A DNA stretch of 64,000 bases from Minisyncoccota bacterium. GTDB taxonomy: Bacteria; Patescibacteriota; Minisyncoccia; Phycocordibacterales; UBA2100. The notes beneath the pieces were generated by a model. It was not told the origin of the DNA. It made no database searches and saw nothing but the letters and a program-made list of their open reading frames with translations. Within the stretch, counting starts at the first letter, position 1, and each line of letters begins with the position of its first letter. The translations under genes were made by a program, and so were the position numbers. The stretch spans positions 201,697-265,696 of the forward strand of contig DATJXE010000003.1 in NCBI GenBank assembly GCA_035500505.1. The letters are read 5' to 3'. This document shows, one piece after another, positions 1 through 64,000 of the stretch.

Positions 1-46
1 AACATCAATGGCTATAACTCCTTGCAGGTCCTGCTGAGCCCGTAAT

Positions 47-667
47 ATGAAAACTTCTCGCGCGTTCACGCTGATAGAAACACTCGTGACGATAGCGGTA
101 TTCGGACTGCTCATGGTCGTCGCGGCAGACCTTCTGCGCATCATTTTTACGAACTCTACGACGAATCCGAACGCGTTGAATGCCGTAGACCAGGCCCAAG
201 CTGCGGCGACGAACTTCGTTAATCAGATCCGCGATGCCGCGTATGGCAACGACGGCTCGTACCCGCTGAACGAAGCTTCGACGACGGAGATCATTTTCTT
301 CTCGCCGTACGGTACCGGCTCTTCAACGACCGTCGACCGCATCCGCTACTACCTGTCCGGAACGACGCTCTACGAAGGAGTGATCGTGCCCAGCGGTTCG
401 CCCTCGTCCTACAACTCTGGAAATGAAAAGGTCACGGGCGTAGTGACCGGCGTGTCCGGCGTTGGCACCTCGACCATTTTCTACTACTACGGAGGCACCT
501 ATGCTGGCACCTCGACACCCATCTCGCAGCCGGTCAACGTCAACCAAGTGACCTACGTCAGGCTCAATTTGTCAGTACAACTGAAAGAAGTGCGCGGACA
601 GGGCGCAACGTCCTCCATCTCGACCGGCGCGGCTATACGCAACCTCAAGACCAACTTGGGAAATTAG
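47..667 (+). CDS. Type IV pilin-like protein (prepilin N-terminal cleavage/methylation domain)
   Basis: N-terminus 'SRAFTLIETLVTIAVFGLL' matches the class III signal and conserved Glu+5 hydrophobic helix of type IV pilins/pseudopilins. Confidence 0.7.
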   Translation: MKTSRAFTLIETLVTIAVFGLLMVVAADLLRIIFTNSTTNPNALNAVDQAQAAATNFVNQIRDAAYGNDGSYPLNEASTTEIIFFSPYGTGSSTTVDRIRYYLSGTTLYEGVIVPSGSPSSYNSGNEKVTGVVTGVSGVGTSTIFYYYGGTYAGTSTPISQPVNVNQVTYVRLNLSVQLKEVRGQGATSSISTGAAIRNLKTNLGN

Positions 668-668
668 T

Positions 669-2069
669 ATGGGAACAAAAACAAGTGAACGCGGCGACGT
701 AATGATACTGGTGCTTCTTCTTATTGCGATCGTCTCGCTCATCCTGCTCCCGTTCTTCAACGTGATCGCCAAGGAATTGAGCGTCGCAAAGACGCGCATC
801 GATCGCGAGGAAGCCTTGCAGATAGCGGAGGCGGGAGTTGATTACTACCAGTGGCATCTCGCGCATTATCCCGCCGACTACCAGGACGGTACCGGACACG
901 CGGGCCCCTACGTGCACGTTTATACCGACCTCGATACGCAGCAGACCTTGGGGTCTTACAGTTTGGCTATCACGCCGCCTTCAACTGGTTCCACTATCGT
1001 CACTATCCGATCCACGGGTTGGACGGCGGATAACCCGGCAGTGACGCGTACCGTAACCGCGAAATACGGCGTTCCGTCACTCGCACTGTTCTCGTTCTTG
1101 AGCAACGACATCATCTGGATCGGGAGCGATGAAACCGTGAGCGGTCAAATGCAGTCGAACAACGGTGTACGCTTCGATGGCACGACCAACGCGCCGGTCA
1201 TGTCGGCTAAATCCACCTACACATGCCCCTCAGGACAAGGTTCTCCATGCCCTACAACCGAAAACGGCGTCTGGGGCTCCGCTTCGCAAGCCATCAAGGC
1301 GTTCTGGCAGTATCCGGTCCCCGCGGTCGACTTTTCTTCTCTTACGTCCAACCTCGCGAGCCTCAAATCGACGGCCCAGGCGGAGACGGGCGGCACCTAT
1401 TACCTTTCGCCATCCAACGCGCAGGGTTATTCGCTTGTTTTCAATTCAGCTGGCACCGTGAGCGTCTATAAAGTAACGTCGCTCCAAAGTGATCCGACGG
1501 GGTGGGACGTAAATAACAACGCAATAAACACCAGTAGTGATTACAGGAACCGAACATTCTTATATACAGAACCTATTCCTGCGAACGGCATTTTTTATAT
1601 TGAGGACAAGGTATGGGTCGAGGGTACGGTGAAAGGACGCGTCATGGTCGCTGCGGCGGCGTTGCCGTACAACGCCTCGACTGCTCCCACGATCTACATT
1701 CCCAATAACGTTATCTACGCAGCCAAGGATGGAACCAATAGTCTCGGTCTTCTGGCTCAGCAGAACGTCATCGTTTCCTACGGGGCACCGCAGAATTTGG
1801 AGGTTGACGGTGCGCTCATCGCACAGAACGGCAGTGTCGAGTTCCTGTATTATCAGAACGACAGAGCCCTCAAGAATTCGATAACCGTCTATGGCTCCAT
1901 CATGACCTACGGCCAGTGGACCTGGACGTGGGTGGACGGGAACAATAACGACGTTTCCGGCTACGCGACGACCAACGATACGTACGACAGCAATCTTCTC
2001 TATGCTCCGCCGCCGTCATTCCCGCTCTCAACATCCGGATATAAGCAATTGAGCTGGTACTCTAACTGA
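669..2069 (+). CDS. PilX-like minor pilin / pilus assembly protein
   Basis: N-terminal TM helix followed by 'REEALQIAEAGVDYY', resembling the PilX N-terminal domain. It starts 2 nt after the pilin stop. Confidence 0.45.
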   Translation: MGTKTSERGDVMILVLLLIAIVSLILLPFFNVIAKELSVAKTRIDREEALQIAEAGVDYYQWHLAHYPADYQDGTGHAGPYVHVYTDLDTQQTLGSYSLAITPPSTGSTIVTIRSTGWTADNPAVTRTVTAKYGVPSLALFSFLSNDIIWIGSDETVSGQMQSNNGVRFDGTTNAPVMSAKSTYTCPSGQGSPCPTTENGVWGSASQAIKAFWQYPVPAVDFSSLTSNLASLKSTAQAETGGTYYLSPSNAQGYSLVFNSAGTVSVYKVTSLQSDPTGWDVNNNAINTSSDYRNRTFLYTEPIPANGIFYIEDKVWVEGTVKGRVMVAAAALPYNASTAPTIYIPNNVIYAAKDGTNSLGLLAQQNVIVSYGAPQNLEVDGALIAQNGSVEFLYYQNDRALKNSITVYGSIMTYGQWTWTWVDGNNNDVSGYATTNDTYDSNLLYAPPPSFPLSTSGYKQLSWYSN

Positions 2070-2071
2070 TT

Positions 2072-2371
2072 ATGAAGCTTGCGCAGTTTCCCAATGGTCA
2101 ATCCTTGCAGCCACTCCCGGCGCAGGTGCATGCGGACACGTCCGAAAGTTTGCAACGCAACGCGACCCCTGCTGATACGGTACATATTGAAAATGCCCCC
2201 GTGCCCGTGCAAGCTCCCGCTCCGACCATCGACGCCGGCGCAGCGCCGCAGGGATTCAACGTCACACAATCGGTCAACTCGTTCGGCTCGGCTGCGCCGT
2301 GGGCTCTCCTTGTACTTGCGCTTCTCGCCGTTGCCGGAGGAGTACGATTGTGGAAATCGTTCGTCGAGTAA
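2072..2371 (+). CDS. Hypothetical small protein with C-terminal TM anchor
   Basis: ORF starts 3 nt after the PilX stop. Low-complexity Pro/Ala-rich region then a hydrophobic C-terminus. Weak support. Confidence 0.3.
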   Translation: MKLAQFPNGQSLQPLPAQVHADTSESLQRNATPADTVHIENAPVPVQAPAPTIDAGAAPQGFNVTQSVNSFGSAAPWALLVLALLAVAGGVRLWKSFVE

Positions 2372-2379
2372 GCGGGTAC

Positions 2380-2458
2380 CGAATGCGGCACAGCAAATTC
2401 ATTGTCTGTGAGACTTTCGCACAACATTCTCGACAATGAATTTGCTGTGCCGCATTCG
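2380..2458. repeat. Perfect 27-bp inverted repeat (arms 2380-2406 and 2432-2458, 25-nt loop)
   Basis: cgaatgcggcacagcaaattcattgtc ... gacaatgaatttgctgtgccgcattcg, read directly. It starts 9 nt after a stop codon and lies upstream of the tpiA promoter. Confidence 0.85.
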
Positions 2459-2468
2459 AGACGTCCCA

Positions 2469-2487
2469 TGCTACAATTCTGCAAATG
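2469..2487 (+). promoter_or_regulatory. Extended -10 (TGCTACAAT) 7 nt upstream of tpiA ATG (leaderless-type promoter)
   Basis: TGCTACAAT-tctgcaa-ATG. The same architecture recurs at several other genes in the window. Confidence 0.45.
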
Positions 2488-3231
2488 AAAACGACTCTCG
2501 TCGCGAACTGGAAGATGAATCCTCAGTCGATGCGCGAGGCGAAGAAACTTTTTGAAGTGACGAGGAAGGCGGCCGAAGTCGCAAAAGATGTTTCGGTCAT
2601 CGTCGCGCCGCCATCCGTCTTTTTGCGGGAGCTCGCGACGGGATACAAAGGCAAAAAAGCTTCATTCGCCGCCCAGAACGCACATTTTGAGAAGGGCGGT
2701 GCGTACACCGGAGAAATTTCCATGCAGGAAGTGAAGGATTCGAGGGCTTCTGCCGTCATCATCGGCCACGCTGAGCGCCGAGCGATGGGAGAGACCAACG
2801 AAGACACGCGAGCGAAGGTGCTCGCCGCGCTCGCCCAGAAATTGCACCCCATTTTTTGTGTGGGCGAACACAAACGCTCCGGCTCCGGCGAGCACTTTCT
2901 GTTCGTCAAAGAACAGCTGCGCGCCGGGCTCTCCGATATTACGCCCGGGAACCTCTCGAAGATCCTCATCGCGTACGAGCCGGTGTGGGCGATCGGCGCC
3001 GACAAGGCGATGTCACCCAGACAGATGCACGAAATGGCCATATTCATCAGAAAATCCATCGTCGCGATGCATGGTGATAAGGGCATGAGAATCAAAATAC
3101 TCTACGGGGGCTCGATAGATGAGGGCAACGCGCGCGAAATGATCGTCGAAGGAGACGTGCAGGGACTCCTGGTCGGGCGGGCTTCAACCGATGCGGAAAA
3201 GTTCGCCGCACTCATCAAGTCGCTGGCATGA
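2485..3231 (+). CDS. tpiA: Triosephosphate isomerase
   Basis: 'VANWKMN' N-terminal TIM signature, 'AYEPVWAIG' active-site region, 248 aa. Confidence 0.9.
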   Translation: MKTTLVANWKMNPQSMREAKKLFEVTRKAAEVAKDVSVIVAPPSVFLRELATGYKGKKASFAAQNAHFEKGGAYTGEISMQEVKDSRASAVIIGHAERRAMGETNEDTRAKVLAALAQKLHPIFCVGEHKRSGSGEHFLFVKEQLRAGLSDITPGNLSKILIAYEPVWAIGADKAMSPRQMHEMAIFIRKSIVAMHGDKGMRIKILYGGSIDEGNAREMIVEGDVQGLLVGRASTDAEKFAALIKSLA

Positions 3232-4364
3232 AATGCATCAATGAAATTCCCCCGGGCGAGCTGAAAGGCAAGCGCGTCGTCTTGCGCAGCGACTTCAACG
3301 TACCGCTCGATAGGGCCGGCAAAGCTTCCGACGTGTTCCGGCTCAAAAAAGGCTGGGCAACGGTCGAATACCTTTCAAAAGCGGGGGCGAAGGTCATCGT
3401 TCTCTCGCACATTGGCCGTGATCCGGGAGAATCGCTCGCGCCGGTCGCCGAGGCGTTGAAGCAATTCGGTACGGTCCACTACGTCCAAGACCTTCTCGGT
3501 CCAGCAGCGCGCAGCGCGGTCTCCGCCATAGCCGAAGGGGAGATCGTCCTGCTCGAAAATTTGCGGAGCGACCCGCGCGAAACCGCCAACGACGAGAGTC
3601 TCGCCAAAGAGCTTGCCGCGCTCGGTGAGGCATATGTCGATGATGCGTTCGCCGCGGCACACCGAGCCCACGCATCCATAGTTGGCATCCCGAAATTCCT
3701 CCCACACTATGCCGGCATACTTTTGTGCGAGGAGGTGAGGGCACTGAACGCAGCGCGAACTCCCTCTACGCCCTCTTTCGCCATTCTTGGCGGCGCAAAA
3801 TTCGAGACCAAGGCACCGCTCATCAAGTCACTTCTCGCGGCGTATGATCACCTCTTCCTGACCGGCGCGCTTGCAAATGATGTGTTCAAGGCGAAGGGCC
3901 TGCCCGTGGGCATTTCGCTCGTTTCCAAAGAATTGCCTGGGCAAGATGTTCTGAACCATCCACACTTCCTCGCACCCGTGGACGTCACTTCTGAATTGCC
4001 CAACAAACAGGCCCGAGTAGAGAAGCCCGAGCAGGTCGGTGCGGACGAAAAAATCGTCGACATTGGCCCCGATTCGATCGCGCTCATCGCGCCATACATC
4101 GAGCGTGCCAGTTTCATTCTCTGGAACGGACCGACCGGCATATATGAGAGCGGTTACACGCATTACACGCAGACGATAGCCCAGCTCATCGAACAAGCAG
4201 TAGCGCGCGGCGCAAAGGCAGTCATCGGCGGCGGCGACACCATCGCTTCAATACAAGAAAGCGGCATAGATGAATCGAAGGTCGGATTTCTCTCGACCGG
4301 TGGCGGCGCCATGCTCGAGTATTTGTTGCAAGGGACGCTGCCGGGGATAGACGCACTGAACTAG
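3228..4364 (+). CDS. pgk: Phosphoglycerate kinase
   Basis: 'RVVLRSDFNVPLD' N-terminal PGK signature, 378 aa. ATGA overlap with the tpiA stop. Confidence 0.9.
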   Translation: MKCINEIPPGELKGKRVVLRSDFNVPLDRAGKASDVFRLKKGWATVEYLSKAGAKVIVLSHIGRDPGESLAPVAEALKQFGTVHYVQDLLGPAARSAVSAIAEGEIVLLENLRSDPRETANDESLAKELAALGEAYVDDAFAAAHRAHASIVGIPKFLPHYAGILLCEEVRALNAARTPSTPSFAILGGAKFETKAPLIKSLLAAYDHLFLTGALANDVFKAKGLPVGISLVSKELPGQDVLNHPHFLAPVDVTSELPNKQARVEKPEQVGADEKIVDIGPDSIALIAPYIERASFILWNGPTGIYESGYTHYTQTIAQLIEQAVARGAKAVIGGGDTIASIQESGIDESKVGFLSTGGGAMLEYLLQGTLPGIDALN

Positions 4365-4410
4365 TTGCATTTATTCCGGCATCCTATTCAATGAAAAGAG
4401 GGAGGATAAC

Positions 4411-4542
4411 ATGAAACCGTACAGCACGTTCCCCCGGGAACGAATGACGAGTTTAGATGTCGCTTTCGCGATCGTCCTCATCGTGGGCATCACGGGAATT
4501 CTTGTCGGCCTGAGTAATGGTCAGGTTCCCTGGCCCTTTTAG
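4411..4542 (+). CDS. Small membrane protein (43 aa)
   Basis: Strong SD (GGGAGG) 7 nt upstream of ATG. Single TM helix 'VAFAIVLIVGITGILVGL'. Below the ORF-track size cutoff. Confidence 0.35.
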   Translation: MKPYSTFPRERMTSLDVAFAIVLIVGITGILVGLSNGQVPWPF

Positions 4543-4557
4543 CGGGGTTGAGATGAG

Positions 4558-4683
4558 ATGAGTCACCAGATACGAGAGACCATAATCAGGGCGGACTGGG
4601 GCGAGAAAGTCGTTACGGTCCTGGCCGCGAGCGCGGCAGTCTTCGTCATCGCGGCGATTGCCCTTCTGATGGGCACGATCTGA
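4558..4683 (+). CDS. Small membrane protein (41 aa)
   Basis: Lies in tandem with the previous small ORF. TM helix 'VVTVLAASAAVFVIAAIALLMG'. Confidence 0.3.
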   Translation: MSHQIRETIIRADWGEKVVTVLAASAAVFVIAAIALLMGTI

Positions 4684-4742
4684 AACGTTTCCAGTCAGTC
4701 TCGAACAAATGCACATGGCGCCACTCTCGGCGCCATGTATGT

Positions 4743-5153
4743 TTATCTCAACGCAGTGCGAAGTTTTTCTGCCGTTTGATCGGCTTCGCCTTCCAGATAT
4801 GAGCGTTGCGGCATGAGTTTGAGGCCGTCTCCTTTGAAGCGGGGGATGACGTGCACGTGCGGGTGGTGAACGACTTGCCCGGCATGTTCGCGATTGTTCA
4901 TACCGATGTTGACCCCGTCGGCTTTGAGTGTTTTTTCTATCGCTATCGCTATCTTACGCACCGCTTCCGTGACGGCTTGCCAATCCTCTGGAGCGATATC
5001 AAAGATGTTGGTCGAGTGTTTTTTTGGTATTACGAGGGTGTGTCCTGCGTTCACTGGGCGAATGTCGAGGAACGCGAGCGTCTTCTCGTCCTCGTACACC
5101 TTGTAACTAGGAAGTTCCCCGCGCACTATTTTGCAGAAGATACAGTCAGGCAT
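4743..5153 (-). CDS. HIT family protein (histidine triad nucleotide-binding)
   Basis: 'HHPHVHVIPR' histidine triad plus 'CIFCKIV' N-terminus. Start placed at MPDCIFCK; a -10 TATACT lies 6 nt upstream. Confidence 0.8.
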   Translation of the reverse strand: MPDCIFCKIVRGELPSYKVYEDEKTLAFLDIRPVNAGHTLVIPKKHSTNIFDIAPEDWQAVTEAVRKIAIAIEKTLKADGVNIGMNNREHAGQVVHHPHVHVIPRFKGDGLKLMPQRSYLEGEADQTAEKLRTALR

Positions 5154-5214
5154 AGCGAAAGTATAGCCCGCCCGTACCGAATGGTACATTCGGGCGGATG
5201 CTACAATTCGTTGA
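5154..5214. promoter_or_regulatory. Divergent HIT/recJ promoter region with imperfect palindrome
   Basis: GCTATACT (minus) and TGCTACAAT (plus) elements sit 6-7 nt from the respective ATGs. They flank ccgcccgtaccgaatggtacattcgggcgg (7-bp outer arms, inner gtacc/ggtac). Confidence 0.35.
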
Positions 5215-6891
5215 ATGGAAGTATCCGAACTCGTGCGCTCCCTCCTCTCAAAAAGAAGTATCGAGTCGGAGCTCGACATCGCCGCATTCCTGAATCCCGA
5301 CTACGACCTGCACACCCACGACCCATTTCTGCTGAAAGACATGGACGTAGCGGTCGCGCGGTTGCTATCAGCCATCGAGAGGAGTGAACACGCGGCCGTA
5401 TACGCCGATTTCGACTGTGACGGCATACCGGGAGCGGCAATTTTGTCTGATTTTTTTGAAAAAATCGGATATAAAAATTATGAAGTTTACTTGCCGCATC
5501 GCGACAGGGAGGGGTACGGCTTTCACCTCGACGCGATAGACGCGCTCGCGGCGCGCGGGGTGACGCTCATCATTACAATTGACGTCGGCACGACGGCGGT
5601 AGAGGCCGTCGCACACGCGAAACGAAAGGGGATCGACGTCATCGTTACCGACCATCACGAGATCCCGGGTGCTCTGCCTGACGCGGTAGCAATTCTCAAT
5701 CCGAAACTCGCTCCGTATCCGTTCGGGGGATTGTGTGGCGCAGCTGTCGCGTTCAAGTTCGCATGTGCGACGTTGCGAGAAGGGAAACAACGCGCGCTGC
5801 CCGCGTTCGCGTCCATCCAAGACGGCTGGGAAAAGTGGCTCTTGGACCTGGTCGCCATCGCCACCATCGCAGACATGGTCCCGCTCGTCGGAGAGAATCG
5901 CACACTCGCGTTTTGGGGCTTGCAGGTGTTGCGCAAATCCCCGCGGCTCGGTATTTCGGCTCTGTGCAATAAACTGCGCCTGCGCAAAGCGGAATTGACC
6001 GAGGACGACATTGGATTTTCCCTCGCTCCCCGCATCAACGCGGCTTCGCGCATGGACGACCCAGAACTTGCCCTTAGACTTTTGACGACGCACGATGCCG
6101 CTCAAGCCGATGCGCTTGCCGCGCAACTCGAGTCGCTCAATACGAAACGCAAAGGTCAATCGGGCGCCATCGTTCGCGAAGCAAAACGCCGCGCGCGCGA
6201 CAGGTTCCGCAAAGAAGAACAAGTCGTCGTTTTGGGCAACCCCGAATGGAAACCGGCGCTCCTCGGTCTTGCAGCCAACTCCGTCGTCGAAGAGCGCGGA
6301 GGAGTCGTGTGCCTGTGGGGCCGCGATGCGCTCGGCCGCCTGAAAGGTTCATGCCGCTCCGACGGCTCGCTTTCGGTCGTTGAATTGTTCTCCAACTCGA
6401 ACATTTTCGAAGAATTTGGCGGGCACGCAAAAAGCGGAGGATTTTCCGTTTCCCATGAGCGCGTGCACGAGTTGCAAGAAGCACTCGCAAGTGCAGCGGC
6501 CGCCTGTGCGACCACTGTTCTTCAGGAAACTGCCCAGCACGACGCCAGGATCACGCTTTCCGAGATCTCCCGACGGCTTTTCGACGAGATCTCTTCTCTT
6601 GCCCCTTTCGGTATCGAAAACCCGAAGCCAGTCTTTCTTATCGAGAAAGCGACGGTCACGGCGGTCCGTGCGTTCGGCAAAGAGAAGAATCACATCGAGT
6701 TGACCCTCGATGGCGACTGTTTCGCCCCCGTGCGTGCGTTCGATTTTTTCAGGCGGGCCGAGCAGTTTTCCCTTGCTCCCCAGGTCGGAAGTCCTGCAAA
6801 AGTATTGGCAACCATCGAGCGCGACTCGTTCCGTGGCGGTCTCGCGCTCCGGCTCGTCGACATCCTCGCTGTGGATGACTCTCGGAAGTAG
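5215..6891 (+). CDS. recJ: Single-stranded-DNA-specific exonuclease RecJ
   Basis: DHH motifs 'DFDCDGI' and 'TDHHE', DHHA1-like C-terminal part, 558 aa. Confidence 0.85.
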   Translation: MEVSELVRSLLSKRSIESELDIAAFLNPDYDLHTHDPFLLKDMDVAVARLLSAIERSEHAAVYADFDCDGIPGAAILSDFFEKIGYKNYEVYLPHRDREGYGFHLDAIDALAARGVTLIITIDVGTTAVEAVAHAKRKGIDVIVTDHHEIPGALPDAVAILNPKLAPYPFGGLCGAAVAFKFACATLREGKQRALPAFASIQDGWEKWLLDLVAIATIADMVPLVGENRTLAFWGLQVLRKSPRLGISALCNKLRLRKAELTEDDIGFSLAPRINAASRMDDPELALRLLTTHDAAQADALAAQLESLNTKRKGQSGAIVREAKRRARDRFRKEEQVVVLGNPEWKPALLGLAANSVVEERGGVVCLWGRDALGRLKGSCRSDGSLSVVELFSNSNIFEEFGGHAKSGGFSVSHERVHELQEALASAAAACATTVLQETAQHDARITLSEISRRLFDEISSLAPFGIENPKPVFLIEKATVTAVRAFGKEKNHIELTLDGDCFAPVRAFDFFRRAEQFSLAPQVGSPAKVLATIERDSFRGGLALRLVDILAVDDSRK

Positions 6892-6894
6892 GGA

Positions 6895-7605
6895 TTAGCC
6901 GGTGTTCCGCCATAGCAGACAGCGGGCGAAGGAGATCAACATCGCGAACCCATCGCGTGCGCGGATTTTTTTCCCGTGCGCGAAATCCCGCGGCTCGTAC
7001 GACACCGGTACGTCGCGGATAGACCGTCCATTCAGGAGCAAAAGCGTCGTGACTTCCATATCGAAGTCGAACCCATTACCGCGAAGCGATAGTGACTTGA
7101 GAGTCTTGGCATTGAAAAGTTTATATCCCGTCCCGATATCCCGCAGATGCGCCGAGAAAACAACATTTACGAGTTCAGTTAATGCCCAATTGCCGAGAGC
7201 ATAGAACGAGTTCCGCTTATGCGGATCGTTCTTCCGCGTACCATACACGGCCGCGGCTTTCGTGCGTTCGATCTGTGAGAGCAGAGCAGGGATGTCCTTC
7301 GGGCGATACTCAAGGTCGGCATCCTGAATGACCACGTACTCGCCGCTTGCCGCCACAAGAGCGGTGCGTATCGCAGCGCCTTTGCCGCGACTGCGAGGGT
7401 GTTCCAGGTAATGAATTTGGGGAAAGAACGGTTCCAGTGCTCGTTTGGTCCCGTCTGTCGAGCCATCATTGACGAGGATGACCTCTTTTTCCCATCCCAG
7501 CAGGGGTTGCGCTAATACCTCACGCAAGATGGTCGCAATGGTGTCCTCTTCGTTGAACACGGGAATTATGACAGAGAGGAGCCGCATAATCAGGCGTCTT
7601 CGCAT
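6895..7605 (-). CDS. Family 2 glycosyltransferase (polyprenol-phosphate sugar transferase-like)
   Basis: 'VIIPVFNEE', 'LVNDGSTDGT', 'VVIQDADLEY' GT2 motifs. Convergent with recJ, with the stops 3 nt apart. Confidence 0.8.
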   Translation of the reverse strand: MRRRLIMRLLSVIIPVFNEEDTIATILREVLAQPLLGWEKEVILVNDGSTDGTKRALEPFFPQIHYLEHPRSRGKGAAIRTALVAASGEYVVIQDADLEYRPKDIPALLSQIERTKAAAVYGTRKNDPHKRNSFYALGNWALTELVNVVFSAHLRDIGTGYKLFNAKTLKSLSLRGNGFDFDMEVTTLLLLNGRSIRDVPVSYEPRDFAHGKKIRARDGFAMLISFARCLLWRNTG

Positions 7606-7719
7606 TCATCCATATGTACCGGCGAATTCTATATAACTCCCGGTCGGTCAGCAAACATATTCTCCGGACTGTTCCACACACAGGATGTTTTTTTACTCAC
7701 AGCGTGCTACGCTCAAGAC

Positions 7720-8445
7720 ATGGAATTCTCAGCAGAGGCGAGCATCCGCTTGGGGTGGGAAACCTTCAAAAAGCGCCCGTGGTTTTTGATAGGCGTGCCA
7801 CTTCTCGCCGTTATCATCGTGGGCATCGTCAGCGCGGCGTTCGGCGAACTGCAAAAACTCGGCGCTGTTTTCGCCCTGTTGGTGTTCGTCGCGAACATAT
7901 ACGTGACGACGGTATACAAAATGGGGGCTACCAACTTCGTGCTGAAAGCGGTCGAAAATACCGAAACGCTGCAAGTCATGGACTATTGGCAACCGCACCC
8001 GTTCTGGAGATACCTTGGCGCAGGTATTCTTGTTGGGCTTTGCGTTCTGGCGGCGTTTATTCTGGCACTCGTTCTTTCCGGTCTTATCGCCGGGGTCGGA
8101 TACGCGATTGCGGGCAGTGCGGCGGCCGGCGTCTGGTTCGTCATCGCGCTCGTGCCGCTTTCGATAGTGTTCGTAGGCCTCGTCGCGATCGCGCTTGTTT
8201 TTGTTCGCTACCTCGTAATTGCCCGGGGACTCGGCCCGGTGGAAGCTCTTGAGGAGAGCGCTCGCATCACAAAAAGCCATCGGTGGGGCATTCTCTGGTT
8301 CTTGGTCCTCTGCTTGTTGCTGAACGTGCTTGGCCTCGTCTGCCTCATTGTCGGCCTCCTGGTGACCATTCCGGTCACATCGTTGGCGCTCGTGCACGCA
8401 TACCGCACGTTGGAGCAAAAAGCAGGTTCCTCCGTGATGGCATAA
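7720..8445 (+). CDS. Hypothetical polytopic membrane protein
   Basis: Six or more hydrophobic helices and no recognisable catalytic motif. A TGCTACGCT -10-like element lies 6 nt upstream of the ATG. Confidence 0.45.
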   Translation: MEFSAEASIRLGWETFKKRPWFLIGVPLLAVIIVGIVSAAFGELQKLGAVFALLVFVANIYVTTVYKMGATNFVLKAVENTETLQVMDYWQPHPFWRYLGAGILVGLCVLAAFILALVLSGLIAGVGYAIAGSAAAGVWFVIALVPLSIVFVGLVAIALVFVRYLVIARGLGPVEALEESARITKSHRWGILWFLVLCLLLNVLGLVCLIVGLLVTIPVTSLALVHAYRTLEQKAGSSVMA

Positions 8446-8446
8446 C

Positions 8447-8857
8447 ATGCCGAAGGTCGTCATCTACACCGACGGCGGTGCGCGCGGCAACCCCGGGCCT
8501 GCCGGGGCCGGCGTTGTTATTCAAGATGCCGCAAAAACATACGAATTCAAGAAATTTCTCGGCGAGAAACGGACAAATAACTGGGCAGAATACGAGGCTG
8601 TAGCGTTCGCGCTTGAAGAAGCAAAAAAGATCGGACTTGCCGGTCGCAGTATTGAATTTCGCCTCGACAGCCAACTCGTCGCCGAGCAACTTTCGGGCAA
8701 TTGGAAAATAAAAGAACCCGCGCTCAAGTCCCAAGCCGCAAAAGTCCGCGCGCTCCTTGCGGATTTTCCATCCAGAAAATTCGTCTACGTTCCGCGTGAG
8801 CAAAACAAAGAGGCGGACAGACTCGTGAACGAGGCGATAGATGGGGCAGGTGCATAG
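8447..8857 (+). CDS. rnhA: Ribonuclease HI
   Basis: 'IYTDGGARGNPGPAG', 'NNWAEYEA', 'REQNKEADRLVNEA' RNase H fold catalytic motifs. Confidence 0.8.
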   Translation: MPKVVIYTDGGARGNPGPAGAGVVIQDAAKTYEFKKFLGEKRTNNWAEYEAVAFALEEAKKIGLAGRSIEFRLDSQLVAEQLSGNWKIKEPALKSQAAKVRALLADFPSRKFVYVPREQNKEADRLVNEAIDGAGA

Positions 8858-8889
8858 CAGGCGATTTCTTATTGGTACAATTTTGATAA

Positions 8890-10371
8890 ATGGGGTCGAG
8901 AATTTTTTGGGCGCTTTGCGTTGGATTTTTATGCGGTGTTTTCGTACGTTCGTTCGTGCCGGTCGGATGGAGTTTCGTCGCACTTCTCGCACTGTTCGGA
9001 TCTGCCACCCTCGTTTTTCAGTTCATTGATCGCGAAAAGGCACAAACATATACCGTTGTGGCCGTCACGCTTTTTGCCTGCGCCGCGGGCATCGCTCGGA
9101 TGCATGTCGCTGTTGCGACAGGGGACCCGAGCCTCACGGCTGACCTCGGCAAAAACGTCATACTTGGAGGGATAATTTTGCAGGAGCCTGATGCGCGCGA
9201 TACGACGACGCTCGTAACACTCGACGTTTCCACACTCGTCGGCGCAAACGTGCCCGTACATGCTGGCGTTCTGGTGCAACTTCCTGCACACGCGCGAGTT
9301 GCGTACGGCGAGCATGTACAGGTGTCGGGAACGTTGAAATTACCCGAAGCGTTCGACACGGGGCTCGGCAGGCAATTCGAATATCCGGAGTATTTGGCGG
9401 CGCAAGGCATCCAATACCAACTTGGTTATGCGAAGATCGATTCGATACTCGGGCAAGGTGGAGACCCGATAAAAAAGTTTTCGATACGCACTAAAGAATT
9501 GTTCCTACAGGGGCTCGACTACGTCTTGCCCGACCCGGAGGCGGCGCTCGCAGGAGGGATCACCGTAGGCGATAAACGTTCGGTCGGCCCGGATCTCTCG
9601 AGAGATTTTCAACGCGACTCCCTGGTGCACATGATCGTGCTCTCCGGATACAACATCACGGTCGTTCTGAACGCGGTCGCACGGTTGCTCGCGTGGGCCC
9701 CGAGATCCTTGCAGTTCGGCGGCAGCATTGCAACGGTCGTCTTTTTCATTTGCATGTCGGGGGGAGCGTCGAGCGCGACCCGTGCTGGACTCATGGCGCT
9801 CATCGCCGTATTCGCGCGAGCAACGCACCGCACGTATCTTGGCGAACGTGTGCTCGCGTCCGCATCGCTCGTCATGGTCGCTTGGGATCCGTGGACGCTC
9901 TGCTTCGACCCGAGTTTCCAGCTCTCCGCGCTTGCGACGCTCGGTCTCATTTTGTTCACGCCAACCTTCGCAGGCTGGTTCTCAAGAGTGCCGGAAAAGC
10001 TCGGTGCGCGCGAAATTCTCGCCTCGACCTGCGCGACCCAACTCATGGTGTTGCCGCTTCTCCTCTATCAGAACGGCACGCTTTCGCTTGTCGCCCTTCC
10101 AGCCAACCTTCTAGCGCTTCTTCCCGTACCCTGGGCGATGTTCTTTTCACTCGTCGCGGCGCTCGCTGGGATGCTGTTCGGGGGAATTGCTGCAATGGTC
10201 GCCCTCCCGGCGTACGCACTTCTCTGGTACGTCATTTCCGTCGCGCATCTTTTTGCTTCACTTCCGTTCGCTGCCATATCGATTCCCGCGTTCAGTGCGT
10301 GGTGGATATTCCTTGCATATGCGACGCTTTTGGGGTCGTTTGCGGCCTTCAAAAAGAAAACGGCGGGGTGA
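8890..10371 (+). CDS. comEC: ComEC/Rec2 competence channel core (no C-terminal MBL domain)
   Basis: DUF4131-like N-terminus plus polytopic competence domain ('VHMIVLSGYNITVV'), 493 aa. It ends without a beta-lactamase domain. Confidence 0.7.
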   Translation: MGSRIFWALCVGFLCGVFVRSFVPVGWSFVALLALFGSATLVFQFIDREKAQTYTVVAVTLFACAAGIARMHVAVATGDPSLTADLGKNVILGGIILQEPDARDTTTLVTLDVSTLVGANVPVHAGVLVQLPAHARVAYGEHVQVSGTLKLPEAFDTGLGRQFEYPEYLAAQGIQYQLGYAKIDSILGQGGDPIKKFSIRTKELFLQGLDYVLPDPEAALAGGITVGDKRSVGPDLSRDFQRDSLVHMIVLSGYNITVVLNAVARLLAWAPRSLQFGGSIATVVFFICMSGGASSATRAGLMALIAVFARATHRTYLGERVLASASLVMVAWDPWTLCFDPSFQLSALATLGLILFTPTFAGWFSRVPEKLGAREILASTCATQLMVLPLLLYQNGTLSLVALPANLLALLPVPWAMFFSLVAALAGMLFGGIAAMVALPAYALLWYVISVAHLFASLPFAAISIPAFSAWWIFLAYATLLGSFAAFKKKTAG

Positions 10372-10386
10372 CCGCCGTTTTCTTGA
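10355..10386. terminator. Bidirectional hairpin terminator overlapping the comEC stop
   Basis: aacggcgg-ggtga-ccgccgtt followed by tttcttg. Convergent genes lie on either side. Confidence 0.45.
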
Positions 10387-10399
10387 AGCATCGATGAGA

Positions 10400-10876
10400 T
10401 TACATCGTCCGCTGCGGCATCGATACGCCGATCGAAGATTGCGGCATGTTCGAAGTCTTGCGGTTCATTAGCCAGCCGATGACAACGCCCGGCACGATCC
10501 AGTAGCCGAAGAGAACTGCCGTCGTCCAGCTCCAGAGGAAGGGCCCGAAGTTCGGAAGGACGCTCATGAGCGTCGAAAAGGAAGCGGTCTGGACCAAAAC
10601 GCCCGAGACGCCGGTCACGAACGCGGTCACGATGGATACGACGAAGCCGATGATGCCGAACCAAATGCCGGCTTTGAGAGCCATTGAAGGGGACACCGTC
10701 TTCAAGTACCACCAGGTCATGATGGCGATGAGGACTGCCGCCACCACGATAAAGGTGGCGTACTGGACCGTAAAGGTGCCCGTGCCGGCAGGAACGAACG
10801 CCGCAATGGCAGCGACGACGTTATTGACCAGGTAGTTACCCAAAAACGCGATTAAAATGGCTCGTTCGATTTTCAT
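10400..10876 (-). CDS. Hypothetical membrane protein
   Basis: Four or more TM helices. Start chosen at MKIER to avoid overlap with the SOD gene. Confidence 0.4.
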   Translation of the reverse strand: MKIERAILIAFLGNYLVNNVVAAIAAFVPAGTGTFTVQYATFIVVAAVLIAIMTWWYLKTVSPSMALKAGIWFGIIGFVVSIVTAFVTGVSGVLVQTASFSTLMSVLPNFGPFLWSWTTAVLFGYWIVPGVVIGWLMNRKTSNMPQSSIGVSMPQRTM

Positions 10877-10910
10877 AAAGTGTTTACTATTCCCTAATGC
10901 CCACAGGATA

Positions 10911-11501
10911 TCATGAAATAGGGGCTTCAAAACGCTTTTCCACAACACCCCAATTCAGGTTTTTGAAGAACGCATCCAGATACTTGCCCCTGCCGGAAGC
11001 GCCGTAGTCGAGGATGTAGGCGTGTTCCCACACATCGAGAGCGAGGACGATGGGAAGCGTGACGAAATGTCCTTGATGTTGCTCGCCGGTGAAGCCCGCG
11101 AGGAGCTGCCGACCGTATGCGTCCCAGTAAAGGATCGCCCAACCAGGGCCTCGCAGCGAAGCAACGGCCTTGAAGTAGGGTTCAAAATGTTCGAGCTTTT
11201 GATATTCTTTTTCAAACTGTGCGGCGAGCGCGCTTTTGGGGTCAAGCGCCTTCGCACCGCCTTCGAACTGCGGAAAGTAGTGTTCGTGGAGGCGCATGCC
11301 GCCGAACTCGAACGACCGTCGACGCAGCACCTCGTGAAGCGCCGGCATATACTTCGGGTCCTTCGAAAGTTCGGGCATCAACGCAGAAAGCGCATTGAAA
11401 TTTTTTACGTACCCTTGATAGAGCCCGATATGTTCGTCCATCGTTTTCTTTGAGATGCCCTCGAGCTCGGGAAAGGTGAATGTTTTGGCTTCGTAGTTCA
11501 T
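10911..11501 (-). CDS. Fe/Mn superoxide dismutase
   Basis: 'DVWEHAYILDY' C-terminal signature, and 'HEHYF' / 'EHIGLY' in the ligand positions. Confidence 0.7.
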   Translation of the reverse strand: MNYEAKTFTFPELEGISKKTMDEHIGLYQGYVKNFNALSALMPELSKDPKYMPALHEVLRRRSFEFGGMRLHEHYFPQFEGGAKALDPKSALAAQFEKEYQKLEHFEPYFKAVASLRGPGWAILYWDAYGRQLLAGFTGEQHQGHFVTLPIVLALDVWEHAYILDYGASGRGKYLDAFFKNLNWGVVEKRFEAPIS

Positions 11502-11578
11502 AAAGAAAATCTGAATAACGGGTAGATACGCAAAGTATAGCATCAAGGTTCCTGAAGGTGGCGTGAGAGACTTGCCGG

Positions 11579-12406
11579 ATGCGCAGGAGCGTGAAGGTTC
11601 TCGGAGCCGGCCTTCTCATACTGGCTGCGGCGACCAGTTTGATCTGGTACGCGGATGTACGAGAAGATCATCGCGGAATGCTGGTCGTTTCTTTTCTCGA
11701 CGTCGGAGCCGGAGATGCCGTTTTTATCCAAGCGCCATCGGGTCGGCAAGTATTGGTCGACGGCGGATCTGATGATTCGATATTGCGACAACTGGGCACC
11801 GTGATGCCTTTTTATGACCGCTCTCTCGATGCTGTCGTTGCGACCGCTCCGCTCGTCGACAAAGTCGGCGGGCTCACGAATGTACTCTCGCGTTACACGA
11901 TAGCAACGATAGTCCGCTCCGCGGCACGCTCCGGCGCACCGCAGGTGCAGGCTTTCGATGGCGCCCTCACGAGCGCGGAAGCTCGGGGCACTCGTTTGCT
12001 GGTCGCGCAGCGCGGGCAACTGATCGACCTCGACAGCGGTACATATATGGAAATATTTTTCCCGGATCGCGACGCATCCAACATGGCACCAAGCGACGGT
12101 TGCTTGGTCATGAGGCTCGTATACGGTAGAACATCGTTCTTCTTTTCGTGCGGTCCCCCTGCCCTCGAAAGTTACCTGGCGACGCTGGATGGCACAAAAC
12201 TCAAGTCCGATGTTCTCCTCGCGACAGGCAGGGACCCGGAGCTGTTCGTCGGATTCGTTTCTCCGCAATTCGCCGTCGTACCGCAATCGTGCAACATTGA
12301 AGCGACCTCCTCGGTATTCTCGGAACTTGGCGTCCAAACGCTCGACACCTGTGACGGGTCGGTCACCTTCGTTTCCGATGGGCAGACGGTCAGTACTTCT
12401 ACCTAA
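11579..12406 (+). CDS. Standalone ComEC-type metallo-beta-lactamase-fold domain protein (secreted/anchored)
   Basis: 'LVVSFLDVGAGDAVFIQAPSGRQVLVDGG' matches the ComEC C-terminal lactamase_B start. N-terminal signal/anchor present. Confidence 0.6.
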   Translation: MRRSVKVLGAGLLILAAATSLIWYADVREDHRGMLVVSFLDVGAGDAVFIQAPSGRQVLVDGGSDDSILRQLGTVMPFYDRSLDAVVATAPLVDKVGGLTNVLSRYTIATIVRSAARSGAPQVQAFDGALTSAEARGTRLLVAQRGQLIDLDSGTYMEIFFPDRDASNMAPSDGCLVMRLVYGRTSFFFSCGPPALESYLATLDGTKLKSDVLLATGRDPELFVGFVSPQFAVVPQSCNIEATSSVFSELGVQTLDTCDGSVTFVSDGQTVSTST

Positions 12407-12648
12407 CTAACGATCCCTGCAGCTTTGAGCGTTTTATATGCGCCGCGCTTTTTCATCGTTTTGAGCCCTTTCGTCGAAACGTTGATGGTTATCTTCCTGC
12501 CGAGCTCCGGCACGAAAATGGTTTTCTTTTGGATATTTACCTGACGGCGGCGAGCACCGGTCGGGTTGAACTTGGTCGCACGCGTGCGGTTGGAATACCC
12601 ACCGCCGACCTGGGACTTCTTGCCTGTTATGTCGCACACTTTTGCCAT
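12403..12648 (-). CDS. rpmB: 50S ribosomal protein L28
   Basis: 'MAKVCDITGKK...GGYSNRTRATKFNP' L28 signature. Confidence 0.75.
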   Translation of the reverse strand: MAKVCDITGKKSQVGGGYSNRTRATKFNPTGARRRQVNIQKKTIFVPELGRKITINVSTKGLKTMKKRGAYKTLKAAGIVS

Positions 12649-12706
12649 ACGTCGGCGCACTATACACAAAGAGACGTGAGCTGGCAATCCGGCTATACTT
12701 CAATGT

Positions 12707-13171
12707 ATGGGCAATCCGGAGCAACCGTCGTGGACCAATAAGAAGGGGTGGGCGCGCGCCGAAGATGCAGAAAAGCTGCTCGGGCCGGAAGAGGTGCAGC
12801 GGATACGCGACAAAAGAAAGCAAGAGCGCGAGACGCTGAGTTCTATGGATAAAATAGTGTTTGCCGAATATTATGAACACGTTAAAGAACTCGGTGGCGT
12901 TTTTGCGTACACGTATAACATAGATAAATACGGAAACTTAATTGATCCTGGAGACGGAATAGGGCCAGACCTACTTTCTTGCTCTCCATCCGAGGCGAAG
13001 AACATTGAAGGCAGGTTAGCGTATTGTTGTACAGCGGAAGACATTCGCGCAGGTGCCGCCGCGCTCACGCGGTCTTACCCGGACATGGAGTTCAGTTTCG
13101 AAGAGGATAGAACGAAGCGAACACTGGCGTATACCGTTACGCTGAAAAAGGAAGAGGGACCCGGAATTTAG
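12707..13171 (+). CDS. Hypothetical protein
   Basis: 154-aa ORF. TATACT lies 7 nt upstream of ATG (leaderless-type). No recognisable motif. Confidence 0.4.
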   Translation: MGNPEQPSWTNKKGWARAEDAEKLLGPEEVQRIRDKRKQERETLSSMDKIVFAEYYEHVKELGGVFAYTYNIDKYGNLIDPGDGIGPDLLSCSPSEAKNIEGRLAYCCTAEDIRAGAAALTRSYPDMEFSFEEDRTKRTLAYTVTLKKEEGPGI

Positions 13172-13192
13172 CAGAGTTGCTATACTGGCCCG

Positions 13193-13825
13193 ATGGATAT
13201 CACCGCCGATGTTTTCATCATCGTCATCGTCATATTCTCCGCCATCATCCACGAGGTGATGCACGGCGTTGCGGCCGATTACCTTGGCGACAAGACCGCG
13301 CGCTATGCCGGTCGCCTTACCCTCAACCCCATCCCGCACATCGATCCGTTCGGCTCCATTCTCTTGCCGCTTCTCCTCGCGTTATCGGGCTCTCCGATAT
13401 TTTTCGGTTGGGCCAAGCCGGTGCCATACAATCCCTACAACTTGCGGCCAGGACGATTCAGCGAGGCCATCGTCGCGGGGGCCGGACCTGCGTCAAACCT
13501 TGTCATCGCGCTCATCTTTGGTGCGATCGTTCGGTTTCAAGTTCTTGGCCCGACGGTCAATACGGCGCTCTTCCTCGTGGTCGTCATCAACGTCATGCTC
13601 TGCATCTTCAACCTCATTCCGATCCCGCCCCTGGACGGCTCCAAGGTGCTTGAAGCTCTCCTGCCTCGCTCTTGGCAGTACGGCTACTCCCGCTGGCGTC
13701 GGAGCATGGAGATGAATCCTTTCATCGGTATGGTATTGGTCGTCATCATTATCCTCCTTCTAGGCGGCGCGTTCAGTAACCTTATATATGCAGTTGCGAG
13801 CGGTATTGCGGGCTTTTCTTTGTAA
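13193..13825 (+). CDS. Peptidase M50 (site-2 protease) family membrane metalloprotease
   Basis: 'HEVMHG' HExxH in the first TM region, LDG motif 'PIPPLDGSKV', polytopic. TGCTATACT lies 6 nt upstream of ATG. Confidence 0.7.
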   Translation: MDITADVFIIVIVIFSAIIHEVMHGVAADYLGDKTARYAGRLTLNPIPHIDPFGSILLPLLLALSGSPIFFGWAKPVPYNPYNLRPGRFSEAIVAGAGPASNLVIALIFGAIVRFQVLGPTVNTALFLVVVINVMLCIFNLIPIPPLDGSKVLEALLPRSWQYGYSRWRRSMEMNPFIGMVLVVIIILLLGGAFSNLIYAVASGIAGFSL

Positions 13826-13885
13826 AAGCAAAAGAAGAATGCGCCCCCTATATGGAAGGCGCATTCTAGCCGCTCGAAGTGAAAA

Positions 13886-14287
13886 TTAGGCGGCTTTTGC
13901 CATAAGGCGATACGAATCGATAACCATTCTCCAAGCAAGATTCATGCTGCGGTTATCCAGCGAAATCGGTACCGTGAATCCGACGCCGACGGGACCGTAG
14001 CGAAGCTTCTCAGGTGCATCGTAGAAGTTGCCGAACACTTGAGCCAAGGCACACGCGCGATCCGACTCGATCTTGAGCGCTTTCGGATCTAATCGCGCGA
14101 CCGACCCCGGGACTTCGCGTTCTAGCGCTTCCGCACTACGGCGAGCATAGACCAGGGCGCTTTCGAGTCGTTTTGCTTTCCTCTCGGCCAAGGAAGCGCG
14201 ATAGTTGTCGACCCAAGAAAAGATCCTTCGAGCAAACGAAGGCGTCTTCGGCGTTGTCTGAAAGGGTAGGGCAAGTGCGGTGTTCAT
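13886..14287 (-). CDS. Hypothetical protein
   Basis: 133-aa ORF with no motif recognised. Confidence 0.3.
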   Translation of the reverse strand: MNTALALPFQTTPKTPSFARRIFSWVDNYRASLAERKAKRLESALVYARRSAEALEREVPGSVARLDPKALKIESDRACALAQVFGNFYDAPEKLRYGPVGVGFTVPISLDNRSMNLAWRMVIDSYRLMAKAA

Positions 14288-14383
14288 GTGTTCGTCCTCG
14301 TATTTCCGGGAGCTTATGCTCCCGGTCCGCTAAAAGCCTGCCATATCTTGCGTTTGTATTCAATAGATAGTACACTCGCCGAG

Positions 14384-14413
14384 TCCCCGTCGGGGATTTT
14401 TAGTTGAAACATG
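14384..14413 (+). promoter_or_regulatory. GC hairpin + U5 immediately upstream of rpsL start
   Basis: tcccc-gtc-gggga-ttttt ends 9 nt before the ATG. It could occlude an SD-like GGGGA. Confidence 0.3.
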
Positions 14414-14827
14414 GCCACAATAAACCAACTCACCCGCAAAGGCCGCACGGCCCGCCGCGGCAAGGACAAGACCATCGCGCTCTCGCGTGGCTTTAACACG
14501 CTCAAAAATCGCCCCACCTTCTATTCCTCGCCCTTCAAGCGCGGCGTCTGCACCCAGGTAACGACGAAAACCCCCCGCAAACCGAACTCCGCCATCCGCA
14601 AGATCGCGCGTGTTCGTCTCACCAACGGCATGGAGATTACCGCTTACATTCCGGGCGAAGGACACAACTTGCAAGAACACTCGGTCGTGTTGGTGCGCGG
14701 TGGGCGCGTGAAGGACATCGGTATCCGCTACACCATCGTGCGCGGCAAACTCGACACTGCCGGCATCGACAAGCGCCGTCGCGGCCGCTCGCTCTATGGC
14801 GCGAAGAAACCGAAGGGGGAGAAATAA
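14411..14827 (+). CDS. rpsL: 30S ribosomal protein S12
   Basis: '[12 protein letters not shown]', '[31 protein letters not shown]'. Carries a ~14-aa insertion and a C-terminal extension. Confidence 0.9.
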
Positions 14828-14830
14828 TAT

Positions 14831-15292
14831 ATGCGACGCCCCGTCAAAAATCGTAAACCAGTGCAGCCGGACGAAGTCTACGGCTCCGTGAAAGTATCGA
14901 AGCTCATCAATTATGTGATGGAGCGCGGCAAGAAGGACACCGCGCGCAAGATCGTCTACAAGGTGATGGAAGACCTTAAGAAAGACGGCGACCCTGTCGC
15001 GCTCTTGGAGCAGGCGCTCGAAAATGCATCGCCGACCGTCGAAGTCCGCTCACGTCGCGTCGGTGGTGCCAACTACCAGGTGCCGCGCGAGGTCAACCCC
15101 AATCGCCGCTTGAGTTTGGGCATGCGCTGGATAGTGGAAGCTGCGGAGGGCACGAAAGGTAAGCCGATGAACGAGTCGCTTTTGAATGAACTCAAAGCCG
15201 CCATCAAGAACGAGGGTGTAGCCGTCACCAAGAAAGAAACGACGCACCGCATGGCAGAGGCAAATAAAGCCTTCGCACACTTCGCCTGGTAA
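14831..15292 (+). CDS. rpsG: 30S ribosomal protein S7
   Basis: 'ANYQVPREV', 'RMAEANKAFAHF' S7 signatures, 153 aa. Confidence 0.9.
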   Translation: MRRPVKNRKPVQPDEVYGSVKVSKLINYVMERGKKDTARKIVYKVMEDLKKDGDPVALLEQALENASPTVEVRSRRVGGANYQVPREVNPNRRLSLGMRWIVEAAEGTKGKPMNESLLNELKAAIKNEGVAVTKKETTHRMAEANKAFAHFAW

Positions 15293-15314
15293 GTGCAGTT
15301 GTGCACTCGACCCC

Positions 15315-15341
15315 AAAAACCCCGCTTGGAGCGGGGTTTTT
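15315..15341. terminator. Rho-independent terminator after rpsG (bidirectional)
   Basis: aaaaaccccgc-ttgga-gcggggttttt, a perfect 11-bp stem with an A-run/U-run on both sides. Confidence 0.75.
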
Positions 15342-15359
15342 GGCGCTACAATAAATCTT

Positions 15360-15902
15360 ATGAAGCGGTACTTTATCGAGGAGTCACCGTTCTCGTATTT
15401 TTTCACCGCCGACACGCGAAGTGCGGGCCTGTGGTTCCTGGTACGCCTCTATCTCGCGTGGCAATGGTTGCAGGCCGGATGGGAGAAGCTGCACGATGCT
15501 GCGTGGGTGGGTGCCAGTGCGGGTACCGCGCTTTCCGGTTTTGTACAGGGAGCACTCGCCAAAACGACCGGCGCGCACCCGGACGTGCAAGGCTGGTACG
15601 CCTCGTTTTTGCAGACTTTTGTTCTGCCGCATGCCGCATTGTTCTCGCATCTCGTCGCGTGGGGAGAATTTTTGGTGGGGGTCGCGCTTGTCATCGGCTT
15701 CCTCACGGGCTTGTCGGCTTTCTTCGGCATCTTTATGAACCTCAACTACCTCCTTGCCGGAGCCGTGAGCGTGAATCCCATCATGTATACCCTCGGCATC
15801 GGGGTCGTGCTCGCGTGGCGCGTCGCCGGGTATTGGGGCGCGGATCGCTACGTGCTCCCGCTCTTGAGCAAGTATCTGCGGCCGCGTCTGCGGGAAGGAT
15901 GA
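15360..15902 (+). CDS. DoxX-family membrane protein
   Basis: 'RLYLAWQWLQAGWEKL' and 'AWGEFLVGVALVIGFLTG' match the DoxX/DoxD fold, 4 TM. Inserted between rpsG and fusA; TACAAT lies 7 nt upstream of ATG. Confidence 0.5.
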   Translation: MKRYFIEESPFSYFFTADTRSAGLWFLVRLYLAWQWLQAGWEKLHDAAWVGASAGTALSGFVQGALAKTTGAHPDVQGWYASFLQTFVLPHAALFSHLVAWGEFLVGVALVIGFLTGLSAFFGIFMNLNYLLAGAVSVNPIMYTLGIGVVLAWRVAGYWGADRYVLPLLSKYLRPRLREG

Positions 15903-15940
15903 ATTTCTTGCACTTTCTATTAAATCGGCTACATTACTGA

Positions 15941-15965
15941 AACGCCTCCGGGCGTTTTCTTTATG
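15941..15965 (+). promoter_or_regulatory. Leader hairpin (aacgcc-tccg-ggcgtt) + U-tract ending at fusA ATG
   Basis: A TTGCAC-16-TACATT promoter-like element lies upstream. The hairpin abuts the start codon and there is no SD. Confidence 0.4.
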
Positions 15966-18104
15966 GCACGAGACTATCCGTTGGAAAAAGTACGCAATTT
16001 TGGAATAGTGGCGCACGTAGACGCCGGTAAAACGACCACGTCCGAACGAATCCTTTACTACACCGGCGAGAGCCACAAGATCGGTGAGGTGCACGAGGGG
16101 AATACCGTAACCGACTGGATGGAACAGGAGCGCGAGCGCGGCATCACCATCACTGCCGCCGCCATCACCTGTTTTTGGAATCCGACCTACATGGGTACGG
16201 ATATTTCGCAAAAAGTCCGCTTCAACATCATCGACACGCCCGGACACATCGACTTCACCTCGGAAGTGAAGCGCTCCATGCGCGTACTCGACGGTGCGGT
16301 TGTCGTCTTTGACGGCGTTGCCGGCGTCGAGCCGCAATCGGAGACCAACTGGCGCTACGCGGAGGAGGCCAACGTGCCGCGCATCTGCTACATCAACAAA
16401 CTCGACCGCACCGGCGCATCATTCGAGAAATCCTACGCATCCATCCTCGATCGGCTTTCAAAAAAAGCGGTGCGCCTGCAGATCCCTGTCGGCGCGGAGG
16501 ATCAGTTCGAAGGCGTCATCGATCTTCTCAGCATGAAGGCATACAAGTTCGAAGGAGAAATGGGCAAGAACGTGATCGCCTACGATATTCCCGCCAATCT
16601 CATGGATGAAGCGAAGAAGTACCGCGCAGAATTGGTAGAACGCATCGTCGAAAATGATGACGTGGTCATGGCGGATTTCCTCGACGGCAAAGAAATTTCG
16701 TACGATGTCCTCAAGAAAACCCTCCGCAAAGGTGTCGTCGCGAATCAAATTTTCCCTGTCTTGACGGGTTCAAGCCTCAAAAACAAAGGGGTGCAACTCG
16801 TCCTTGATGCGGTCGTCGATTACCTCCCGTCGCCTCTGGATGTGCCGCCGGCGAAAGGTCACAACACGGATACCGGCGCAGAAGAAACTCGCCCAGCTTC
16901 CGACGAAGCTCCATTTTCCGCACTTGTGTTCAAAATTCAGACCGATCCGTTCGTCGGCCAGCTTTCGTTTTTCCGCGTCTATTCAGGAACCTTCGAAGCG
17001 GGCCAGACCATCTACGACTCCGCCAACAACAAGAAAGAACGCGTGGGACGCATCGTGCGATTACAGGCGGATAAACGCGAAGACGTGAAGACGGTCTACG
17101 CCGGCGAGATCGCCGCGGCGGTGGGCATGAAGGAAGTGAAGATCGGCCACACGCTCTGTGATGCGGATCACCCGATCGCGCTTGAATCCATCGTATTTCC
17201 CGAGCCTGTCGTTTCGATGCGTGTTGAGCCCAATACCAAAGCCGACCAGGAACGCATGGGCATGGCGCTTTCGAAGCTTTCCGACGAAGACCCGACATTC
17301 CGCGTTAAGTCCGATGCCGAGACAGGGGAGACCATCATTTCCGGCATGGGCGAATTGCACCTTGAGATCATCATCGATCGTATGAAGCGCGAGTTCAATG
17401 TGCAGGCGACGACCGGGAAGCCACAGGTCGCCTATCGCGAGACCATCCAGGGCACGAGCGACACGGAGTACAAACACATCAAGCAAACGGGCGGTCGCGG
17501 TCAGTACGGTCACGTGAAGATAAAGATGAAACCGCTCGAGCCGGTCGACCCGGACAAGAAGGTGAAGAACAATGTCGATCGCGAGGAACATTTCGAATTC
17601 ATCAACGACATTAAAGGTGGTGTCATCCCGCAGGAGTTCATTCAGCCGGTCAAAAAGGGCATCAAAGAAGCAATGGACCGCGGCGTCTTGGCGGGATTCC
17701 CCGTCGTCGACGTCTCTGTCGACCTCTATGACGGTTCCTATCACGACGTCGACTCGTCCGAAATCGCGTTCAAGCTGGCTGCCATCAACGCGTTCCAGGA
17801 GGGAATGAAAAAGGCGAAGCCGGTCATTCTCGAACCGATAATGAAATTGGAGGTCGTCGTGCCGGAGAAATTCATGGGCGACGTGACCGGCATGATAAAT
17901 TCCAAGCGCGGCGCGATAGAAGCGATGGGGGAGCGTGGACAAGCGCGCGTCATCACCGCCAAAGTGCCGCTCTCGGAACTTTTCGGCTTCACCACGCAGC
18001 TTCGTTCCGCTACCGAAGGCCGCGGTGTCCCCAACCTCGAATTCAGCCACTACGCGGTCGTTCCGCGCAATGTGCAGGAAGAGATCGTCGCGTCCAGGAA
18101 GTAA
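15963..18104 (+). CDS. fusA: Elongation factor G
   Basis: '[12 protein letters not shown]', 'DTPGHIDFT' G-domain, 713 aa. Confidence 0.95.
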
Positions 18105-18112
18105 TAAAAAGA

Positions 18113-18147
18113 CGAGGCCGTCGGCTTTACGCCGACGGCCTTTCGTT
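18113..18147. terminator. Bidirectional rho-independent terminator after fusA
   Basis: aggccgtcggc-tttac-gccgacggcct-ttcgtt. Confidence 0.65.
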
Positions 18148-18160
18148 AGTGCGCTCAGGG

Positions 18161-18562
18161 TCAATTCAAGCTGATTCCCGGAGGCCTCTGACCCACGCCG
18201 CGCTTCATGTTGAAGTTCTGCCCACCGACGAACGACTCCATGCAGTTTTGTCCGAGCGCATAGGTTAGTACGCGCAGCAGTTCATCGACGGCATTTTTTG
18301 TGCTCTCTTTGTCCGCTGGCGAAGTCCCGAACAGCACGAAGATTCCCGTTTCTTTCGTGTCGGAAAGCCATTTACCGTGAATCGTGAGCGGAAATTCATT
18401 TCGAGCCGCGCGCATCACGCAAAAAGTCGCGGCGACAGCCTTGATCTCATCGTCAGTGTGTATTTTTCCGGGCTCGATTTCGTCTGTGACGCAGCATAGA
18501 ATCGTCCAACCCACCTCCGACTTGCTCTGTTCCGGTAGTTCGACTCGCGGGCGCTCGTTCAT
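18161..18562 (-). CDS. Hypothetical protein
   Basis: About 133 aa from MNERPR. Convergent with fusA, no motif recognised. Confidence 0.3.
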   Translation of the reverse strand: MNERPRVELPEQSKSEVGWTILCCVTDEIEPGKIHTDDEIKAVAATFCVMRAARNEFPLTIHGKWLSDTKETGIFVLFGTSPADKESTKNAVDELLRVLTYALGQNCMESFVGGQNFNMKRGVGQRPPGISLN

Positions 18563-18657
18563 CGGACTTTCTCCGTTATCCGTCAGTCCACCACAACTTC
18601 GATTATGGCACATATAAAATTAACAGTCAATGAAGGCAGAGAAACCTGCTGACAAAG

Positions 18658-18720
18658 CCTTGACGCTCCAAAGCATTCTGCTACTATGTCGCCACGCACG
18701 CTCCGTGCGTATTCTTTTGC
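18658..18720 (+). promoter_or_regulatory. Sigma70-like promoter (TTGACG-16-TGCTACTAT) and 5' hairpin + U-tract leader of tuf
   Basis: Hexamers read directly. acgcacg-ctcc-cgtgcgt followed by attcttttg at the predicted 5' end. The leader is ~155 nt. Confidence 0.4.
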
Positions 18721-18845
18721 CTGAAACTTCGACTCGTGCGGATTAGCGACCCGCGTGACGCGAGCGAACGTGAAGCGAAGGATCCTGGAGCACCACTTAC
18801 TGCGTTGGCAATTAATAATTACAAGCTAATTTTTTTGTCAAAAAT

Positions 18846-20045
<1,200 letters not shown>

Positions 20046-20065
20046 TTCTCTCTAGAATTAAGCCA

Positions 20066-20100
20066 AGAAAACCCGCCGAACGGCGGGTTTTCTCGCTTTG
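20066..20100. terminator. Rho-independent terminator after tuf
   Basis: aaaacccgccg-aa-cggcgggtttt-ctcgcttt. Confidence 0.7.
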
Positions 20101-20138
20101 TCTCTTGCTAGTCCTGCGATACGGCATATAGTGAATTT

Positions 20139-20915
20139 ATGAAAGGGGTATTGTCTCCAATTGCTGCTTCGACAATCGTGCTCTTGCTTGCCTTTGCGCC
20201 ACTTTCAGCGAGTGCCGTAGTTCATGTCTCTGGATATGTAAATAGCCACGGCACTTACGTGGCTCCTTATGTGAGGAGTAATCCCAATGGTTTGAAATAC
20301 GATAATTACAGCTATACGCCTAGCCAGGGACTCTATAACCCAAGCTATGGCACAAAAGATACTGTGTGGGACACTCCAACATGGATTACAGATCCGAACT
20401 ATTATTCGGGACTGTCAGAATATCTTTCGACTCACGGTTCGTCGGGTTCCTTGGCCCCAGGTAATTACAGCGCGACATACCCAACAAATCTCTCTGTACC
20501 AGCTAATGCCACTGCATATGGTTCCACGTGGTATTGCAACAATGGCTATAAAACTATATACGACAGCTCGTACAACAAGATAGGTTGCACGCAAGTCGTC
20601 GCTCCAGCGAACGCAACGGTTTATGGCTCAGACTGGTATTGTAATACCGGATACAAAACGCAATATGATTCGTCGTTCAATAAAGTAGGTTGCACCAAAG
20701 TTGTGGCACCCGCGAACGCCTCCATCTATGGATCAGATTGGTATTGCAATACCGGTTATAAGACACAGTACGACAGCTCGTTTAATAAAATCGGCTGTGT
20801 GAAAGTTGTTGCACCACCGAATGCGACCGTTTATGGCAGTGATTGGTACTGTAATGCCGGGTATAAAACACAATATGATAATTCTTTCAATAAAATCGGA
20901 TGCATCGCAAACTAA
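20139..20915 (+). CDS. Secreted tandem-repeat protein (4 x ~40-aa Cys-containing repeats)
   Basis: Signal peptide, then four repeats 'VVAPANATVYGSDWYCNTGYKTQYDSSFNKIGC'. Markedly AT-richer than its flanks. Confidence 0.6.
   Translation: MKGVLSPIAASTIVLLLAFAPLSASAVVHVSGYVNSHGTYVAPYVRSNPNGLKYDNYSYTPSQGLYNPSYGTKDTVWDTPTWITDPNYYSGLSEYLSTHGSSGSLAPGNYSATYPTNLSVPANATAYGSTWYCNNGYKTIYDSSYNKIGCTQVVAPANATVYGSDWYCNTGYKTQYDSSFNKVGCTKVVAPANASIYGSDWYCNTGYKTQYDSSFNKIGCVKVVAPPNATVYGSDWYCNAGYKTQYDNSFNKIGCIAN
20490..20915 (+). repeat. Four tandem ~120-bp DNA repeats (coding)
   Basis: Near-identical units 'tatgg[ct]tcagactggtattgtaataccgg.tacaaaac.caatatga..cgtcgttcaataaa' read directly. Confidence 0.7.
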
Positions 20916-21004
20916 CTTAGAATACCAACTTGCGACCTCGCCATTCTGACGGAAGGGAAGTGGTGTCAGGTACCATTCTTTTTGCGCGATGATATTCTTC
21001 TGAT

Positions 21005-21400
21005 GTGAACTGGGACGAATTCGATAAGGAGATGCGCGAGCTGCAGAGCAGGATAGACTGGCGGCCGGATATTATTTGCGGGATCGCACGGGGCGGCGTG
21101 ATACCGGCGACTATTCTCTCGAAGCGAATGAAGGTAAAAGATATGTTCACGCTCTCGCTCGACAGGCAGGGCGAGCGCAAGATTTCTGCGTTCGCTATAG
21201 TCGACATTTCAGGGAAGAAAATATTGCTCGTTGAAGATATGCTCGAAACAGGTCGTGGTCTCATTGCCGGCAAGAAGTTCCTTGAAGAGCGCGGGGCGGA
21301 AGTGAGGACGGCCTGCCTCTATACGATGCCAAAATCAGAAATAGTCCCAGACTTTTTCCTGCGTCAATTTCCCGACGTCCAACATTTTCCCTGGGAGTGA
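21005..21400 (+). CDS. Small phosphoribosyltransferase-domain protein
   Basis: 'KILLVEDMLETGRGL' type I PRTase PRPP-binding motif. Only 131 aa. Confidence 0.5.
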   Translation: MNWDEFDKEMRELQSRIDWRPDIICGIARGGVIPATILSKRMKVKDMFTLSLDRQGERKISAFAIVDISGKKILLVEDMLETGRGLIAGKKFLEERGAEVRTACLYTMPKSEIVPDFFLRQFPDVQHFPWE

Positions 21401-21401
21401 T

Positions 21402-21935
21402 ATGAAGCTCGTGTTGCCCGATACGAAATATAAAGACTCGTTCATTCAGGCGGTGAAGGAGTTTCAGGGGGAGAACGATTATACGCATCGGAACCGATGG
21501 TACCGGAAATTATCGATTCTGGAACTTGAAGCGGACTTTGATGGATTCGTCGCCCGAGAGTTGAGCCATTCGCGCGGGGAGAATCTTTCCGAAGGATATG
21601 TGCCCATGACGGAGTACTGGCTTATTGATGGCAAAGAATTCATCGGGCACGCAACACTTCGTCATCGGCTCAACGATAAGTTGATGCAAATAGGCGGGCA
21701 CATCGGCTACGACATTCGACCAAGTATGCGCGGCAAGGGGTATGGCAACAAAATACTCGAACTCGCACTTAAGAAAGCAAAAGAACTTGGCATCAAGCGC
21801 GTTTTGGTAACGTCAGACGAAAGAAATATCGCCTCGCGCAAAATTATCGAAAAGAACGGCGGAGTTTTAGAGAATCAAATTCCGAATCCCGAAATGGGTT
21901 ACGACGCTCTTCGTTTCTGGATTGATATTTCCTAG
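21402..21935 (+). CDS. GNAT family N-acetyltransferase
   Basis: 'RGKGYGNKILELALKKAKELGIKRVLVTSDERNIASRKIIEKNGG' acetyl-CoA-binding motif A/B. Confidence 0.55.
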   Translation: MKLVLPDTKYKDSFIQAVKEFQGENDYTHRNRWYRKLSILELEADFDGFVARELSHSRGENLSEGYVPMTEYWLIDGKEFIGHATLRHRLNDKLMQIGGHIGYDIRPSMRGKGYGNKILELALKKAKELGIKRVLVTSDERNIASRKIIEKNGGVLENQIPNPEMGYDALRFWIDIS

Positions 21936-21937
21936 TT

Positions 21938-22480
21938 ATGGAGTCACAAACCGTTATAAGGTTTTGGTTCGAGGAGGCGACGCCTTCGCAGTGGTTCCGA
22001 AAGGATGAGAAATTTGATGCGGAGATCCGGCGGCGGTTTTTGGATGTTTACGAGGGCGCGATGAAAGGGGAGTTGGCCGATTGGCGGAAGTCGCCCGAGG
22101 GGCGGCTGGCAGAAATTATCGTGCTCGATCAGTTCCCGCGCAATATGTTCCGGAATTCACCGCAGGCCTTTGCGGGGGATGCGCTTGCGCTCAAGTTCGT
22201 GCAAGACGCCATCGCCGCAGGGGACGACAAAAAACTTTCTGTTCGTATGCGCCGTTTTCTCTACATGCCCTACATGCACAGCGAATCACGCGACGCGCAC
22301 AAAAAAGCACTCCGGCTTTTCTTTTCACTCCTCCCATCACAGTGGGCGGCCTTCAAATTCGAATGGAAGCACAAGCGCATCATTGATAGATTCGGCCGTT
22401 ACCCGAGCCGCAACGCAATTTTGAGGCGCGAGAGCACGCCGGCGGAAACAGAGTTCCTCAAAACACACAAGGGATTTTGA
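21938..22480 (+). CDS. DUF924 family protein
   Basis: 'IRFWFEE...QWF.KDEKFDAEIRRRF' and 'IIVLDQFPRNMFR...AFAGDALAL' match my recollection of the DUF924 consensus. Confidence 0.45.
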   Translation: MESQTVIRFWFEEATPSQWFRKDEKFDAEIRRRFLDVYEGAMKGELADWRKSPEGRLAEIIVLDQFPRNMFRNSPQAFAGDALALKFVQDAIAAGDDKKLSVRMRRFLYMPYMHSESRDAHKKALRLFFSLLPSQWAAFKFEWKHKRIIDRFGRYPSRNAILRRESTPAETEFLKTHKGF

Positions 22481-22580
22481 ATCGCGGGTGAGTTTGACAG
22501 GAACGTTGCGGTTGATGATAGTGGGGGCCGCTTCAACCCAGCTCTTTGATGTACGAAGAGCCCAACAGAAGGGGACGGTC

Positions 22581-23261
22581 ATGAGCAAGGTCATGGCAAC
22601 AGTCGTTGCGTTTTTCGGGGCGCTCATGCTTGCGACGCCGGTTCGCGCGGTTGAGTGCGTCGACCACGTCTCAAACGTGCTGAAGGATTCCGACATCAGG
22701 GCGCTCGATCTGACCGAACGTGTCAACGAGTTCTCAAAGGCGATGCAGGTTGTTTCTCAAAGAAGCCCGAACCGTATCGCCATCGACATCGTCGTGCGCG
22801 ATTGTCCGTACTACGGCACCCTCAACTCATTCTTCTCGTTCGCTGAAATGCCGGCGATAGGCATTCCGCGGACATACTCGGTGCATATCACGGCTGCGCG
22901 CCTCCGCAACACCGAAGATACACAACTGCTTCGCGATGCGCGCCGAGAAGCATGCGTCATCGTCTCCGGCATTCTGGATATGCCACAAGCATCCCCGCCG
23001 GCACAAGGGGAAGAGTCACCTGCCGTCGTCAGGTGCATGATCCAGGAATCCGTGCGTGCGAACGACATACAGTATGCGGAGTGGCTCGCACGGACGCACC
23101 ACGCGGAGGTACCGCAGCTACAGGCGGAAGTCAGCCCGCCGCAGGCGGAGATCGACCGGGCTATCGAGCAACTCAAGGATATTGGCGCTCCTCCCGGCAT
23201 GCTCGACTCATTGGAGAAACTCAAGCGTTCCTTCGACGACTTTCCTCCACGCTCCCGCTGA
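22581..23261 (+). CDS. Hypothetical secreted protein
   Basis: Signal peptide 'MSKVMATVVAFFGALMLATPVRA'. No motif recognised. Confidence 0.4.
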   Translation: MSKVMATVVAFFGALMLATPVRAVECVDHVSNVLKDSDIRALDLTERVNEFSKAMQVVSQRSPNRIAIDIVVRDCPYYGTLNSFFSFAEMPAIGIPRTYSVHITAARLRNTEDTQLLRDARREACVIVSGILDMPQASPPAQGEESPAVVRCMIQESVRANDIQYAEWLARTHHAEVPQLQAEVSPPQAEIDRAIEQLKDIGAPPGMLDSLEKLKRSFDDFPPRSR

Positions 23262-23385
23262 AGAGCGTGGATGTCCGGATCTTTGCCGCGCGGGTGACCG
23301 CGCGGTATTTTTTATATTCAATAACTTTGTGGGCAAATGAGAAGGCCGCGAGAGGGCGGCCCTCTGCGCGGCGTTGGTCGTGCGG

Positions 23386-23775
23386 TCAGCCGACGACTTT
23401 TTCGACGGTACTGAGCGCGAGCCGGAGATCGTCCATGTCCCCGCTCGTCATGAGCTCCTTCAGGCTCCTGCGGCCGAGCTCATTGTGCTTCACATTGATC
23501 CACCGCTCCGTTGCGTCGTTGTTTTCCTCGTTCGCGCCAAAGACCGCATCGAGCATGAATTTCAGCCTGACGATAACTTCAGCGCGGACAAGAACATCGC
23601 GACTCTTGGCGAGCCAGCTCCGCAGGCTATTGGTATCGGTTACGACCTCCGGTTCGAACCCGAATGATCGGGCTTGTTCCTGCAACGTGAAGGCGAGATC
23701 TTGAAGTGCCTTCAGAGCTTTCTCAGTTTTCTCGGGCAATGCAATCGTCCGATTCTCCTGCGCAACGCTTGTCAT
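23386..23775 (-). CDS. DUF2384 (Xre/MbcA/ParS-like antitoxin toxin-binding domain) protein, no adjacent RES toxin
   Basis: C-terminal 'DAVFGANEENNDATERWINVKHNELGRRSLKELMTSGDMDDLRLALSTVEKV' resembles the DUF2384 consensus. Confidence 0.35.
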   Translation of the reverse strand: MTSVAQENRTIALPEKTEKALKALQDLAFTLQEQARSFGFEPEVVTDTNSLRSWLAKSRDVLVRAEVIVRLKFMLDAVFGANEENNDATERWINVKHNELGRRSLKELMTSGDMDDLRLALSTVEKVVG

Positions 23776-23918
23776 AGCCGTCTCCCGACCAGTGTGCGAT
23801 ACGGCGTACCGCTTCCTATGCCGTAGGCTAGTACGGAACGGTGCAAGGGTCAATAAATAGGTTTTTCATGATAAGAGGCTTATACTTGCAGACTATTAAG
23901 AGGTAATTTCGTAAGCAT

Positions 23919-24248
23919 ATGAAAAAGTTTTTTGTTTTGTATAAGGCCCCTATTGAAGAGTTCACGGCGGCGATGAAAAAGATGACGCCGGAAGACCAGC
24001 AGAAAAGTAAGGCGGAGTGGCAGGAATGGATGACGAAGCACAAAGCAGATACCGTTGATATGGGCGCGCCGGTGGGGAAGACCAAGGCGGTTACTCGCAC
24101 GGGTACGAGTGACATCAAGAACGACATTGGCGGCTACTCTATTGTGCAGGCAGAATCGCACGATGCGGCAACGAAGATCTTCACCGACAGCCCGCACCTC
24201 AAGCGCATGAACGGTTCCATCGAGGTGATGGAGATTATGGAAATGTAG
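23919..24248 (+). CDS. Hypothetical protein (AT-rich gene)
   Basis: 109 aa with no motif recognised. Confidence 0.35.
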   Translation: MKKFFVLYKAPIEEFTAAMKKMTPEDQQKSKAEWQEWMTKHKADTVDMGAPVGKTKAVTRTGTSDIKNDIGGYSIVQAESHDAATKIFTDSPHLKRMNGSIEVMEIMEM

Positions 24249-24264
24249 GTGCTACAATGGGCCT

Positions 24265-24426
24265 ATGCCCCGGATCAAAATAGAGAACCACATGTTCTCC
24301 GGCGGGATTTGGTTCGCCGCCTGGCTTTTCACCATCGGATTCTTGAAGCTCTCCTTCTGGAGCGCCGTCCTCGCGATACTCATCTGGCCCTACTATATCG
24401 GCGCGGCATTCGCGCTGATGCATTGA
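24265..24426 (+). CDS. Small two-TM membrane protein (53 aa)
   Basis: TGCTACAAT lies 6 nt upstream of ATG. 'GIWFAAWLFTIGF...SAVLAILIWPYYIGAAFAL'. Below the ORF-track cutoff. Confidence 0.3.
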   Translation: MPRIKIENHMFSGGIWFAAWLFTIGFLKLSFWSAVLAILIWPYYIGAAFALMH

Positions 24427-24478
24427 GCAAGGCAAATGTTGCGTTTTTTAGAGGAGTAGTGCATACTCTGCGGGTTCT

Positions 24479-24847
24479 ATGACAGCGGAAAAGACGGCAA
24501 CCAAGAAACCTCGCACCTCGCGTGCGAAGAAAGAGGCTGGCCCCAGTCGGCTGCGCATTCGCGTGCGTGCCTACGAGCACGGCGTCTTGGACCGCTCCGT
24601 CAAGCAGATAATCGACACGGCGGCCCGCTACAACGCCAAGGTCGTTGGCCCTGTTCCGCTCCCCATCGATATAAAAAAGTACACCGTCAATCGCGCCGCA
24701 TTTATAGATAAAGACTCGCGCGAGCAATTTGAGATGCGCATCCACAAGCGCATGATAGACATTTTGAATCCCGAGGCGAAGGTCATCGAGGCCCTCACCA
24801 ACATTGATCTTCCTTCAGGCGTCAACATCGACGTGAAGATGATGTAA
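24479..24847 (+). CDS. rpsJ: 30S ribosomal protein S10
   Basis: 'RIRVRAYEHGVLDRSVKQIIDTAARYNAKVVGPVPLP...FEMRIHKRMIDI'. N-terminal Lys/Arg-rich extension. Isolated from the rest of the S10 operon. Confidence 0.85.
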   Translation: MTAEKTATKKPRTSRAKKEAGPSRLRIRVRAYEHGVLDRSVKQIIDTAARYNAKVVGPVPLPIDIKKYTVNRAAFIDKDSREQFEMRIHKRMIDILNPEAKVIEALTNIDLPSGVNIDVKMM

Positions 24848-24947
24848 GTAAACAGGCCAATCTTGACCAGATTGCCTATCATGGTATAATCCCCTTAGTC
24901 TTCGGAACGAGGTCGACCTCGTAGCCCCGGAGCGTTGGAGTAATCCG

Positions 24948-25190
24948 ATGGAAAAGATCGTTTTGGCCGTTTTTGCGGCCATGCTTGCCGTCGCGCCAGC
25001 GTCGGCGGCGTCGCGCTTTACGTCGGAATCGACGTCGGCGTATGCGGAGGCTTATCCGCCTCAGCCCCAGAGTCTCACCGGTAAGTGTAATCAGTGGGCG
25101 GGCGGGGTGTACAACCCCAGCATCCACAAATGGGTTATCACGAGCCGGTACCAGATGCTCCGGAAGTTGGCCTGTCCGTACTACAAATAG
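24948..25190 (+). CDS. Small secreted peptide (80-aa precursor, 2 Cys in mature part)
   Basis: Sec signal 'MEKIVLAVFAAMLAVAPASAAS'. TGGTATAAT promoter and a 16-nt palindromic 5'UTR hairpin (acgaggtcgacctcgt) lie upstream. Confidence 0.5.
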   Translation: MEKIVLAVFAAMLAVAPASAASRFTSESTSAYAEAYPPQPQSLTGKCNQWAGGVYNPSIHKWVITSRYQMLRKLACPYYK

Positions 25191-25268
25191 CGGCAGACCT
25201 GGAGACACTGCTGGAAGACGAATTTAGGCGGCCACATTGGCCGCCTTTTCATATGCGATGGTTCCCGA

Positions 25269-26657
25269 ATGGGATTCTTGTATAATCGTGCTGTGTCCGT
25301 CGCCCGTCGTTTTACGTTTGAATCATACTCGCTCGACACCGATCAGTCCGTAATCACGTTCACCTACCTGGTCGAATTTGAAGGCGGACACCAAGCGCGA
25401 TATGACGATCGGCTCGAATTTCCTGGCACCACGCGGACGATGTGGGAGCGTATTCCAAAGCCTGTTCTTTCGCAACTACTGCAAAGTCTGACCATACTGC
25501 ACGGCAGCGCGTATTGGAAACTCGATCATGCGGGAGAACTTGTCATCAGAGGATTTAGCCTGACTCGCGCGCAAGCAGATTTTTGGAATGAGGTGTATAC
25601 GAAGGGATTCGGGGAATTCTTTTATAGATCAAACATAGACCACAGAGGGCTGGTTTCCTTCCCATACCGCACTCGGTGGTGGTCAGGCCCGTTGTCAACA
25701 AGATTCAAACGTTCCCCACGCACCCTTCTCCTCAACGGCGGCGGCAAGGATACGGTCGTCTCCGCGGAAATGCTCAAAGAGGCCAGCATCGGCTTCGATC
25801 TGTTCACGTTGGCGAATGTTGGCGCAAAGAAGCGCGTCGCGGAGCACATCGGAACAAGGAACATCACGGTGAAACGCAGGGTCGATCCGGCAGCAGCGAG
25901 GACCGCACAGAGAATGAATGTCGCGCCCGGCGGACTTTTTACACTCACGCTCGGATTCCAGGCGCTCCTTGCGGCCACACTGTGGGACTATCGGTATGTT
26001 GTCTTCTCGAACGAGCAAAGCGCCGACATTGGCAACACCAAGTATCTCGGTCTTGACGTGAATCACCAGTGGACCAAGTCGAGGGAAGCGGAAGAACTCA
26101 CCCGGAAGTACGTGCGAACGTTCATCACGCCCGACGTGGAAGTTTTTTCGCTTTTGCGCCAATTCACCGAGATTGAAACGACGCGCCGCTTCAGCCTATA
26201 TTCGAAGTATTTCGATGCATTCTGCAGTTGCAACATGAATTCTCACGTGTCTCCTGACGAACAAGAAAACGCCCCGCGTTCCGGTTGGTGCGGCAAGTGC
26301 GCGAAGTGCATTTTCATATTTGCAGGTCTCACGGCGTTTTTACCGAAGGAGACGGTTGTCGGTATTTTCGGGCGCAACTTGTATCAAGATACGGCGCTGT
26401 TACCGGTGTTCAGGCAACTGCTCGGGCTGCAAGGCATCAAGCCATTCGAATGCGTGGGCACCTCCGAAGAAATGCTCGTCGCGATGCACCGAGCGGCGCA
26501 AACCGGTTTGTACGATACCGATCCCGCCATGGACATGTTCCTCAAAGAGATTCCACGGACAATACCATTCGATGATATAGAACACCGCGTCCTTTCCACT
26601 CACGGAGAGTCGACCGTTCCGACGGAGTTCAAGGCCATGATGGGCCTCGTCTCATGA
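25269..26657 (+). CDS. PP-loop-like ATP pyrophosphatase superfamily protein with C-terminal CxxC motif
   Basis: 'LLLNGGGKDTVVS' resembles an SGGxDS PP-loop. 'GWCGKCAKC' resembles the QueC-type zinc motif. The true start may be internal. Confidence 0.4.
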   Translation: MGFLYNRAVSVARRFTFESYSLDTDQSVITFTYLVEFEGGHQARYDDRLEFPGTTRTMWERIPKPVLSQLLQSLTILHGSAYWKLDHAGELVIRGFSLTRAQADFWNEVYTKGFGEFFYRSNIDHRGLVSFPYRTRWWSGPLSTRFKRSPRTLLLNGGGKDTVVSAEMLKEASIGFDLFTLANVGAKKRVAEHIGTRNITVKRRVDPAAARTAQRMNVAPGGLFTLTLGFQALLAATLWDYRYVVFSNEQSADIGNTKYLGLDVNHQWTKSREAEELTRKYVRTFITPDVEVFSLLRQFTEIETTRRFSLYSKYFDAFCSCNMNSHVSPDEQENAPRSGWCGKCAKCIFIFAGLTAFLPKETVVGIFGRNLYQDTALLPVFRQLLGLQGIKPFECVGTSEEMLVAMHRAAQTGLYDTDPAMDMFLKEIPRTIPFDDIEHRVLSTHGESTVPTEFKAMMGLVS

Positions 26658-26755
26658 GCCACACGAGCATTGCTTTTCTGTGTTTCGTGGCGCACAGTGG
26701 GTGCGGGCAGATTGCGGATGAACATGAACGCTGCCGCAGGTGGAGGATATAGAAA

Positions 26756-27211
26756 ATGGATCTTGAACTAAGGATCGAGGATCGCTCGTGGGACCGCGAA
26801 CGGCACTTGCGCCACATCAACGAAGGGGCATGGCTTCCCATGTTGGACGCGGATGGTAAGGTGCTCCCGGGTATTGTCGGAAAACGCGGCGTCGAAGGCG
26901 ACAAAAAAGACAGCACCAAGATCGGTGCCGATTTCGTGAAGATGAACCCGGGCACGAAATTTCCTCTACACGAGCATGAAGGCGAGCACGAGATCTTTTT
27001 CATTTCTGGTGAGGGGTTCGTGCATATCGATGGGGAAAATATCCCCGTCCGGGCGGGACACGTAATCCACATTCCGGGGGAATATCCCCATGGCGTGTGG
27101 GTTAGCGAAAATGTCAGCGAGCCGCTTATTTTCGTGGCCGCAGGGCATCCGCACAAACACGTCGATGCGGCCGATCGTATGCAACACCCACATGCACACC
27201 GGCACAGATGA
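26756..27211 (+). CDS. Cupin-domain protein with His-rich C-terminal tail
   Basis: 'PLHEHEGEHEIFFISGEG...HVIHIPGEYPHGV' cupin_2 motifs, and tail 'HPHKHVDAADRMQHPHAHRHR'. Confidence 0.6.
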   Translation: MDLELRIEDRSWDRERHLRHINEGAWLPMLDADGKVLPGIVGKRGVEGDKKDSTKIGADFVKMNPGTKFPLHEHEGEHEIFFISGEGFVHIDGENIPVRAGHVIHIPGEYPHGVWVSENVSEPLIFVAAGHPHKHVDAADRMQHPHAHRHR

Positions 27212-27268
27212 GTTCGAAAACACCACGCAAAAAGAAGGGCCGCCCTGCAAGGCGGTCCTTTATTTTTT

Positions 27269-27838
27269 ATGCAATACTTACGCCGTATGCTCATCTTGCT
27301 CGGCGGTTTTTTGGGGAGTGGACGAAAGATGCTCGCGAAACAGCTCGCTTACCGACAGAAGTTTTATCTCTATGACACGGAGGCAAAGAAGATGCACCAC
27401 CCCGAGTTCCAGTCGGACGGCAGCGTAAAAGAGGTGACCGAACCGCCAAAAAGCGAAGAACAACGGATGTTCCTGTACAAGCGCATCGTTGATGATTTCC
27501 CGCGTCTTTCAAAAATGTATCCGGACACCGTTATTGAGGAGGCATTTCACCGGATCGGACCGCGCGACTACTTCATTACCGAAGCGAAGAAGTTTTTCGA
27601 CCCGGTCGTGTTTGTATGGGTGGACTCTGACGAGGCGCATGTGGAGGAGCGGATGCGACGGATGGTAAAACTCGGGCTGGTAAAGAATCTTAGCGAGGCG
27701 ATGAACCGTCGTCGCAGAGCCGCCCGACATTTCAACCAGGACCCTTCGATGCGGGTGTTCAAGTGTGTCAAAGCCGATAGTGCTGAAGCAGATGCGTTGT
27801 GGACACTCGTTCGCGGAATCGCCGCAGGTAAAAGTTGA
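27269..27838 (+). CDS. P-loop NTPase-like (kinase-like) protein, atypical Walker A
   Basis: 'ILLGGFLGSGRKMLAKQLA' is a glycine-rich loop with RK in place of GK. Weak call. Confidence 0.3.
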   Translation: MQYLRRMLILLGGFLGSGRKMLAKQLAYRQKFYLYDTEAKKMHHPEFQSDGSVKEVTEPPKSEEQRMFLYKRIVDDFPRLSKMYPDTVIEEAFHRIGPRDYFITEAKKFFDPVVFVWVDSDEAHVEERMRRMVKLGLVKNLSEAMNRRRRAARHFNQDPSMRVFKCVKADSAEADALWTLVRGIAAGKS

Positions 27839-27952
27839 ACTATATAATTTTTTTATGACAGCTTTCAGGGGTGGGAGTGCGTGCGAAATTGACTTCCTGT
27901 GGGTAAAACGTACAATGTGAGTTCATCAACTGTCCTGTGAAGGAGAAGAGCG

Positions 27953-28162
27953 ATGAGAAAGCTCATGTTCTTTGCGGCTCTCGCGACGCTGGCGATGATC
28001 AATGTCTGTCAGGCCGCCGACGAGAAGAAAGTTACGACGGTCGACAAAGTCTGTGCGGACGACTGCTACAGTCACTGCGCGTCGCGCGTTGCGCAAAAGC
28101 TGACGGCAAACATTCCCGGCTGTCAGCGTTCGTGCAAGCGAACCCACAACTGCAGCAGTTAA
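27953..28162 (+). CDS. Small Cys-rich secreted peptide (69-aa precursor, 6 Cys in 48-aa mature part)
   Basis: Signal 'MRKLMFFAALATLAMINVCQA', SD AAGGAG. Spacing CxxxCxxxC...CxxxCxxxxxC. Followed by a hairpin + T-run. Confidence 0.5.
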   Translation: MRKLMFFAALATLAMINVCQAADEKKVTTVDKVCADDCYSHCASRVAQKLTANIPGCQRSCKRTHNCSS

Positions 28163-28185
28163 AGCACGAAGGGCGCGTCGGATGA

Positions 28186-28218
28186 AGGGGGTTGGGCGTT
28201 GCTCAGCCCCCATCTTTT
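28186..28218. terminator. Hairpin + T-run between convergent genes
   Basis: ggggg-ttgggcgttgctcag-ccccc-atctttt. Confidence 0.4.
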
Positions 28219-29329
28219 ATATGAAATCATTCTTCGGTTCGTAATACGTCGAGCGATCTAGTTCTTCGGAGAACTTAAATTGTTCGTCGATGAATGGCCA
28301 GACTTTCTGCTGGACCACAAGAAAATGAAGGGATCCGCGTTTCAGTTTATTGTCGCGATACTCCGCATCTTTGGTAAAGTCATAGATAACGTCTTTGCAC
28401 GGCCATTTGTAGGTGCGCCACTCATTTCTTATTTTTTTGTCGAGATTATTCATGCTCCAGAGTTGGAACTCGTCGGTGCGGTAGAACGGCAGGTACTTCG
28501 ATACAGCATATTCGGGCGTTATGCGTGGTGCCATGTATTTCGAAACGAACGTTAGCGTGCGCATGGAAACCGTTTGCCACTTCAACGCAAAATTTATCCA
28601 CCAGAAGAACAGGTAGTTCGTTTCTACGGGGACAGGAGCCGCGTCCTTAACACGCTCGAACATATCCATATAAAAATTCGTCACCTCGTCATCATGCACA
28701 AGGGAGTTGTAAAACGAGAAAATCGTGTCTCGGGAGTACGGCTGATGTAGTGGTGTCGTGCCCAGCATCGCAATGAACTTCGCAACGATGTCAGAGCCGA
28801 ACAGTTGGTCATTGTGTTCGCCGTTGACGATGACATGTTCGCCGCCGAGGAGGAGCGGAAAATGTCCAGACGATTCAGTCTGAAGTTTTCCGTGAATGTA
28901 TTCTTTGTAAAAGGTGGGATATTCGGCGATGGATTCTTCGCTCATGAGTACCGTAATATTCTTTTTCTGCTCAGGGGTAGCATTTTTTAGGAACGACACT
29001 AACACAAGGGTCGAATCTATGCCCCCCGACCAGAATGTGTAGAGCGGAACGCCGAGCTTATCTGCGTGTGCAAGCAATTCACGCGCCCGGTCGTTGCATA
29101 GTTCTTCGAACGTCTTCGTAGTTGATTTGAGTGTTGGAATGGGGAAAAGCGATTCCGTGCGTATGGGAAAACGCACAGTGCCAGTCCGGTCGTTCGGGGC
29201 GACTCCCTGGCCGTATATCTTGAAATAGTTGGAGAACCTCTCGATACCCGGCAGATCAAAATTCGCCGTGTTCGCAACAATGCGCGGCGCATAATGAAGG
29301 AGGCGCGGTGCGTCAGATGACCGCACCAT
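28217..29329 (-). CDS. Asparagine-synthetase-like PP-loop ATP pyrophosphatase
   Basis: 'LYTFWSGGIDSTLVLVSF' SGGxDS PP-loop. AT-rich gene, 370 aa. Confidence 0.55.
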   Translation of the reverse strand: MVRSSDAPRLLHYAPRIVANTANFDLPGIERFSNYFKIYGQGVAPNDRTGTVRFPIRTESLFPIPTLKSTTKTFEELCNDRARELLAHADKLGVPLYTFWSGGIDSTLVLVSFLKNATPEQKKNITVLMSEESIAEYPTFYKEYIHGKLQTESSGHFPLLLGGEHVIVNGEHNDQLFGSDIVAKFIAMLGTTPLHQPYSRDTIFSFYNSLVHDDEVTNFYMDMFERVKDAAPVPVETNYLFFWWINFALKWQTVSMRTLTFVSKYMAPRITPEYAVSKYLPFYRTDEFQLWSMNNLDKKIRNEWRTYKWPCKDVIYDFTKDAEYRDNKLKRGSLHFLVVQQKVWPFIDEQFKFSEELDRSTYYEPKNDFI

Positions 29330-30044
29330 AACAATCTTTGTAGAAACGCTGTAAAGTTGCCGTGAGTTCCTCTACCGTCTTTGCTTCACGGGCGTTGTTG
29401 AAGTAACGCAGCCGGAGCAATTCCGTTTTCGCGAGCTGGTCTTCATCCATTTGGGACTTGAAAAGGATGTCGTTGGCAGCCTGTTTCGGGTCGATGTTCG
29501 CGAAGTCGGCGTACTGAACGACGAAGGGAAATTCCAGCAGGCGTTGCTCGTCGTATCCTGAATCTTTGAAGCCCTTTGCTTGAGCGGCTTTCATTGCATA
29601 GACGGTTTCTTGGAAAGCGACGCCAGTTCCGACTCGATCGCGCGAGGCACTTATGGTGGTCATAATGCGTCCGACAACCTTTCCTTTTTCAGTTGTGAGG
29701 CTCGCCTGGCCACGCAACGCATCGGTTACCTGTTCGGACGGTGTGCGCACGAATAATCGCTCGTTCGTCCAAGTCCATTCGGGGTATGACTCGGAAGGGA
29801 CGCCTTCGAGAAAGAAAGAGTCGGGATAATTGGGATAGTTCACCTCCTGGACGTAAAACGAACCCGATGTGCACTCCTCTAAAAATACAAGGGTTGAGGG
29901 GTACGGGGAGATGGTAAGGAGTCGCTTTTCGCCATCGAGCAACGCACCATATCTGCGAGTAAATCTCGGTGCACCCGTATCCGGGGTATGAGAAAAAGGC
30001 CAGCGCATATGTACCCATTTTACTGGGGCGTTCTGGTCATGCAA
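29313..30044 (-). CDS. Hypothetical protein (operon with ycaO)
   Basis: 243 aa with no motif. Overlaps its neighbours by 17-25 nt. Confidence 0.35.
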   Translation of the reverse strand: MHDQNAPVKWVHMRWPFSHTPDTGAPRFTRRYGALLDGEKRLLTISPYPSTLVFLEECTSGSFYVQEVNYPNYPDSFFLEGVPSESYPEWTWTNERLFVRTPSEQVTDALRGQASLTTEKGKVVGRIMTTISASRDRVGTGVAFQETVYAMKAAQAKGFKDSGYDEQRLLEFPFVVQYADFANIDPKQAANDILFKSQMDEDQLAKTELLRLRYFNNAREAKTVEELTATLQRFYKDCYGAVI

Positions 30045-31639
30045 TAGAGTTCATTGGCAACGGTCGTCATGAAAAAACGCTTGGTCGCTGGGTTATATGC
30101 AATTTTATTGACGATACGTTCGGTCGCTTGAAAGACTGATTGCCCCGCGCCAGTCTCAGGATCTATCGCGTACAGTCTCCCATCGTTAGAGCCAATGTAA
30201 ATGGCATCTTCCACCAAAAGTGGAGAGGCAAAAATTCGGCCGGCAGTGCGGAACTCCCATTTTTTCGATCCGGTATCAAGGTCGAGGGCGTAGACGCCTT
30301 TGTCCAGCGAGGAGAAATACGCAGTCTCGCCAATAACGAGCGGTGTCGAGTAACTCCCCGCGCTCGGCTCGTACGCGAATATCGGCGTACCATCGGTATC
30401 AAGGGCGTAAAACAGTCCGCCGAGTGAACCGAAGAGAATAAGCTGCCGTTTCGGGTCGTACGCAAAGGATGATTTTACGCTACCTTGCACACGATACTGC
30501 CAAAGGGGAGCACCCGAATCGGCTCGATATGCGTACACGATGTCATCGTTGCTTCCGACGACGACCATGTTCTTTTCTCGTATGTACAGAGGAGATCCGT
30601 GCGTGCACTCGCCGCTATGGTGCTGCCATACAACCTCACCGGTATCCATTCTCAAGGCGACCATGCCGCCTTGTTTCCGGAAAAGCCCGAACTCAAGGCC
30701 GATGAAGAGAAGACCGAGGTCGGGCGCAAGCGACGGTGAAGAGCCGACCCAATCCGCGTCTTCGTACTTCCATTTGAGAGTGCCCGATCGTGCTTCGAGC
30801 GCATAGACGTTACCATCGTATGCGCCGAAATAGACGGTGTCCCGGTGGAGAGCGGGAGAGGAAAAGATTCCTTTACCAGCCGGATGTTTGCCCGTTTCGA
30901 ATGACCAGGCGACCGAACCATCATTCTGGTTCAGCGCATAAAAAGTTCCCGCATCGCTACCAAAATAGACACGCTCGGCATCCAGAACGGGGGCGGACTT
31001 TTGTACCACGTAGTTAAAGGCGGGGTTGGGAGCGGCAAAATGCCATAGCTGTGTGAGCGCCGCTCTCTTCGCCTTCGGCGTTGTAAGTGAGAGACCGAAA
31101 TCTTCGAGTGTGAAAAGCTTATGCATTGTGCGTTTTTTGTCGAGCAGCGGCGCGTACGCAGTGTCATCCCTGAACGCGATAAGCGCGAACATGTCAGACA
31201 CGGCCAGCCCCTCGCGTTCCAGGACCTGTATCTGCGTGGTGAAGGTATTCCCGGAATTGACGAGATCGTCCACCAAAATAACGGGATCGCGTGTCGGGGC
31301 ACCTTCGAGGCGTCTCATGAGTCCTTGTCGTTTACGCGACTTTCGAATAAAAAGCCCGTTCACTGGTGTTCCACGTTCCATGCTTTTCATCACGATAGCT
31401 GCTACGAGGGCAATGCCAGCGCTTTCCATAGCGCAAACTTGGAACGGATACCTTTTTGCGCATGCATCCCAGAAGAATTCCGCGTACGCATCCAGCCAAC
31501 GAGGCTGCAGCAAGAGCGCGCGGAAGTCGAAGAGCCACGGCGCATACGAAGCCTCATCGACCATGACGATGGGCCGTTCTGGAGAGAAATGTACGATCAC
31601 GTCTTTCGCTATCGCTTCGCGAAGGGTTTTTTTGTCCAT
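30020..31639 (-). CDS. Phosphoribosyltransferase-domain / PQQ-like beta-propeller fusion protein
   Basis: N-terminal 'DPVILVDDLVNSGNTF' PRTase motif. C-terminal 6-8 repeats 'VYFGSDAGTFYALNQNDGSVAWSF', 'VYALEARSGTLKWKY', etc. (PQQ/BamB-like). Confidence 0.6.
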   Translation of the reverse strand: MDKKTLREAIAKDVIVHFSPERPIVMVDEASYAPWLFDFRALLLQPRWLDAYAEFFWDACAKRYPFQVCAMESAGIALVAAIVMKSMERGTPVNGLFIRKSRKRQGLMRRLEGAPTRDPVILVDDLVNSGNTFTTQIQVLEREGLAVSDMFALIAFRDDTAYAPLLDKKRTMHKLFTLEDFGLSLTTPKAKRAALTQLWHFAAPNPAFNYVVQKSAPVLDAERVYFGSDAGTFYALNQNDGSVAWSFETGKHPAGKGIFSSPALHRDTVYFGAYDGNVYALEARSGTLKWKYEDADWVGSSPSLAPDLGLLFIGLEFGLFRKQGGMVALRMDTGEVVWQHHSGECTHGSPLYIREKNMVVVGSNDDIVYAYRADSGAPLWQYRVQGSVKSSFAYDPKRQLILFGSLGGLFYALDTDGTPIFAYEPSAGSYSTPLVIGETAYFSSLDKGVYALDLDTGSKKWEFRTAGRIFASPLLVEDAIYIGSNDGRLYAIDPETGAGQSVFQATERIVNKIAYNPATKRFFMTTVANELYCMTRTPQ

Positions 31640-31644
31640 GTGAT

Positions 31645-32388
31645 TCAATCGTGTACCTCTTGTAGGGAGCTCCTGGTGTCTTCTCCTCGGCACAGGATGA
31701 TCGAGAGGACTGGCTGCTCGAGCCGTTCGTCTATGTCGAGCAGAGATAGAGCAACTTCGTCAGAAAACCCGATGACAGGGCGCGCACCAATCTCGCACGC
31801 AGAAGCCGCGAGCAGGATATTTTCCGATAAATGTCCCGCTTCAAGTAGCGCCAGCATATAGGCGAAATCGCCGTACTTTGCGGACGAACGTTCCCACACA
31901 CTCGTGAAGAGGACGATTGAGGAAGCGGCGGGCGCCTCTGGGGCGCGTACCAGATCACTCATCGAAAAGTCAGTTGGAACGTCCCAGAGCCGCTCGAGCG
32001 CATGTTCGGTCGGATGATAATGGAACACCCCCGAGCCCGCCCCTTCGATCCCTCTGGAAACGATGTACGTTTCGATCGGAAAAAGCGCGCCGCCGGAAGG
32101 ATATCGACGCCGCACCGAACCATCGTGTCGCCGCAGCCCCGAAAACACTGCTCCCAGATCGTCAGTGGAAAGCGGTCCTTCGTTGCGCAGTTCGAGAAAG
32201 GAGCGTCTGTGGCGAAGCGCCTGAGAAAGCGGAGTTTGTAGCTCCGTTCGCGGCAAGACGAACTGCTGCATGCGAGGGTATTCTTTATGCAAACCCCTCG
32301 GGACGTCCTTCGGGTCGTGCGTTGCCCCGCGTCTAGTAAGGCGAGCGCGCCGCAAGTCGCCGTGGAGATCTGAAAGAAAAAAAGTCAT
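31645..32388 (-). CDS. SagB-type (TOMM/McbC-like) nitroreductase-fold dehydrogenase
   Basis: 'LRHRRSFLEL', 'YPSGGALFPIETYI', 'SIVLFTSVWERSSAKYGDFAYMLALLEAGHLSENILLAASACEIGARPVIGF'. Confidence 0.7.
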   Translation of the reverse strand: MTFFLSDLHGDLRRARLTRRGATHDPKDVPRGLHKEYPRMQQFVLPRTELQTPLSQALRHRRSFLELRNEGPLSTDDLGAVFSGLRRHDGSVRRRYPSGGALFPIETYIVSRGIEGAGSGVFHYHPTEHALERLWDVPTDFSMSDLVRAPEAPAASSIVLFTSVWERSSAKYGDFAYMLALLEAGHLSENILLAASACEIGARPVIGFSDEVALSLLDIDERLEQPVLSIILCRGEDTRSSLQEVHD

Positions 32389-32389
32389 A

Positions 32390-33823
32390 TCAACAGAATG
32401 GGTGCGGTCGTTCGACGAATGGTTGTTCTAAAGGTTCGTAGCCGAACAGGCGGGGGACAAGTTGAAGCCGTTCTCCCCCGAGATGTCGCATCCGCTCGGC
32501 AAGGTGTGTTGGATGCAAATCAGGCATAAGGATCATTTCGATGTGCCACGGGGTCGGATTCGCCTTAGAGGAGGTCAAGGGTACCGAAACACACTCATAA
32601 CCTTTTTCTCGGCACCAATTCTCGATCCGTTCCAACTGCATCTGCGGTGTGTCGTCTTCCCAGGCCGCCCGAACGGGGTCTTTCTCTTCCCCAGAGACTA
32701 GGAACTCAAGATGGCGTGCATGTTCGGGGTCTTGCCAGTAATGCACGCGACCTCGGTGGCCGATATCGTCGACCGGTTTTGATGGGTCATAAAACTCGTC
32801 GGGATCGGCCTTGCGCGTAAAGCGTCGCGCACGCAATGCTTCCAAGATTGCTTTTTCGGAAGCATCCGCAAGTGAGCGGTGTGCCTTAAGCCCGAAGGCG
32901 AAACGAGGACCGACCGGACTAGGGTCCTCAAGGATCGCACAAACGGCATGTGTCGGTGCATCAGTAAGCATTGTGATGATGTGTACGCGTAGGCCGTAGC
33001 GTTCGCAGCGAGAAATGATAGCGTCGAGTGTCTTTGATCGTGTTCGTAGCGAAGAGGGGTGTATGCGCGGCAGTGAAAGCTGATTAAACCACATGATCAT
33101 ATACGATTCTCGTTCGATACACTCAAGCGCCCCGGCGAGCCGCGCGCCGATCCTTGTCGGCCATGTCGCAAGTCCTGTGGTATGTTGCATTCGTATCAGC
33201 GGTTCCTGAGGAGATACTTTAAATGGACCCCACGCCGCACTAACAGTTTGCGCCGGCACGTAGATTTTTTTACCGCTTACGAGTGATGTCCCTTCAATCC
33301 ATAGATACGATGCTTCGGGAGGGAGGCGAAACTGTGACGATTGCAGGCGTTGTGCCTCTGAAAAAGAAACGAATTGATGTGGAGCGATGATAGGGAAGCG
33401 AGCTCGCATTTCGTCAATCGTGCCGCGTCGCGGACGGACGAAGTAATCGCGCTGTGTCCACCAAATGTAACGTTCAAGGCCTTCTGCGAGCGCTGCAAAG
33501 AGAGCAGACGTATCGTTGTCGACCGACGAACCGCCGGCGAAGTTTTCCGCGGAGTCTCTCACTCGACAGATCCAGTGTCGCACTCCTGGTTCATCTGGCA
33601 ATCCTTCCGTAGGACCGTACCAGCTCACGACGCCCCGGTCGATGAGCTTCGTCGCGACAGACAATGGTTCTGCTAGGTCAGCGCGACCGAACGGCACGCG
33701 CCTTTTATCGTACAGCACGGTGACGCCGAGCCTTCGCTCAATGAATTCGAGGAAAGAAACTATGGCTCGTCGCCCCCGATTTTCTTGAGCGACGTCATCA
33801 AACCGCACTCCGTCGATGAGCAT
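32390..33823 (-). CDS. ycaO: YcaO-domain ATP-dependent cyclodehydratase
   Basis: 'AGGSSVDNDTSALFAALAEGLERY' and 'TTGLATWPTRIGARLAGALECIERESYMIMW' YcaO signatures. Pro-rich C-terminus 'ERPHPFC'. Confidence 0.8.
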   Translation of the reverse strand: MLIDGVRFDDVAQENRGRRAIVSFLEFIERRLGVTVLYDKRRVPFGRADLAEPLSVATKLIDRGVVSWYGPTEGLPDEPGVRHWICRVRDSAENFAGGSSVDNDTSALFAALAEGLERYIWWTQRDYFVRPRRGTIDEMRARFPIIAPHQFVSFSEAQRLQSSQFRLPPEASYLWIEGTSLVSGKKIYVPAQTVSAAWGPFKVSPQEPLIRMQHTTGLATWPTRIGARLAGALECIERESYMIMWFNQLSLPRIHPSSLRTRSKTLDAIISRCERYGLRVHIITMLTDAPTHAVCAILEDPSPVGPRFAFGLKAHRSLADASEKAILEALRARRFTRKADPDEFYDPSKPVDDIGHRGRVHYWQDPEHARHLEFLVSGEEKDPVRAAWEDDTPQMQLERIENWCREKGYECVSVPLTSSKANPTPWHIEMILMPDLHPTHLAERMRHLGGERLQLVPRLFGYEPLEQPFVERPHPFC

Positions 33824-33928
33824 TCCGCGATTCTAGCACAAGGGCCATTCCACAGCCTGCCGCTTGGGTTACTGCAAAGTATCCACACGCCATGCGACTC
33901 AGCGGCAAGTACCTGGTACTATGGGTGC

Positions 33929-34234
33929 ATGCGTTCTGCCAATAAGAATACTCGGGGTCTCTTGCGGAAGATCTTTCTCTCCGCGACGATCGTATTCGGT
34001 TTTCTATCTATCATATTTTCAAGGGATTTTGGTGGAGCATCACGCCTGCTTTTCAGGGAACGGGACAACGGGATAGCGCATGCCGACGCGCCGAGTAGCG
34101 GCGGGGGCGGAGACGGGGGTGGAGGCGGCTCTGGCGATGCTCCCAGTTGCAACTACGGTGACGCCGGCAGTGGGTGCTCAGATTGCGGAGCCGATAGTGC
34201 GAGCGCGGACGCAGGCGGGGGCGATGCAGGGTAA
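33929..34234 (+). CDS. Candidate RiPP precursor: hydrophobic leader + Gly/Ser/Cys/Asp-rich C-terminal core
   Basis: Divergent from ycaO in a ~430-nt intergenic gap. Core 'DAPSSGGGGDGGGGGSGDAPSCNYGDAGSGCSDCGADSASADAGGGDAG'. Could instead be a chance ORF in G-rich DNA. Confidence 0.35.
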   Translation: MRSANKNTRGLLRKIFLSATIVFGFLSIIFSRDFGGASRLLFRERDNGIAHADAPSSGGGGDGGGGGSGDAPSCNYGDAGSGCSDCGADSASADAGGGDAG

Positions 34235-34254
34235 ACAACCCAGTAAATTTTTGT

Positions 34255-35400
34255 ATGAGCAAGACAACGGGAATAGCGATTGTAGGAATGGTGGTGGCGG
34301 TTCTGCTCGCTATAATTGCCGTCGTATTCCTGTATGAACAAAATTTTGTTGCACAGCCTTCTCACCCTTCAAACCAGGACCTCTGGTATGAAACCCTGCA
34401 GGACAATCCAGCGTTCGCACTTGCGCTCCAAGAAGAAGGACAAGGCGACTACGGCGCAGGCGCCGAGAGTGTAAAGCAGGCGCTTGCTTCAGCGGCAAAG
34501 TCCGACCAGATGCAGTTGCTTGCGGTGTATCTCGGGGTGGCGTATGGATACGCCGGGGACTACCAAAACGCCGTCACTCAGCTGGAACAAGTGGTTGCGA
34601 CGAACTCGGATACTCCGGATACACGTGCTTTTGCGGCCGAGCAACTAGCTCTTGCGTACTCGCGCAATCCGGCCGCGAACTCCGTGTTAGCAATGTTACA
34701 GCAACCCGCATATAAGAGTCTGTACGTAGCGACCAGCACAAATCTAACGGCGCGAGGACTCTTTCTGTATGCGACCGCGATCAAGCCGTTGCCACTTTCC
34801 GAATACAACATTGCGAACACGTTCGCTACCTCCATTTTCAACCAAAGCCTGGTTGGCACCACTTCTCCTGCCGGCAAGGCACAATTCGCATCCCTTGAAC
34901 AGAAGTTGAAGAACCGACTGCTTGCCGGGGATGCGGCTCTTGCCACGCTCGACCAGGTTCCTTATCCGAGTTATGAACCCGAAGCTCAGGCGTTGAAGGC
35001 TCTCGTTCTCGGAAAGCTTCAAATCATGGGCGACACAAGTTTGGGTGATGCTAGTCAGGCATACACAACTGCACTCGCAAGCTATGCGCTCCAGGGTGCC
35101 CAAGATGGACAAGTTCGCATATGGTATGCATCGTTCCTAGCGGCTGCTTACGGGACGTCGCGCCTCGCGGACATAGAATCTGTTCTCGCTCCGATTTATC
35201 AAGACCCGACGCACCGCGGCGTAACCGTGGTTTCCACCTTGCAATCGTATGTGGGTGCGCTCAATTCAAGCTCGAAACGAAGTCTTGCAACGCTCGCAGC
35301 CATCGACCCTCAGTTCAGGACATTTCTACAATCCTTAGGGTGGACGGCTAAGGATTTTTCAGCGACAATCGTTCAGACTTCGACAACGACGACAAAATAG
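34255..35400 (+). CDS. Hypothetical membrane-anchored Ala-rich protein
   Basis: N-terminal TM 'IAIVGMVVAVLLAIIAVVFLY', then a 350-aa Ala/Leu/Gln-rich extracytoplasmic domain. Confidence 0.45.
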   Translation: MSKTTGIAIVGMVVAVLLAIIAVVFLYEQNFVAQPSHPSNQDLWYETLQDNPAFALALQEEGQGDYGAGAESVKQALASAAKSDQMQLLAVYLGVAYGYAGDYQNAVTQLEQVVATNSDTPDTRAFAAEQLALAYSRNPAANSVLAMLQQPAYKSLYVATSTNLTARGLFLYATAIKPLPLSEYNIANTFATSIFNQSLVGTTSPAGKAQFASLEQKLKNRLLAGDAALATLDQVPYPSYEPEAQALKALVLGKLQIMGDTSLGDASQAYTTALASYALQGAQDGQVRIWYASFLAAAYGTSRLADIESVLAPIYQDPTHRGVTVVSTLQSYVGALNSSSKRSLATLAAIDPQFRTFLQSLGWTAKDFSATIVQTSTTTTK

Positions 35401-35402
35401 GC

Positions 35403-36209
35403 ATGGCGGCCGTGTCGACCGATCGACTGTTCTATCCGGCGTGGGCGATCGTGATCGCACTCGCGCTCTTTTTTTTGGCGCCTGAAGCGCACACGTTCGC
35501 GACGAATGTCTACGAGGACATGGCTTACGCGGTCGATCCCTCGGCGTCCCGGGCCTTCGCTTACGGAGAGCGACATTTCGATGCGACGAACCCGAGCGAG
35601 TATGACCTCGATCGTGCCGAGTATTTTTTCACTCTCGCGGCGAAGAAAGATCCGTCGACTCCCTATCTCTATCATGAACTGGCGCGCATTTCTTTTTTGC
35701 GCGGCGACTATAAGCAGGCACTGGCGAGGATCGACTTCCAGATAATGCTTCACGGTGACTCCGAGCCGAATTCCTATTACGTGCGCGGGCTCATTGAGGG
35801 ATACATGCGCGATTATGGAGACGCCATAACTGACTACACGCATTTCCTGCTGTTCGACCCCAACGACTGGGCCGCCATTAATGATGATGCGTGGGTCTTA
35901 CTCAAGGCGGGACGTTTTCAAGAAGCGGCCGATCTCACGACCAAAGGCCTGAAGATATATCCGGAGAATCCGTGGCTTCTCAACTCGAACGCGACCGCGC
36001 TTTATGAGTTGGGCCTCTACCAGCCTGCCCTTGCTGCTGCCGAAAAAGCCGAGGCTGCTGTAGCTACCGTCACGGATTCCGAGTGGTCACATGCCTATCC
36101 CGGCAACGACCCAACCATCGCGGGGGAAGGCGTCGCCTCCTTTAGGCAAGCCGTGGCTGACAATGTGCACACCATCCAACTGGCGCTTGCCACGAGTACG
36201 GTACAATGA
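35403..36209 (+). CDS. TPR-repeat protein with N-terminal TM anchor
   Basis: Several 34-aa TPR-like repeats ('YYVRGLIEGYMRDYGDAITDYTHFLLFDPND', etc.). Confidence 0.6.
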   Translation: MAAVSTDRLFYPAWAIVIALALFFLAPEAHTFATNVYEDMAYAVDPSASRAFAYGERHFDATNPSEYDLDRAEYFFTLAAKKDPSTPYLYHELARISFLRGDYKQALARIDFQIMLHGDSEPNSYYVRGLIEGYMRDYGDAITDYTHFLLFDPNDWAAINDDAWVLLKAGRFQEAADLTTKGLKIYPENPWLLNSNATALYELGLYQPALAAAEKAEAAVATVTDSEWSHAYPGNDPTIAGEGVASFRQAVADNVHTIQLALATSTVQ

Positions 36210-36220
36210 CGTAAAACCCT

Positions 36221-37933
36221 ATGAGCGGACAGAGTCATGCGCAAACGTTCGATATAAAGAGGTATGTTGCGTACGCATTTGCTCTCGCGATAGTCGCGCT
36301 GCTTATAGCCGGAGCATCGAGTCACGCGGCCGGCCACCTCTCGCCTGAAGTGAAATTCACCGATGCCTCCGGGGGCGGCCTCGCCATCGTGCCGGCGTCA
36401 TGCCCTTCCGACCCGCAATACCTTGGGGACTGCACAACTTCGTGCGACAACGGCCTCGACATCGCGCAATATCCTTCTTGCAGCTGCCCCGCCGGCCAAA
36501 CGCAAAGCGGAAGCACGTGCGTGTGCCCCTCGGGCCAGGTGTGGAACGGTACGCAATGCGTTTCGCAGACCGTGGGACCGAGTTGTACATGTCCGAGTGG
36601 ATATACGTTGAACGGCTCGACCTGTGCCGCAAACCCCGGCAGTCAGTCCTTTACGACCCCCACCCCCCCGGGAGGTACCACGTTCTCGGTGCCGCAAAAC
36701 TACGCATCTCTCACCGTAACCGTTCTGGGAGCAGGTGGTGGTGGTGGCGGCGGGGGTGGACCCATGTACTTCAACCCGACGAATGGCTGGATAAGCGGCC
36801 AGCCTGGAAGTTCGGGCGGGTCGGGCACTTCTTCTTCCTTCAATACGTCCGTCGTGGCTAACGGTGGCGGTGGTGGTGGCGGTGGTGGCGCGGGAAACGT
36901 GAACATAAGTGACGCTGGAGACTTTGGCACCAACGGAAGTCCTGGCTCGGACGGTTCCTCCGGGACTGCGAGCGGGGGCACTACCAACACAACAGGCGGA
37001 GGGGCATCCGGCGGCTCCGGCGGTCCTGGCTCGTCTTATACGAGCGACAGCGGCTCGGTCTCGGACTGGGGTGGCACCGGTGGAACCGGTGGCACGGGCG
37101 GTAAAGCAGTGAAAACCTATGCCTCGGGGGTGCTCACAGGGAACATCACAGTGACCGTGGGCTCCGGCGGCTCCGGCGGAGGCGGTCAACCATATGGCGG
37201 AAGCTCGGGCGGCAATGGCTCGGTGTCCATTACGTGGACGACCTCTTCCGACATCTCGGCGTCTTGCTCCTGCCCCAGCGGATACACCGACCAGGGCGGC
37301 GGTTCATGTGTTCTCTCACAATGCACAGGAGGAGAACTCCTTCAGGGCGGTTCCTGTGTTCCGACCTGTGGCATCGGATACACACAACAAGATTCCAGTT
37401 GTGTATTCGACCAGTGCCCCATCGGCTACGTGCAGGGGGCTGACAGCAATGGCAACACGACCTGCACCTTCTCCAGTTGCCCGGTCGGCTACACACAGCA
37501 AGGTCAACAGTGTGTCTTCACGAGTTGTCCTCTGGGCTACACGCAAGGAACCGATGCGAACAACAACGCCATCTGCACCTACACCGGTTGCCCGCGGTAC
37601 TACACGCTCCAGGATGGGCAATGTGTGCTCTCCACCCAGTCATCGCCTCTTGGGGAGATCGTCGCAGTCCCGTCGGTACTCAAGACAGGTGGCACATCCA
37701 AGATTTCCTGGAGTGCCGGCGGTGTCTCTTCCTGTACGGTTACCGGTTCCAATGGGGACGGCGGCTCGGGCTGGGGCTGCTCATCACAGATCGCTTGTGC
37801 TGCCACCACGACTCACCCAACGAGCCAAATACAATCGCAGACAATTTACACGCTCAATTGTACGGCCCTCGACAGCAGCACCTTCACTCGCTCCGCGACG
37901 GTGAATATCGTGCCGGTATTCCAGGAACAGTAA
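36221..37933 (+). CDS. Large surface protein: ~12 'CPxGYTxxGxxCV' Cys-hairpin repeats flanking a glycine-rich (Gly_rich-like) core
   Basis: Repeats such as 'SCPVGYTQQGQQCVFTSCPLGYTQGTD'. Core 'VTVLGAGGGGGGGGG...ITVTVGSGGSGGGG'. N-terminal TM/signal present. Confidence 0.55.
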   Translation: MSGQSHAQTFDIKRYVAYAFALAIVALLIAGASSHAAGHLSPEVKFTDASGGGLAIVPASCPSDPQYLGDCTTSCDNGLDIAQYPSCSCPAGQTQSGSTCVCPSGQVWNGTQCVSQTVGPSCTCPSGYTLNGSTCAANPGSQSFTTPTPPGGTTFSVPQNYASLTVTVLGAGGGGGGGGGPMYFNPTNGWISGQPGSSGGSGTSSSFNTSVVANGGGGGGGGGAGNVNISDAGDFGTNGSPGSDGSSGTASGGTTNTTGGGASGGSGGPGSSYTSDSGSVSDWGGTGGTGGTGGKAVKTYASGVLTGNITVTVGSGGSGGGGQPYGGSSGGNGSVSITWTTSSDISASCSCPSGYTDQGGGSCVLSQCTGGELLQGGSCVPTCGIGYTQQDSSCVFDQCPIGYVQGADSNGNTTCTFSSCPVGYTQQGQQCVFTSCPLGYTQGTDANNNAICTYTGCPRYYTLQDGQCVLSTQSSPLGEIVAVPSVLKTGGTSKISWSAGGVSSCTVTGSNGDGGSGWGCSSQIACAATTTHPTSQIQSQTIYTLNCTALDSSTFTRSATVNIVPVFQEQ

Positions 37934-37982
37934 GCGTGGGGAAAAACGTCCGCGCCGCCTGGCTCGATGCTATAGTTGTTGC

Positions 37983-38429
37983 ATGCAGAGAGTTTCTCTC
38001 CGGACGTTCGCTTTCCCGCTGGCCCTTGCGGTTGCGATAGTTTCGGCAAGCGCGGCGTTTGCGTATGCGCAGACCACAACCGACGCGCAACTTCGCGCGA
38101 CCATCCAGGCCGAAGTGACGGCCGATCCGCGTTCGCAAACGATGTCGCAGGCGCAGATACAAGCGCTTGTCGACTCGCTCACCGCCCAGGCACAGGCGCA
38201 AGGCCTCACGGCTTCGCAGCTCACCTATCGTGCGCCCACCCAAACTCCGGAGACTTCCTTGCCCGCGCCGAGTTCGCAGTGCACGACGTTCTCCTGTTCG
38301 CTCGCCCGCGCGTTCGGGCTCGACGGCTCCGTTCCCATCATCCCCATTGCGCTTTTTGTGGCGGCGGCACTCTTCATTCTTCTTTTCAGCATCATGCGCG
38401 AGTTAGGGCATCCGCACGCACAGGCTTAG
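37983..38429 (+). CDS. Hypothetical secreted protein with C-terminal TM anchor
   Basis: Signal 'AFPLALAVAIVSASAAFAYA'. C-terminal 'IIPIALFVAAALFILLF'. Confidence 0.4.
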   Translation: MQRVSLRTFAFPLALAVAIVSASAAFAYAQTTTDAQLRATIQAEVTADPRSQTMSQAQIQALVDSLTAQAQAQGLTASQLTYRAPTQTPETSLPAPSSQCTTFSCSLARAFGLDGSVPIIPIALFVAAALFILLFSIMRELGHPHAQA

Positions 38430-38434
38430 AGCGT

Positions 38435-38562
38435 GCGGCGAAGCAGCATGAGTTTTTGAATATCTCGGCTTTGCCACCGTTCTCTTTCTCTGTGCCGGAC
38501 TCTGCCGCAAGAAAACCATTTTGGAAAAATGTGGTAAACAAAAACTCATGCTGCTTCGCCGC
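38435..38562. repeat. Perfect 24-bp inverted repeat (arms 38435-38458, 38539-38562; 80-nt spacer)
   Basis: gcggcgaagcagcatgagtttttg / caaaaactcatgctgcttcgccgc. It starts 6 nt after a stop codon, upstream of the rplC operon. Confidence 0.85.
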
Positions 38563-38639
38563 ATAGCGGCATAGTTGCACGCCTTCTTTTTTCGTATATA
38601 GTGCTTCCACCCAAGTCCGTATATGGACCAATGGTGAGC

Positions 38640-38682
38640 TTCAAAAGCCCGCCATTGCGGGCGTTCACATTTTTAGGATATG
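38640..38682 (+). promoter_or_regulatory. Leader hairpin + U-tract + SD before rplC
   Basis: gcccgc-cattg-gcgggc-gttcacattttt-AGGAT-ATG. Confidence 0.35.
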
Positions 38683-39285
38683 AAATTCATCCTCGGAACC
38701 AAGAGCAAAATGACGCAAGTCTTCGACGAGAAGGGCGTCGTTTCCGCTGCGACGATGATAATCGCCGGGCCCTTGGTCGCGACGCAAGTGAAGACCAAAG
38801 AAAAGGACGGCTATGCGGCAGTCCAATTCGGCTTTGGCACGCGCAAGGAGAAAAACCTCGGCAAGCCGCTCATGGGGCACCTCAAGGACTTGCAGCCGGC
38901 CCGCTACTTGCGAGAATTTCCGGCCGAAGGCGTGGAACGCGGCGCCAAAATAGATGTATCGGTCTTTGCGCCGGGTGATGTCGTTGCCGTTTCGGCTATC
39001 TCAAAAGGGAAAGGGTTCCAGGGTGTCGTGAAGCGCCATGGTTTCAAGGGCGGTCCGCGCAGTCACGGTCAGAAGAACAGAGAGCGCGCGCCTGGTTCTA
39101 TCGGAGGTGGTGGTCGCGCAGGCGGCAGGGTGGTAAAAAATATGCGCATGGCAGGCCGCATGGGCAATGATCGCGTCACGGTGAAGAATCTGCGCGTCCT
39201 GCAAGTCGACCCCGCAACCAACACGATCCTTATATCCGGTGCCGTTCCCGGGCGCCCAGGCACGCTCGTCGAGATCCGCGGCTAA
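38680..39285 (+). CDS. rplC: 50S ribosomal protein L3
   Basis: 'KSKMTQVFDEKGV...VQFGFG', 201 aa. Confidence 0.9.
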   Translation: MKFILGTKSKMTQVFDEKGVVSAATMIIAGPLVATQVKTKEKDGYAAVQFGFGTRKEKNLGKPLMGHLKDLQPARYLREFPAEGVERGAKIDVSVFAPGDVVAVSAISKGKGFQGVVKRHGFKGGPRSHGQKNRERAPGSIGGGGRAGGRVVKNMRMAGRMGNDRVTVKNLRVLQVDPATNTILISGAVPGRPGTLVEIRG

Positions 39286-39296
39286 TCCATACAAGT

Positions 39297-39968
39297 ATGA
39301 AAACAGATATTTACAACATCCAAGGGAAAAAGGCAGGCAGCGTGGAATTGCCGGAGAGCATCTTCGGCGTCGCCTGGAACGAGTCGCTCATGCACCAGGT
39401 AGTGACTTCGATGCAGGACAACGCCCGCACGCCTGTCGCGCACGTCAAAGATCGCGGCGAAGTCCGCGGCGGCGGCAAGAAGCCCTGGCGGCAAAAGGGC
39501 ACCGGCCGCGCACGCCACGGCTCCATCCGCTCGCCCATCTGGCGCCATGGAGGCGTCACGCACGGGCCGCGCAAGGAAAAGGTCTTTGCCCGCGCGATCC
39601 CCAAGAAGATGCGCGCGAAGGCCCTTTTCATGGCGCTTTCGAAGAAATTGCGCGACGGCGAGGTCATCTTCGTCGACACGTTCAGCATCAGCCAACCGAA
39701 GACCGCCGTCGCGAAGAAAATGCTCACGGCCCTGAGCGGCGTCTCCGGGTTCGAGAAACTCTCGAGCAAGAAAAAGAACGCGGCGCTCGTCGCCATTCCC
39801 GAGATGAGCGAGGCCTCGAAGAAGAGCTTCCGCAACCTCGGCAACGTTTCGTGCATGAAGGTGGCCGATCTGAACCCGCTTGCAGTTCTCGGCAATTCCT
39901 ACCTCGTCATCGAGAATCCGGAAGCTGCTATCAAGGTCGTAGAAGGCAAAGTAAAGGCTAAAAAATAA
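39297..39968 (+). CDS. rplD: 50S ribosomal protein L4
   Basis: 'GGGKKPWRQKGTGRARHGSIRSPIWRHGGVTHGP'. Confidence 0.9.
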   Translation: MKTDIYNIQGKKAGSVELPESIFGVAWNESLMHQVVTSMQDNARTPVAHVKDRGEVRGGGKKPWRQKGTGRARHGSIRSPIWRHGGVTHGPRKEKVFARAIPKKMRAKALFMALSKKLRDGEVIFVDTFSISQPKTAVAKKMLTALSGVSGFEKLSSKKKNAALVAIPEMSEASKKSFRNLGNVSCMKVADLNPLAVLGNSYLVIENPEAAIKVVEGKVKAKK

Positions 39969-39971
39969 GAT

Positions 39972-40361
39972 ATGGCACTCTTTGGAAGAAATAAAAAGAC
40001 AGAGGAGGCGAAGCCCGTGGTTGCGGCACAGGTCGCGGAGACGAAAGCGCCCGCCCGCCGAAACCTTGGCGAAGGCCGGGGGAATTTCTCGCACGTCCTC
40101 AAAAATCCGCGCATTACGGAGAAGGCGACGATGCAACAGGGATTGGGCGTGTATGCGTTCGACGTTGCCGACAACGCGACCAAACAAGACGTCGCTGCTG
40201 CGGTGCGTCAGACATACAAGGTTTCCCCTCGAAAAGTTCGCATCGTCGCCATCCCGTCGAAGACGACGCGCAGCATGCGCACGGGTCGCGCCGGCTTGAA
40301 ATCAGGCGGAAAGAAAGCCTACGTCTATCTCAAGAGCGGCGAAACCATAACCATCAGCTAA
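39972..40361 (+). CDS. rplW: 50S ribosomal protein L23
   Basis: 'NPRITEKAT...YAFDVADNATKQDVAAAVRQTYKVSPRKVRI', with a ~30-aa N-terminal extension. Confidence 0.85.
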   Translation: MALFGRNKKTEEAKPVVAAQVAETKAPARRNLGEGRGNFSHVLKNPRITEKATMQQGLGVYAFDVADNATKQDVAAAVRQTYKVSPRKVRIVAIPSKTTRSMRTGRAGLKSGGKKAYVYLKSGETITIS

Positions 40362-40365
40362 TCAT

Positions 40366-41214
40366 ATGAGCATCAAAACCTATCGTCCGGTCACAAAAAG
40401 CTCGCGCCAGATGACCCGCGTGAATTATCGCGAGGCACTCTCCGGCCACAAGCCGCTGAAAGCGCTCCTCAAGGGCGCGAAGGGTCGCGGCGGGCGCAAT
40501 TCCTTCGGCCGTATCACGACGCGCCACCAGGGTGGCGGCCACAAGCAGCGCCACCGCAATGTCGATTTTACGTTCGACAAAAAGAACATTCCGGCGAGGA
40601 TCGCCTCGATCGAATACGACCCGATGCGCTCGGCCTTCATCGGTCTTGCTATCTATCGTGACGGCGAGAAGCGCTACGTCGTTTTGCCTCAGAAAATGAA
40701 AGTTGGCGATGAGTTCGTCGTTTCGGAAACCGCTCCTATCAAAACGGGCAACCGCTTGCCGATCGGAAGCATTCCCGTCGGCACGTTCGTCTACAACATC
40801 GAAATAAAGCCGGGCAATGGCGGCAAGATCGCGCGCTCCGCCGGCAACTTCGCCGAAGTCATCGCGCAAGACCAGGGCTACGCGAACCTCAAGATGCCGT
40901 CGAGCGAAGTGCGTCGCGTCATCGGGACCGCGTGGGCATCCGTCGGCGCCGCATCCAACGAAGATCATCGCCTCGAGAATTACGGCAAGGCCGGCAGAAG
41001 CCGCTGGAAGGGCATTCGTCCGACTGTCCGCGGTACCGCGATGAACCCAGTCGATCACCCGCACGGCGGAGGTGAAGGCCGCCAGGGCCGCGGCAGCCGT
41101 CGCGCCAAGTCCATGTGGGGCAAGCCGACAGGCAAGGGCCAAAAGACCCGCCACCCCAAGAAATACTCCAACGTATTCATCCTTTCTCGTCGAAAGGTCG
41201 GAAAGCGAAAGTAA
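40366..41214 (+). CDS. rplB: 50S ribosomal protein L2
   Basis: 'GRNSFGRITTRHQGGGHK', 'HPHGGGEGR', 282 aa. Confidence 0.95.
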   Translation: MSIKTYRPVTKSSRQMTRVNYREALSGHKPLKALLKGAKGRGGRNSFGRITTRHQGGGHKQRHRNVDFTFDKKNIPARIASIEYDPMRSAFIGLAIYRDGEKRYVVLPQKMKVGDEFVVSETAPIKTGNRLPIGSIPVGTFVYNIEIKPGNGGKIARSAGNFAEVIAQDQGYANLKMPSSEVRRVIGTAWASVGAASNEDHRLENYGKAGRSRWKGIRPTVRGTAMNPVDHPHGGGEGRQGRGSRRAKSMWGKPTGKGQKTRHPKKYSNVFILSRRKVGKRK

Positions 41215-41250
41215 AACAAAAGCCCGGCAATGCGCCGGGCTTTTTCGTTT
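41213..41250. terminator. Bidirectional rho-independent terminator after rplB
   Basis: aaaacaaaa-gcccggc-aatgc-gccgggc-tttttcgttt. Confidence 0.7.
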
Positions 41251-41263
41251 GCCGTGGTCTAGT

Positions 41264-41674
41264 TCAGGGAAGTTCCGCGATGTGAAAGTCAGGAAGCTCC
41301 CGCTTGAAGACCCCTAGGGTAATTTTCCGTTCCGATTCACGAACAATGTCCGGGCTTTCCCCTTGCAGGAAGATACACCTCGTCCCATAGGGCATGTAGG
41401 TGAGCTCCCCGCCGCCAAGCATTTCGAACTCGAGCGGCTGAACTTCGGTCTTGAAATTGTGAAGGACTTGCCCGACCAGGACGTTTCGAGCCGCTACACG
41501 GATAACGATCCGCTCCGTACCGCGTCCGTCGTTTACCTTGAAGACGACGTATCGATAGATCCTTTTTTCGGTCAGTACATTGCCGTTCAACAGCCTCAAA
41601 TCCAGAGCACAAGCCATGGAAGCCTCCCGATTAAACTCAACTTCCACCATAACCCGAAAAGTATTACTACACAA
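41264..41674 (-). CDS. Hypothetical protein encoded antisense within the ribosomal protein cluster
   Basis: 136-aa ORF between rplB and rpsS, with no motif. Flanked by the terminator and the rpsS promoter. Confidence 0.35.
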   Translation of the reverse strand: MCSNTFRVMVEVEFNREASMACALDLRLLNGNVLTEKRIYRYVVFKVNDGRGTERIVIRVAARNVLVGQVLHNFKTEVQPLEFEMLGGGELTYMPYGTRCIFLQGESPDIVRESERKITLGVFKRELPDFHIAELP

Positions 41675-41728
41675 TAATCTCGACGACCTGCAACAGGACC
41701 TCGATTTTTTCTAGGATTCTCGTGGAAA

Positions 41729-41796
41729 TTTGACGTACCAAAGTCTATCCTATATATTGTGCCAACGCCGTGCAGGCGTTTTTGTTTGAAGATATG
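41729..41796 (+). promoter_or_regulatory. rpsS promoter (TTGACG-16/18-TATATT) with 5' hairpin aacgcc-gtgca-ggcgtt + U-tract ending 8 nt before ATG
   Basis: Read directly. The hairpin 6-mers aacgcc/ggcgtt are identical to those before fusA. Confidence 0.45.
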
Positions 41797-42135
41797 ACAC
41801 GAAGCTTAAAGAAAGGTCCCTACGTGGACGAAAAACTGATGAAGAAAGTCGGCGCCCGCAAGCCGAATGCTGGCTCTATTAAGACGTGGGCGCGCGCTTC
41901 TTCCATCGCGCCGGAATTCGTCGGTTTCACCTTTGCCGTACACAACGGCAAGTCTTTTGAGGAGGTCTTCGTGACCGAGGACATGGTCGGGCACCGCTTG
42001 GGAGAATTTTCGCCGACGACGAAGTTCATCAAGCACGGAGGCAAGATGCAGAAGGAAGCCGAAATGGCCGCCAAGCAGGCGGAGATCGCAACGGCTCAAG
42101 CCGCAAAGGCGACCGCCGAGACCGCGAAGAAATAA
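41794..42135 (+). CDS. rpsS: 30S ribosomal protein S19
   Basis: '[15 protein letters not shown]...[23 protein letters not shown]'. Carries a ~25-aa Ala/Lys-rich C-terminal extension. Confidence 0.85.
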
Positions 42136-42141
42136 TTTTCT

Positions 42142-42495
42142 ATGAAAGCAACGCTCAAAAATTACCACCAGTCGCCCCGCAAGGTCCGCCTTGTAGCCGA
42201 CATGATACGCGGCAAGTCGGTGCCCGCCGCGCGCGCCGCACTCCACTTTCTTCCAAAGAAATCTTCTCCCACGATCGCCAAGCTGCTCGACTCCGCCGTC
42301 GCCAACTCCGGCGCGTCTCCGGACTCTCTGTACGTGAAATCCATCGCGGTCAACAAAGGCACTGTCATGCGCCGCTACCGCCCGTTCTCTCGCGGCCGCT
42401 CCGGTACGCTCAGGAAGACAATGTCCATCGTTACGCTCGAACTTGGCACGGGTGCGCCGGCCAAAAAGCCGAAGAAGGTCAAAAAAACCGAATAA
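42142..42495 (+). CDS. rplV: 50S ribosomal protein L22
   Basis: 'SPRKVRLVADMIRGKSV...RAALHF'. Confidence 0.9.
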   Translation: MKATLKNYHQSPRKVRLVADMIRGKSVPAARAALHFLPKKSSPTIAKLLDSAVANSGASPDSLYVKSIAVNKGTVMRRYRPFSRGRSGTLRKTMSIVTLELGTGAPAKKPKKVKKTE

Positions 42496-42496
42496 T

Positions 42497-43174
42497 ATGA
42501 CGCACACCGTACATCCATACGCCCACCGCCTTGGTATCATCCGCGACTGGAAATCGCGCTGGTTCGCTAAGAACCCGAAGGATTATCGCACCAACGTCAT
42601 GGTCGACTCGACCATCCGCCGCTTCCTCAAAAAGCGCTTGCGCGGCATGTACGTTACTTCGGTGGAGATCGAGCGTTCGCAGAATTCCATCCGCATCCTC
42701 ATCAAGACCTCGCGCCCGGGCCTCGTCATCGGTCGCGGCGGCGAAGGTTCCCAGAAAATAACGAAAGAGATCGAAACCCTTATGCGCACGGTGAAAGACG
42801 CGCCGAAGCTTTCGGTACGTCTCGATATTGAAGAGGTGCGCTCGCCCGAGTCGCAAGCTCCCGTCGTCGCCTATATGGTCGCCGAAGGCCTGGAGAAACG
42901 TCAGACCTTCCGTCGCGTGCTCAAGCAGACGGTAGAGAAGGTGATGGCCAACCGCGACGTGCAGGGAGTTCGCATCGCCATTTCCGGCCGCCTCGGCGGA
43001 GCCGAAATGTCGCGTCAAGAAGAGATAAAACGCGGCCGAGTTCCTCTCCAAACACTGCGCGCCGACATCGATTTCGCCAAAGAGATCGCCTATCTCCCGT
43101 ATGGTGTCATCGGCGTCAAAGTATGGATCTACCGCGGCGAGATTTTTGAGAAGGGAAAAGAGAACCGCGCATAA
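42497..43174 (+). CDS. rpsC: 30S ribosomal protein S3
   Basis: 'HPYAHRLGIIRDWKSRWFA', with a KH domain. Confidence 0.9.
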   Translation: MTHTVHPYAHRLGIIRDWKSRWFAKNPKDYRTNVMVDSTIRRFLKKRLRGMYVTSVEIERSQNSIRILIKTSRPGLVIGRGGEGSQKITKEIETLMRTVKDAPKLSVRLDIEEVRSPESQAPVVAYMVAEGLEKRQTFRRVLKQTVEKVMANRDVQGVRIAISGRLGGAEMSRQEEIKRGRVPLQTLRADIDFAKEIAYLPYGVIGVKVWIYRGEIFEKGKENRA

Positions 43175-43178
43175 ACGT

Positions 43179-43601
43179 ATGTTGGCACCGAAAAAAGCAA
43201 AACACCGCAAATGGCAAACGGGCAGGAGGAACCCGAAGCGCCTGATGCGCCCGGAGACGCGCGGTATCACCGTTGCTTTTGGCGCGTATGGCCTCAAAGC
43301 GCTTACGCAGGCCCGTATCACCTCCAATCAGATAGAGGCGGCTCGACGGGCGCTCACTCGCGCGGCGGGAAAGAGCGCCAAGGTCTGGGTGCGCATTTTC
43401 CCCGACCGTCCCGTCACGCAGAAAGCTGCGGAGGTGGGCATGGGTTCCGGCAAGGGAGACGTTGCAGGCTACGTCGTCGACGTGCGCCCGGGCCGCGTGC
43501 TTTTTGAAGTCGACGGTGCGCCGGAGGGAATGGCGCGCGAGGCACTGCGCAAGGCCGGCACCAAGTTGCCCCTGAAGGGCAAGGTCGTCGCTCGTGAATA
43601 A
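43179..43601 (+). CDS. rplP: 50S ribosomal protein L16
   Basis: 'MLAPKKAKHRKWQTGRR'. Confidence 0.9.
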   Translation: MLAPKKAKHRKWQTGRRNPKRLMRPETRGITVAFGAYGLKALTQARITSNQIEAARRALTRAAGKSAKVWVRIFPDRPVTQKAAEVGMGSGKGDVAGYVVDVRPGRVLFEVDGAPEGMAREALRKAGTKLPLKGKVVARE

Positions 43602-43609
43602 ATGATCAT

Positions 43610-43807
43610 ATGGCTAATCCGCTCAAAACACAGGAGGTAGGGGAATTGCAGAAGACGCTGGCCGACAAGCGCGAGGCATTGCGGAGTTTCCGCTTCGGCG
43701 GTGCCGGCTCCCGCAGCCGCAACGTGCGCGAGGGCCGCAACCTCCGCAAGGAAATAGCGCAGATCCTCACCGAGTTGCGCGAACGCGAACTCTCGAATAC
43801 AAAGTAA
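43610..43807 (+). CDS. rpmC: 50S ribosomal protein L29
   Basis: 'ELQKTLADKREALRSFRF', 65 aa. Confidence 0.85.
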   Translation: MANPLKTQEVGELQKTLADKREALRSFRFGGAGSRSRNVREGRNLRKEIAQILTELRERELSNTK

Positions 43808-43811
43808 TCGT

Positions 43812-44081
43812 ATGGATGCAAAATCAACAACCGGAAAGACATTCGAAGGCATTGTCGTGAAGTCGGCGATGAAAGACACCTGCACGGTGCAGGTAGAACG
43901 CTACGTGAAGCACCCGAAGTACAAGAAATACATCCGCCACAGCAAGAAATTCCTCGTGCACAACCCGGGCAATTCCGTGCAGGTCGGCGATAAGGTGACC
44001 ATTCGCGAGACGAGGCCGATCTCGCGCCACAAGCGCTTTGTCATCGCGTCCCGCATCGCCCGCGTCGAAACGACAGAATAA
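43812..44081 (+). CDS. rpsQ: 30S ribosomal protein S17
   Basis: 'GIVVKSAMKDTCTVQVERYVKHPKYKKY'. Confidence 0.85.
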   Translation: MDAKSTTGKTFEGIVVKSAMKDTCTVQVERYVKHPKYKKYIRHSKKFLVHNPGNSVQVGDKVTIRETRPISRHKRFVIASRIARVETTE

Positions 44082-44084
44082 TCT

Positions 44085-44465
44085 ATGATCCACGACCGAA
44101 CACTCGTAAAAATAGCAGACAACTCCGGCGGGCAGATCGGACGCGTTTTCAAGGTACTCGGCGGTTCAAAGAAGCGCTATGCAGGGATCGGTGAAGAGGT
44201 CGTCATCTCCATCCAGACCGCGCAGCCGCGCAAGGCCGTGAAGAAGAAGGAGATCCACCGCGCGGTCGTCGTCCGCACCAAGAACGCGCTGCGCCGCAAG
44301 GACGGTTCCTATATCCGATTCGATGAGAATGCGGTCGTTTTGGTCGTTGGTTCCGGCAAGGAGCCGAAAGAGCCCAAGGCGAACCGCGTGTTCGGCCCCA
44401 TCCCGCGCGAAGTCGTCGAAGCGGGCTATCAGAAGATCGGTTCGCTCGCGCCCGAAGTCGTGTAA
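44085..44465 (+). CDS. rplN: 50S ribosomal protein L14
   Basis: 'MIHDRTLVKIADNSGG...RFDENAVVLV'. Confidence 0.95.
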   Translation: MIHDRTLVKIADNSGGQIGRVFKVLGGSKKRYAGIGEEVVISIQTAQPRKAVKKKEIHRAVVVRTKNALRRKDGSYIRFDENAVVLVVGSGKEPKEPKANRVFGPIPREVVEAGYQKIGSLAPEVV

Positions 44466-44475
44466 ATACAACCGT

Positions 44476-44784
44476 ATGAAACTCAAGAAAGGAGACAAAG
44501 TCGTCGTTATCGCCGGCAAAGAGAAAGGCCAAACGGGCACCATCGTCCGCGTGCTTCCCGCACGCAGCATGTTGGTTCTCGACAAAATGAATCTCGTCAA
44601 AAAGCACCGCCGCCCCAACGCGCAATCGCGCAAAGGTCAGATAGTCGACGTCGCGATGCCCATCCACGTGTCCAACGTCATGCTCGCCGATCCCAAGGAT
44701 GGCAAACCGACCCGCATTAAGATCTCACGCAAAGAAGGCGCTCGTGCTCGCATCGCCGTAAAGAGCGGTCAAGAAATCGCATAA
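44476..44784 (+). CDS. rplX: 50S ribosomal protein L24
   Basis: 'MKLKKGDKVVVIAGKEKGQTGTIVRV', KOW motif. Confidence 0.85.
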   Translation: MKLKKGDKVVVIAGKEKGQTGTIVRVLPARSMLVLDKMNLVKKHRRPNAQSRKGQIVDVAMPIHVSNVMLADPKDGKPTRIKISRKEGARARIAVKSGQEIA

Positions 44785-44788
44785 TTAT

Positions 44789-45337
44789 ATGAACGCAGTT
44801 GCAACACAATCCAAAACATTCGACGCTCTCAAGGGCGAGTTCGGCTACACTTCGCCGATGCAGGCGCCGAAGGTGCTCAAGGTCATCGTTTCGACTGGTG
44901 TGGGCAAGGTCAACAAGGACAAAAAGCGTCTTGAACTCGTCGAAGACCGGCTCGAACGCATCACTGGCCAGCACGCGGCTCCCCGCGCAGCCAAGAAGGC
45001 TATTGCCAATTTCAAATCGCGCACCGGCGACGTCGTCGGCTACCAGGTAACACTCCGCGGCCCAAAGATGCAGGCGTTCCTCGACAAGCTCATTCACATC
45101 GTCCTCCCGCGCGTGAAAGACTTCCGCGGCATCCAACCCAAAGCCATCGATGAAATGGGCAACATCACCATCGGCCTGCGCGAACACACTGTTTTCCCCG
45201 AAACTGCAGACGAGGAATCCAAGGACATCTTCGGCATCGCCATCACCATCACAACCACCGCAAAGAACAAAAAAGAAGCGGAAGCTTTCTTCCGCCACCT
45301 CGGCCTCCCGCTTCGGGAAGTTGAAGCAAAGAAATAA
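44789..45337 (+). CDS. rplE: 50S ribosomal protein L5
   Basis: 'VLKVIVSTGVGKV...GYQVTLRGPKM'. Confidence 0.9.
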   Translation: MNAVATQSKTFDALKGEFGYTSPMQAPKVLKVIVSTGVGKVNKDKKRLELVEDRLERITGQHAAPRAAKKAIANFKSRTGDVVGYQVTLRGPKMQAFLDKLIHIVLPRVKDFRGIQPKAIDEMGNITIGLREHTVFPETADEESKDIFGIAITITTTAKNKKEAEAFFRHLGLPLREVEAKK

Positions 45338-45375
45338 AAACAAACGACCGCCGGGAGGCGGTCGTTTTCGTTTCT
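45338..45375. terminator. Bidirectional rho-independent terminator after rplE
   Basis: aaaaacaaacgaccgcc-ggga-ggcggtcgttttcgtttc. Confidence 0.7.
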
Positions 45376-45393
45376 TGTGTTAGCTGTGGTTCC

Positions 45394-45855
45394 TTAAACT
45401 GCGATTAAGGTCGCGCCAGTGTCGTCATGTACTTGATGGCCAGTATATGGGCCTTCATAAGCGTTTTTCGCGTACTCGATTGCTTTCTCTCGATCATCAA
45501 GGTCGGCAACAAGCTTAATTGTGCCGGTGGCAATATCGGCGCAGATGATGCGGAACTTGCCGGGTGGCGCTTTCCGCTCTTCTTCGCTGATGATGGCGCC
45601 GACCGCGTCAACGATGCGACCATGGTCATCGTAGATCCTGTAGCGGAGCACCTCCTTAACCTCGAGTCGTTTCTCATGGAGCAGCGTGCGCCAACGGTCA
45701 AGAGCGTCATGTCTGTCAACGAAGTCCTCGACGAGGAAGTATTCTGACGGCACGAGCTCGGTTTCTGCTCGCCGCATTTTGACCCTCACCACCCGGAATT
45801 GACCGGGCAATGCCTTCAGTTCGGCTTCGGTGAGGCGGTTGTTGAGAGCACTCAT
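45394..45855 (-). CDS. Hypothetical protein with internal duplication, antisense within ribosomal cluster
   Basis: Two related halves ('LPGQFRVVRVKM...', 'PPGKFRIICADIATG...'). About 154 aa from MSALNNR. Confidence 0.35.
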   Translation of the reverse strand: MSALNNRLTEAELKALPGQFRVVRVKMRRAETELVPSEYFLVEDFVDRHDALDRWRTLLHEKRLEVKEVLRYRIYDDHGRIVDAVGAIISEEERKAPPGKFRIICADIATGTIKLVADLDDREKAIEYAKNAYEGPYTGHQVHDDTGATLIAV

Positions 45856-46087
45856 CGTTCGTCCTCCTCTAAAGTGGTACGTGAGTGTCGACAATATATG
45901 CCGATTGCAATTTTTGTCCATTTGTTTGACTTTGCAAGAGACATCGCATATATTGTCGAAGCCTCGTAGGGGGTTCTGTCTTACCCGAAGTTAATTGAGG
46001 GATTCAGAGCCACGAACGGGAACGCGATAACTTTCGCCGCAAGGCCAAGTGCACGCCCCCGAATTCTCCTATAGGGCATCATCTTAT

Positions 46088-46273
46088 ATGGCAAAAAAGT
46101 CGATGGTCGTGAAGGCCAACAAGAAACCGAAATTCTCAACCCGCACCGTGCGGCGCTGCTTCAAGTGCGGCCGCCCGCGCGGTTTTATGCGTGATTTCAA
46201 TCTCTGCCGTATCTGTTTCCGCGAGGAAGCGTTGGAAGGCAACATCCCCGGAATAAAAAAGTCCTCCTGGTAA
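46088..46273 (+). CDS. rpsN: 30S ribosomal protein S14 type Z (zinc-binding)
   Basis: 61 aa, '[24 protein letters not shown]' with CxxC...CxxC. Confidence 0.85.
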
Positions 46274-46279
46274 TTTTGT

Positions 46280-46675
46280 ATGGTCACTGATCCTGTCGGA
46301 GATTTCTTGGTGCGGCTCAAGAACGCGGGCGCGGTCAAGAAGGCCAGCGTTTCCATCCCATATTCGGCCTTCAAGCTCGCTATCGCGGAGAAGTTGAAGG
46401 ACGCCGGTTTCGTCGCCGGTATCGAAAAGAAAGGTAAAAAGGTAAAGAAGACGCTCGACGTCGTTCTCAAATACAACGATGCCGGTGCCCCACTCATCCG
46501 CGGCGCGCGCCGCATTTCCAAGCCTGGCCGCCGCATGTACAGGAGCGTTCATGAGATCATGCCCGTGCGCCTCGGCCATGGCGCCTTGATCCTTTCGACC
46601 CCGAACGGCATCAAGACCGACAAGGAAGCCCGCAAAGAAAAGATAGGCGGTGAAGCCCTGTTCGAAATTTGGTAG
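46280..46675 (+). CDS. rpsH: 30S ribosomal protein S8
   Basis: 'DPVGDFLVRLKNAG...', 131 aa. Confidence 0.9.
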   Translation: MVTDPVGDFLVRLKNAGAVKKASVSIPYSAFKLAIAEKLKDAGFVAGIEKKGKKVKKTLDVVLKYNDAGAPLIRGARRISKPGRRMYRSVHEIMPVRLGHGALILSTPNGIKTDKEARKEKIGGEALFEIW

Positions 46676-46679
46676 TCAT

Positions 46680-47246
46680 ATGAGTCGCACCGGTAAACTT
46701 CCCATCAAAATTCCCGCAGGCACCGAAGTCTCGGTCGCTCGCCCCGCCAACGGCGGGGCAGGCGGCGAGATAACCGTCAAGGGCAAGGGCGGCACGCTCA
46801 AGCGTACGCTGCATCCGGCCGTTTCCATCACCGTTTCCAATGGTGAGGCGCTCGTCGCCCCCGCGCAGCAGACGCGTCTCGCACGCGCTTTGTGGGGCAC
46901 CTACGCCGCCCACGTGCGCAACATGATCGCAGGCGTCAACACGCCGTTCCAGAAGAAGTTGCAGGTCGAAGGCATCGGCTTTCGCGCAGAAGTGTCCGGC
47001 AAACAGCTGAAACTCCAGGTCGGATTCTCGCACCCGGTCATGGTCGCCATTCCCGAAGGCGTCACTGCGGCCGTGGACAAGAACATCATTTCCATCTCTG
47101 GCGCGAACAAGGAGCAGGTCGGGCAGTTCGCCGCGACGGTCCGAGCGGTAAAAAAGCCCGAGCCGTACAAGGGCAAGGGGATCCGCTACGAAGGCGAGGT
47201 CGTTCGCCAGAAGCAGGGCAAGAAGGCGGCGACTGCGGCTGCATAA
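46680..47246 (+). CDS. rplF: 50S ribosomal protein L6
   Basis: 'MSRTGKLPIKIPAGTEVSV', two L6 repeats. Confidence 0.9.
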   Translation: MSRTGKLPIKIPAGTEVSVARPANGGAGGEITVKGKGGTLKRTLHPAVSITVSNGEALVAPAQQTRLARALWGTYAAHVRNMIAGVNTPFQKKLQVEGIGFRAEVSGKQLKLQVGFSHPVMVAIPEGVTAAVDKNIISISGANKEQVGQFAATVRAVKKPEPYKGKGIRYEGEVVRQKQGKKAATAAA

Positions 47247-47251
47247 AACAT

Positions 47252-47599
47252 ATGGCGACCAACACGAAACAACTCAAACGACAGCGCCGGCACAACCGCG
47301 TCCGCGCAAAGGTCTTTGGAACGAGCGAGCGCCCGCGCCTTTCGGTGTACAAATCCAACACGAAGCTCGTCGCGCAAATAATCAACGACGACGAGATGAA
47401 GACGATAGTCGCCGTTTCTTCTGCCGCGCAAAAGGGGAAGACGCCGCGCGAGCGGGCCGAAGCTGCCGCATCCGCGCTCGCTTCGAGTGCCAAGGAAAAA
47501 GGCATTTCCAAGGTCGTGTTCGATCGCGGCGGATTCCAGTACCTCGGGACCATCAAGGCTTTCGCCGACGCGGCACGTGCGGCGGGACTCGAATTTTAA
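47252..47599 (+). CDS. rplR: 50S ribosomal protein L18
   Basis: 'RPRLSVYKSNTKLVAQIIND...VFDRGGFQYLGTIKAFADAAR'. Confidence 0.85.
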   Translation: MATNTKQLKRQRRHNRVRAKVFGTSERPRLSVYKSNTKLVAQIINDDEMKTIVAVSSAAQKGKTPRERAEAAASALASSAKEKGISKVVFDRGGFQYLGTIKAFADAARAAGLEF

Positions 47600-47615
47600 T
47601 TTCTAACTAGTACGT

Positions 47616-48230
47616 ATGGCAGACGAGATCATAAAAGAAGAGGGAACAGTTGAAGCGCAAACACCAGTCGTCGTTGACGCGGAGGCTCCTCGCGCATCGG
47701 AGCGCCGCGCAGTGCCTGCAAGAGGCGAGCGTCCGCAACGGGGCGACCGACGTCCGCGCGGAGACCGCCGTGGCGGTCCTCGGGATGGCGCGCGCAGCGA
47801 ATTCGCACAAAAACTCATCGGCATTCGCCGCGTCGCCCGCGTCATGGCCGGCGGCAGACGTTTCAATTTTTCCGCCGCGATCGTCATCGGCGACAAAAAA
47901 GGCCGCGTCGGCGTCGGACTCGGTAAGGCTGCCGACACGCAGCTTGCGATAGAAAAGGCGACCCGCGCCGCCAAAAAGGCGATGATATCCCTCAACCTCA
48001 CCAAGAGCCGTTCGATCCCGCAGGATGTCGAGGCGAAATACTGCGCTTCCGAGGTCATCATCCGCCCTTCTCCGGGCCGCGGACTCGTCGCGGGTTCTTC
48101 GGTGCGCACCGTGCTGGAGCTTGCCGGCGTCACCGACGTCACGGGGAAACTTCTCTCGCGCAGCCACAACCAGGTCAACAATGCGCGCGCCGCGATCGAA
48201 GCATTACGACAAGTAACGATTTCCAAGTAA
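47616..48230 (+). CDS. rpsE: 30S ribosomal protein S5
   Basis: 'RRFNFSAAIVIGDKKGRVGVGLGKA'. N-terminal ~60-aa Arg/Gly-rich extension. Confidence 0.9.
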   Translation: MADEIIKEEGTVEAQTPVVVDAEAPRASERRAVPARGERPQRGDRRPRGDRRGGPRDGARSEFAQKLIGIRRVARVMAGGRRFNFSAAIVIGDKKGRVGVGLGKAADTQLAIEKATRAAKKAMISLNLTKSRSIPQDVEAKYCASEVIIRPSPGRGLVAGSSVRTVLELAGVTDVTGKLLSRSHNQVNNARAAIEALRQVTISK

Positions 48231-48251
48231 CGATCTTCAGGCAGAATCCGT

Positions 48252-48704
48252 ATGGCAACCCTCAACCAACTCAAACGACCCGCAGGCATCAAGCGCCCGT
48301 ACCGCCGCGTCGGGCGCGGACAGTCCTCGACGCGCGGCAAGCAATCGGGCCGCGGTGGCAAGGGGCAGACCGCGCGCGCGGGCCACAAAATTCGCCCCGC
48401 GCTCCGCGATATCATCAAGAAGATCCCCAAGCGCCGCGGCTACGGTAAGAACCGCGGTCGCACGCACGTGCCGCGCCCTACCCCCATCGTCATCTCGCTC
48501 GACCGTCTGGAGAAACTCTTTGAGAACGGCGCGCAGGTCACGCGCAAATCGCTTGTCGAAAAGGGCGCGCTTTCTTCGCGGGGCAGCGTTCGCGTAAAAG
48601 TGGTTGGACAAGGATCGCTCAGCAAAAAACTTTCTCTCGTTGGTGTTGGCGCGTCGGCTTCGGCTAAGACCGCGATAGAGAAGGCCGGCGGTTCCATCGT
48701 CTAG
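48252..48704 (+). CDS. rplO: 50S ribosomal protein L15 (no rpmD/L30 gene between rpsE and rplO)
   Basis: 'GRGQSSTRGKQSGRGGKGQTARAGH'. Confidence 0.9.
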   Translation: MATLNQLKRPAGIKRPYRRVGRGQSSTRGKQSGRGGKGQTARAGHKIRPALRDIIKKIPKRRGYGKNRGRTHVPRPTPIVISLDRLEKLFENGAQVTRKSLVEKGALSSRGSVRVKVVGQGSLSKKLSLVGVGASASAKTAIEKAGGSIV

Positions 48705-48705
48705 T

Positions 48706-49980
48706 ATGTGGGAAGCCTTCGTTCAAAAACTCCGGGTCGTCGTCGAAGACGCGACGTTGCGCAACCGCATCCTGTTCGTCCTGGGTGCGCTCATCGTTTT
48801 CCGCCTGCTTGCCGCGATCCCCACTCCCGGCGTCAACGCGGTTGAGCTACAGAATTTTCTCGCCAACAACCAATTCTTCGGCCTTTTGAACGTCTTTTCC
48901 GGCGGCGGCTTCTCGACGCTCTCCATCGTGATGCTCGGCGTCGGCCCCTTCATCACCGCCTCCATCGTCATGCAGCTCATGACGGTCCTCATTCCGAAGT
49001 TGAAGGAAATGTACCAAGAGGAGGGCGACGCGGGCCGCATGCGCTTCACGCAGTACTCGCGCTACCTCACCGTGCCGCTCGCGCTCATCCAGGCGTTCGG
49101 ATTCGTTCTGCTATTGCAGCAGAACGGCATTGTGCCGGCGCTTACCCCGTTGCAGCTTCTCACCAACATGCTGGTCGTTTCTGCGGGTTCGATACTCCTC
49201 ATGTGGATCGGCGAACTCATTTCCGAATTCGGCGTGGGGAACGGCGTCTCGCTCATCATCTTCGCGGGCATCGTCGCGCGTATCCCGCGCGGACTCTCCC
49301 AACTCGCGTTCTCCTTTGAAGCCTCGCAGATCCCCGGTATCGTCGGGCTTGTCGCTGCGGCGCTCGTCATTACTGCGGGAGTTGTCTTTATCACCGAGGC
49401 CGAACGACCGATCCCTGTCACCTACGCCCGCCGCGTGCGCGGCATGAAGGTGATGGGCGGCGTGTCCACGTACCTGCCGCTTCGGGTGAACCAAGCCGGC
49501 GTCATCCCGATAGTCTTCGCACTCTCCATATTGCTGTTCCCGCAGATGATAGCGACGTTCCTTACGCACTCTTCTATCGGCTGGCTCCAATCCGGCGCGC
49601 AGAACGTCGTGAACGCGCTCGCCAATCAATGGGTCTACGGCTCGCTCTACTTCCTGCTCGTCGTGATTTTCACCTACTTCTACACCGCCATCACGTTCGA
49701 ACCGCATCAGGTGGCAAAGAACCTGCAGAAAAACGGCGCGTTCATCCCCGGGGTGCGCCCGGGCGGCACGACCGCAGAATACCTCGGCAACATCATCACC
49801 CGCATCACGCTGGTCGGCGCGCTTTTCTTGGGCGTACTCGCGGTCTTGCCGCTCATCGTTGAAGGTGTGACCGGCGTCACCGCGATCACCATCGGCGGTA
49901 CCGCGCTCCTCATCGTCGTCTCCGTCGTTCTCGATGTGGTCAAGAAAATTGACGCGCAGACCTCGATACGCGAATATTGA
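48706..49980 (+). CDS. secY: Preprotein translocase subunit SecY
   Basis: 10 TM, 'GVNAVELQNF', 'PFITASIVMQL', 424 aa. Confidence 0.9.
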   Translation: MWEAFVQKLRVVVEDATLRNRILFVLGALIVFRLLAAIPTPGVNAVELQNFLANNQFFGLLNVFSGGGFSTLSIVMLGVGPFITASIVMQLMTVLIPKLKEMYQEEGDAGRMRFTQYSRYLTVPLALIQAFGFVLLLQQNGIVPALTPLQLLTNMLVVSAGSILLMWIGELISEFGVGNGVSLIIFAGIVARIPRGLSQLAFSFEASQIPGIVGLVAAALVITAGVVFITEAERPIPVTYARRVRGMKVMGGVSTYLPLRVNQAGVIPIVFALSILLFPQMIATFLTHSSIGWLQSGAQNVVNALANQWVYGSLYFLLVVIFTYFYTAITFEPHQVAKNLQKNGAFIPGVRPGGTTAEYLGNIITRITLVGALFLGVLAVLPLIVEGVTGVTAITIGGTALLIVVSVVLDVVKKIDAQTSIREY

Positions 49981-50573
49981 GCGCAATGAACGCGCTTGAA
50001 AAACAGGTGGTCGTCATCGCCGGTCCGGCGGGAAGTGGCAAGGATTCCATCGCGCGAGAACTCGTAAAGCGTTTTTCCAACGTAACGCTTATGGTTACCG
50101 CGACGACCCGCGAGATCCGGCCCGGAGAGAAAGGAGGCATCAACTACCACTTCCTCACGAATGAGCAGTTCAAAAAAGAACTTGAGGTCGGAAATATCCT
50201 CGAGCATTACCACCGGATGGACACCGACACTTACTACGGGACATATAAACCCGATATCGAACGCAGGCTCAAAGAGGGAAAAGTCGTGCTTGCGGTCGTG
50301 CAGATAGTCGGCGCGAAATATTTGAAAGAGCACTACAACGCGACCACGATATTCATCATGCCGCCTTCGCTCGACGCCTTCGAGCGGCGCGTGCGCGAAC
50401 GCTCGCCGATGAGCGACGTAGAGTGGCAGGAACGTGTGAAATTCACGCAGAACGAAGTTGCAAACGAGGCTCCGTGGTATGACTACCGGATCTCCAACGA
50501 AGATGGGAAATTGGAATCCGCCGTTGGGGAAGTCGTTGGAATTCTGAAGAAAGAGGGCTACAATCTCGGATGA
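49977..50573 (+). CDS. gmk: Guanylate kinase
   Basis: 'IAGPAGSGKDSI' P-loop, 'ATTREIRPGEKGGINYHF'. Confidence 0.7.
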   Translation: MSAMNALEKQVVVIAGPAGSGKDSIARELVKRFSNVTLMVTATTREIRPGEKGGINYHFLTNEQFKKELEVGNILEHYHRMDTDTYYGTYKPDIERRLKEGKVVLAVVQIVGAKYLKEHYNATTIFIMPPSLDAFERRVRERSPMSDVEWQERVKFTQNEVANEAPWYDYRISNEDGKLESAVGEVVGILKKEGYNLG

Positions 50574-51160
50574 TGGAACCCGTCACCGTACTATTTTTCG
50601 GCTCGCAGGGCGCGGGCAAGGGCACGCAGGTGAAGATGCTCATGGAATTCCTGCGCGCGAAATCGAATCGCGGCATCATCCATATCGACATGGGGCAAGA
50701 ATTGCGGAATCTGCGCGATACCGGTTCGTACGCGGGGAAGCTCACCGGGCAAGTCATAGACGCAGGCGAACGCATGCCCGATTTCATGCCCATCTACCTG
50801 CAGTCGAAAAAGATCGTCGATAATCTTACGGGCAGTGAACACATCATCGCGGATGGTCTTGCGCGTGGTCCCGACCAAACCCGGTGTTTCGACGACATGA
50901 TGACCTTTCTGAAGCGAGATAATTTCCAGATAATCGACCTCGTCATCAACGACGACACCGCGGTGAAGCGGTTGCTCGCGCGCGGCCGCAACGACGACAC
51001 CGAAGAAGCCATTCGCAGGCGCCTCGCCTGGACGAAGACGGAAGTGTTGCCGCAGCTCGAACTTCTAAAGAGCCGTGGACGCACCATTCACACGATCGAC
51101 GGCGAACCGGACACGGAAACCATCCATAAGAGCATCCTCTCCGCGCTCAAACTCGCATGA
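50570..51160 (+). CDS. adk: Adenylate kinase-like nucleoside monophosphate kinase
   Basis: 'FFGSQGAGKGTQ' P-loop, short LID without Zn ligands. Confidence 0.65.
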   Translation: MMEPVTVLFFGSQGAGKGTQVKMLMEFLRAKSNRGIIHIDMGQELRNLRDTGSYAGKLTGQVIDAGERMPDFMPIYLQSKKIVDNLTGSEHIIADGLARGPDQTRCFDDMMTFLKRDNFQIIDLVINDDTAVKRLLARGRNDDTEEAIRRRLAWTKTEVLPQLELLKSRGRTIHTIDGEPDTETIHKSILSALKLA

Positions 51161-51927
51161 TAGCCAAAACGAAAGAGGAGCGGGAAATTTTACGTGAGGG
51201 CGGAAGACGCTTGGCCAAGCACGTGAGAGCGCTCGCGGAACTCGCGGTGCCGGGAATAACGGCGCGGGCGCTCGAAGAGCGCGCGAGAGAGATGGTCGAA
51301 AAGGACGGCGATAAGCCGGCCTTTTTGGGCCACAAGGACAAGCGCGACAAAGTGGGGTATCCCTCGGCCCTATGCCTTTCCGTCAACGACATCATCGTGC
51401 ATTCGCCAGCCGTGCAGAACAGCGCAACGCTCCAAGAGGGAGATGTGGTGTGCCTCGACTTCGGGATCTGGCACAAAGGGCTGTGCACCGACCACGCGGT
51501 CACCGTCATCGTCGGCCGCTCGAAGAGCAAGGAGGATGAAAAATTGTTGAAGGGCACGCAAGAAGCGCTCACTGCGGGCATCGCACAAGCGAAAATCGGC
51601 AACACGACCGGCGATATCGGCTATGCGGTCGAAGAGATCGCCGACAAGTACGGTTTCGGCTATCCGCGCAATCTTTCGGGTCATGGCGTCGGCAAGGAGG
51701 TGCACGAAGAACCGCACATCCCGAATTTCGGAAAGCCGGGCGAAGGGGCTCCGTTGGTCGAGAACATGGTCATCGCCATCGAGCCCATGATGACGCTCGG
51801 AAGCGGAGACCTTTTCGTCGACAAAGATGGCTTTTCGTATCGCACCAAGGATGGTAGCAACACCGCGCATTTCGAACATACGGTACTCATCACGAAAAAG
51901 GGGCCGGAAATTTTGACCCGGGAATAG
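51157..51927 (+). CDS. map: Type I methionine aminopeptidase
   Basis: 'VVCLDFGIWHKGLCTDHAVTV', 'HGVGKEVHEEPHIPNFG', 'HFEHTVLIT' metal ligands. Confidence 0.85.
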   Translation: MIAKTKEEREILREGGRRLAKHVRALAELAVPGITARALEERAREMVEKDGDKPAFLGHKDKRDKVGYPSALCLSVNDIIVHSPAVQNSATLQEGDVVCLDFGIWHKGLCTDHAVTVIVGRSKSKEDEKLLKGTQEALTAGIAQAKIGNTTGDIGYAVEEIADKYGFGYPRNLSGHGVGKEVHEEPHIPNFGKPGEGAPLVENMVIAIEPMMTLGSGDLFVDKDGFSYRTKDGSNTAHFEHTVLITKKGPEILTRE

Positions 51928-51928
51928 T

Positions 51929-52375
51929 ATGGAACGCGAGCCGATCCAGAAAGAATTTGGGGAGGCGAAACGTCGGCTCAACTTTATAGAGATACGGAAA
52001 TTCGGGCAAAGCACAAAAGAGCAAGGGGCTTTGAAAGAGGTAGTAGGGCACGTAACTGTCGAGGAGCAAACCTATCCGGTCCCACATTATAAAGTGCCGA
52101 GACTCGACGTTTACAAGCGCGAGAATCAGGGGAAGGGATTCGCGTCGCAGCTGCTTTCGGAGGTAGAAGACTTGAGTCGCACTTCCAAATTGCCAGTTGT
52201 CCTGGAGGATGGAATTGTGGAGCAAGACAATCCAGAAGCAGCCGGTATGTACGCACGACGGAAGGGGTGGATCGAGGTGAAAAGTCGAAGAGGCTCGGAT
52301 ATTAGGCATTACATTTTTGGTAATGAGGATGACGAGAACGTACAAAAACTGCTCGATTACTTTTTTTGGAAGTAA
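51929..52375 (+). CDS. Hypothetical protein (possible GNAT-like)
   Basis: 'VYKRENQGKGFASQLL' is faintly GNAT-like. 148 aa. Confidence 0.3.
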   Translation: MEREPIQKEFGEAKRRLNFIEIRKFGQSTKEQGALKEVVGHVTVEEQTYPVPHYKVPRLDVYKRENQGKGFASQLLSEVEDLSRTSKLPVVLEDGIVEQDNPEAAGMYARRKGWIEVKSRRGSDIRHYIFGNEDDENVQKLLDYFFWK

Positions 52376-52376
52376 A

Positions 52377-53696
52377 ATGATGGATATGGATAAGAGCCCG
52401 ATGCATGTTCTTCTTATCGGCAGTGGCGGAAGGGAACACGCGCTCGCATGGAAACTGAAGCAGTCACCCCGCATCGGGAAGCTGTACATCGCCCCCGGAA
52501 ACGGCGGCACGGAACGTCTGGGCGAGAACGTGCCCATCGTAGCGACAGACATCGAGAAACTCGCCGCATTCGCCAGTGAGAAGAAAATCGCGCTCACGAT
52601 AGTCGGGCCGGATGATCCGCTCGCTCTCGGCGTCGTCGATCTTTTCCGCGCGCGGAAACTGCGCATTTTTGGCCCTACGAAAGCGGCAGCGCGCATTGAG
52701 AGTTCCAAATCGTTCGCCAAGAAGTTGATGCAGGACGCAAAGATCCCGACCGCGCAGTTCAAGGCATTCGATTCTCACACGACCGCACTTGCCTATGTGC
52801 ACGCGCACGGCGTGCCTGTCGTCATAAAGGCAAGCGGGCTTTCGTTGGGTAAAGGGGTCTACATTTGCAAGACGATGGAAGAGGCCGAATCCTCACTCAA
52901 AGCCGTCATGGTGGACATGGTGCATGGCGAGGCAGGAAGAGAAGTCGTCATCGAGGATTTTCTTGAAGGGCCGGAAGTTTCCGTGCACGTGCTTTCGGAT
53001 GCCTTGAATCAGCTCGTATTTCCTTCATCGCAAGACCACAAGCCGGCGCTCGACGGCGATGAGGGAAACATGACCGGCGGCATGGGGACGATAGCGCCGG
53101 TCCCTTTCGTTTCGACGGAACTCATGGGGACGATAGAGCGCTCGGTCGTCCGCCCTGCGCTCGACGCGATGCTCAAGAGCGGCGCGCAGTTCGAAGGGCT
53201 CTTGTATCCCGGGCTCAAGATAACCAACGACGGCCCGAAGGTCTTGGAATTCAACGCGCGTTTCGGCGACCCGGAAACGCAAGTCTACATGCGGCTTTTG
53301 AAAAGCGATCTACTCGACCTTTTGGAAGCGTGCGTCGACCACACGCTCGGCAACTTACTTTCCAAAGTGGAGTGGGTGAGGGGATTCGCTGCCAACATCG
53401 TGCTCGCTTCCGGAGGGTATCCGGATTCGTATAAAAAAGGATTTCCCATCACCGGCATCGACGAGGCTGAAGCGATGGAGGGCATTGTCGTCTTCCACGC
53501 TGGCACTGCATTCAAAGACGGCAGTCTCGTCACGAACGGCGGGCGCGTACTCGGCGTTTCCGCCCTCGGTGGCACCCCAAAGGACGCTATCGACAAGGCA
53601 TATGCCGCCGTGCAGAAAATCCACTTCGAAGGCATGCACTACCGCAAAGACATCGGCGCCAAAGCGGCGAGCTTCTACGACTCGGTGCGGATATAG
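52377..53696 (+). CDS. purD: Phosphoribosylamine--glycine ligase
   Basis: 'MHVLLIGSGGREHALAWKL', ATP-grasp. Start chosen at MMDMDK to avoid a 58-nt overlap. Confidence 0.85.
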   Translation: MMDMDKSPMHVLLIGSGGREHALAWKLKQSPRIGKLYIAPGNGGTERLGENVPIVATDIEKLAAFASEKKIALTIVGPDDPLALGVVDLFRARKLRIFGPTKAAARIESSKSFAKKLMQDAKIPTAQFKAFDSHTTALAYVHAHGVPVVIKASGLSLGKGVYICKTMEEAESSLKAVMVDMVHGEAGREVVIEDFLEGPEVSVHVLSDALNQLVFPSSQDHKPALDGDEGNMTGGMGTIAPVPFVSTELMGTIERSVVRPALDAMLKSGAQFEGLLYPGLKITNDGPKVLEFNARFGDPETQVYMRLLKSDLLDLLEACVDHTLGNLLSKVEWVRGFAANIVLASGGYPDSYKKGFPITGIDEAEAMEGIVVFHAGTAFKDGSLVTNGGRVLGVSALGGTPKDAIDKAYAAVQKIHFEGMHYRKDIGAKAASFYDSVRI

Positions 53697-53705
53697 TCTT
53701 TAGGG

Positions 53706-54212
53706 TTATCGAACCACTTTGTAGTGAAGTTGGATTTCATTCGGTGAGAATTGCTTAGTTCCGAGCAGTTCGAGCTTGGTCTCAAAGTCACCATTCTTGA
53801 GTAGTTGTATACCGCTCCCCAGTATCGTTGGTTCCACATCCAGATATATTTCCCCTATAAGACCTTGGGACAGGAAAGCGGCGTTAACAAAACCTCCTCC
53901 TGCAACGATTATCTCGTCATTGCCTTCCAGAATCTTTAGAGCCTCTGAGGGAGAATGTGCGACAACATGATTTTTATTCAACATAGGAATGTCCGAGTGT
54001 GACAACACAACAATTTTTACATCTTTTAATTCTGAAAATTCTGGTTGTGTAGTTAAAATGCCGTAGGTTCGGTGTCCGATAATCATGTTTCTCGCTTTTT
54101 GAACAGCCGCACTGTAGCTATTCCACTCTTCTTTCGAGACCCAACTCGTATCGTCGTTTTCTTTCGCAATGTAGCCGTTCGCGGTCATCGCCATGTACAA
54201 AATTACCTTCAT
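53706..54212 (-). CDS. Dihydrofolate reductase family (RibD C-terminal-like) protein
   Basis: 'MKVILYMAMTANGYIA...VAGGGFVNAAFL...IGEIYLDVEPTILGSGIQLL'. AT-rich. Confidence 0.5.
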   Translation of the reverse strand: MKVILYMAMTANGYIAKENDDTSWVSKEEWNSYSAAVQKARNMIIGHRTYGILTTQPEFSELKDVKIVVLSHSDIPMLNKNHVVAHSPSEALKILEGNDEIIVAGGGFVNAAFLSQGLIGEIYLDVEPTILGSGIQLLKNGDFETKLELLGTKQFSPNEIQLHYKVVR

Positions 54213-54264
54213 ACAAAGCATAGTATCTCGTTCGGAGTTGAATCTAAAGTGATATACTTTCCCC

Positions 54265-57072
54265 ATGCCTCCGTCCACGATGGAGCGGCAGCGCGCGGCC
54301 GCTTTGGAGAAATTCAAGTCCCCAGAGGAGGAATTGCAGTATTTGCGCGAAAAAGTGGCTGAAAAGGAGCGCGAATTGGAAGCGGCACCCAATCGTTTTG
54401 AAAAAGACAGGATAGCCAAGCGGGAAATAGCAGAATACGCGGACACGCCGGCGACGACCATTTTGCATGAGGCGGTCGTCATGCCCGAGCACGAGATCTT
54501 GCGCAACGTTCTCCATCTCGAACCCGAAGCACACGACGGGCAGATTGACGGGTTGCTACAGATCGTGCAGGAAAAAGGCATCCGTAACGCGCTTTCCGTC
54601 GTCGCGCGGATGAAGAATCCTCATCTTGAAGATGATCTCCATCGCGTGCTCGTGCGATATCTCGCCGAAGGATTGCCGGACAAGGGTTTTGGGATACCGG
54701 AGAAAGTGAAGCGCGCGCTCCATCTCGCGCTTTTTGAAATAGAACCACAGGCGCACGGCGAGGGGACCAAAGAAGAAGCCCGCCAACAGAAATTAGAGTT
54801 GCTGCTCTCGTCGTCGGAGCAGCTGTACGCCGGGCTCATGTCGCTCATCGCGGAAGACGAGGGATTTTCGCTCGAGATAGCGGTGCCGGAGGGCAGCGAA
54901 GAGGCGACGCTCTACCTCGCAGTGCCGGGAGAGAAAAAAACGCTCGCAGAGCGGCTGATATCGTCGGTCTTCCCAAACGCGCGCATCAGCGAGCAGCGCG
55001 GCGACTACAACATCTTTAATTACGAAGGCGCTCACGCGGCCGCATACGCAACACTTGCCGAGCACCCCGCCTATCCGCTGAAAACGCCGGATCTGTTCGA
55101 ACACGACCCGATGAACGTGCTCCTTGCCGCGTTCGCCAAGATCGCCAAGCATGGCGAGGGCGCCGCAGCGCAGATAGTCGTCGGTACCGAAGGCGACCGC
55201 TACAACCGTCACTACAAGAAGATGGTCGAGGAGCTCGGCAAGGGCAAGACGCTCCACGAGGCACTCAGCGTTGCGGAAACAACGCTCGGGCAAGTGACGC
55301 ACGAAACATTCAAGTCGATCTTTTTGCCAAAATCACAGGAAGAGAAAGAAAAAGAAATGCGCCGTAGTGCGGACCAGGTCGCATCTGAAGAGATCGGGCG
55401 AAAGATAAAATCACGCATCGCGCCAACGGTGGTACGCCTTGTCGCATCTGCGCCGACGAAACAGCGCGCGGACGATATTCTCTCAAACCTTATCGCCCCC
55501 TTCAGCCAGTATGACGACCCCAAAGGTAACCGCCTTGTTTTCAAGAAAGTCGGCAGCTGGAGCCTTGCACAGTTCTTGCGGGAGTTCACCTATCGGGAAT
55601 TCGAGGCATCCTACGCGATGCCGCTCTCGCTCGGAGAGATCACTTCAATGTTCCACTTCACCGCCGAACGCGTAACGACCTCGCGTGAGCTCAAGCGCAG
55701 CTTCGCCAAACAGGCTCCGGCGCCCGTCGAGATGTCGCAAGAAGGCATCACGATAGGGGTGAATCGTTACGGCGCGACCGAAACCAGCGTGAAATTCGCG
55801 CCCCAAGACAGGCTTCGCCACGCGTACGTCATCGGTCAGACCGGCACCGGCAAGACGGGGCTCATAAAGAACATGATATTGCAGGATATAAAAAACGGCG
55901 ACGGCGTCGCGTTCATCGATCCGCACGGCAACGACATCGAAGATGTGCTCGCGAGCATTCCGCCCGAGCGCGCGGGCGATGTCATCTACTTCGACCCTGC
56001 CTACACCGCACGGCCGATGGGGCTCAACATGCTTGAGTACGACAGGAATCGTCCCGAGATGAAAACGTTCGTCGTGGACGAAGTGTACGGCATCTTTCGC
56101 AAACTTTACGCGGACGTGCCGGAAGCGTTCGGTCCCATGTTCGAGCAGTACTACCGCAATGCGGTGCAGCTCGTCGTCGAGGATCCCGATTCAGGCTCGA
56201 CGTTCGTCGAGATCCCTCGCGTATTCGCCGACCCGCAGTTCCGCAATTTGAAACTTTCGCGCTGCAACAACCCCATCATCGTGCAATTCTGGCGCAAGAT
56301 CGCGGAGCAAGCGCAAGGCGACCCATCGCTTGAGAACGTCGCGCCTTACATCACGAGCAAGTTCGACGTTTTCCTCACCAACGACATCATGCGGCCCATC
56401 ATCGCGCAGGAGCATTCCGCGTTCAATTTCCGCGAGATCCTCGACAAGAAAAAGATATTCCTCGCCAACCTTTCCAAAGGCCGCCTCGGCGACCGCAATA
56501 CGGCGCTCCTCGGGCTCGTCTTGGTCTCGAAATTCCTGCAAGCCGCATTCTCTCGTGTCGATACACGCGGCGAACTCCCGACGTTCTACCTCTACATCGA
56601 CGAATTCCAGAACTTCGCCACGCCTTCGATCGCGACGATCCTTTCGGAAGCTCGAAAATACAAGTTGTCGCTCACGGTCGCGCACCAGTTCATCGCGCAG
56701 CTCGAGGAGAACATCCGCGACGCGGTCATCGGCAACGTTGGTACGAAAATAGCGATGCGTATCGGCACGAGTGACGCGGAATTTCTCGAAAAGCAGTTCG
56801 CACCGACCTTCAACGCGCAGGACCTTGAGAATCTGCCCAACAGGACCGGTGTCGCGGCAATGCTCGTCAACGGCGCGCCGGCGCGCCCGTTCACCATCCA
56901 GACGGTCACTCTGCCGCAGTTCGATTATTCGTGCGTAGACGCTCTGAAGCAGCTCTCCTACACCACTTATGGCAAGCCGCGCGAAGAAATAGAAGAGGAA
57001 GTCCGGCGCAAGTTCGCCATGCCCTCGCGCCCGGCCACCGCTCAAAATTTGGACTCGGCTCAGCCACAATGA
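54265..57072 (+). CDS. Large P-loop NTPase, TraD/VirD4/HerA-like AAA-like C-terminal domain with long novel N-terminal region
   Basis: Walker A 'VIGQTGTGKTG', Walker B 'FYLYIDEFQNFA', 'LTVAHQF'. The N-terminal ~500 aa are unassigned. Confidence 0.5.
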   Translation: MPPSTMERQRAAALEKFKSPEEELQYLREKVAEKERELEAAPNRFEKDRIAKREIAEYADTPATTILHEAVVMPEHEILRNVLHLEPEAHDGQIDGLLQIVQEKGIRNALSVVARMKNPHLEDDLHRVLVRYLAEGLPDKGFGIPEKVKRALHLALFEIEPQAHGEGTKEEARQQKLELLLSSSEQLYAGLMSLIAEDEGFSLEIAVPEGSEEATLYLAVPGEKKTLAERLISSVFPNARISEQRGDYNIFNYEGAHAAAYATLAEHPAYPLKTPDLFEHDPMNVLLAAFAKIAKHGEGAAAQIVVGTEGDRYNRHYKKMVEELGKGKTLHEALSVAETTLGQVTHETFKSIFLPKSQEEKEKEMRRSADQVASEEIGRKIKSRIAPTVVRLVASAPTKQRADDILSNLIAPFSQYDDPKGNRLVFKKVGSWSLAQFLREFTYREFEASYAMPLSLGEITSMFHFTAERVTTSRELKRSFAKQAPAPVEMSQEGITIGVNRYGATETSVKFAPQDRLRHAYVIGQTGTGKTGLIKNMILQDIKNGDGVAFIDPHGNDIEDVLASIPPERAGDVIYFDPAYTARPMGLNMLEYDRNRPEMKTFVVDEVYGIFRKLYADVPEAFGPMFEQYYRNAVQLVVEDPDSGSTFVEIPRVFADPQFRNLKLSRCNNPIIVQFWRKIAEQAQGDPSLENVAPYITSKFDVFLTNDIMRPIIAQEHSAFNFREILDKKKIFLANLSKGRLGDRNTALLGLVLVSKFLQAAFSRVDTRGELPTFYLYIDEFQNFATPSIATILSEARKYKLSLTVAHQFIAQLEENIRDAVIGNVGTKIAMRIGTSDAEFLEKQFAPTFNAQDLENLPNRTGVAAMLVNGAPARPFTIQTVTLPQFDYSCVDALKQLSYTTYGKPREEIEEEVRRKFAMPSRPATAQNLDSAQPQ

Positions 57073-57524
57073 CTATGAAATGGGGTCGGGCAGTTTGGAT
57101 GGCGCTTTTGACCATAGTTCTGATGGCCCTTACTCCGGTCGTTGTAGGCTCACTTAGTTCGCGACCTGGCCCTGCATTGGAATTCATTCTTTCTCTGGCT
57201 ATCGCCGGAGTAGTACTTCCGCTCATATTCGCCTGGTGTTACTTCAAAATCACCGATGTCGTTCCGACACTAACGCATGGAATTTATCTTGGATTGTTGA
57301 TATTTCTCATACCATTAATTTTGATATTGGTAGGGTGGACCCTCTTCCCGATCGCGCTCGGCGCTCCACCGATCATTGGTGTCGCATTCGTTGTCGGTAT
57401 CATTACGGGGGGAGACAGCGTACTCCAAATGACAATACTCATTGCAGCGGCTCCTTATTTTTTAGGGCTACTTGTGGCGGCTCTCACGGGTTTCAGTATG
57501 GGCAGAAAACGCGGCCGTAATTGA
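57069..57524 (+). CDS. 4-TM membrane protein translationally coupled (ATGA) to the ATPase
   Basis: AT-rich. 'AVWMALLTIVLMALTPVVVG' and three further helices. Confidence 0.45.
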   Translation: MTMKWGRAVWMALLTIVLMALTPVVVGSLSSRPGPALEFILSLAIAGVVLPLIFAWCYFKITDVVPTLTHGIYLGLLIFLIPLILILVGWTLFPIALGAPPIIGVAFVVGIITGGDSVLQMTILIAAAPYFLGLLVAALTGFSMGRKRGRN

Positions 57525-57545
57525 GTTTGTGTTATAGTTCCAAAA

Positions 57546-57938
57546 ATGAGGACGGTATCGTCGATCGTGTGTAGCGCGTTGCTGTTGATGCCCGGTTTTG
57601 CCCTTGCGGACAGCGCAATTCCGGTCGAACCGACGCCTCTCCAGCTTGCGACCAGGGTCGCCACAGTCGAGGCACAAGTGGCCGCCATGCAAGGTGGTCA
57701 GTCGCTCGCGTGCGCAATGCTCTTCAGCACCTCAAGCGTTCCTGTCGGGCAAGAGGTCATACTGGCTTGGGGTTCTGTGGGCGCCGTCGAGCAAACAACC
57801 GACACGTTGAACACGCGGCCGACGAACGGTGCCGTGACACTTCTGTTCTCGCAAGCGGGGACCTGGACCTATTCATTCAAGTTTTATGACGCGAGCAGCA
57901 ACAGCGTCACTTGCAAGGCGCAGATAAAAGTCCAGTAA
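57546..57938 (+). CDS. Hypothetical secreted protein
   Basis: Signal 'MRTVSSIVCSALLLMPGFALA'. Confidence 0.4.
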   Translation: MRTVSSIVCSALLLMPGFALADSAIPVEPTPLQLATRVATVEAQVAAMQGGQSLACAMLFSTSSVPVGQEVILAWGSVGAVEQTTDTLNTRPTNGAVTLLFSQAGTWTYSFKFYDASSNSVTCKAQIKVQ

Positions 57939-58073
57939 ATGCAGGTAATCGTTATCGAGGGAGGGATGGAACTGTTCTAAAATAAAGATAAAATCCAGCA
58001 AAAGAATGAGGCTGGGCATATATGCGCGTTCCTGTTTGAATCCCCGTTCAGAGGGTCATGATATATTTCCATC

Positions 58074-58322
58074 ATGGTGAAACGAAAAGAAAATAACTTC
58101 GATACGCTTGCCCGGCTCATCAAGGAGGAGGGAGAAGACATCCGTATTGAACTCGGCGGTAAGATTGATGGGGTCGACAAAGGCTTAAGTGCACTGGAGA
58201 AGAAAATGGACGAGGGGTTCACGGCAGTAAACCGTCGCTTAGATACCATCATCCAGGTGCAGCTCGACGAGCACGGACATCGCCTGAAAAAACTCGAAAC
58301 AGCGGTGTTTTCGGGCAAGTAA
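58074..58322 (+). CDS. Hypothetical coiled-coil protein
   Basis: 82 aa, charged and heptad-like. Confidence 0.3.
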   Translation: MVKRKENNFDTLARLIKEEGEDIRIELGGKIDGVDKGLSALEKKMDEGFTAVNRRLDTIIQVQLDEHGHRLKKLETAVFSGK

Positions 58323-58351
58323 TAGCAGCTGCGAAGAAATGTGCTAGAGTA

Positions 58352-58963
58352 GTGCTCATGCAACACCCATCCAAAGAACGCACGCTCGTATTACTGAAGC
58401 CCGACGCCATCCAGCGCGCACTCATGGGCGAGATCATCACTCGCTACGAACGTTTGGGGTTGAAACTCGTCGGCCTGAAAATGATAGTGCCAACCGAAGA
58501 ACAGGTCGAAGGACATTACACGCTCGACCCCAACTGGCGCCGCGTAACCGGCGAGAAGACCATTAAAGGCTATCGCGACAGAGGCCTCACGCCGCCTTCG
58601 GAGGACCCGCTCGAGATCACCGCGAAGATATTGAAGGGTCTCAAAAAGTACCTCACCGCAGGTCCCGTTATCGCGATGGTGTGGGAAGGAGCACATGCGG
58701 TGGAGCTCGTCAGGAAGATCACGGGCGGTACCGAGCCGCGTGGCGCGGCGGTAGGCACCATCCGAGGCGATTTCGTCCTCGATTCATACGTTATGTCTGA
58801 CAACGACGATCGCGCGGTACGCAACCTGATACATGCCTCCGGTTCCGTCGACGAAGCAAAAATGGAGATCCCGCATTGGTTCAAGAAGGAGGAACTCATC
58901 GACTACAAAGTGAAACACGAGGATATTATTTACGCGAAAGAACTTGAAGGCATCTTCGAGTGA
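58352..58963 (+). CDS. ndk: Nucleoside diphosphate kinase (with ~50-aa insertion)
   Basis: 'ERTLVLLKPDAIQRALMGEIITRYERLGLKLVGLKM', 'GTIRGDF', 'NLIHASGSVDEAKMEIPHWF'. Confidence 0.75.
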   Translation: MLMQHPSKERTLVLLKPDAIQRALMGEIITRYERLGLKLVGLKMIVPTEEQVEGHYTLDPNWRRVTGEKTIKGYRDRGLTPPSEDPLEITAKILKGLKKYLTAGPVIAMVWEGAHAVELVRKITGGTEPRGAAVGTIRGDFVLDSYVMSDNDDRAVRNLIHASGSVDEAKMEIPHWFKKEELIDYKVKHEDIIYAKELEGIFE

Positions 58964-59247
58964 GTATGCAGTACCTGCACCAGTCGACCTACGGCCATGC
59001 AGGAGGACTTCACATCGCAAAGCCCATCATGGCGATGGACAAGGGGCATATCTACGACATTAAGGACGGACGTCCCGATCTTTCGAAGCCCCTGTATCGT
59101 GTGCAGGAAGGGAAGGCGTATGCGACCGAGCACCATCCAAGCGGCCCCTCGGTGCATGCGATGTTCGAGATAAAAGGCGACAAAGTGCACACGACGCAAT
59201 TCCACCCCGCACACAACCCTTCTTCGCACGTCTTTGAAATTAAGTAG
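58960..59247 (+). CDS. Hypothetical His-rich small protein
   Basis: 95-aa ORF (GTG/ATG start). Weak support. Confidence 0.25.
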   Translation: MSMQYLHQSTYGHAGGLHIAKPIMAMDKGHIYDIKDGRPDLSKPLYRVQEGKAYATEHHPSGPSVHAMFEIKGDKVHTTQFHPAHNPSSHVFEIK

Positions 59248-59249
59248 GA

Positions 59250-59388
59250 GGCAGAGGTGCGGGTGTGTTGTTTCTCGAACTCCTTACTCATCTCGGCTTC
59301 AACGCATATCACCACTGCAAAAAATACCCTCGGTAATCCGAACGTGTCGCGCGCGATGTTCGCTAAACAACACACCCGCACCTCTGCC
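59250..59388. repeat. Perfect 24-bp inverted repeat (arms 59250-59273, 59365-59388; 91-nt spacer)
   Basis: ggcagaggtgcgggtgtgttgttt / aaacaacacacccgcacctctgcc. Starts 3 nt after a stop codon. Its loop shares ATCTCGGCTT with the 38.4-kb IR loop. Confidence 0.85.
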
Positions 59389-59567
59389 GTACACTTCCTA
59401 CTTCCTCTACATGCGTTCTTAATTTTGTGGGTGTATACTTCCATGTAGCGGCTGGTACTTAAACCTGCTTGGTAGAAGTACGGGATTCTCATATTGCTGC
59501 GGACTATTGTTTGCATGCTGCGGAAACCCACCTGGTCTCTAAGCCCAGGCTTGCCGTACCCGCCGCA

Positions 59568-59600
59568 CCAAAAAACCCGCCGATAAGGCGGGTTTTTTGG
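59568..59600. terminator. Bidirectional rho-independent terminator
   Basis: aaaaaacccgcc-gataa-ggcgggtttttt. Confidence 0.75.
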
Positions 59601-59974
59601 TGTACGATACGGCGATGCGAGCATTCACGGCGCAGGCGGTCATATTCATCCTCATCGCTGTTCTCTACTTCTATTTTGGATTTCACGAACGGTATCTTTT
59701 CACGATCTGGTGGTGGGACATCCCGCTGCACATTCTCGGCGGACTTTGGGTCGCGTTGGCCGGCACGTGGTTCTTCGGACTGTTCGGCATACGAGTCCGT
59801 CCCATGCAGGCGATAGCGCTGGCATTTTCTGTGGGAGTCGCGTGGGAACTATTCGAATACCTTTTCGGTATCGGCGGTTCGTTGTTCATGAGCTATCCTG
59901 TCGACACGGCGAAAGACCTCTTCGACGACGTTCTGGGGGGCGCGGTCGGCGCGCTTCTCCTCGGATACCTATGA
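59597..59974 (+). CDS. Hypothetical membrane protein
   Basis: 3-4 TM, Trp-rich ('TIWWWDIPLHILGGLWVALAGTWFF'). Confidence 0.4.
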   Translation: MVYDTAMRAFTAQAVIFILIAVLYFYFGFHERYLFTIWWWDIPLHILGGLWVALAGTWFFGLFGIRVRPMQAIALAFSVGVAWELFEYLFGIGGSLFMSYPVDTAKDLFDDVLGGAVGALLLGYL

Positions 59975-61329
59975 GCGCGCGTATCACGTTCTGTGGCGGC
60001 GCAGGAACGGTGACGGGTGCGAATTTCTTGCTCGATACGGGCGACAAGAAGCTACTGGTGGATTGCGGCGCGCTCGAGCGCGAGCGCGTGTGCGACCCGG
60101 AGAACCTAAAAGCCTTCTCGTACGATCCTGCGTCCGTCGACGCGCTGTTCGTGACGCATGCGCACCAGGACCATATCGGCCGGGTGCCGAAGCTCGTGCG
60201 CGACGGATTTCGCGGCGCCATTTTCTCGACGCCCGCGACGAAAGAGCTGAGTGCGCTCATGTTCGAGGACGCGCTTTCCGTGATGCAGAACGAAAAGGAA
60301 CGGTACGGGTGCGATTTTTTGTATGAGCGACCCGATGTGGAGAGGGCCCTTTCGCTCTGGAAGACCCATGAATATCACGAATCGTTCGCCGTTGGGGACG
60401 CGCAGGTCGGATTCCTCGACGCAGGGCACATTCTCGGTTCGGCAATGGTCAAATTCGAGCGAGGCGGCAGGACAATTCTGTTTACCGGCGACATCGGCAA
60501 CTCTCCCGAACCGCTTTTGCATGACGTCGAGTCGGCGGCAGGTGCCAACTATCTCGTGATGGAAAGTGTGTACGGCGACCGTTCGCACGAAGACCGCGCC
60601 GCGAGACGCGAAATACTAAAGTCCGCTGTCGAAGAGACGCGAGAGAAAAAGGGAACGCTCCTCATCCCGTCATTTTCCATCGAGCGCACGCAAGTGCTCC
60701 TTTTTGAGCTGAAAGAAATGATGGAAAAAAAGGAGGTCCCGCTGACGCCGGTGTACTTGGATGCGCCGCTCGCGATACGGATAACCGAAGTATTCGAAAA
60801 ATATAAAAATGAGCTGAACGCGGCCGCTGCGGCGGAGGGTCGGGCCGGCCGCCCCCTCTTTTCTTTTCCGGAACTCCTCGAAACACCCCGCGTTTCCGAA
60901 TCTCGCGAGATACACGCGATGCCGGACCCGAAGGTCATCATCGCTGGTGCGGGGATGTCGTCCGGCGGAAGGGTCCGGGCGCACGAAAAACGCTACCTTT
61001 CGGAGAAAAACTCGGTCATTCTCTTGGTCGGCTACCAGGCGCCCGGAAGCCTGGGCAGGCGTATCCAGGACGGACAGCACAATGTCGTGATAGACGGGAA
61101 GAATATCCAGGTCCGCGCGCGCGTCATATCGCTCACCGGCTATTCCGGCCACGCGGACAAGGATCAGCTGCTCGCTTTTGCGGAAAGTGCGGGGGATTCC
61201 CTCGAAGAAGCCTTCGTTGTCATGGGAGAACCGAGGGCGTCCGGCTTTCTCGCGCAGCGCATCAAGGACTTTTTGGGCGTCGAGGCGCTCGTCCCGGCCC
61301 TGGGAGATTCGATTTCGATAAATTGGTGA
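59971..61329 (+). CDS. MBL-fold beta-CASP family ribonuclease (RNase J/CPSF-like)
   Basis: 'LFVTHAHQDHIGRVP', 'FLDAGHILGSA', 'GYSGHAD' beta-CASP motif C. ATGA overlap with the upstream stop. Confidence 0.7.
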   Translation: MSARITFCGGAGTVTGANFLLDTGDKKLLVDCGALERERVCDPENLKAFSYDPASVDALFVTHAHQDHIGRVPKLVRDGFRGAIFSTPATKELSALMFEDALSVMQNEKERYGCDFLYERPDVERALSLWKTHEYHESFAVGDAQVGFLDAGHILGSAMVKFERGGRTILFTGDIGNSPEPLLHDVESAAGANYLVMESVYGDRSHEDRAARREILKSAVEETREKKGTLLIPSFSIERTQVLLFELKEMMEKKEVPLTPVYLDAPLAIRITEVFEKYKNELNAAAAAEGRAGRPLFSFPELLETPRVSESREIHAMPDPKVIIAGAGMSSGGRVRAHEKRYLSEKNSVILLVGYQAPGSLGRRIQDGQHNVVIDGKNIQVRARVISLTGYSGHADKDQLLAFAESAGDSLEEAFVVMGEPRASGFLAQRIKDFLGVEALVPALGDSISINW

Positions 61330-61342
61330 TATAATCCTGCGA

Positions 61343-62023
61343 ATGGCGAAGCGAGTACTCCATCCAAATCACAGCGCGGTCCCACAGAATTTTTGCCGTT
61401 TGCCCGACGGGTACGGCATTGTGAAGGTCGCTGTTTCCGGTTCTGCCGACACGACCTATTCGGGTCTGGACGCGTTCGAAAAAGCGAAAGAGCTCGGGCG
61501 GGAGATCGCGAAAGCGGGAGCTATCATCAATACCGGCGCGACGACCGGATTCCCAATGTACGCCGCGATCGGTGCGAAGGACGAATGCGGATTTTCAATA
61601 GGATTTTCTCCGGCTTCCACCGAACGCGAACACCTCGAGACGTACAAGCTCCCGCTCGACTACATGGACGTCGTCGTCTACACGGGTTTTGGGTACTCGG
61701 GCCGCGATCTTCTCCTCGTGCGCTCGTCGGACGCCGTCGTTATCGGACCAGGCCGCATCGGCACCTTAAACGAGTTCGCGGTTGCATTCGAAGACCGCCG
61801 GCCCATCGGTATCTTGGAAGGCGATTGGCACACCGATGAATTCTTGCGGCAGGTCATCGACGCCGCGCACCGCCCCAATGAGAATATCGTCTTCGATCCC
61901 GACCCTAAAAAGCTCATCGATCGTCTCATCGAACTGGCCCAAAAACAGAAAGGGAAGGACCTCGTCTACAATAATCACGACACCTGGAGCGCGACGGGCA
62001 AGAATGCGGAGGTGATTTTGTAA
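61343..62023 (+). CDS. LOG/TIGR00725-like Rossmann-fold protein
   Basis: 'GATTGFPMYAAIGA' and 'GPGRIGTLNEFAV' resemble LOG family 'GGGxGxM' / 'PGGxGTxEE' motifs. Confidence 0.45.
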   Translation: MAKRVLHPNHSAVPQNFCRLPDGYGIVKVAVSGSADTTYSGLDAFEKAKELGREIAKAGAIINTGATTGFPMYAAIGAKDECGFSIGFSPASTEREHLETYKLPLDYMDVVVYTGFGYSGRDLLLVRSSDAVVIGPGRIGTLNEFAVAFEDRRPIGILEGDWHTDEFLRQVIDAAHRPNENIVFDPDPKKLIDRLIELAQKQKGKDLVYNNHDTWSATGKNAEVIL

Positions 62024-62043
62024 ACCGCACTTCGGCAAACAAT

Positions 62044-62616
62044 TCAAAAATCGTATACGAACAACAAATGCTGCCCGTGGGCGCCAACGGTTTCCGTGAG
62101 CGCGATCACGTTCGAAAGTTCCTTGCGAGCGAAGGGGAACGCGCGGGATGCGACGCGGCCCTTGAACTCGCGCTCGAACTTCGGCTGGAGGCGGTACATG
62201 ACCGAATCGAGCAGGTATGCGTACACCTTGTTCGCCTCCGAAAAATCCGTCCTGAAGAAATTCCCCCGACGGAATTCCACGTTGCCTGGATTGCCGGCGC
62301 GATACCTTCGGAAGAGCGCGGCCGCGTGAAGGAGGGGATTGCGTTCGATGCCGACGAATCGCGAACGTGGCGAAAGCGAGGCACACGCAAGGACGAAACG
62401 GCCGTCGCCGCTTCCCAATTCATACACCACATCGCCCGGCCAGACTTCCAGGGCGAGCGCGACGGTCGACGCATACCGAGGCGGCGTCGGTACGAACGGC
62501 ACATCCAAATGTCCGGAGATGACCCACACCAAGATGCGCACCAAAAAGACCGCTATCGCGGCCAAAAGCAAGAGTTGTACGACGAGCAGGACCACTTCAA
62601 GCAAAAGCGCCCCCAT
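62044..62616 (-). CDS. Class I SAM-dependent methyltransferase with N-terminal TM segment
   Basis: 'VVYELGSGDGRFVLA' motif I. Confidence 0.6.
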   Translation of the reverse strand: MGALLLEVVLLVVQLLLLAAIAVFLVRILVWVISGHLDVPFVPTPPRYASTVALALEVWPGDVVYELGSGDGRFVLACASLSPRSRFVGIERNPLLHAAALFRRYRAGNPGNVEFRRGNFFRTDFSEANKVYAYLLDSVMYRLQPKFEREFKGRVASRAFPFARKELSNVIALTETVGAHGQHLLFVYDF

Positions 62617-62633
62617 CCGCCTACTGTAGCATC

Positions 62634-62981
62634 TTAGCGCTTGAGGTGTTGGAGCACCCGGCTGAGAACTTCCGGATGCTTCATCGCAAGCGCGGAAAGC
62701 GACTTTCTGTCGAGCGCCACGCCTGCCTTTTTCAGCGCACTGATCAATTTCGAATAGGAAAGGCCGTTCTCGCGCGCCGCGGCGTTGATGCGCAGCGTGA
62801 AGAGCTGGCGGAATTCGCGCTTCTTTGCCCTTCGGTGGCGGAACGCGTGGGCGCCTGCGTGACGAATGGCTTCCTTGGCGACGCGCTCCTTGCTCTTGCG
62901 GCCGAAACGATAGCCTTTGGTCTGTGCAAGGATGTTCTTGCGACGTTTATTTTTTGAGACCCCACGTTTTACTCGTGCCAT
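62634..62981 (-). CDS. rplT: 50S ribosomal protein L20
   Basis: 'MARVKRGVSKNKRRKNILAQTKGYRFGRKS'. Confidence 0.9.
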   Translation of the reverse strand: MARVKRGVSKNKRRKNILAQTKGYRFGRKSKERVAKEAIRHAGAHAFRHRRAKKREFRQLFTLRINAAARENGLSYSKLISALKKAGVALDRKSLSALAMKHPEVLSRVLQHLKR

Positions 62982-62990
62982 AGAAAAAAG

Positions 62991-63176
62991 TTAGTTCAGA
63001 AAACGGCTCTTTGCGGTGTTGTCGAGCGCCGCGTGGAACGTGCCCGCGCGGTTATGCCGCTGTTTCTCGCTGCCGGAACGCTTGGCGTTGAAATGGTTCT
63101 GGCCCGGCGCCCGCGCGACGATTTTGCCGCGTTTGGTGACACGAAGCCTTTTCATGAACGACTTGTTGGATTTCAT
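62991..63176 (-). CDS. rpmI: 50S ribosomal protein L35
   Basis: 61 aa, 'MKRLRVTKRGKIVARAPGQNHF'. Confidence 0.85.
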   Translation of the reverse strand: MKSNKSFMKRLRVTKRGKIVARAPGQNHFNAKRSGSEKQRHNRAGTFHAALDNTAKSRFLN

Positions 63177-63783
63177 ATGGTTTTTTCTTCTTGAGAAGCG
63201 ACCTCTGCCTTTTGAGGGCGGTTTCCGCCAGATGCGCGGGCTCCGGACCCATCAGCCTTGGGCTGGGATCGGCCCTGGGCCGACTTCGAGGTATCCTTCT
63301 CGAGAACGACCGAGAGGCCTTTGGGGCTCATCTTGATCTCGTCGGCGATTTTATACGATTCCGGGATGATTGCAAGGAAGCGTTCGAGCCGCTCCTTGAG
63401 GAAAGCGAACTCCATGTACTTGTAGCGGCCCCACAAAAAGAGGTCGACCTTGACCCGGTGGCCCTCGCGCAGCCACGCCGCTATCTTCGAGGCTTTGATG
63501 TTCATGTCGTTCGCCGAGGTACCTATCTTCACCTGCGCCTCTTTCGTCTCGGTGACCTTCGCCCGCTGCTTTACTTCCTTGTCTTTTTTCTTCTGCTCGT
63601 ACTTGAACTTGCCGTAATCAGTGATCTTGCACACGGGAGGATTAGCGTTGGGCGATATCTCGATGAGATCGAGACCAAGTTCACGCGCTTTCGCGAGCGC
63701 CTCGGCTATCGCGACAACCCCGAAGTTCTCGCCTTCGGGCCCCAGGAGCCGCACCTCTTTGGCTCGTATGCCCTCATTCATGC
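63173..63783 (-). CDS. infC: Translation initiation factor IF-3 (with Gly/Ser/Ala-rich C-terminal extension)
   Basis: 'IRAKEVRLLGPEGENFGVV', 'PPVCKITDYGKFKYEQKKK'. C-terminal tail '...GSGARASGGNRPQKAEVASQEEKTI'. Confidence 0.85.
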
Positions 63784-64000
63784 GGACGCGCTCTTTGTCC
63801 GCTTGCGTCGTGTATTTAGTGAATCCCATTCGTCGCGGGATTGTAGCACGAAAAATCCAACGCCGCTACCGGGCGGAATGGACCCTATCGAGTGCCCAAG
63901 AACGAAAGGAGCCCGAGTAGAGCCGATTTTAGCGAGGAGAATAGTTGTTGGAAAGGAGAGTAGGACTGCGAGCCGAACGTGCTGCCCGAGACGGTACCGG

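Follow-up and report, generated by a model that had tools for sequence, protein, structure and literature searches.

We hypothesise that the open reading frame (ORF) at positions 33929-34234 of the window, by which we mean the whole 64,000-nucleotide stretch of DNA analysed here, encodes the precursor of a LAP/TOMM-type RiPP system conserved across Parcubacteria/Paceibacterota, and that its tail most likely matures to an azole-containing product; we put the probability of this reading, including the mechanism proposed below, at about 0.72. The reading is supported because the peptide shares its architecture with a family of relatives and because its neighbours are a YcaO protein with a LynD-like fold and a SagB-family dehydrogenase. 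The first-pass annotation of this DNA had suggested that the product of this ORF, with its Gly/Ser/Cys core, might be the precursor on which the divergent YcaO acts, and conservation, a third-position coding signal, RiPP-like evolution and the adjoining enzymes all bear this out.

The locus (Table 1) sits at the S10 ribosomal-protein operon. A gap between the YcaO gene and the next long gene, on the opposite strand, had been estimated at about 430 nt and measures 431 nt. Inside it lies the 101-aa ORF, started by ATG and nested in a TTG-started ORF of 149 aa, and the Pro-rich antisense ORF that had been listed as a caveat is also there (33919-34152, minus strand). A consensus scan of 33600-34400 found no sigma-70-like promoter or terminator, a scan that is uninformative for a CPR organism.

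Table 1. Features of the locus, with positions in the window and the basis of each assignment.
Feature	Positions	Strand	Basis
370-aa accessory protein, putative ATP pyrophosphatase, WSGGIDST PP-loop motif	28217..29329	-	Motif invariant in alignment
Conserved 243-aa accessory protein	29313..30044	-	Found at 5 loci, also in closest relative
Fusion of N-terminal type I phosphoribosyltransferase (PRT)-like domain and PQQ-like beta-propeller, 557 aa	30020..31693	-	Profile matches
SagB-family FMN dehydrogenase, 247 aa, putative azoline oxidase	31645..32388	-	TIGR03605, PF00881
YcaO, 477 aa, putative cyclodehydratase	32390..33823	-	PF02624, E 4.6e-40
Divergent intergenic region, 105 nt, between YcaO and precursor genes	33824..33928	.	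Read off ORF coordinates
Putative precursor peptide gene, 101 aa plus stop	33929..34234	+	HMM match, homologues, YcaO linkage, third-codon-position excess
Leader region, aa 1-52, ending Ala-His-Ala	33929..34084	+	Conserved part of family alignments; G24 and A52 invariant
Hydrophobic helix of leader, aa 11-30, LLRKIFLSATIVFGFLSIIF, with invariant Gly24	33959..34018	+	Hydropathy
Junction motif G-I-A-H-A|D-A-P, aa 48-55, putative leader/core boundary, A-x-A pattern	34070..34093	+	Alignments
Core region, aa 53-101, DAPSSGGGGDGGGGGSGDAPSCNYGDAGSGCSDCGADSASADAGGGDAG	34085..34231	+	Composition
381-aa protein, N-terminal TM helix and all-helical TPR-like repeats, starting 20 nt past the precursor gene	34255..35400	+	Weak TPR matches
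268-aa TPR protein, hydrophobic N-terminus	35403..36209	+	TPR_2, E 8e-13; homologues are 27 ORFs across loci
570-aa Cys-rich (EGF-like repeats), Gly-rich protein, hydrophobic N-terminus, variable surface-type	36221..37933	+	Sequence

A small gene conserved beside YcaO

A precursor HMM trained solely on small ORFs upstream of YcaO homologues from other genomes matched, among 1204 six-frame segments of the window, the 33929-34234 frame alone (full length, E 1.3e-12; next best 0.37), and a leader-only HMM found the same frame at E 9e-7. A phmmer search with the 101-aa peptide against 1.84 billion representative proteins returned six relatives, the top two at E 5e-13 and 6e-13, and phmmer together with a profile search recovered homologues P0121-P0126 and P0130-P0148 from public protein sets. 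The family comes to more than 50 sequences, the leaders of which can be aligned at the protein level. By tblastn the peptide gave zero matches to 35 YcaO loci, because it is short and of low complexity; the family became visible through listing the ORFs at these loci and then building the HMM.

Conservation next to YcaO homologues, a check that the first-pass annotation had suggested, is found at almost every locus: in Parcubacteria/Paceibacterota MAGs a divergent precursor gene lies upstream of YcaO, in the same place and orientation, at 32 of 35 loci, the other three being a contig with just 29 nt upstream, a second YcaO copy and a distant homologue. Gene order in the closest relative is identical; there, as for homologues in other assemblies, the peptide gene had been predicted by gene-finding software. 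Tandemly duplicated clusters (L006/L009, L011) carry their own peptide gene in each copy, and the peptide gene and YcaO-SagB stay adjacent even where the remaining neighbourhood differs. When metagenome contigs were searched with the peptide first, 2 of 213 pattern matches were confirmed and YcaO-SagB is adjacent in both loci, so that the reverse association, from peptide to YcaO, rests on few loci.

Architecture of the peptide

All members of the family are built alike: the N-terminus is basic, a single hydrophobic helix follows in which one Gly is invariant (..VGFF..LF..), and a polar spacer (about 22 aa) leads to a junction motif and a hypervariable core. The leader has a median length of 54 aa in the family, and the segment preceding the helix carries a net charge of +3, which is also the family median. 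Over its best 19-residue Kyte-Doolittle window the helix scores 1.92, compared with a median of 2.09 and a range of 1.55-2.86 among 37 members; it is thus predicted to be a membrane-spanning segment or a signal h-region. The hydrophobic leader-like segment had been seen from the start and described as atypical, and it proves to be the most conserved feature of the family and no artefact.

At the junction, G48, A50, H51, A52, D53, A54 and P55 are invariant in a 16-sequence alignment, and A52 is invariant in every alignment. The family consensus can be written G-x-G-[VI]-A-H-A|D-A-P. Ala occupies position -1 throughout the family; at position -3 nearly every member has Ala, Val or Thr, and the few exceptions have Ser, Gln, Asn or Lys. 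Positive charge followed by a hydrophobic stretch, the n-region and h-region of a Sec-type signal or anchor, are present as judged by hydropathy, and the leader as a whole resembles a Sec-type signal or anchor carrying an A-x-A site, which would place cleavage at A-H-A|D. This site lies a median of 22 residues past the hydrophobic segment, far beyond a normal signal-peptide c-region. If the leader were an N-in signal anchor, the core would become extracellular, where enzymes that depend on ATP and FMN could not reach it, and modification would have to come before export.

The core of the window peptide, which had been described as almost only Gly, Ser, Cys, Asp and Ala, has that character, with 18 Gly, 8 Ser, 3 Cys, 8 Asp/Glu and 0 Lys/Arg in 49 aa. 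Across the family the cores are hypervariable in sequence, 23-89 aa in length and contain from 0 to 14 or more Cys, with a composition of G 30%, S 20%, D 14%, A 11% and C 10.5% (G+S+C 61%) and K/R almost absent. Gly flanks core Cys 1.5-fold above expectation and Cys-Cys occurs at 0.2-fold of expectation, the contexts of Cys and Ser being mostly G-C-G and G/D-S-G. Several members (L001, P0122, P0133, P0139) have Cys-free cores, which would therefore rely on Ser cyclisation alone. Taken together, the alignments support a conserved leader joined to a hypervariable core, which is how RiPP precursors typically evolve. RTX-like calcium-binding repeats were considered for the GGxGxD-like core and rejected, as the repeats are missing the hydrophobic positions.

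One alternative is that the gene is real but codes for a small membrane-bound or secreted protein of an envelope operon, ending in an acidic Gly/Ser tail of low complexity, while YcaO and SagB act on some other substrate. The hydrophobic N-terminal helix and the co-directional position, 20 nt from genes for membrane-anchored proteins, would suit such a protein, as would the cores without Cys and two properties of the enzymes described below, namely the want of an RRE/E1-like partner to dock the leader and a YcaO score under the SagD-family cutoff. We nevertheless consider this unlikely: the peptide gene adjoins YcaO-SagB in 32 of 35 loci and in both of those selected by the peptide, each tandemly duplicated cluster has a peptide gene of its own, HMM and locus comparison found no other conserved Cys/Ser-rich small ORF in the cluster, and a tail of 61% G/S/C with G-C-G contexts is what azole-forming enzymes use.

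The modifying enzymes

The best NCBIfam match of the YcaO protein is TIGR03604 (SagD-family), which covers profile positions 5-376 of 377 at 177.3 bits, below the cutoff of 219.25. In an AF2 model of this protein (pLDDT 90), Foldseek gave the LynD heterocyclase 4v1v as best PDB match (E 2e-23, TM 0.70 over 460 columns), with further matches to the ATP-dependent peptidase YcaO 7u58 (E 3e-19), to archaeal thioamide-forming YcaOs (E ~1e-18) and, more weakly than LynD, to McbD (6gri_D, E 5e-14; 6gri/6gos ~5e-14). There are 221 YcaO homologues at E<=1e-10, and the named ones are all from Parcubacteria-type MAGs. Exact-sequence look-ups for the YcaO of the window and for sequences P0127 and P0001 returned no record.

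Most azoline-forming YcaOs require an E1-like, Ocin-ThiF-like or RRE partner. Among the ten cluster proteins none was found with Pfam and NCBIfam, nor with PDB profiles for the two proteins of no assigned family, and YcaO itself is too short for a partner fusion, with no beta3-alpha3 RRE pattern in the N-terminal 100 residues of the AF2 model; an E1/RRE partner may yet be encoded elsewhere in the genome. The C-terminus of YcaO reads ...ERPHPFC, and in the consensus for the family, PHPFS, neither Pro varies; this gives P-x-P-x-[C/S] and lacks the third Pro of PxPxP, the C-terminal motif of azoline-forming YcaOs (PMC12338566).

The SagB gene comes after YcaO in essentially every locus, and its product scores 103.4 bits against TIGR03605, above the cutoff of 78.4. 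The Lys-Tyr pair of SagB-type dehydrogenases is functionally important, and here K171-Y172, together with the R..PS.G motifs, is at least 90% conserved in 37 sequences.

Another possible reading is that the YcaO modifies this peptide without making azoles, through backbone thioamides or amidines, or serves as an ATP-dependent peptidase, in which case the nitroreductase-family protein would be otherwise employed. The Foldseek matches to 7u58 and to the archaeal enzymes lend themselves to this idea, as do the incomplete PxPxP and the cyclodehydratase partner that was not found, and thioamidation roles have been speculated upon for CPR YcaOs (PMC12153355). However, a heterocyclase is the top structural match and a SagD-type family the top sequence match, the SagB-family dehydrogenase with its Lys-Tyr is a constant neighbour that passes its cutoff and plays no part in thioamidation, and Cys and Ser nucleophiles abound in the core. 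With Pfam and NCBIfam no TfuA or sulfur-transfer gene was found in the core cluster, which also argues against thioamidation, and we regard non-azole chemistry as very unlikely.

Coding evidence

Between the window and its two closest relatives nucleotide differences are concentrated at third codon positions, and three pairwise codon alignments of the leader gave 14/15/34, 16/12/32 and 15/7/34 differences at positions 1/2/3. By codon usage the sense frame is the top of the six, at a negative score of -7.9 bits (others -13.9 to -59). The GC content of the ORF by codon position (0.60/0.62/0.57, against 0.60/0.44/0.67 for the genome) departs from the norm because GGN codons are so frequent. Judged from these sequence comparisons, the ORF is a genuine gene that stands above chance. 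The idea that the frame is open by chance, in G-rich DNA with a purely regulatory role between divergent operons, can draw on the ease with which Gly-rich ORFs arise in such DNA, the Pro-rich antisense ORF, the negative codon-usage score and an exact 101-aa product without a record in the gene-position index, but on comparative grounds it is already refuted by the HMM match, the linkage at 32 of 35 loci and the third-position excess, with a leader that is not of low complexity, protein-level conservation in more than 50 sequences whose DNA diverges mainly at third positions, and homologues called by gene finders.

Other genes of the cluster

Downstream of SagB in 21 loci is the gene for the PRT-propeller fusion, which has a pyrE-like match over aa 61-197 (E 2.6e-9) and matches to propeller families (E 6e-52); its PRPP-loop VILVDDLVNSGNT and RKSRK loop are conserved in 22 sequences. 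The 243-aa protein had no match in Pfam, NCBIfam or a PDB-profile search. The 370-aa protein, found in 4-5 loci and in the closest relative, has a weak Asn_synthase match over its motif (E 0.18, relaxed Pfam) and no PDB match. As lasso cyclases are Asn-synthetase-like, a lasso-peptide reading of this PP-loop protein was entertained, and rejected because there is no B1/B2 protein and the first core residue is Asp/Glu.

On the other strand, the three genes that follow the precursor gene in its operon share with it a hydrophobic start. The 381-aa gene comes after the precursor in 12 or more loci, and also in L036, L037 and the P0121/P0139 contigs; the AF2 model of its product is all-alpha with a helix at 3-29, at a low-confidence pLDDT of 64 from a 3-sequence alignment. 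The 570-aa protein has partial homologues in 13 locus ORFs and is absent in the closest relative. The 6-Cys peptide at 27953-28162, which the first-pass annotation had offered as an alternative precursor, is an ordinary signal-peptide protein and was discarded because it has no counterpart in any related locus or in the closest relative.

Proposed mechanism

The sequence comparisons establish a conserved gene, its architecture, its strict linkage to YcaO+SagB and the families to which the enzymes belong; the chemistry, the order of steps, Sec export, the cut at A-H-A|D and the biological target are inferred. The proposed course of events would be as follows. The 101-aa peptide would be made as a leader of about 52 aa (basic N-terminus, helix with GF(F), polar spacer and junction) followed by a 49-aa core. 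In the cytoplasm, YcaO with ATP would cyclodehydrate the Cys of the core, and probably the Ser as well, to azolines, such heterocyclisation being followed by oxidation of the azolines to thiazoles and oxazoles by the SagB-family flavoprotein. With Pfam and NCBIfam no ABC exporter, leader protease or immunity gene was found in the conserved cluster, and the hydrophobic leader could then serve as a Sec-type signal or membrane anchor in place of the missing exporter and leader protease. The modified, strongly acidic core would end outside the cell, either released by a cut after A-x-A (Ala-His-Ala|Asp) or still tethered, and may act there with the co-operonic membrane-anchored TPR-like proteins.

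The lack of an E1/RRE partner in the cluster, the sub-cutoff YcaO, the incomplete PxPxP, the Cys-free cores and the distant A-x-A all sit uneasily with this proposal.

Relation to known systems

The core had been called microcin-B17-like. Like McbABCDEFG of E. coli, the locus combines a core rich in Gly, Ser and Cys with a YcaO and an FMN dehydrogenase, there McbD and McbC, and in composition the comparison stands. It does not extend to homology of the precursor, since the window peptide and 27 relatives had no Pfam or NCBIfam bacteriocin or microcin match beyond isolated weak single ones, nor to the McbB-type E1-like/zinc partner, the McbEF exporter and McbG immunity, which Pfam and NCBIfam did not find here. 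The McbA leader is short and not hydrophobic, whereas the leader here runs to about 52 aa and contains a membrane-type helix; the core, at 14% Asp, is also strongly and unusually acidic.

Similarly, streptolysin S-type TOMM systems (SagA-I) share with the locus a SagB-family protein above cutoff, a SagD-family top match for YcaO and a Cys/Ser/Gly-rich core, but here there is no SagC, CaaX-type protease SagE or ABC transporter SagGHI, the YcaO falls under the cutoff and the leader is of another type. The cyanobactin heterocyclases LynD and TruD are the top structural matches of the YcaO domain, and differ in being fusions of about 750 aa, in which N-terminal E1-like/RRE domains bind the leader, compared with 477 aa here. 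Standalone YcaOs, as in bottromycin biosynthesis, have no E1-like/Ocin-ThiF partner, act on a follower-peptide substrate and form a single azoline or an amidine. The YcaO described here apparently also works without such a partner, whereas no SagB-type dehydrogenase or polyazole core is involved in those systems.

Clusters of YcaO and nitroreductase in CPR genomes are already known. Sharrar et al. (2020; PMC7298704) report 110 LAP clusters from 93 further CPR genomes, 51 of them Parcubacteria, with the nitroreductase adjacent in 89 clusters. Its clusters have a YcaO beside a nitroreductase-family dehydrogenase and a small putative precursor by the YcaO, as seen here, and it is very probable that the locus described here is one of them. 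The single cluster illustrated in that paper is from Microgenomates, with an 84-aa precursor and a peptidase, the gene for which is absent here, and the available part of the text describes no Parcubacteria precursor family, hydrophobic or A-x-A leader, PRT-propeller fusion, TPR operon or ribosomal-operon position (PMC7298704). Our literature searches on YcaO precursors in Patescibacteria, on the leader type and on PRT-propeller proteins associated with YcaO turned up nothing specific. The new part would be the precursor family and its leader type, neither of which was found in Pfam, NCBIfam or the searched literature.

Wider implications

CPR/Patescibacteria genomes are tiny, and we know of no cultured representative of the Parcubacteria. 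Their YcaOs have been tied speculatively to methyl-coenzyme M reductase thioamidation (PMC12153355) and noted as 'LAP clusters' (PMC7298704), in both cases without a defined substrate family. The present work supplies a concrete precursor family that can be aligned, has more than 50 members and goes with a single YcaO/SagB clade; its motif, G-x-G-V-A-H-A-D-A-P, is recognisable and could serve for mining.

A broader proposal, which we offer tentatively and think unlikely in its full extent, is that this is a lineage-wide, largely vertically kept system of Parcubacteria at the S10 operon and not a sporadic antibiotic cluster. It could then represent a new class of azole peptide, with a leader that is a Sec signal or anchor, a YcaO free of partners, and a PRT-propeller protein (in some genomes a PP-loop ATPase) adding chemistry new to RiPPs, and its acidic polyazole tail might be displayed or released at the cell surface with the TPR-like proteins for host attachment, metal binding or an envelope function in these episymbionts. 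If the mechanism set out above holds, the YcaO would form azoles with no need of an RRE partner, and the peptide would be a RiPP with a Sec-type signal as leader, an arrangement that would be economical for a reduced genome and useful as a minimal system for engineering. From its position beside the ribosomal-protein operon and the breadth of its conservation, the system would then seem to be central to how these bacteria live.

A candidate precursor gene upstream of YcaO

We propose that the 101-residue peptide encoded divergently from the YcaO gene is the precursor of the adjacent YcaO/SagB pair (SagB being an FMN dehydrogenase), a reading that we consider likely, with a probability of roughly 0.7. 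This interpretation, first offered by the first-pass annotation, is supported by conservation of the peptide, its leader/core pattern and its YcaO and SagB neighbours. The long gap described there is indeed present, measuring 431 nt from the YcaO gene to the next long gene (start 34255, plus strand), and holds the ORF, which lies within a longer one starting at TTG. The peptide consists of a putative leader, MRSANKNTRGLLRKIFLSATIVFGFLSIIFSRDFGGASRLLFRERDNGIAHA (residues 1-52), and a core, DAPSSGGGGDGGGGGSGDAPSCNYGDAGSGCSDCGADSASADAGGGDAG, these final 49 residues comprising 18 Gly, 8 Ser, 3 Cys, 8 Asp/Glu and no Lys or Arg, as expected from the Gly/Ser/Cys-rich end reported earlier.

The ORF might have been a product of chance, or the gap purely regulatory DNA. 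The Pro-rich antisense ORF noted earlier is present, and the suggested codon-usage test gave a mixed answer: the precursor frame outscores the other five, yet with a negative value of its own (-7.9 bits; other frames -13.9 to -59.0), and its GC by codon position (0.60/0.62/0.57) departs from that of the genome (0.60/0.44/0.67) owing to the abundance of GGN codons. Both explanations are refuted by comparison with other genomes. Firstly, an HMM trained solely on small ORFs upstream of YcaO in other genomes matches one of the 1204 six-frame segments of the window, that of the precursor frame (E 1.3e-12 full-length, 9e-7 leader-only; runner-up 0.37). Secondly, a leader HMM detects the gene in 32 of 35 YcaO loci, which answers the suggested check for conservation beside YcaO homologues. 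Thirdly, when the gene is aligned by codons with its two nearest relatives for which DNA is at hand (loci L036 and L037), leader differences by codon position number 14/15/34, 16/12/32 and 15/7/34, a third-position excess that is the signature of selection on the protein. Judged on this comparative evidence, the status of the ORF as a gene is settled.

The window YcaO has 221 homologues at E<=1e-10, an identical one being annotated from a Candidatus Paceibacterota MAG. Scanning the YcaO alignment against one genome per species gave the 35 loci, all from Parcubacteria-type MAGs, although automated naming labelled one an archaeon and several Saccharibacteria. ORF listing places a small divergent ORF of the same kind upstream of YcaO almost everywhere; the three loci missed by the HMM are a contig with just 29 nt upstream, a contig's second YcaO copy and a distant homologue. 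Several genomes hold two complete tandem clusters (L006/L009, L011), and each duplicate keeps its own precursor. A phmmer search of 1.84 billion representative proteins returned six relatives of the precursor (top two E 5e-13 and 6e-13), and a profile search of 5.8 billion returned 20, all 'hypothetical protein', several sharing contigs with YcaO matches.

Anatomy of the precursor family

Among 37 members, the leader has a median length of 54 residues. Its N-terminal stretch is basic (median net charge +3) and often reads M-[VA]-x-[IV]-x-K-T-x-S; next come a hydrophobic segment of ~19 residues (mean Kyte-Doolittle 1.55-2.86, median 2.09), whose ..V-G-F-F-x-x-L-F.. motif contains an invariant Gly, and a polar spacer of ~22 residues. 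The spacer ends at a conserved junction, G-x-G-[VI]-A-[HQY]-A/[DE]-[AVT]-P (slash, putative leader/core boundary), where the Ala at -1 is invariant and family conservation ends. The cores are 23-89 residues long and are composed of 30% G, 20% S, 14% D, 11% A and 10.5% C, with basic residues nearly absent and Cys numbering from 0 to 14 or more; Gly before or after a core Cys is ~1.5-fold above composition expectation and Cys-Cys is avoided (0.2-fold). In the closest clade, leaders are 50-73% identical and cores range from 23 to 49 residues. Conserved leader with hypervariable core is the classical RiPP-precursor pattern. Neither Pfam nor NCBIfam has a model that recognises these peptides.

Features of the window and extreme cores in related loci
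Feature	Position	Strand	Remarks
rpsJ (S10)	24479-24847
462-aa protein	25269-26657	plus	NGGGKDT PP-loop-like motif; C-terminal CGKCAKC; no Pfam match
69-aa ORF	27953-28162	plus	textbook signal peptide MRKLMFFAALATLAMINVCQA followed by ADEKK; six Cys in mature part
243-aa and 370-aa proteins	28217-30044	minus	243 aa: no detectable family; 370 aa: invariant WSGGIDST PP-loop (ATP pyrophosphatase-type)
PRT-propeller	30020-31693	minus	557 aa; OPRT-like type I phosphoribosyltransferase and PQQ-like beta-propeller
SagB		minus	first after YcaO; 247-aa nitroreductase fold; TIGR03605 103 bits (cutoff 78); Lys-Tyr pair kept
YcaO gene	32390-33823	minus
Precursor ORF	33929-34234	plus	ATG start; 101 aa
381-aa protein		plus	20 nt after precursor; N-terminal TM helix, all-helical TPR-like body
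268-aa TPR protein		plus	after 381-aa gene; hydrophobic N-terminus
570-aa protein	36221-37933	plus	Cys-rich, Gly-rich; hydrophobic N-terminus
196-aa ORF	37976-38566	plus	Arg/His/Cys-rich; TTG start
rplC (L3)	38680-39285
Extreme core, L016	5456-5857		(GSDS)n repeat of ~50 aa
Extreme core, L021	5552-5929		ten Asp in a row at C-terminus
Extreme core, L019	1217-1549		TSSTV repeats
Extreme core, L029	2111-2617		89 aa, >25 Cys in CG/SC repeats

Neighbouring genes

The order that recurs over the loci is YcaO-SagB-(PRT-propeller), with divergent precursor-381 aa-TPR. The closest relative has exactly this gene order, its 93-aa precursor having been called by a gene finder, and the order recurs in both loci retrieved peptide-first. 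The PRT-propeller, which directly follows SagB in 21 related loci and conserves its PRPP loop VILVDDLVNSGNT and an RKSRK flexible loop, may be a new tailoring enzyme; a literature search found no report of such a protein in YcaO clusters. The 243-aa/370-aa pair follows the propeller gene in the window, as it does in the closest relative and 4-5 loci, and is an accessory module, perhaps acting on the Asp-rich core. The 570-aa protein combines numerous EGF-like Cys repeats of CxCPxGY type with extended poly-Gly/Ser runs and a conserved C-terminal domain of ~130 residues; its homologues in related loci are no more than partial, and the protein is absent from the closest relative and looks like a variable surface protein.

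The 69-aa ORF, put forward earlier as an alternative precursor, has no homologue in any related locus or the closest relative, and therefore lies outside the conserved system. L021 and L026 have homologues of the 462-aa protein (43-45% identity) next to the YcaO cluster. The 196-aa ORF, between island and rplC, looks non-coding by eye; its translated matches in L008 and L037 are weak (29-34% identity), and the closest relative has a called gene of 155 residues there.

The YcaO enzyme

The AlphaFold2 model of YcaO (pLDDT 90) most resembles LynD, a cyanobactin heterocyclase (4v1v, E 2e-23, TM 0.70), followed by an ATP-dependent peptidase YcaO, archaeal thioamide-forming YcaOs and E. coli YcaO, with McbD at E 5e-14. 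By sequence it fits the SagD-type model best, with a score under the cutoff, and its C-terminus, RPHPFC (family consensus PHPFS), partially matches PxPxP, the canonical motif of azoline-forming YcaOs (PMC12338566). Pfam, NCBIfam and PDB-profile searches of the cluster proteins found no E1-like, Ocin-ThiF-like or RRE protein. YcaO itself, at 477 residues, leaves no room for an E1-like fusion, and the beta3-alpha3 RRE pattern is absent from residues 1-100 of the model. TfuA, an ABC exporter, a leader protease and an immunity gene are all missing from the cluster.

Proposed mechanism

We suggest that the precursor would be modified in the cytoplasm, where YcaO would cyclodehydrate Cys, and probably Ser, in an ATP-dependent manner and the SagB-type flavoprotein would turn the azolines into azoles by oxidation. 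Afterwards the hydrophobic leader could act as a Sec-type signal or anchor; cleavage after A-H-A would free the acidic polyazole core, or the core would stay tethered beside the co-encoded membrane-anchored TPR-like proteins. A peptide of ~100 residues would presumably be complete before much co-translational targeting, leaving time for cytoplasmic modification. Such a leader would explain how a reduced genome manages without a dedicated exporter or protease, and we advance the Sec/A-x-A step tentatively, at somewhat below even odds. The weak points of the mechanism are that a partner protein is absent from the cluster, that some family cores have no Cys and that ~22 residues separate the hydrophobic segment from the A-x-A site.

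Relation to known systems

The locus type is already known from CPR LAP clusters. Sharrar et al. (2020; PMC7298704) reported LAP clusters with YcaO and nitroreductase from a further 93 CPR genomes, of which 51 are Parcubacteria; the one cluster illustrated, from Microgenomates, has a peptidase and a precursor of 84 residues. A 2025 paper speculated that CPR YcaOs act in MCR thioamidation (PMC12153355). The likeness to microcin B17 drawn by the first-pass annotation holds for the Gly/Ser/Cys-rich core composition, and the enzyme types are shared; however, there is no homology between the precursors, and the cluster lacks McbB, McbEF and McbG, so membership of the microcin B17 group fails. Searches of Pfam, NCBIfam and the accessible literature gave no record of the precursor family or its junction motif, a membrane-type leader on a YcaO substrate, apparent partner-protein independence as in the window YcaO, or the conserved PRT-propeller fusion. 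What is new relative to the known locus type is the precursor family, the leader type and the accessory genes, which are worth an experiment.

Genomic setting

The island (~13.8 kb) lies between rpsJ and rplC, the latter followed by L4, L23, L2, S19, L22, S3 and L16, and so splits the normally contiguous S10 operon. L3-L4 likewise come after the precursor operon, in the same orientation, in five related loci (L005, L008, L009, L015, L018) and two close relatives (L037 and the contig of peptide homologue P0139); in L031, S10 takes their place. This position and the breadth of conservation suggest that the island is an old lineage trait, largely vertically kept, rather than a sporadically transferred antibiotic cluster.

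Elsewhere in the window, a 98-nt tRNA-Phe called by ARAGORN (14476-14573, minus strand) is probably a false positive, its sequence being unlike a canonical tRNA; Rfam at gathering threshold finds no tRNA anywhere in the window. G+C dips locally to 0.48 at 20001-22000, against 0.54-0.60 elsewhere in the window.

Follow-up and report, generated by a model that had tools for sequence, protein, structure and literature searches.

What are long, perfect inverted repeats doing directly behind the genes of a compact bacterial genome? Three of them lie in the window, by which we mean the whole stretch of 64,000 nucleotides analysed here, and the earlier note that drew attention to them read them as a structured RNA family or as a protein-bound processing or termination element, with MITE-like relics as the alternative. 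We suggest that elements 1-3 are probably small (79-162 bp), gene-less insertion elements, similar to MITEs and to the Rickettsia palindromic elements (RPEs), whose arms evolve in concert. On the best reading they are native to Kaiserbacteria-type Parcubacteria (CPR), and each has a core specific to its family between two long arms that are complementary to each other. By its ribosomal protein L3 and its gene order, the window belongs to a Kaiserbacteria-like member of that group.

Sequence reading and an independent repeat search gave the same arms, complementary at 27/27 positions in element 1, 25/25 in element 2 and 24/24 in element 3. All three repeats are thus as perfect as had been claimed, the one correction being that the arms of element 2 measure 25 bp (38434-38563) rather than 24. 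The total sizes are 79 bp for element 1, 130 bp for element 2 and 139-162 bp for element 3, and the parts are arranged as follows.

2380-2406, no strand assigned: element 1, left arm, 27 bp, perfect; it starts 8 nt past the TAA (2369-2371) of a 99-aa ORF.
2407-2431, plus strand: element 1, 25-nt core or loop of family B, GAGACTTTCGCACAACATTCTC, with a 21/22 match to the loop of the same-site element in L129.
2432-2458, no strand assigned: element 1, right arm, 10 nt before the tpiA extended -10 TGcTACAAT (2469-2477).
38434-38458, no strand assigned: element 2, left arm, 25 bp, perfect; it starts 4 nt past the TAG at 38427-38429.
38459-38538, no strand assigned: element 2, spacer of 80 nt for which no homologue could be detected, folding at the level of shuffles.
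38539-38563, no strand assigned: element 2, right arm, 11 nt 5' of the rplC promoter, TTGCAC (38575-38580)-16-TATAGT (38597-38602).
59242-59249, no strand assigned: element 3, outer left arm, AAGTAGGA, which holds the last codon and the stop of a 95-aa ORF.
59250-59280, no strand assigned: element 3, left arm, 24 bp perfect (59250-59273) and 31 nt at 94%.
59281-59357, minus strand: element 3, family-A core, with the consensus orientation on the minus strand and identity to two L091 elements.
59358-59388, no strand assigned: element 3, right arm, the perfect 24 bp being 59365-59388; the spacer is 91 nt.
59396-59403, no strand assigned: element 3, outer right arm, TCCTACTT, pairing with 59242-59249 over 8 bp across a 7-nt bulge.

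By our own arithmetic (64000 x 400 x 4^-24), about 1e-7 perfect inverted repeats of at least 24 bp within 400 nt are expected by chance in 64 kb, and the three fold far better than shuffled sequences (z = -9.4, -6.4 and -9.9 for elements 1, 2 and 3). Although the sequence is a metagenome assembly, and might for that reason harbor artefacts, both flanks are syntenic with relatives, homologous elements are present in independent metagenomes, and a second assembly of the source genome (locus L171) equals the window at 10,667/10,667 overlapping bases and carries an identical element 1. Two metagenome proteins, P0121 and P0257, are likewise 100% identical to window proteins. It is therefore scarcely credible that the repeats arose by chance or through faulty assembly.

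All three repeats sit in the same kind of place. The upstream plus-strand stop codons end at 2371, 38429 and 59247, and the perfect arms begin 8, 4 and 2 nt on, a closeness that the earlier note had reported correctly, as it had the absence of a U-tract from all three; the outer arm of element 3 even overlaps the stop codon of the upstream ORF. No T-tract was found 3' of elements 1-3, and a terminator scan found nothing at these sites. On the other side, promoters that are conserved in relatives adjoin every element, those of tpiA (element 1), rplC (element 2) and a small-RNA gene (element 3). The arms of the three elements are mutually unrelated, as had also been observed, and a search of the window and of about 1.4 Mb of relatives' loci (numbered with an L below) found no further copy of any arm.

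The adjoining loci have features of their own. At tpiA, in the window (2469-2485) and in all relatives, the extended -10 TGcTACAAT ends 7 nt before the ATG with no obvious -35, and this short distance suggests that the tpiA mRNA is leaderless, or nearly so, clade-wide. The rplC promoter, TTGCAC-16-TATAGT, is followed (window 38575-38679) by a strongly conserved leader, CCAAGTCCGTATATGGACCAATGGTGAGCTT..AAAGCCCGCCATTGCGGGCGTT, which is common to L081-L083 and partly to L084 and L086 and is a candidate ribosomal-protein autoregulatory leader; rplC here has no preceding rpsJ. The 148-aa neighbour of element 2 had no relatives in the first metagenome scan. Farther downstream (window 41215-41769) the ribosomal cluster is broken behind rplB, where a terminator (41218-41244) and some 550 nt with an opposite-strand ORF (41264-41674) intervene; one to four small unannotated minus-strand ORFs occupy the same post-rplB place in L081 (2861-4020) and L084 (12587-13649), and such ORFs also occur between rplE and rpsN. 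Beside element 3, at window 59416-59605, lies the gene of a structured small RNA, conserved and about 120 nt long; its promoter block, TTCTTAATTTTGTGGGTGTATACT, is conserved too, and its bidirectional terminator measures 16 bp. Its orthologues lie at L088 4945-5098, L089 6424-6575 and L090 7530-7685, and the gene has a closing stem, several conserved loops, some compensatory changes and no Rfam match. The 98-nt tRNA-Phe that ARAGORN placed elsewhere in the window, at 14476-14573 (minus strand), where it shares bases with the start of the rpsL ORF (14411-14827), is probably a false call.

Relatives hold the same gaps both with and without an element. In L083, the relative with the most similar L3 (91% identity), 16 nt separate the stop codon at the rplC site from the same -35 TTGCAC; in the window the stop codon is followed by 4 nt, the 130-nt element 2, 11 nt and then the -35. 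The element is likewise missing in L084 and L086, and L082 carries instead 126 nt of unrelated sequence that forms no hairpin; as a candidate homologue of element 2 it was rejected (p = 0.11 forward and 0.03 reverse, not significant). At the ndk site, L088, which belongs to the same genome as L083, runs from the stop codon through 9 nt to the conserved small-RNA promoter, and the window has some 160 extra nt and a shortened upstream ORF whose stop lies inside element 3. Since the relatives' proteins end in VFEIRNGL* or FEIRHGA* and that of the window in VFEIK*, element 3 has replaced the final codons of the upstream gene, with its outer arm supplying the new stop. The tpiA site is empty in L092, L094, L108 and L111 (stop codon, 9-14 nt, then TACAAT) and filled in the window, L129, L091, L109 and L096, and in L114 it holds an 11-base family-A word, GATGAGTAAGG. 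The elements have been inserted, or at least are variably present, between close relatives.

No target-site duplication was seen in the empty-site comparisons at rplC (L083) and ndk (L088), nor in at least 10 elements inspected; the flanks of element 2 offer one doubtful pair, TAG(A)GCG / TAGCGG. Target-site repeats of MITEs are known to fade with age (PMC10969869). The idea that the arms are copies of the target site could be ruled out, as the empty sites consist of 9-16 nt only and bear no likeness to the arms.

Similar unique, long, perfect repeats were found, within the first set of 80 loci, only in Patescibacteria loci, including ribosomal-protein operons, and in other Parcubacteria elements lie between rplW and rplB. 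In L023 (9569-9747) a run of 133 N falls exactly between 23-bp perfect arms, with a second, 19-bp pair outside, a pattern due either to masking or to a gap that the repeat left in the assembly.

Kinship among these elements is found in their cores. On the minus strand, the element 3 core aligns with L091 3843-3939, upstream of tpiA, at 82% identity over 97 nt (E = 1.8e-19), and with L091 1384-1481, 2.4 kb from the first L091 copy, at 77% (E = 9.7e-15); the spacer similarities to the two copies have z = 42 and 30, and with nhmmer the core of element 3 scores E = 1e-33 for this family, called A. With respect to the genes, both L091 copies have the opposite orientation to element 3. Weak members or remnants of family A occur in L109, in L102 (a 14-mer at the same offset) and in L114 (GATGAGTAAGG). 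Family B consists of element 1 and the element at the same site in L129, whose TpiA is 78% identical; their spacers are similar at z = 15, the loop GAGACTTTCGCACAACATYCTC is identical at 21/22 positions, 7/9 bases agree in the outer arm, and the inner arm is otherwise unrelated. Family D unites elements in L096 (upstream of tpiA), L016 (after rplB) and L005, with z = 7-11.5. The families are small, with three clear and two to three weak copies in A, two in B and three in D, and the assignments rest on 2-5 copies each.

The cores of families A and D recur at unrelated loci, and that of family A does so in either orientation. Copy number seems low, the 74 kb available of the source genome containing one element per type, and the copies are old, their 70-82% identity giving no sign of a recent burst. 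A search of a phage collection found no copies of elements 2 and 3, and the arms had no matches in IMG/VR viral contigs; two core patterns gave one chance match, in an AT-rich phage gene.

A 10-mer common to elements 2 and 3 had been taken as a sign that these two belong together. The word, ATCTCGGCTT, is exact at 38462-38471 and 59290-59299, with no third exact copy in the window, but its weight is small. The local alignment of spacer 2 with spacer 3 has p = 0.014 against shuffles as one of six comparisons (p about 0.005-0.014 for the shared word), words of 8-11 bases are common to unrelated elements at about the chance rate (15 elements), and loop words across 15-23 elements are at chance level except within families A, B and D. 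The 10-mer is close to chance level. Nor does element 2 have a clear relative in the window or in the approximately 1.4 Mb of loci, its links being the 10-mer with element 3 and an arm 9-mer with L102. A covariance model, which had been proposed as a check, was built for family A; it recovered the three known copies and added a new weak copy in L109 (E 0.005) and a weak match in L114, but it aligned element 2 by its generic stem only, so that kinship between elements 2 and 3 is not demonstrated.

The earlier picture of different stems around a conserved loop is nevertheless real; it holds through the homologues in L129 and L091 rather than through that 10-mer. Within families a conserved core is combined with arms that vary and yet match: 19/58 predicted pairs have changed on both sides between copies of family A, and 10/25 in family B, and arm length varies among copies equally on either side. 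What the copies within families A and B share is the core and no more than about 9-11 nt of outer arm; beyond that their arms are unrelated. In relatives the arms are again fully Watson-Crick (26/26 in L091, 25/25 plus a nested 17/17 in L092, 19/19 in L170), and perfect arms of 24-27 bp extend to as much as 33 nt at 91-94%. As we read the arm sequences, left arms have a GC-rich outer end and a T-run beside the core, and an inner GAAC...GTTC boundary can be seen by eye in element 3, both L091 copies, L109, L102, L092 and L170. The conserved small RNA of the same clade and its terminator show G-U pairs, one-sided changes and broken pairs.

The cores themselves have no detectable structure or coding content. 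They fold no better than shuffles on either strand; Rfam gave no match at gathering thresholds in the whole window, and in E-value mode at two sites only generic hairpin and terminator matches far below threshold. An open minus-strand frame spans element 3, and one 55-aa frame translated from its core had no homologue among 1.84 billion protein representatives; moreover, family-A copies differ by an indel that changes the reading frame, so that no frame is conserved. On these two grounds a protein-gene fragment was rejected as the origin of the core.

In relatives elements also occur inside a gene. A family-A copy in L091 (1361-1504) follows the ninth codon of a prepilin gene, in frame and free of stops. 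The same place in the leader holds an in-frame element with 25-bp arms, a 92-nt spacer and a nested 17-bp perfect hairpin in L092 (1453-1594), and in L170 (443-480) a spacerless, perfect 38-bp palindrome, likewise in frame, which has GAAC|GTTC at its centre and arms that, judged by eye, are similar to those of L091. Of the prepilin homologues listed, the other 117/120 measure 143-230 aa, against 260 and 263, and leaders of 4-16 residues were seen in 9/10 N-termini read, the tenth, P0243 (L170), having 28. In-frame coding insertion was seen only in these relatives (L091, L092, L170); the window copies are intergenic, with element 3 replacing the last codons of an ORF.

Could the elements be selected, cis-acting RNA hairpins, acting as terminators that lack a U-tract, as RNase III sites or as 3'-end stabilisers, in which the stem has only to pair and the loop is recognised? 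Their very stable folds, placed right past stop codons and before strong promoters (tpiA, rplC, the small-RNA gene), would fit such a role, as would compensatory stem changes around conserved loops and a tpiA-upstream gap that is filled in at least five lineages; palindromic repeats such as Correia and ERIC can be cut by RNases when present in mRNAs (PMC10969869). However, the nearest relatives without elements keep the same promoters, and because the core occurs in both orientations with respect to transcription, the loop RNA would differ among copies. One copy is translated, within the L091 prepilin leader, and in other Parcubacteria the rplW-rplB gap is filled, where termination would be harmful. 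The loops of 25-91 nt, the unstructured cores and the missing U-tract are also unlike the ordinary terminators that are present elsewhere in the window, which have an A-tract, a GC stem of 11-16 bp, a loop of 0-6 nt and a T-tract, and perfect Watson-Crick arms exceed what an RNA function needs. Selected RNA hairpins are thus an unlikely explanation, which keeps its weight mainly because the element 1/L129 pair could be a single old insertion whose loop has been retained by selection, and hence have a function. The structured RNA family, or protein-bound processing or termination element, of the earlier note fares badly on the same evidence: the elements are absent in relatives, occur in both orientations and once as coding sequence, and have unstructured cores and no Rfam match.

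Inverted repeats that bound a short segment immediately 5' of a promoter also recall invertons, whose arms are recombination sites and whose spacer flips to turn the neighbouring promoter on or off. The family-A core is indeed known in both orientations, though at different loci and not at one locus, and the two assemblies are identical over element 1, the 25-nt spacer of which is too short to invert. Recombination that depends on RecA has a minimum arm length near 24-27 bp, which is the length of the arms here, and the run of N between the repeat arms of L023 could reflect an assembly problem; but the arms have no common sequence, so no single invertase could recognise them all. Promoter and terminator scans found nothing at or within elements 2 and 3 and no promoter-like site in the spacers, and the real promoters lie outside and are kept in element-free relatives. 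We regard inversion as very improbable.

A different possibility is that no mobile element is involved and that the palindromes are made on site, by a mutational process (fold-back or template-switch errors, quasipalindrome correction) of unusual activity in these repair-poor genomes. This would account for arms that are perfect and unique to their locus, for the lack of target duplications and conserved termini, and for forms such as the spacerless 38-bp palindrome of L170 and the 17-bp hairpin nested in the 25-bp one of L092; template switching can create hairpins and make them perfect (PMC5453318, PMC8794818). It leaves unexplained, however, why two genomes have homologous 95-nt cores at three loci that are unrelated (E 1e-19) and why family D occurs in three lineages; compared with empty sites, the net gain amounts to all of the 130-160 nt and not to one arm. 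Purely local generation is accordingly quite doubtful as the full account, but as a part of the preferred one, local template switching probably contributes to the perfection of the arms.

With small palindromic insertion elements as the preferred explanation, their position and their arms can be placed in one scheme. The gap of 9-16 nt between stop codon and promoter would be almost the sole slot in which an insertion of about 130 bp is tolerated, and the elements would adjoin stop codons because compact genomes accept such insertions almost only there. Arm perfection may be kept by DNA-level copying from arm to arm, either through hairpin-templated repair (template switching) or through the regeneration of one arm from the other on movement; RNA-level selection is an unlikely cause, because the functional RNA hairpins of the same genomes accommodate G-U pairs and mismatches. 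If transcription of the upstream gene ran into an element, the 3' end of the mRNA would fold into a perfect duplex of 24-33 bp, which might stop exonucleases, serve as a target of RNase III or impede transcription that reads on into the next promoter. Such effects on the mRNA we infer to be a side effect, not the reason for the elements' existence.

Some observations count against this scheme in its simplest form. There are no target-site duplications at the two empty-site loci, and the termini are not conserved, unlike the usual repeats recognised by transposases. Inspection by eye of the first 70 residues of each protein predicted in the window revealed no transposase, and Pfam scans covered ten proteins beside the elements. 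Different elements recur at the same two or three sites, which could point to site-specific capture or local generation as opposed to ordinary transposition.

These properties raise a more speculative version of the insertion reading, to which we attach a low probability: a class of hairpin-based mobile DNA unlike known MITEs, in which the conserved core, with its GAAC...GTTC boundary in many copies, would be recognised, much as loops are in HUH or rolling-hairpin systems, and one arm re-synthesised from the other at each move or repair. Re-synthesis of this kind would mirror arm changes at once and leave arms that are unique to each copy yet complementary, with no target duplications. As a variant, the core may travel as cargo and enter palindromes that already exist, at their centre, in which case L170 would represent a site that is empty or has been emptied.

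Little has been written on the mobile DNA of CPR bacteria, and a full-text search found a single paper in which MITEs and these organisms are named together, in passing. The elements described here indicate that tiny, streamlined genomes still host insertions, even in ribosomal-protein operons and a prepilin leader, and that these occupy the sole permissive gaps, from stop codon to promoter. Their conserved core and matched hypervariable arms are the reverse of ordinary transposon ends, and they offer a clean natural system for the study of concerted hairpin-arm evolution (template switching) or of a new way of moving DNA. They also carry a warning, since they mimic covarying structured RNAs and may mislead the prediction of RNA motifs and terminators in metagenome-assembled genomes.

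How do the elements compare with known systems? Intrinsic terminators share the hairpin directly past a stop codon, but the elements have no U-tract, have loops of 25-91 nt instead of 3-8 nt and are absent in relatives. Integron attC sites were set aside by eye: the inner GAAC...GTTC of family A departs from the consensus RYYYAAC...GTTRRRY, lies inside the stem and not at its base, and has housekeeping neighbours. Likeness to retrons and hammerheads was set aside by eye or on Rfam evidence.

REP and REPIN sequences, which depend on RAYT transposases, are likewise intergenic hairpin repeats just past genes with no target duplication. In REPINs, however, the arms are conserved and recognised and the loop is free, whereas here the roles are reversed and there is no GTAG head; tested for this pattern, the arms proved unrelated between copies, with no shared head. 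Repeats that do follow the REP/REPIN pattern, with GTAG heads and similar arms, were seen just upstream of tpiA in the gut-metagenome loci L127 (3763-3915) and L164 (3808-3916), and a GTAG-headed, REPIN-like repeat lies well downstream of the tpiA match in L128 (4942-5019), from an unrelated gut bacterium.

In HUH origins and nick sites a conserved loop with a free, complementary stem is the hallmark, and movement leaves no target duplications. The stem-loops of rolling-circle plasmids, circular ssDNA viruses such as geminiviruses, and IS91/IS200 relatives resemble the present elements in this conserved loop and varying stem, a likeness of pattern only; the loops here are 22-95 nt long, not about 9-12 nt, and no HUH protein was found.

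The RPEs are palindromes of roughly 100-150 bp that form several families in a small, reduced genome, which is much what is seen here. Copies of an RPE are, as far as is known, alike over their whole length, and the arms here are hypervariable; all three window copies are intergenic, and a kinship in sequence with RPEs is not expected. RPEs also lie in frame within genes and are translated (PMC10969869), for which the prepilin leaders of L091, L092 and L170 provide the counterpart.

The prokaryotic MITEs, such as Correia of Neisseria, QMITE of Coxiella and ERIC, are alike in being under 500 bp, gene-less and bounded by inverted-repeat ends of 24-33 bp (PMC10969869). They are alike, too, in their intergenic, co-transcribed place, in the very stable hairpins predicted for their transcripts and in forming multi-locus families of variable presence (PMC10969869). 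Of the features by which MITEs are recognised, the elements have small size with no transposase gene, terminal repeats (about 4-30 bp) and, element 2 excepted, related copies at several loci with variable presence. They differ in that their ends are unconserved and the core is conserved, in having no target-site duplications, in not being AT-rich, in their low copy number in the 74 kb read and in having no known parent insertion sequence. The alternative of the earlier note was therefore the one closer to the evidence in calling the repeats MITE-like, but they are intact elements and not relics, and with conserved termini and target duplications both missing, they are better described as a variant than as a plain MITE.
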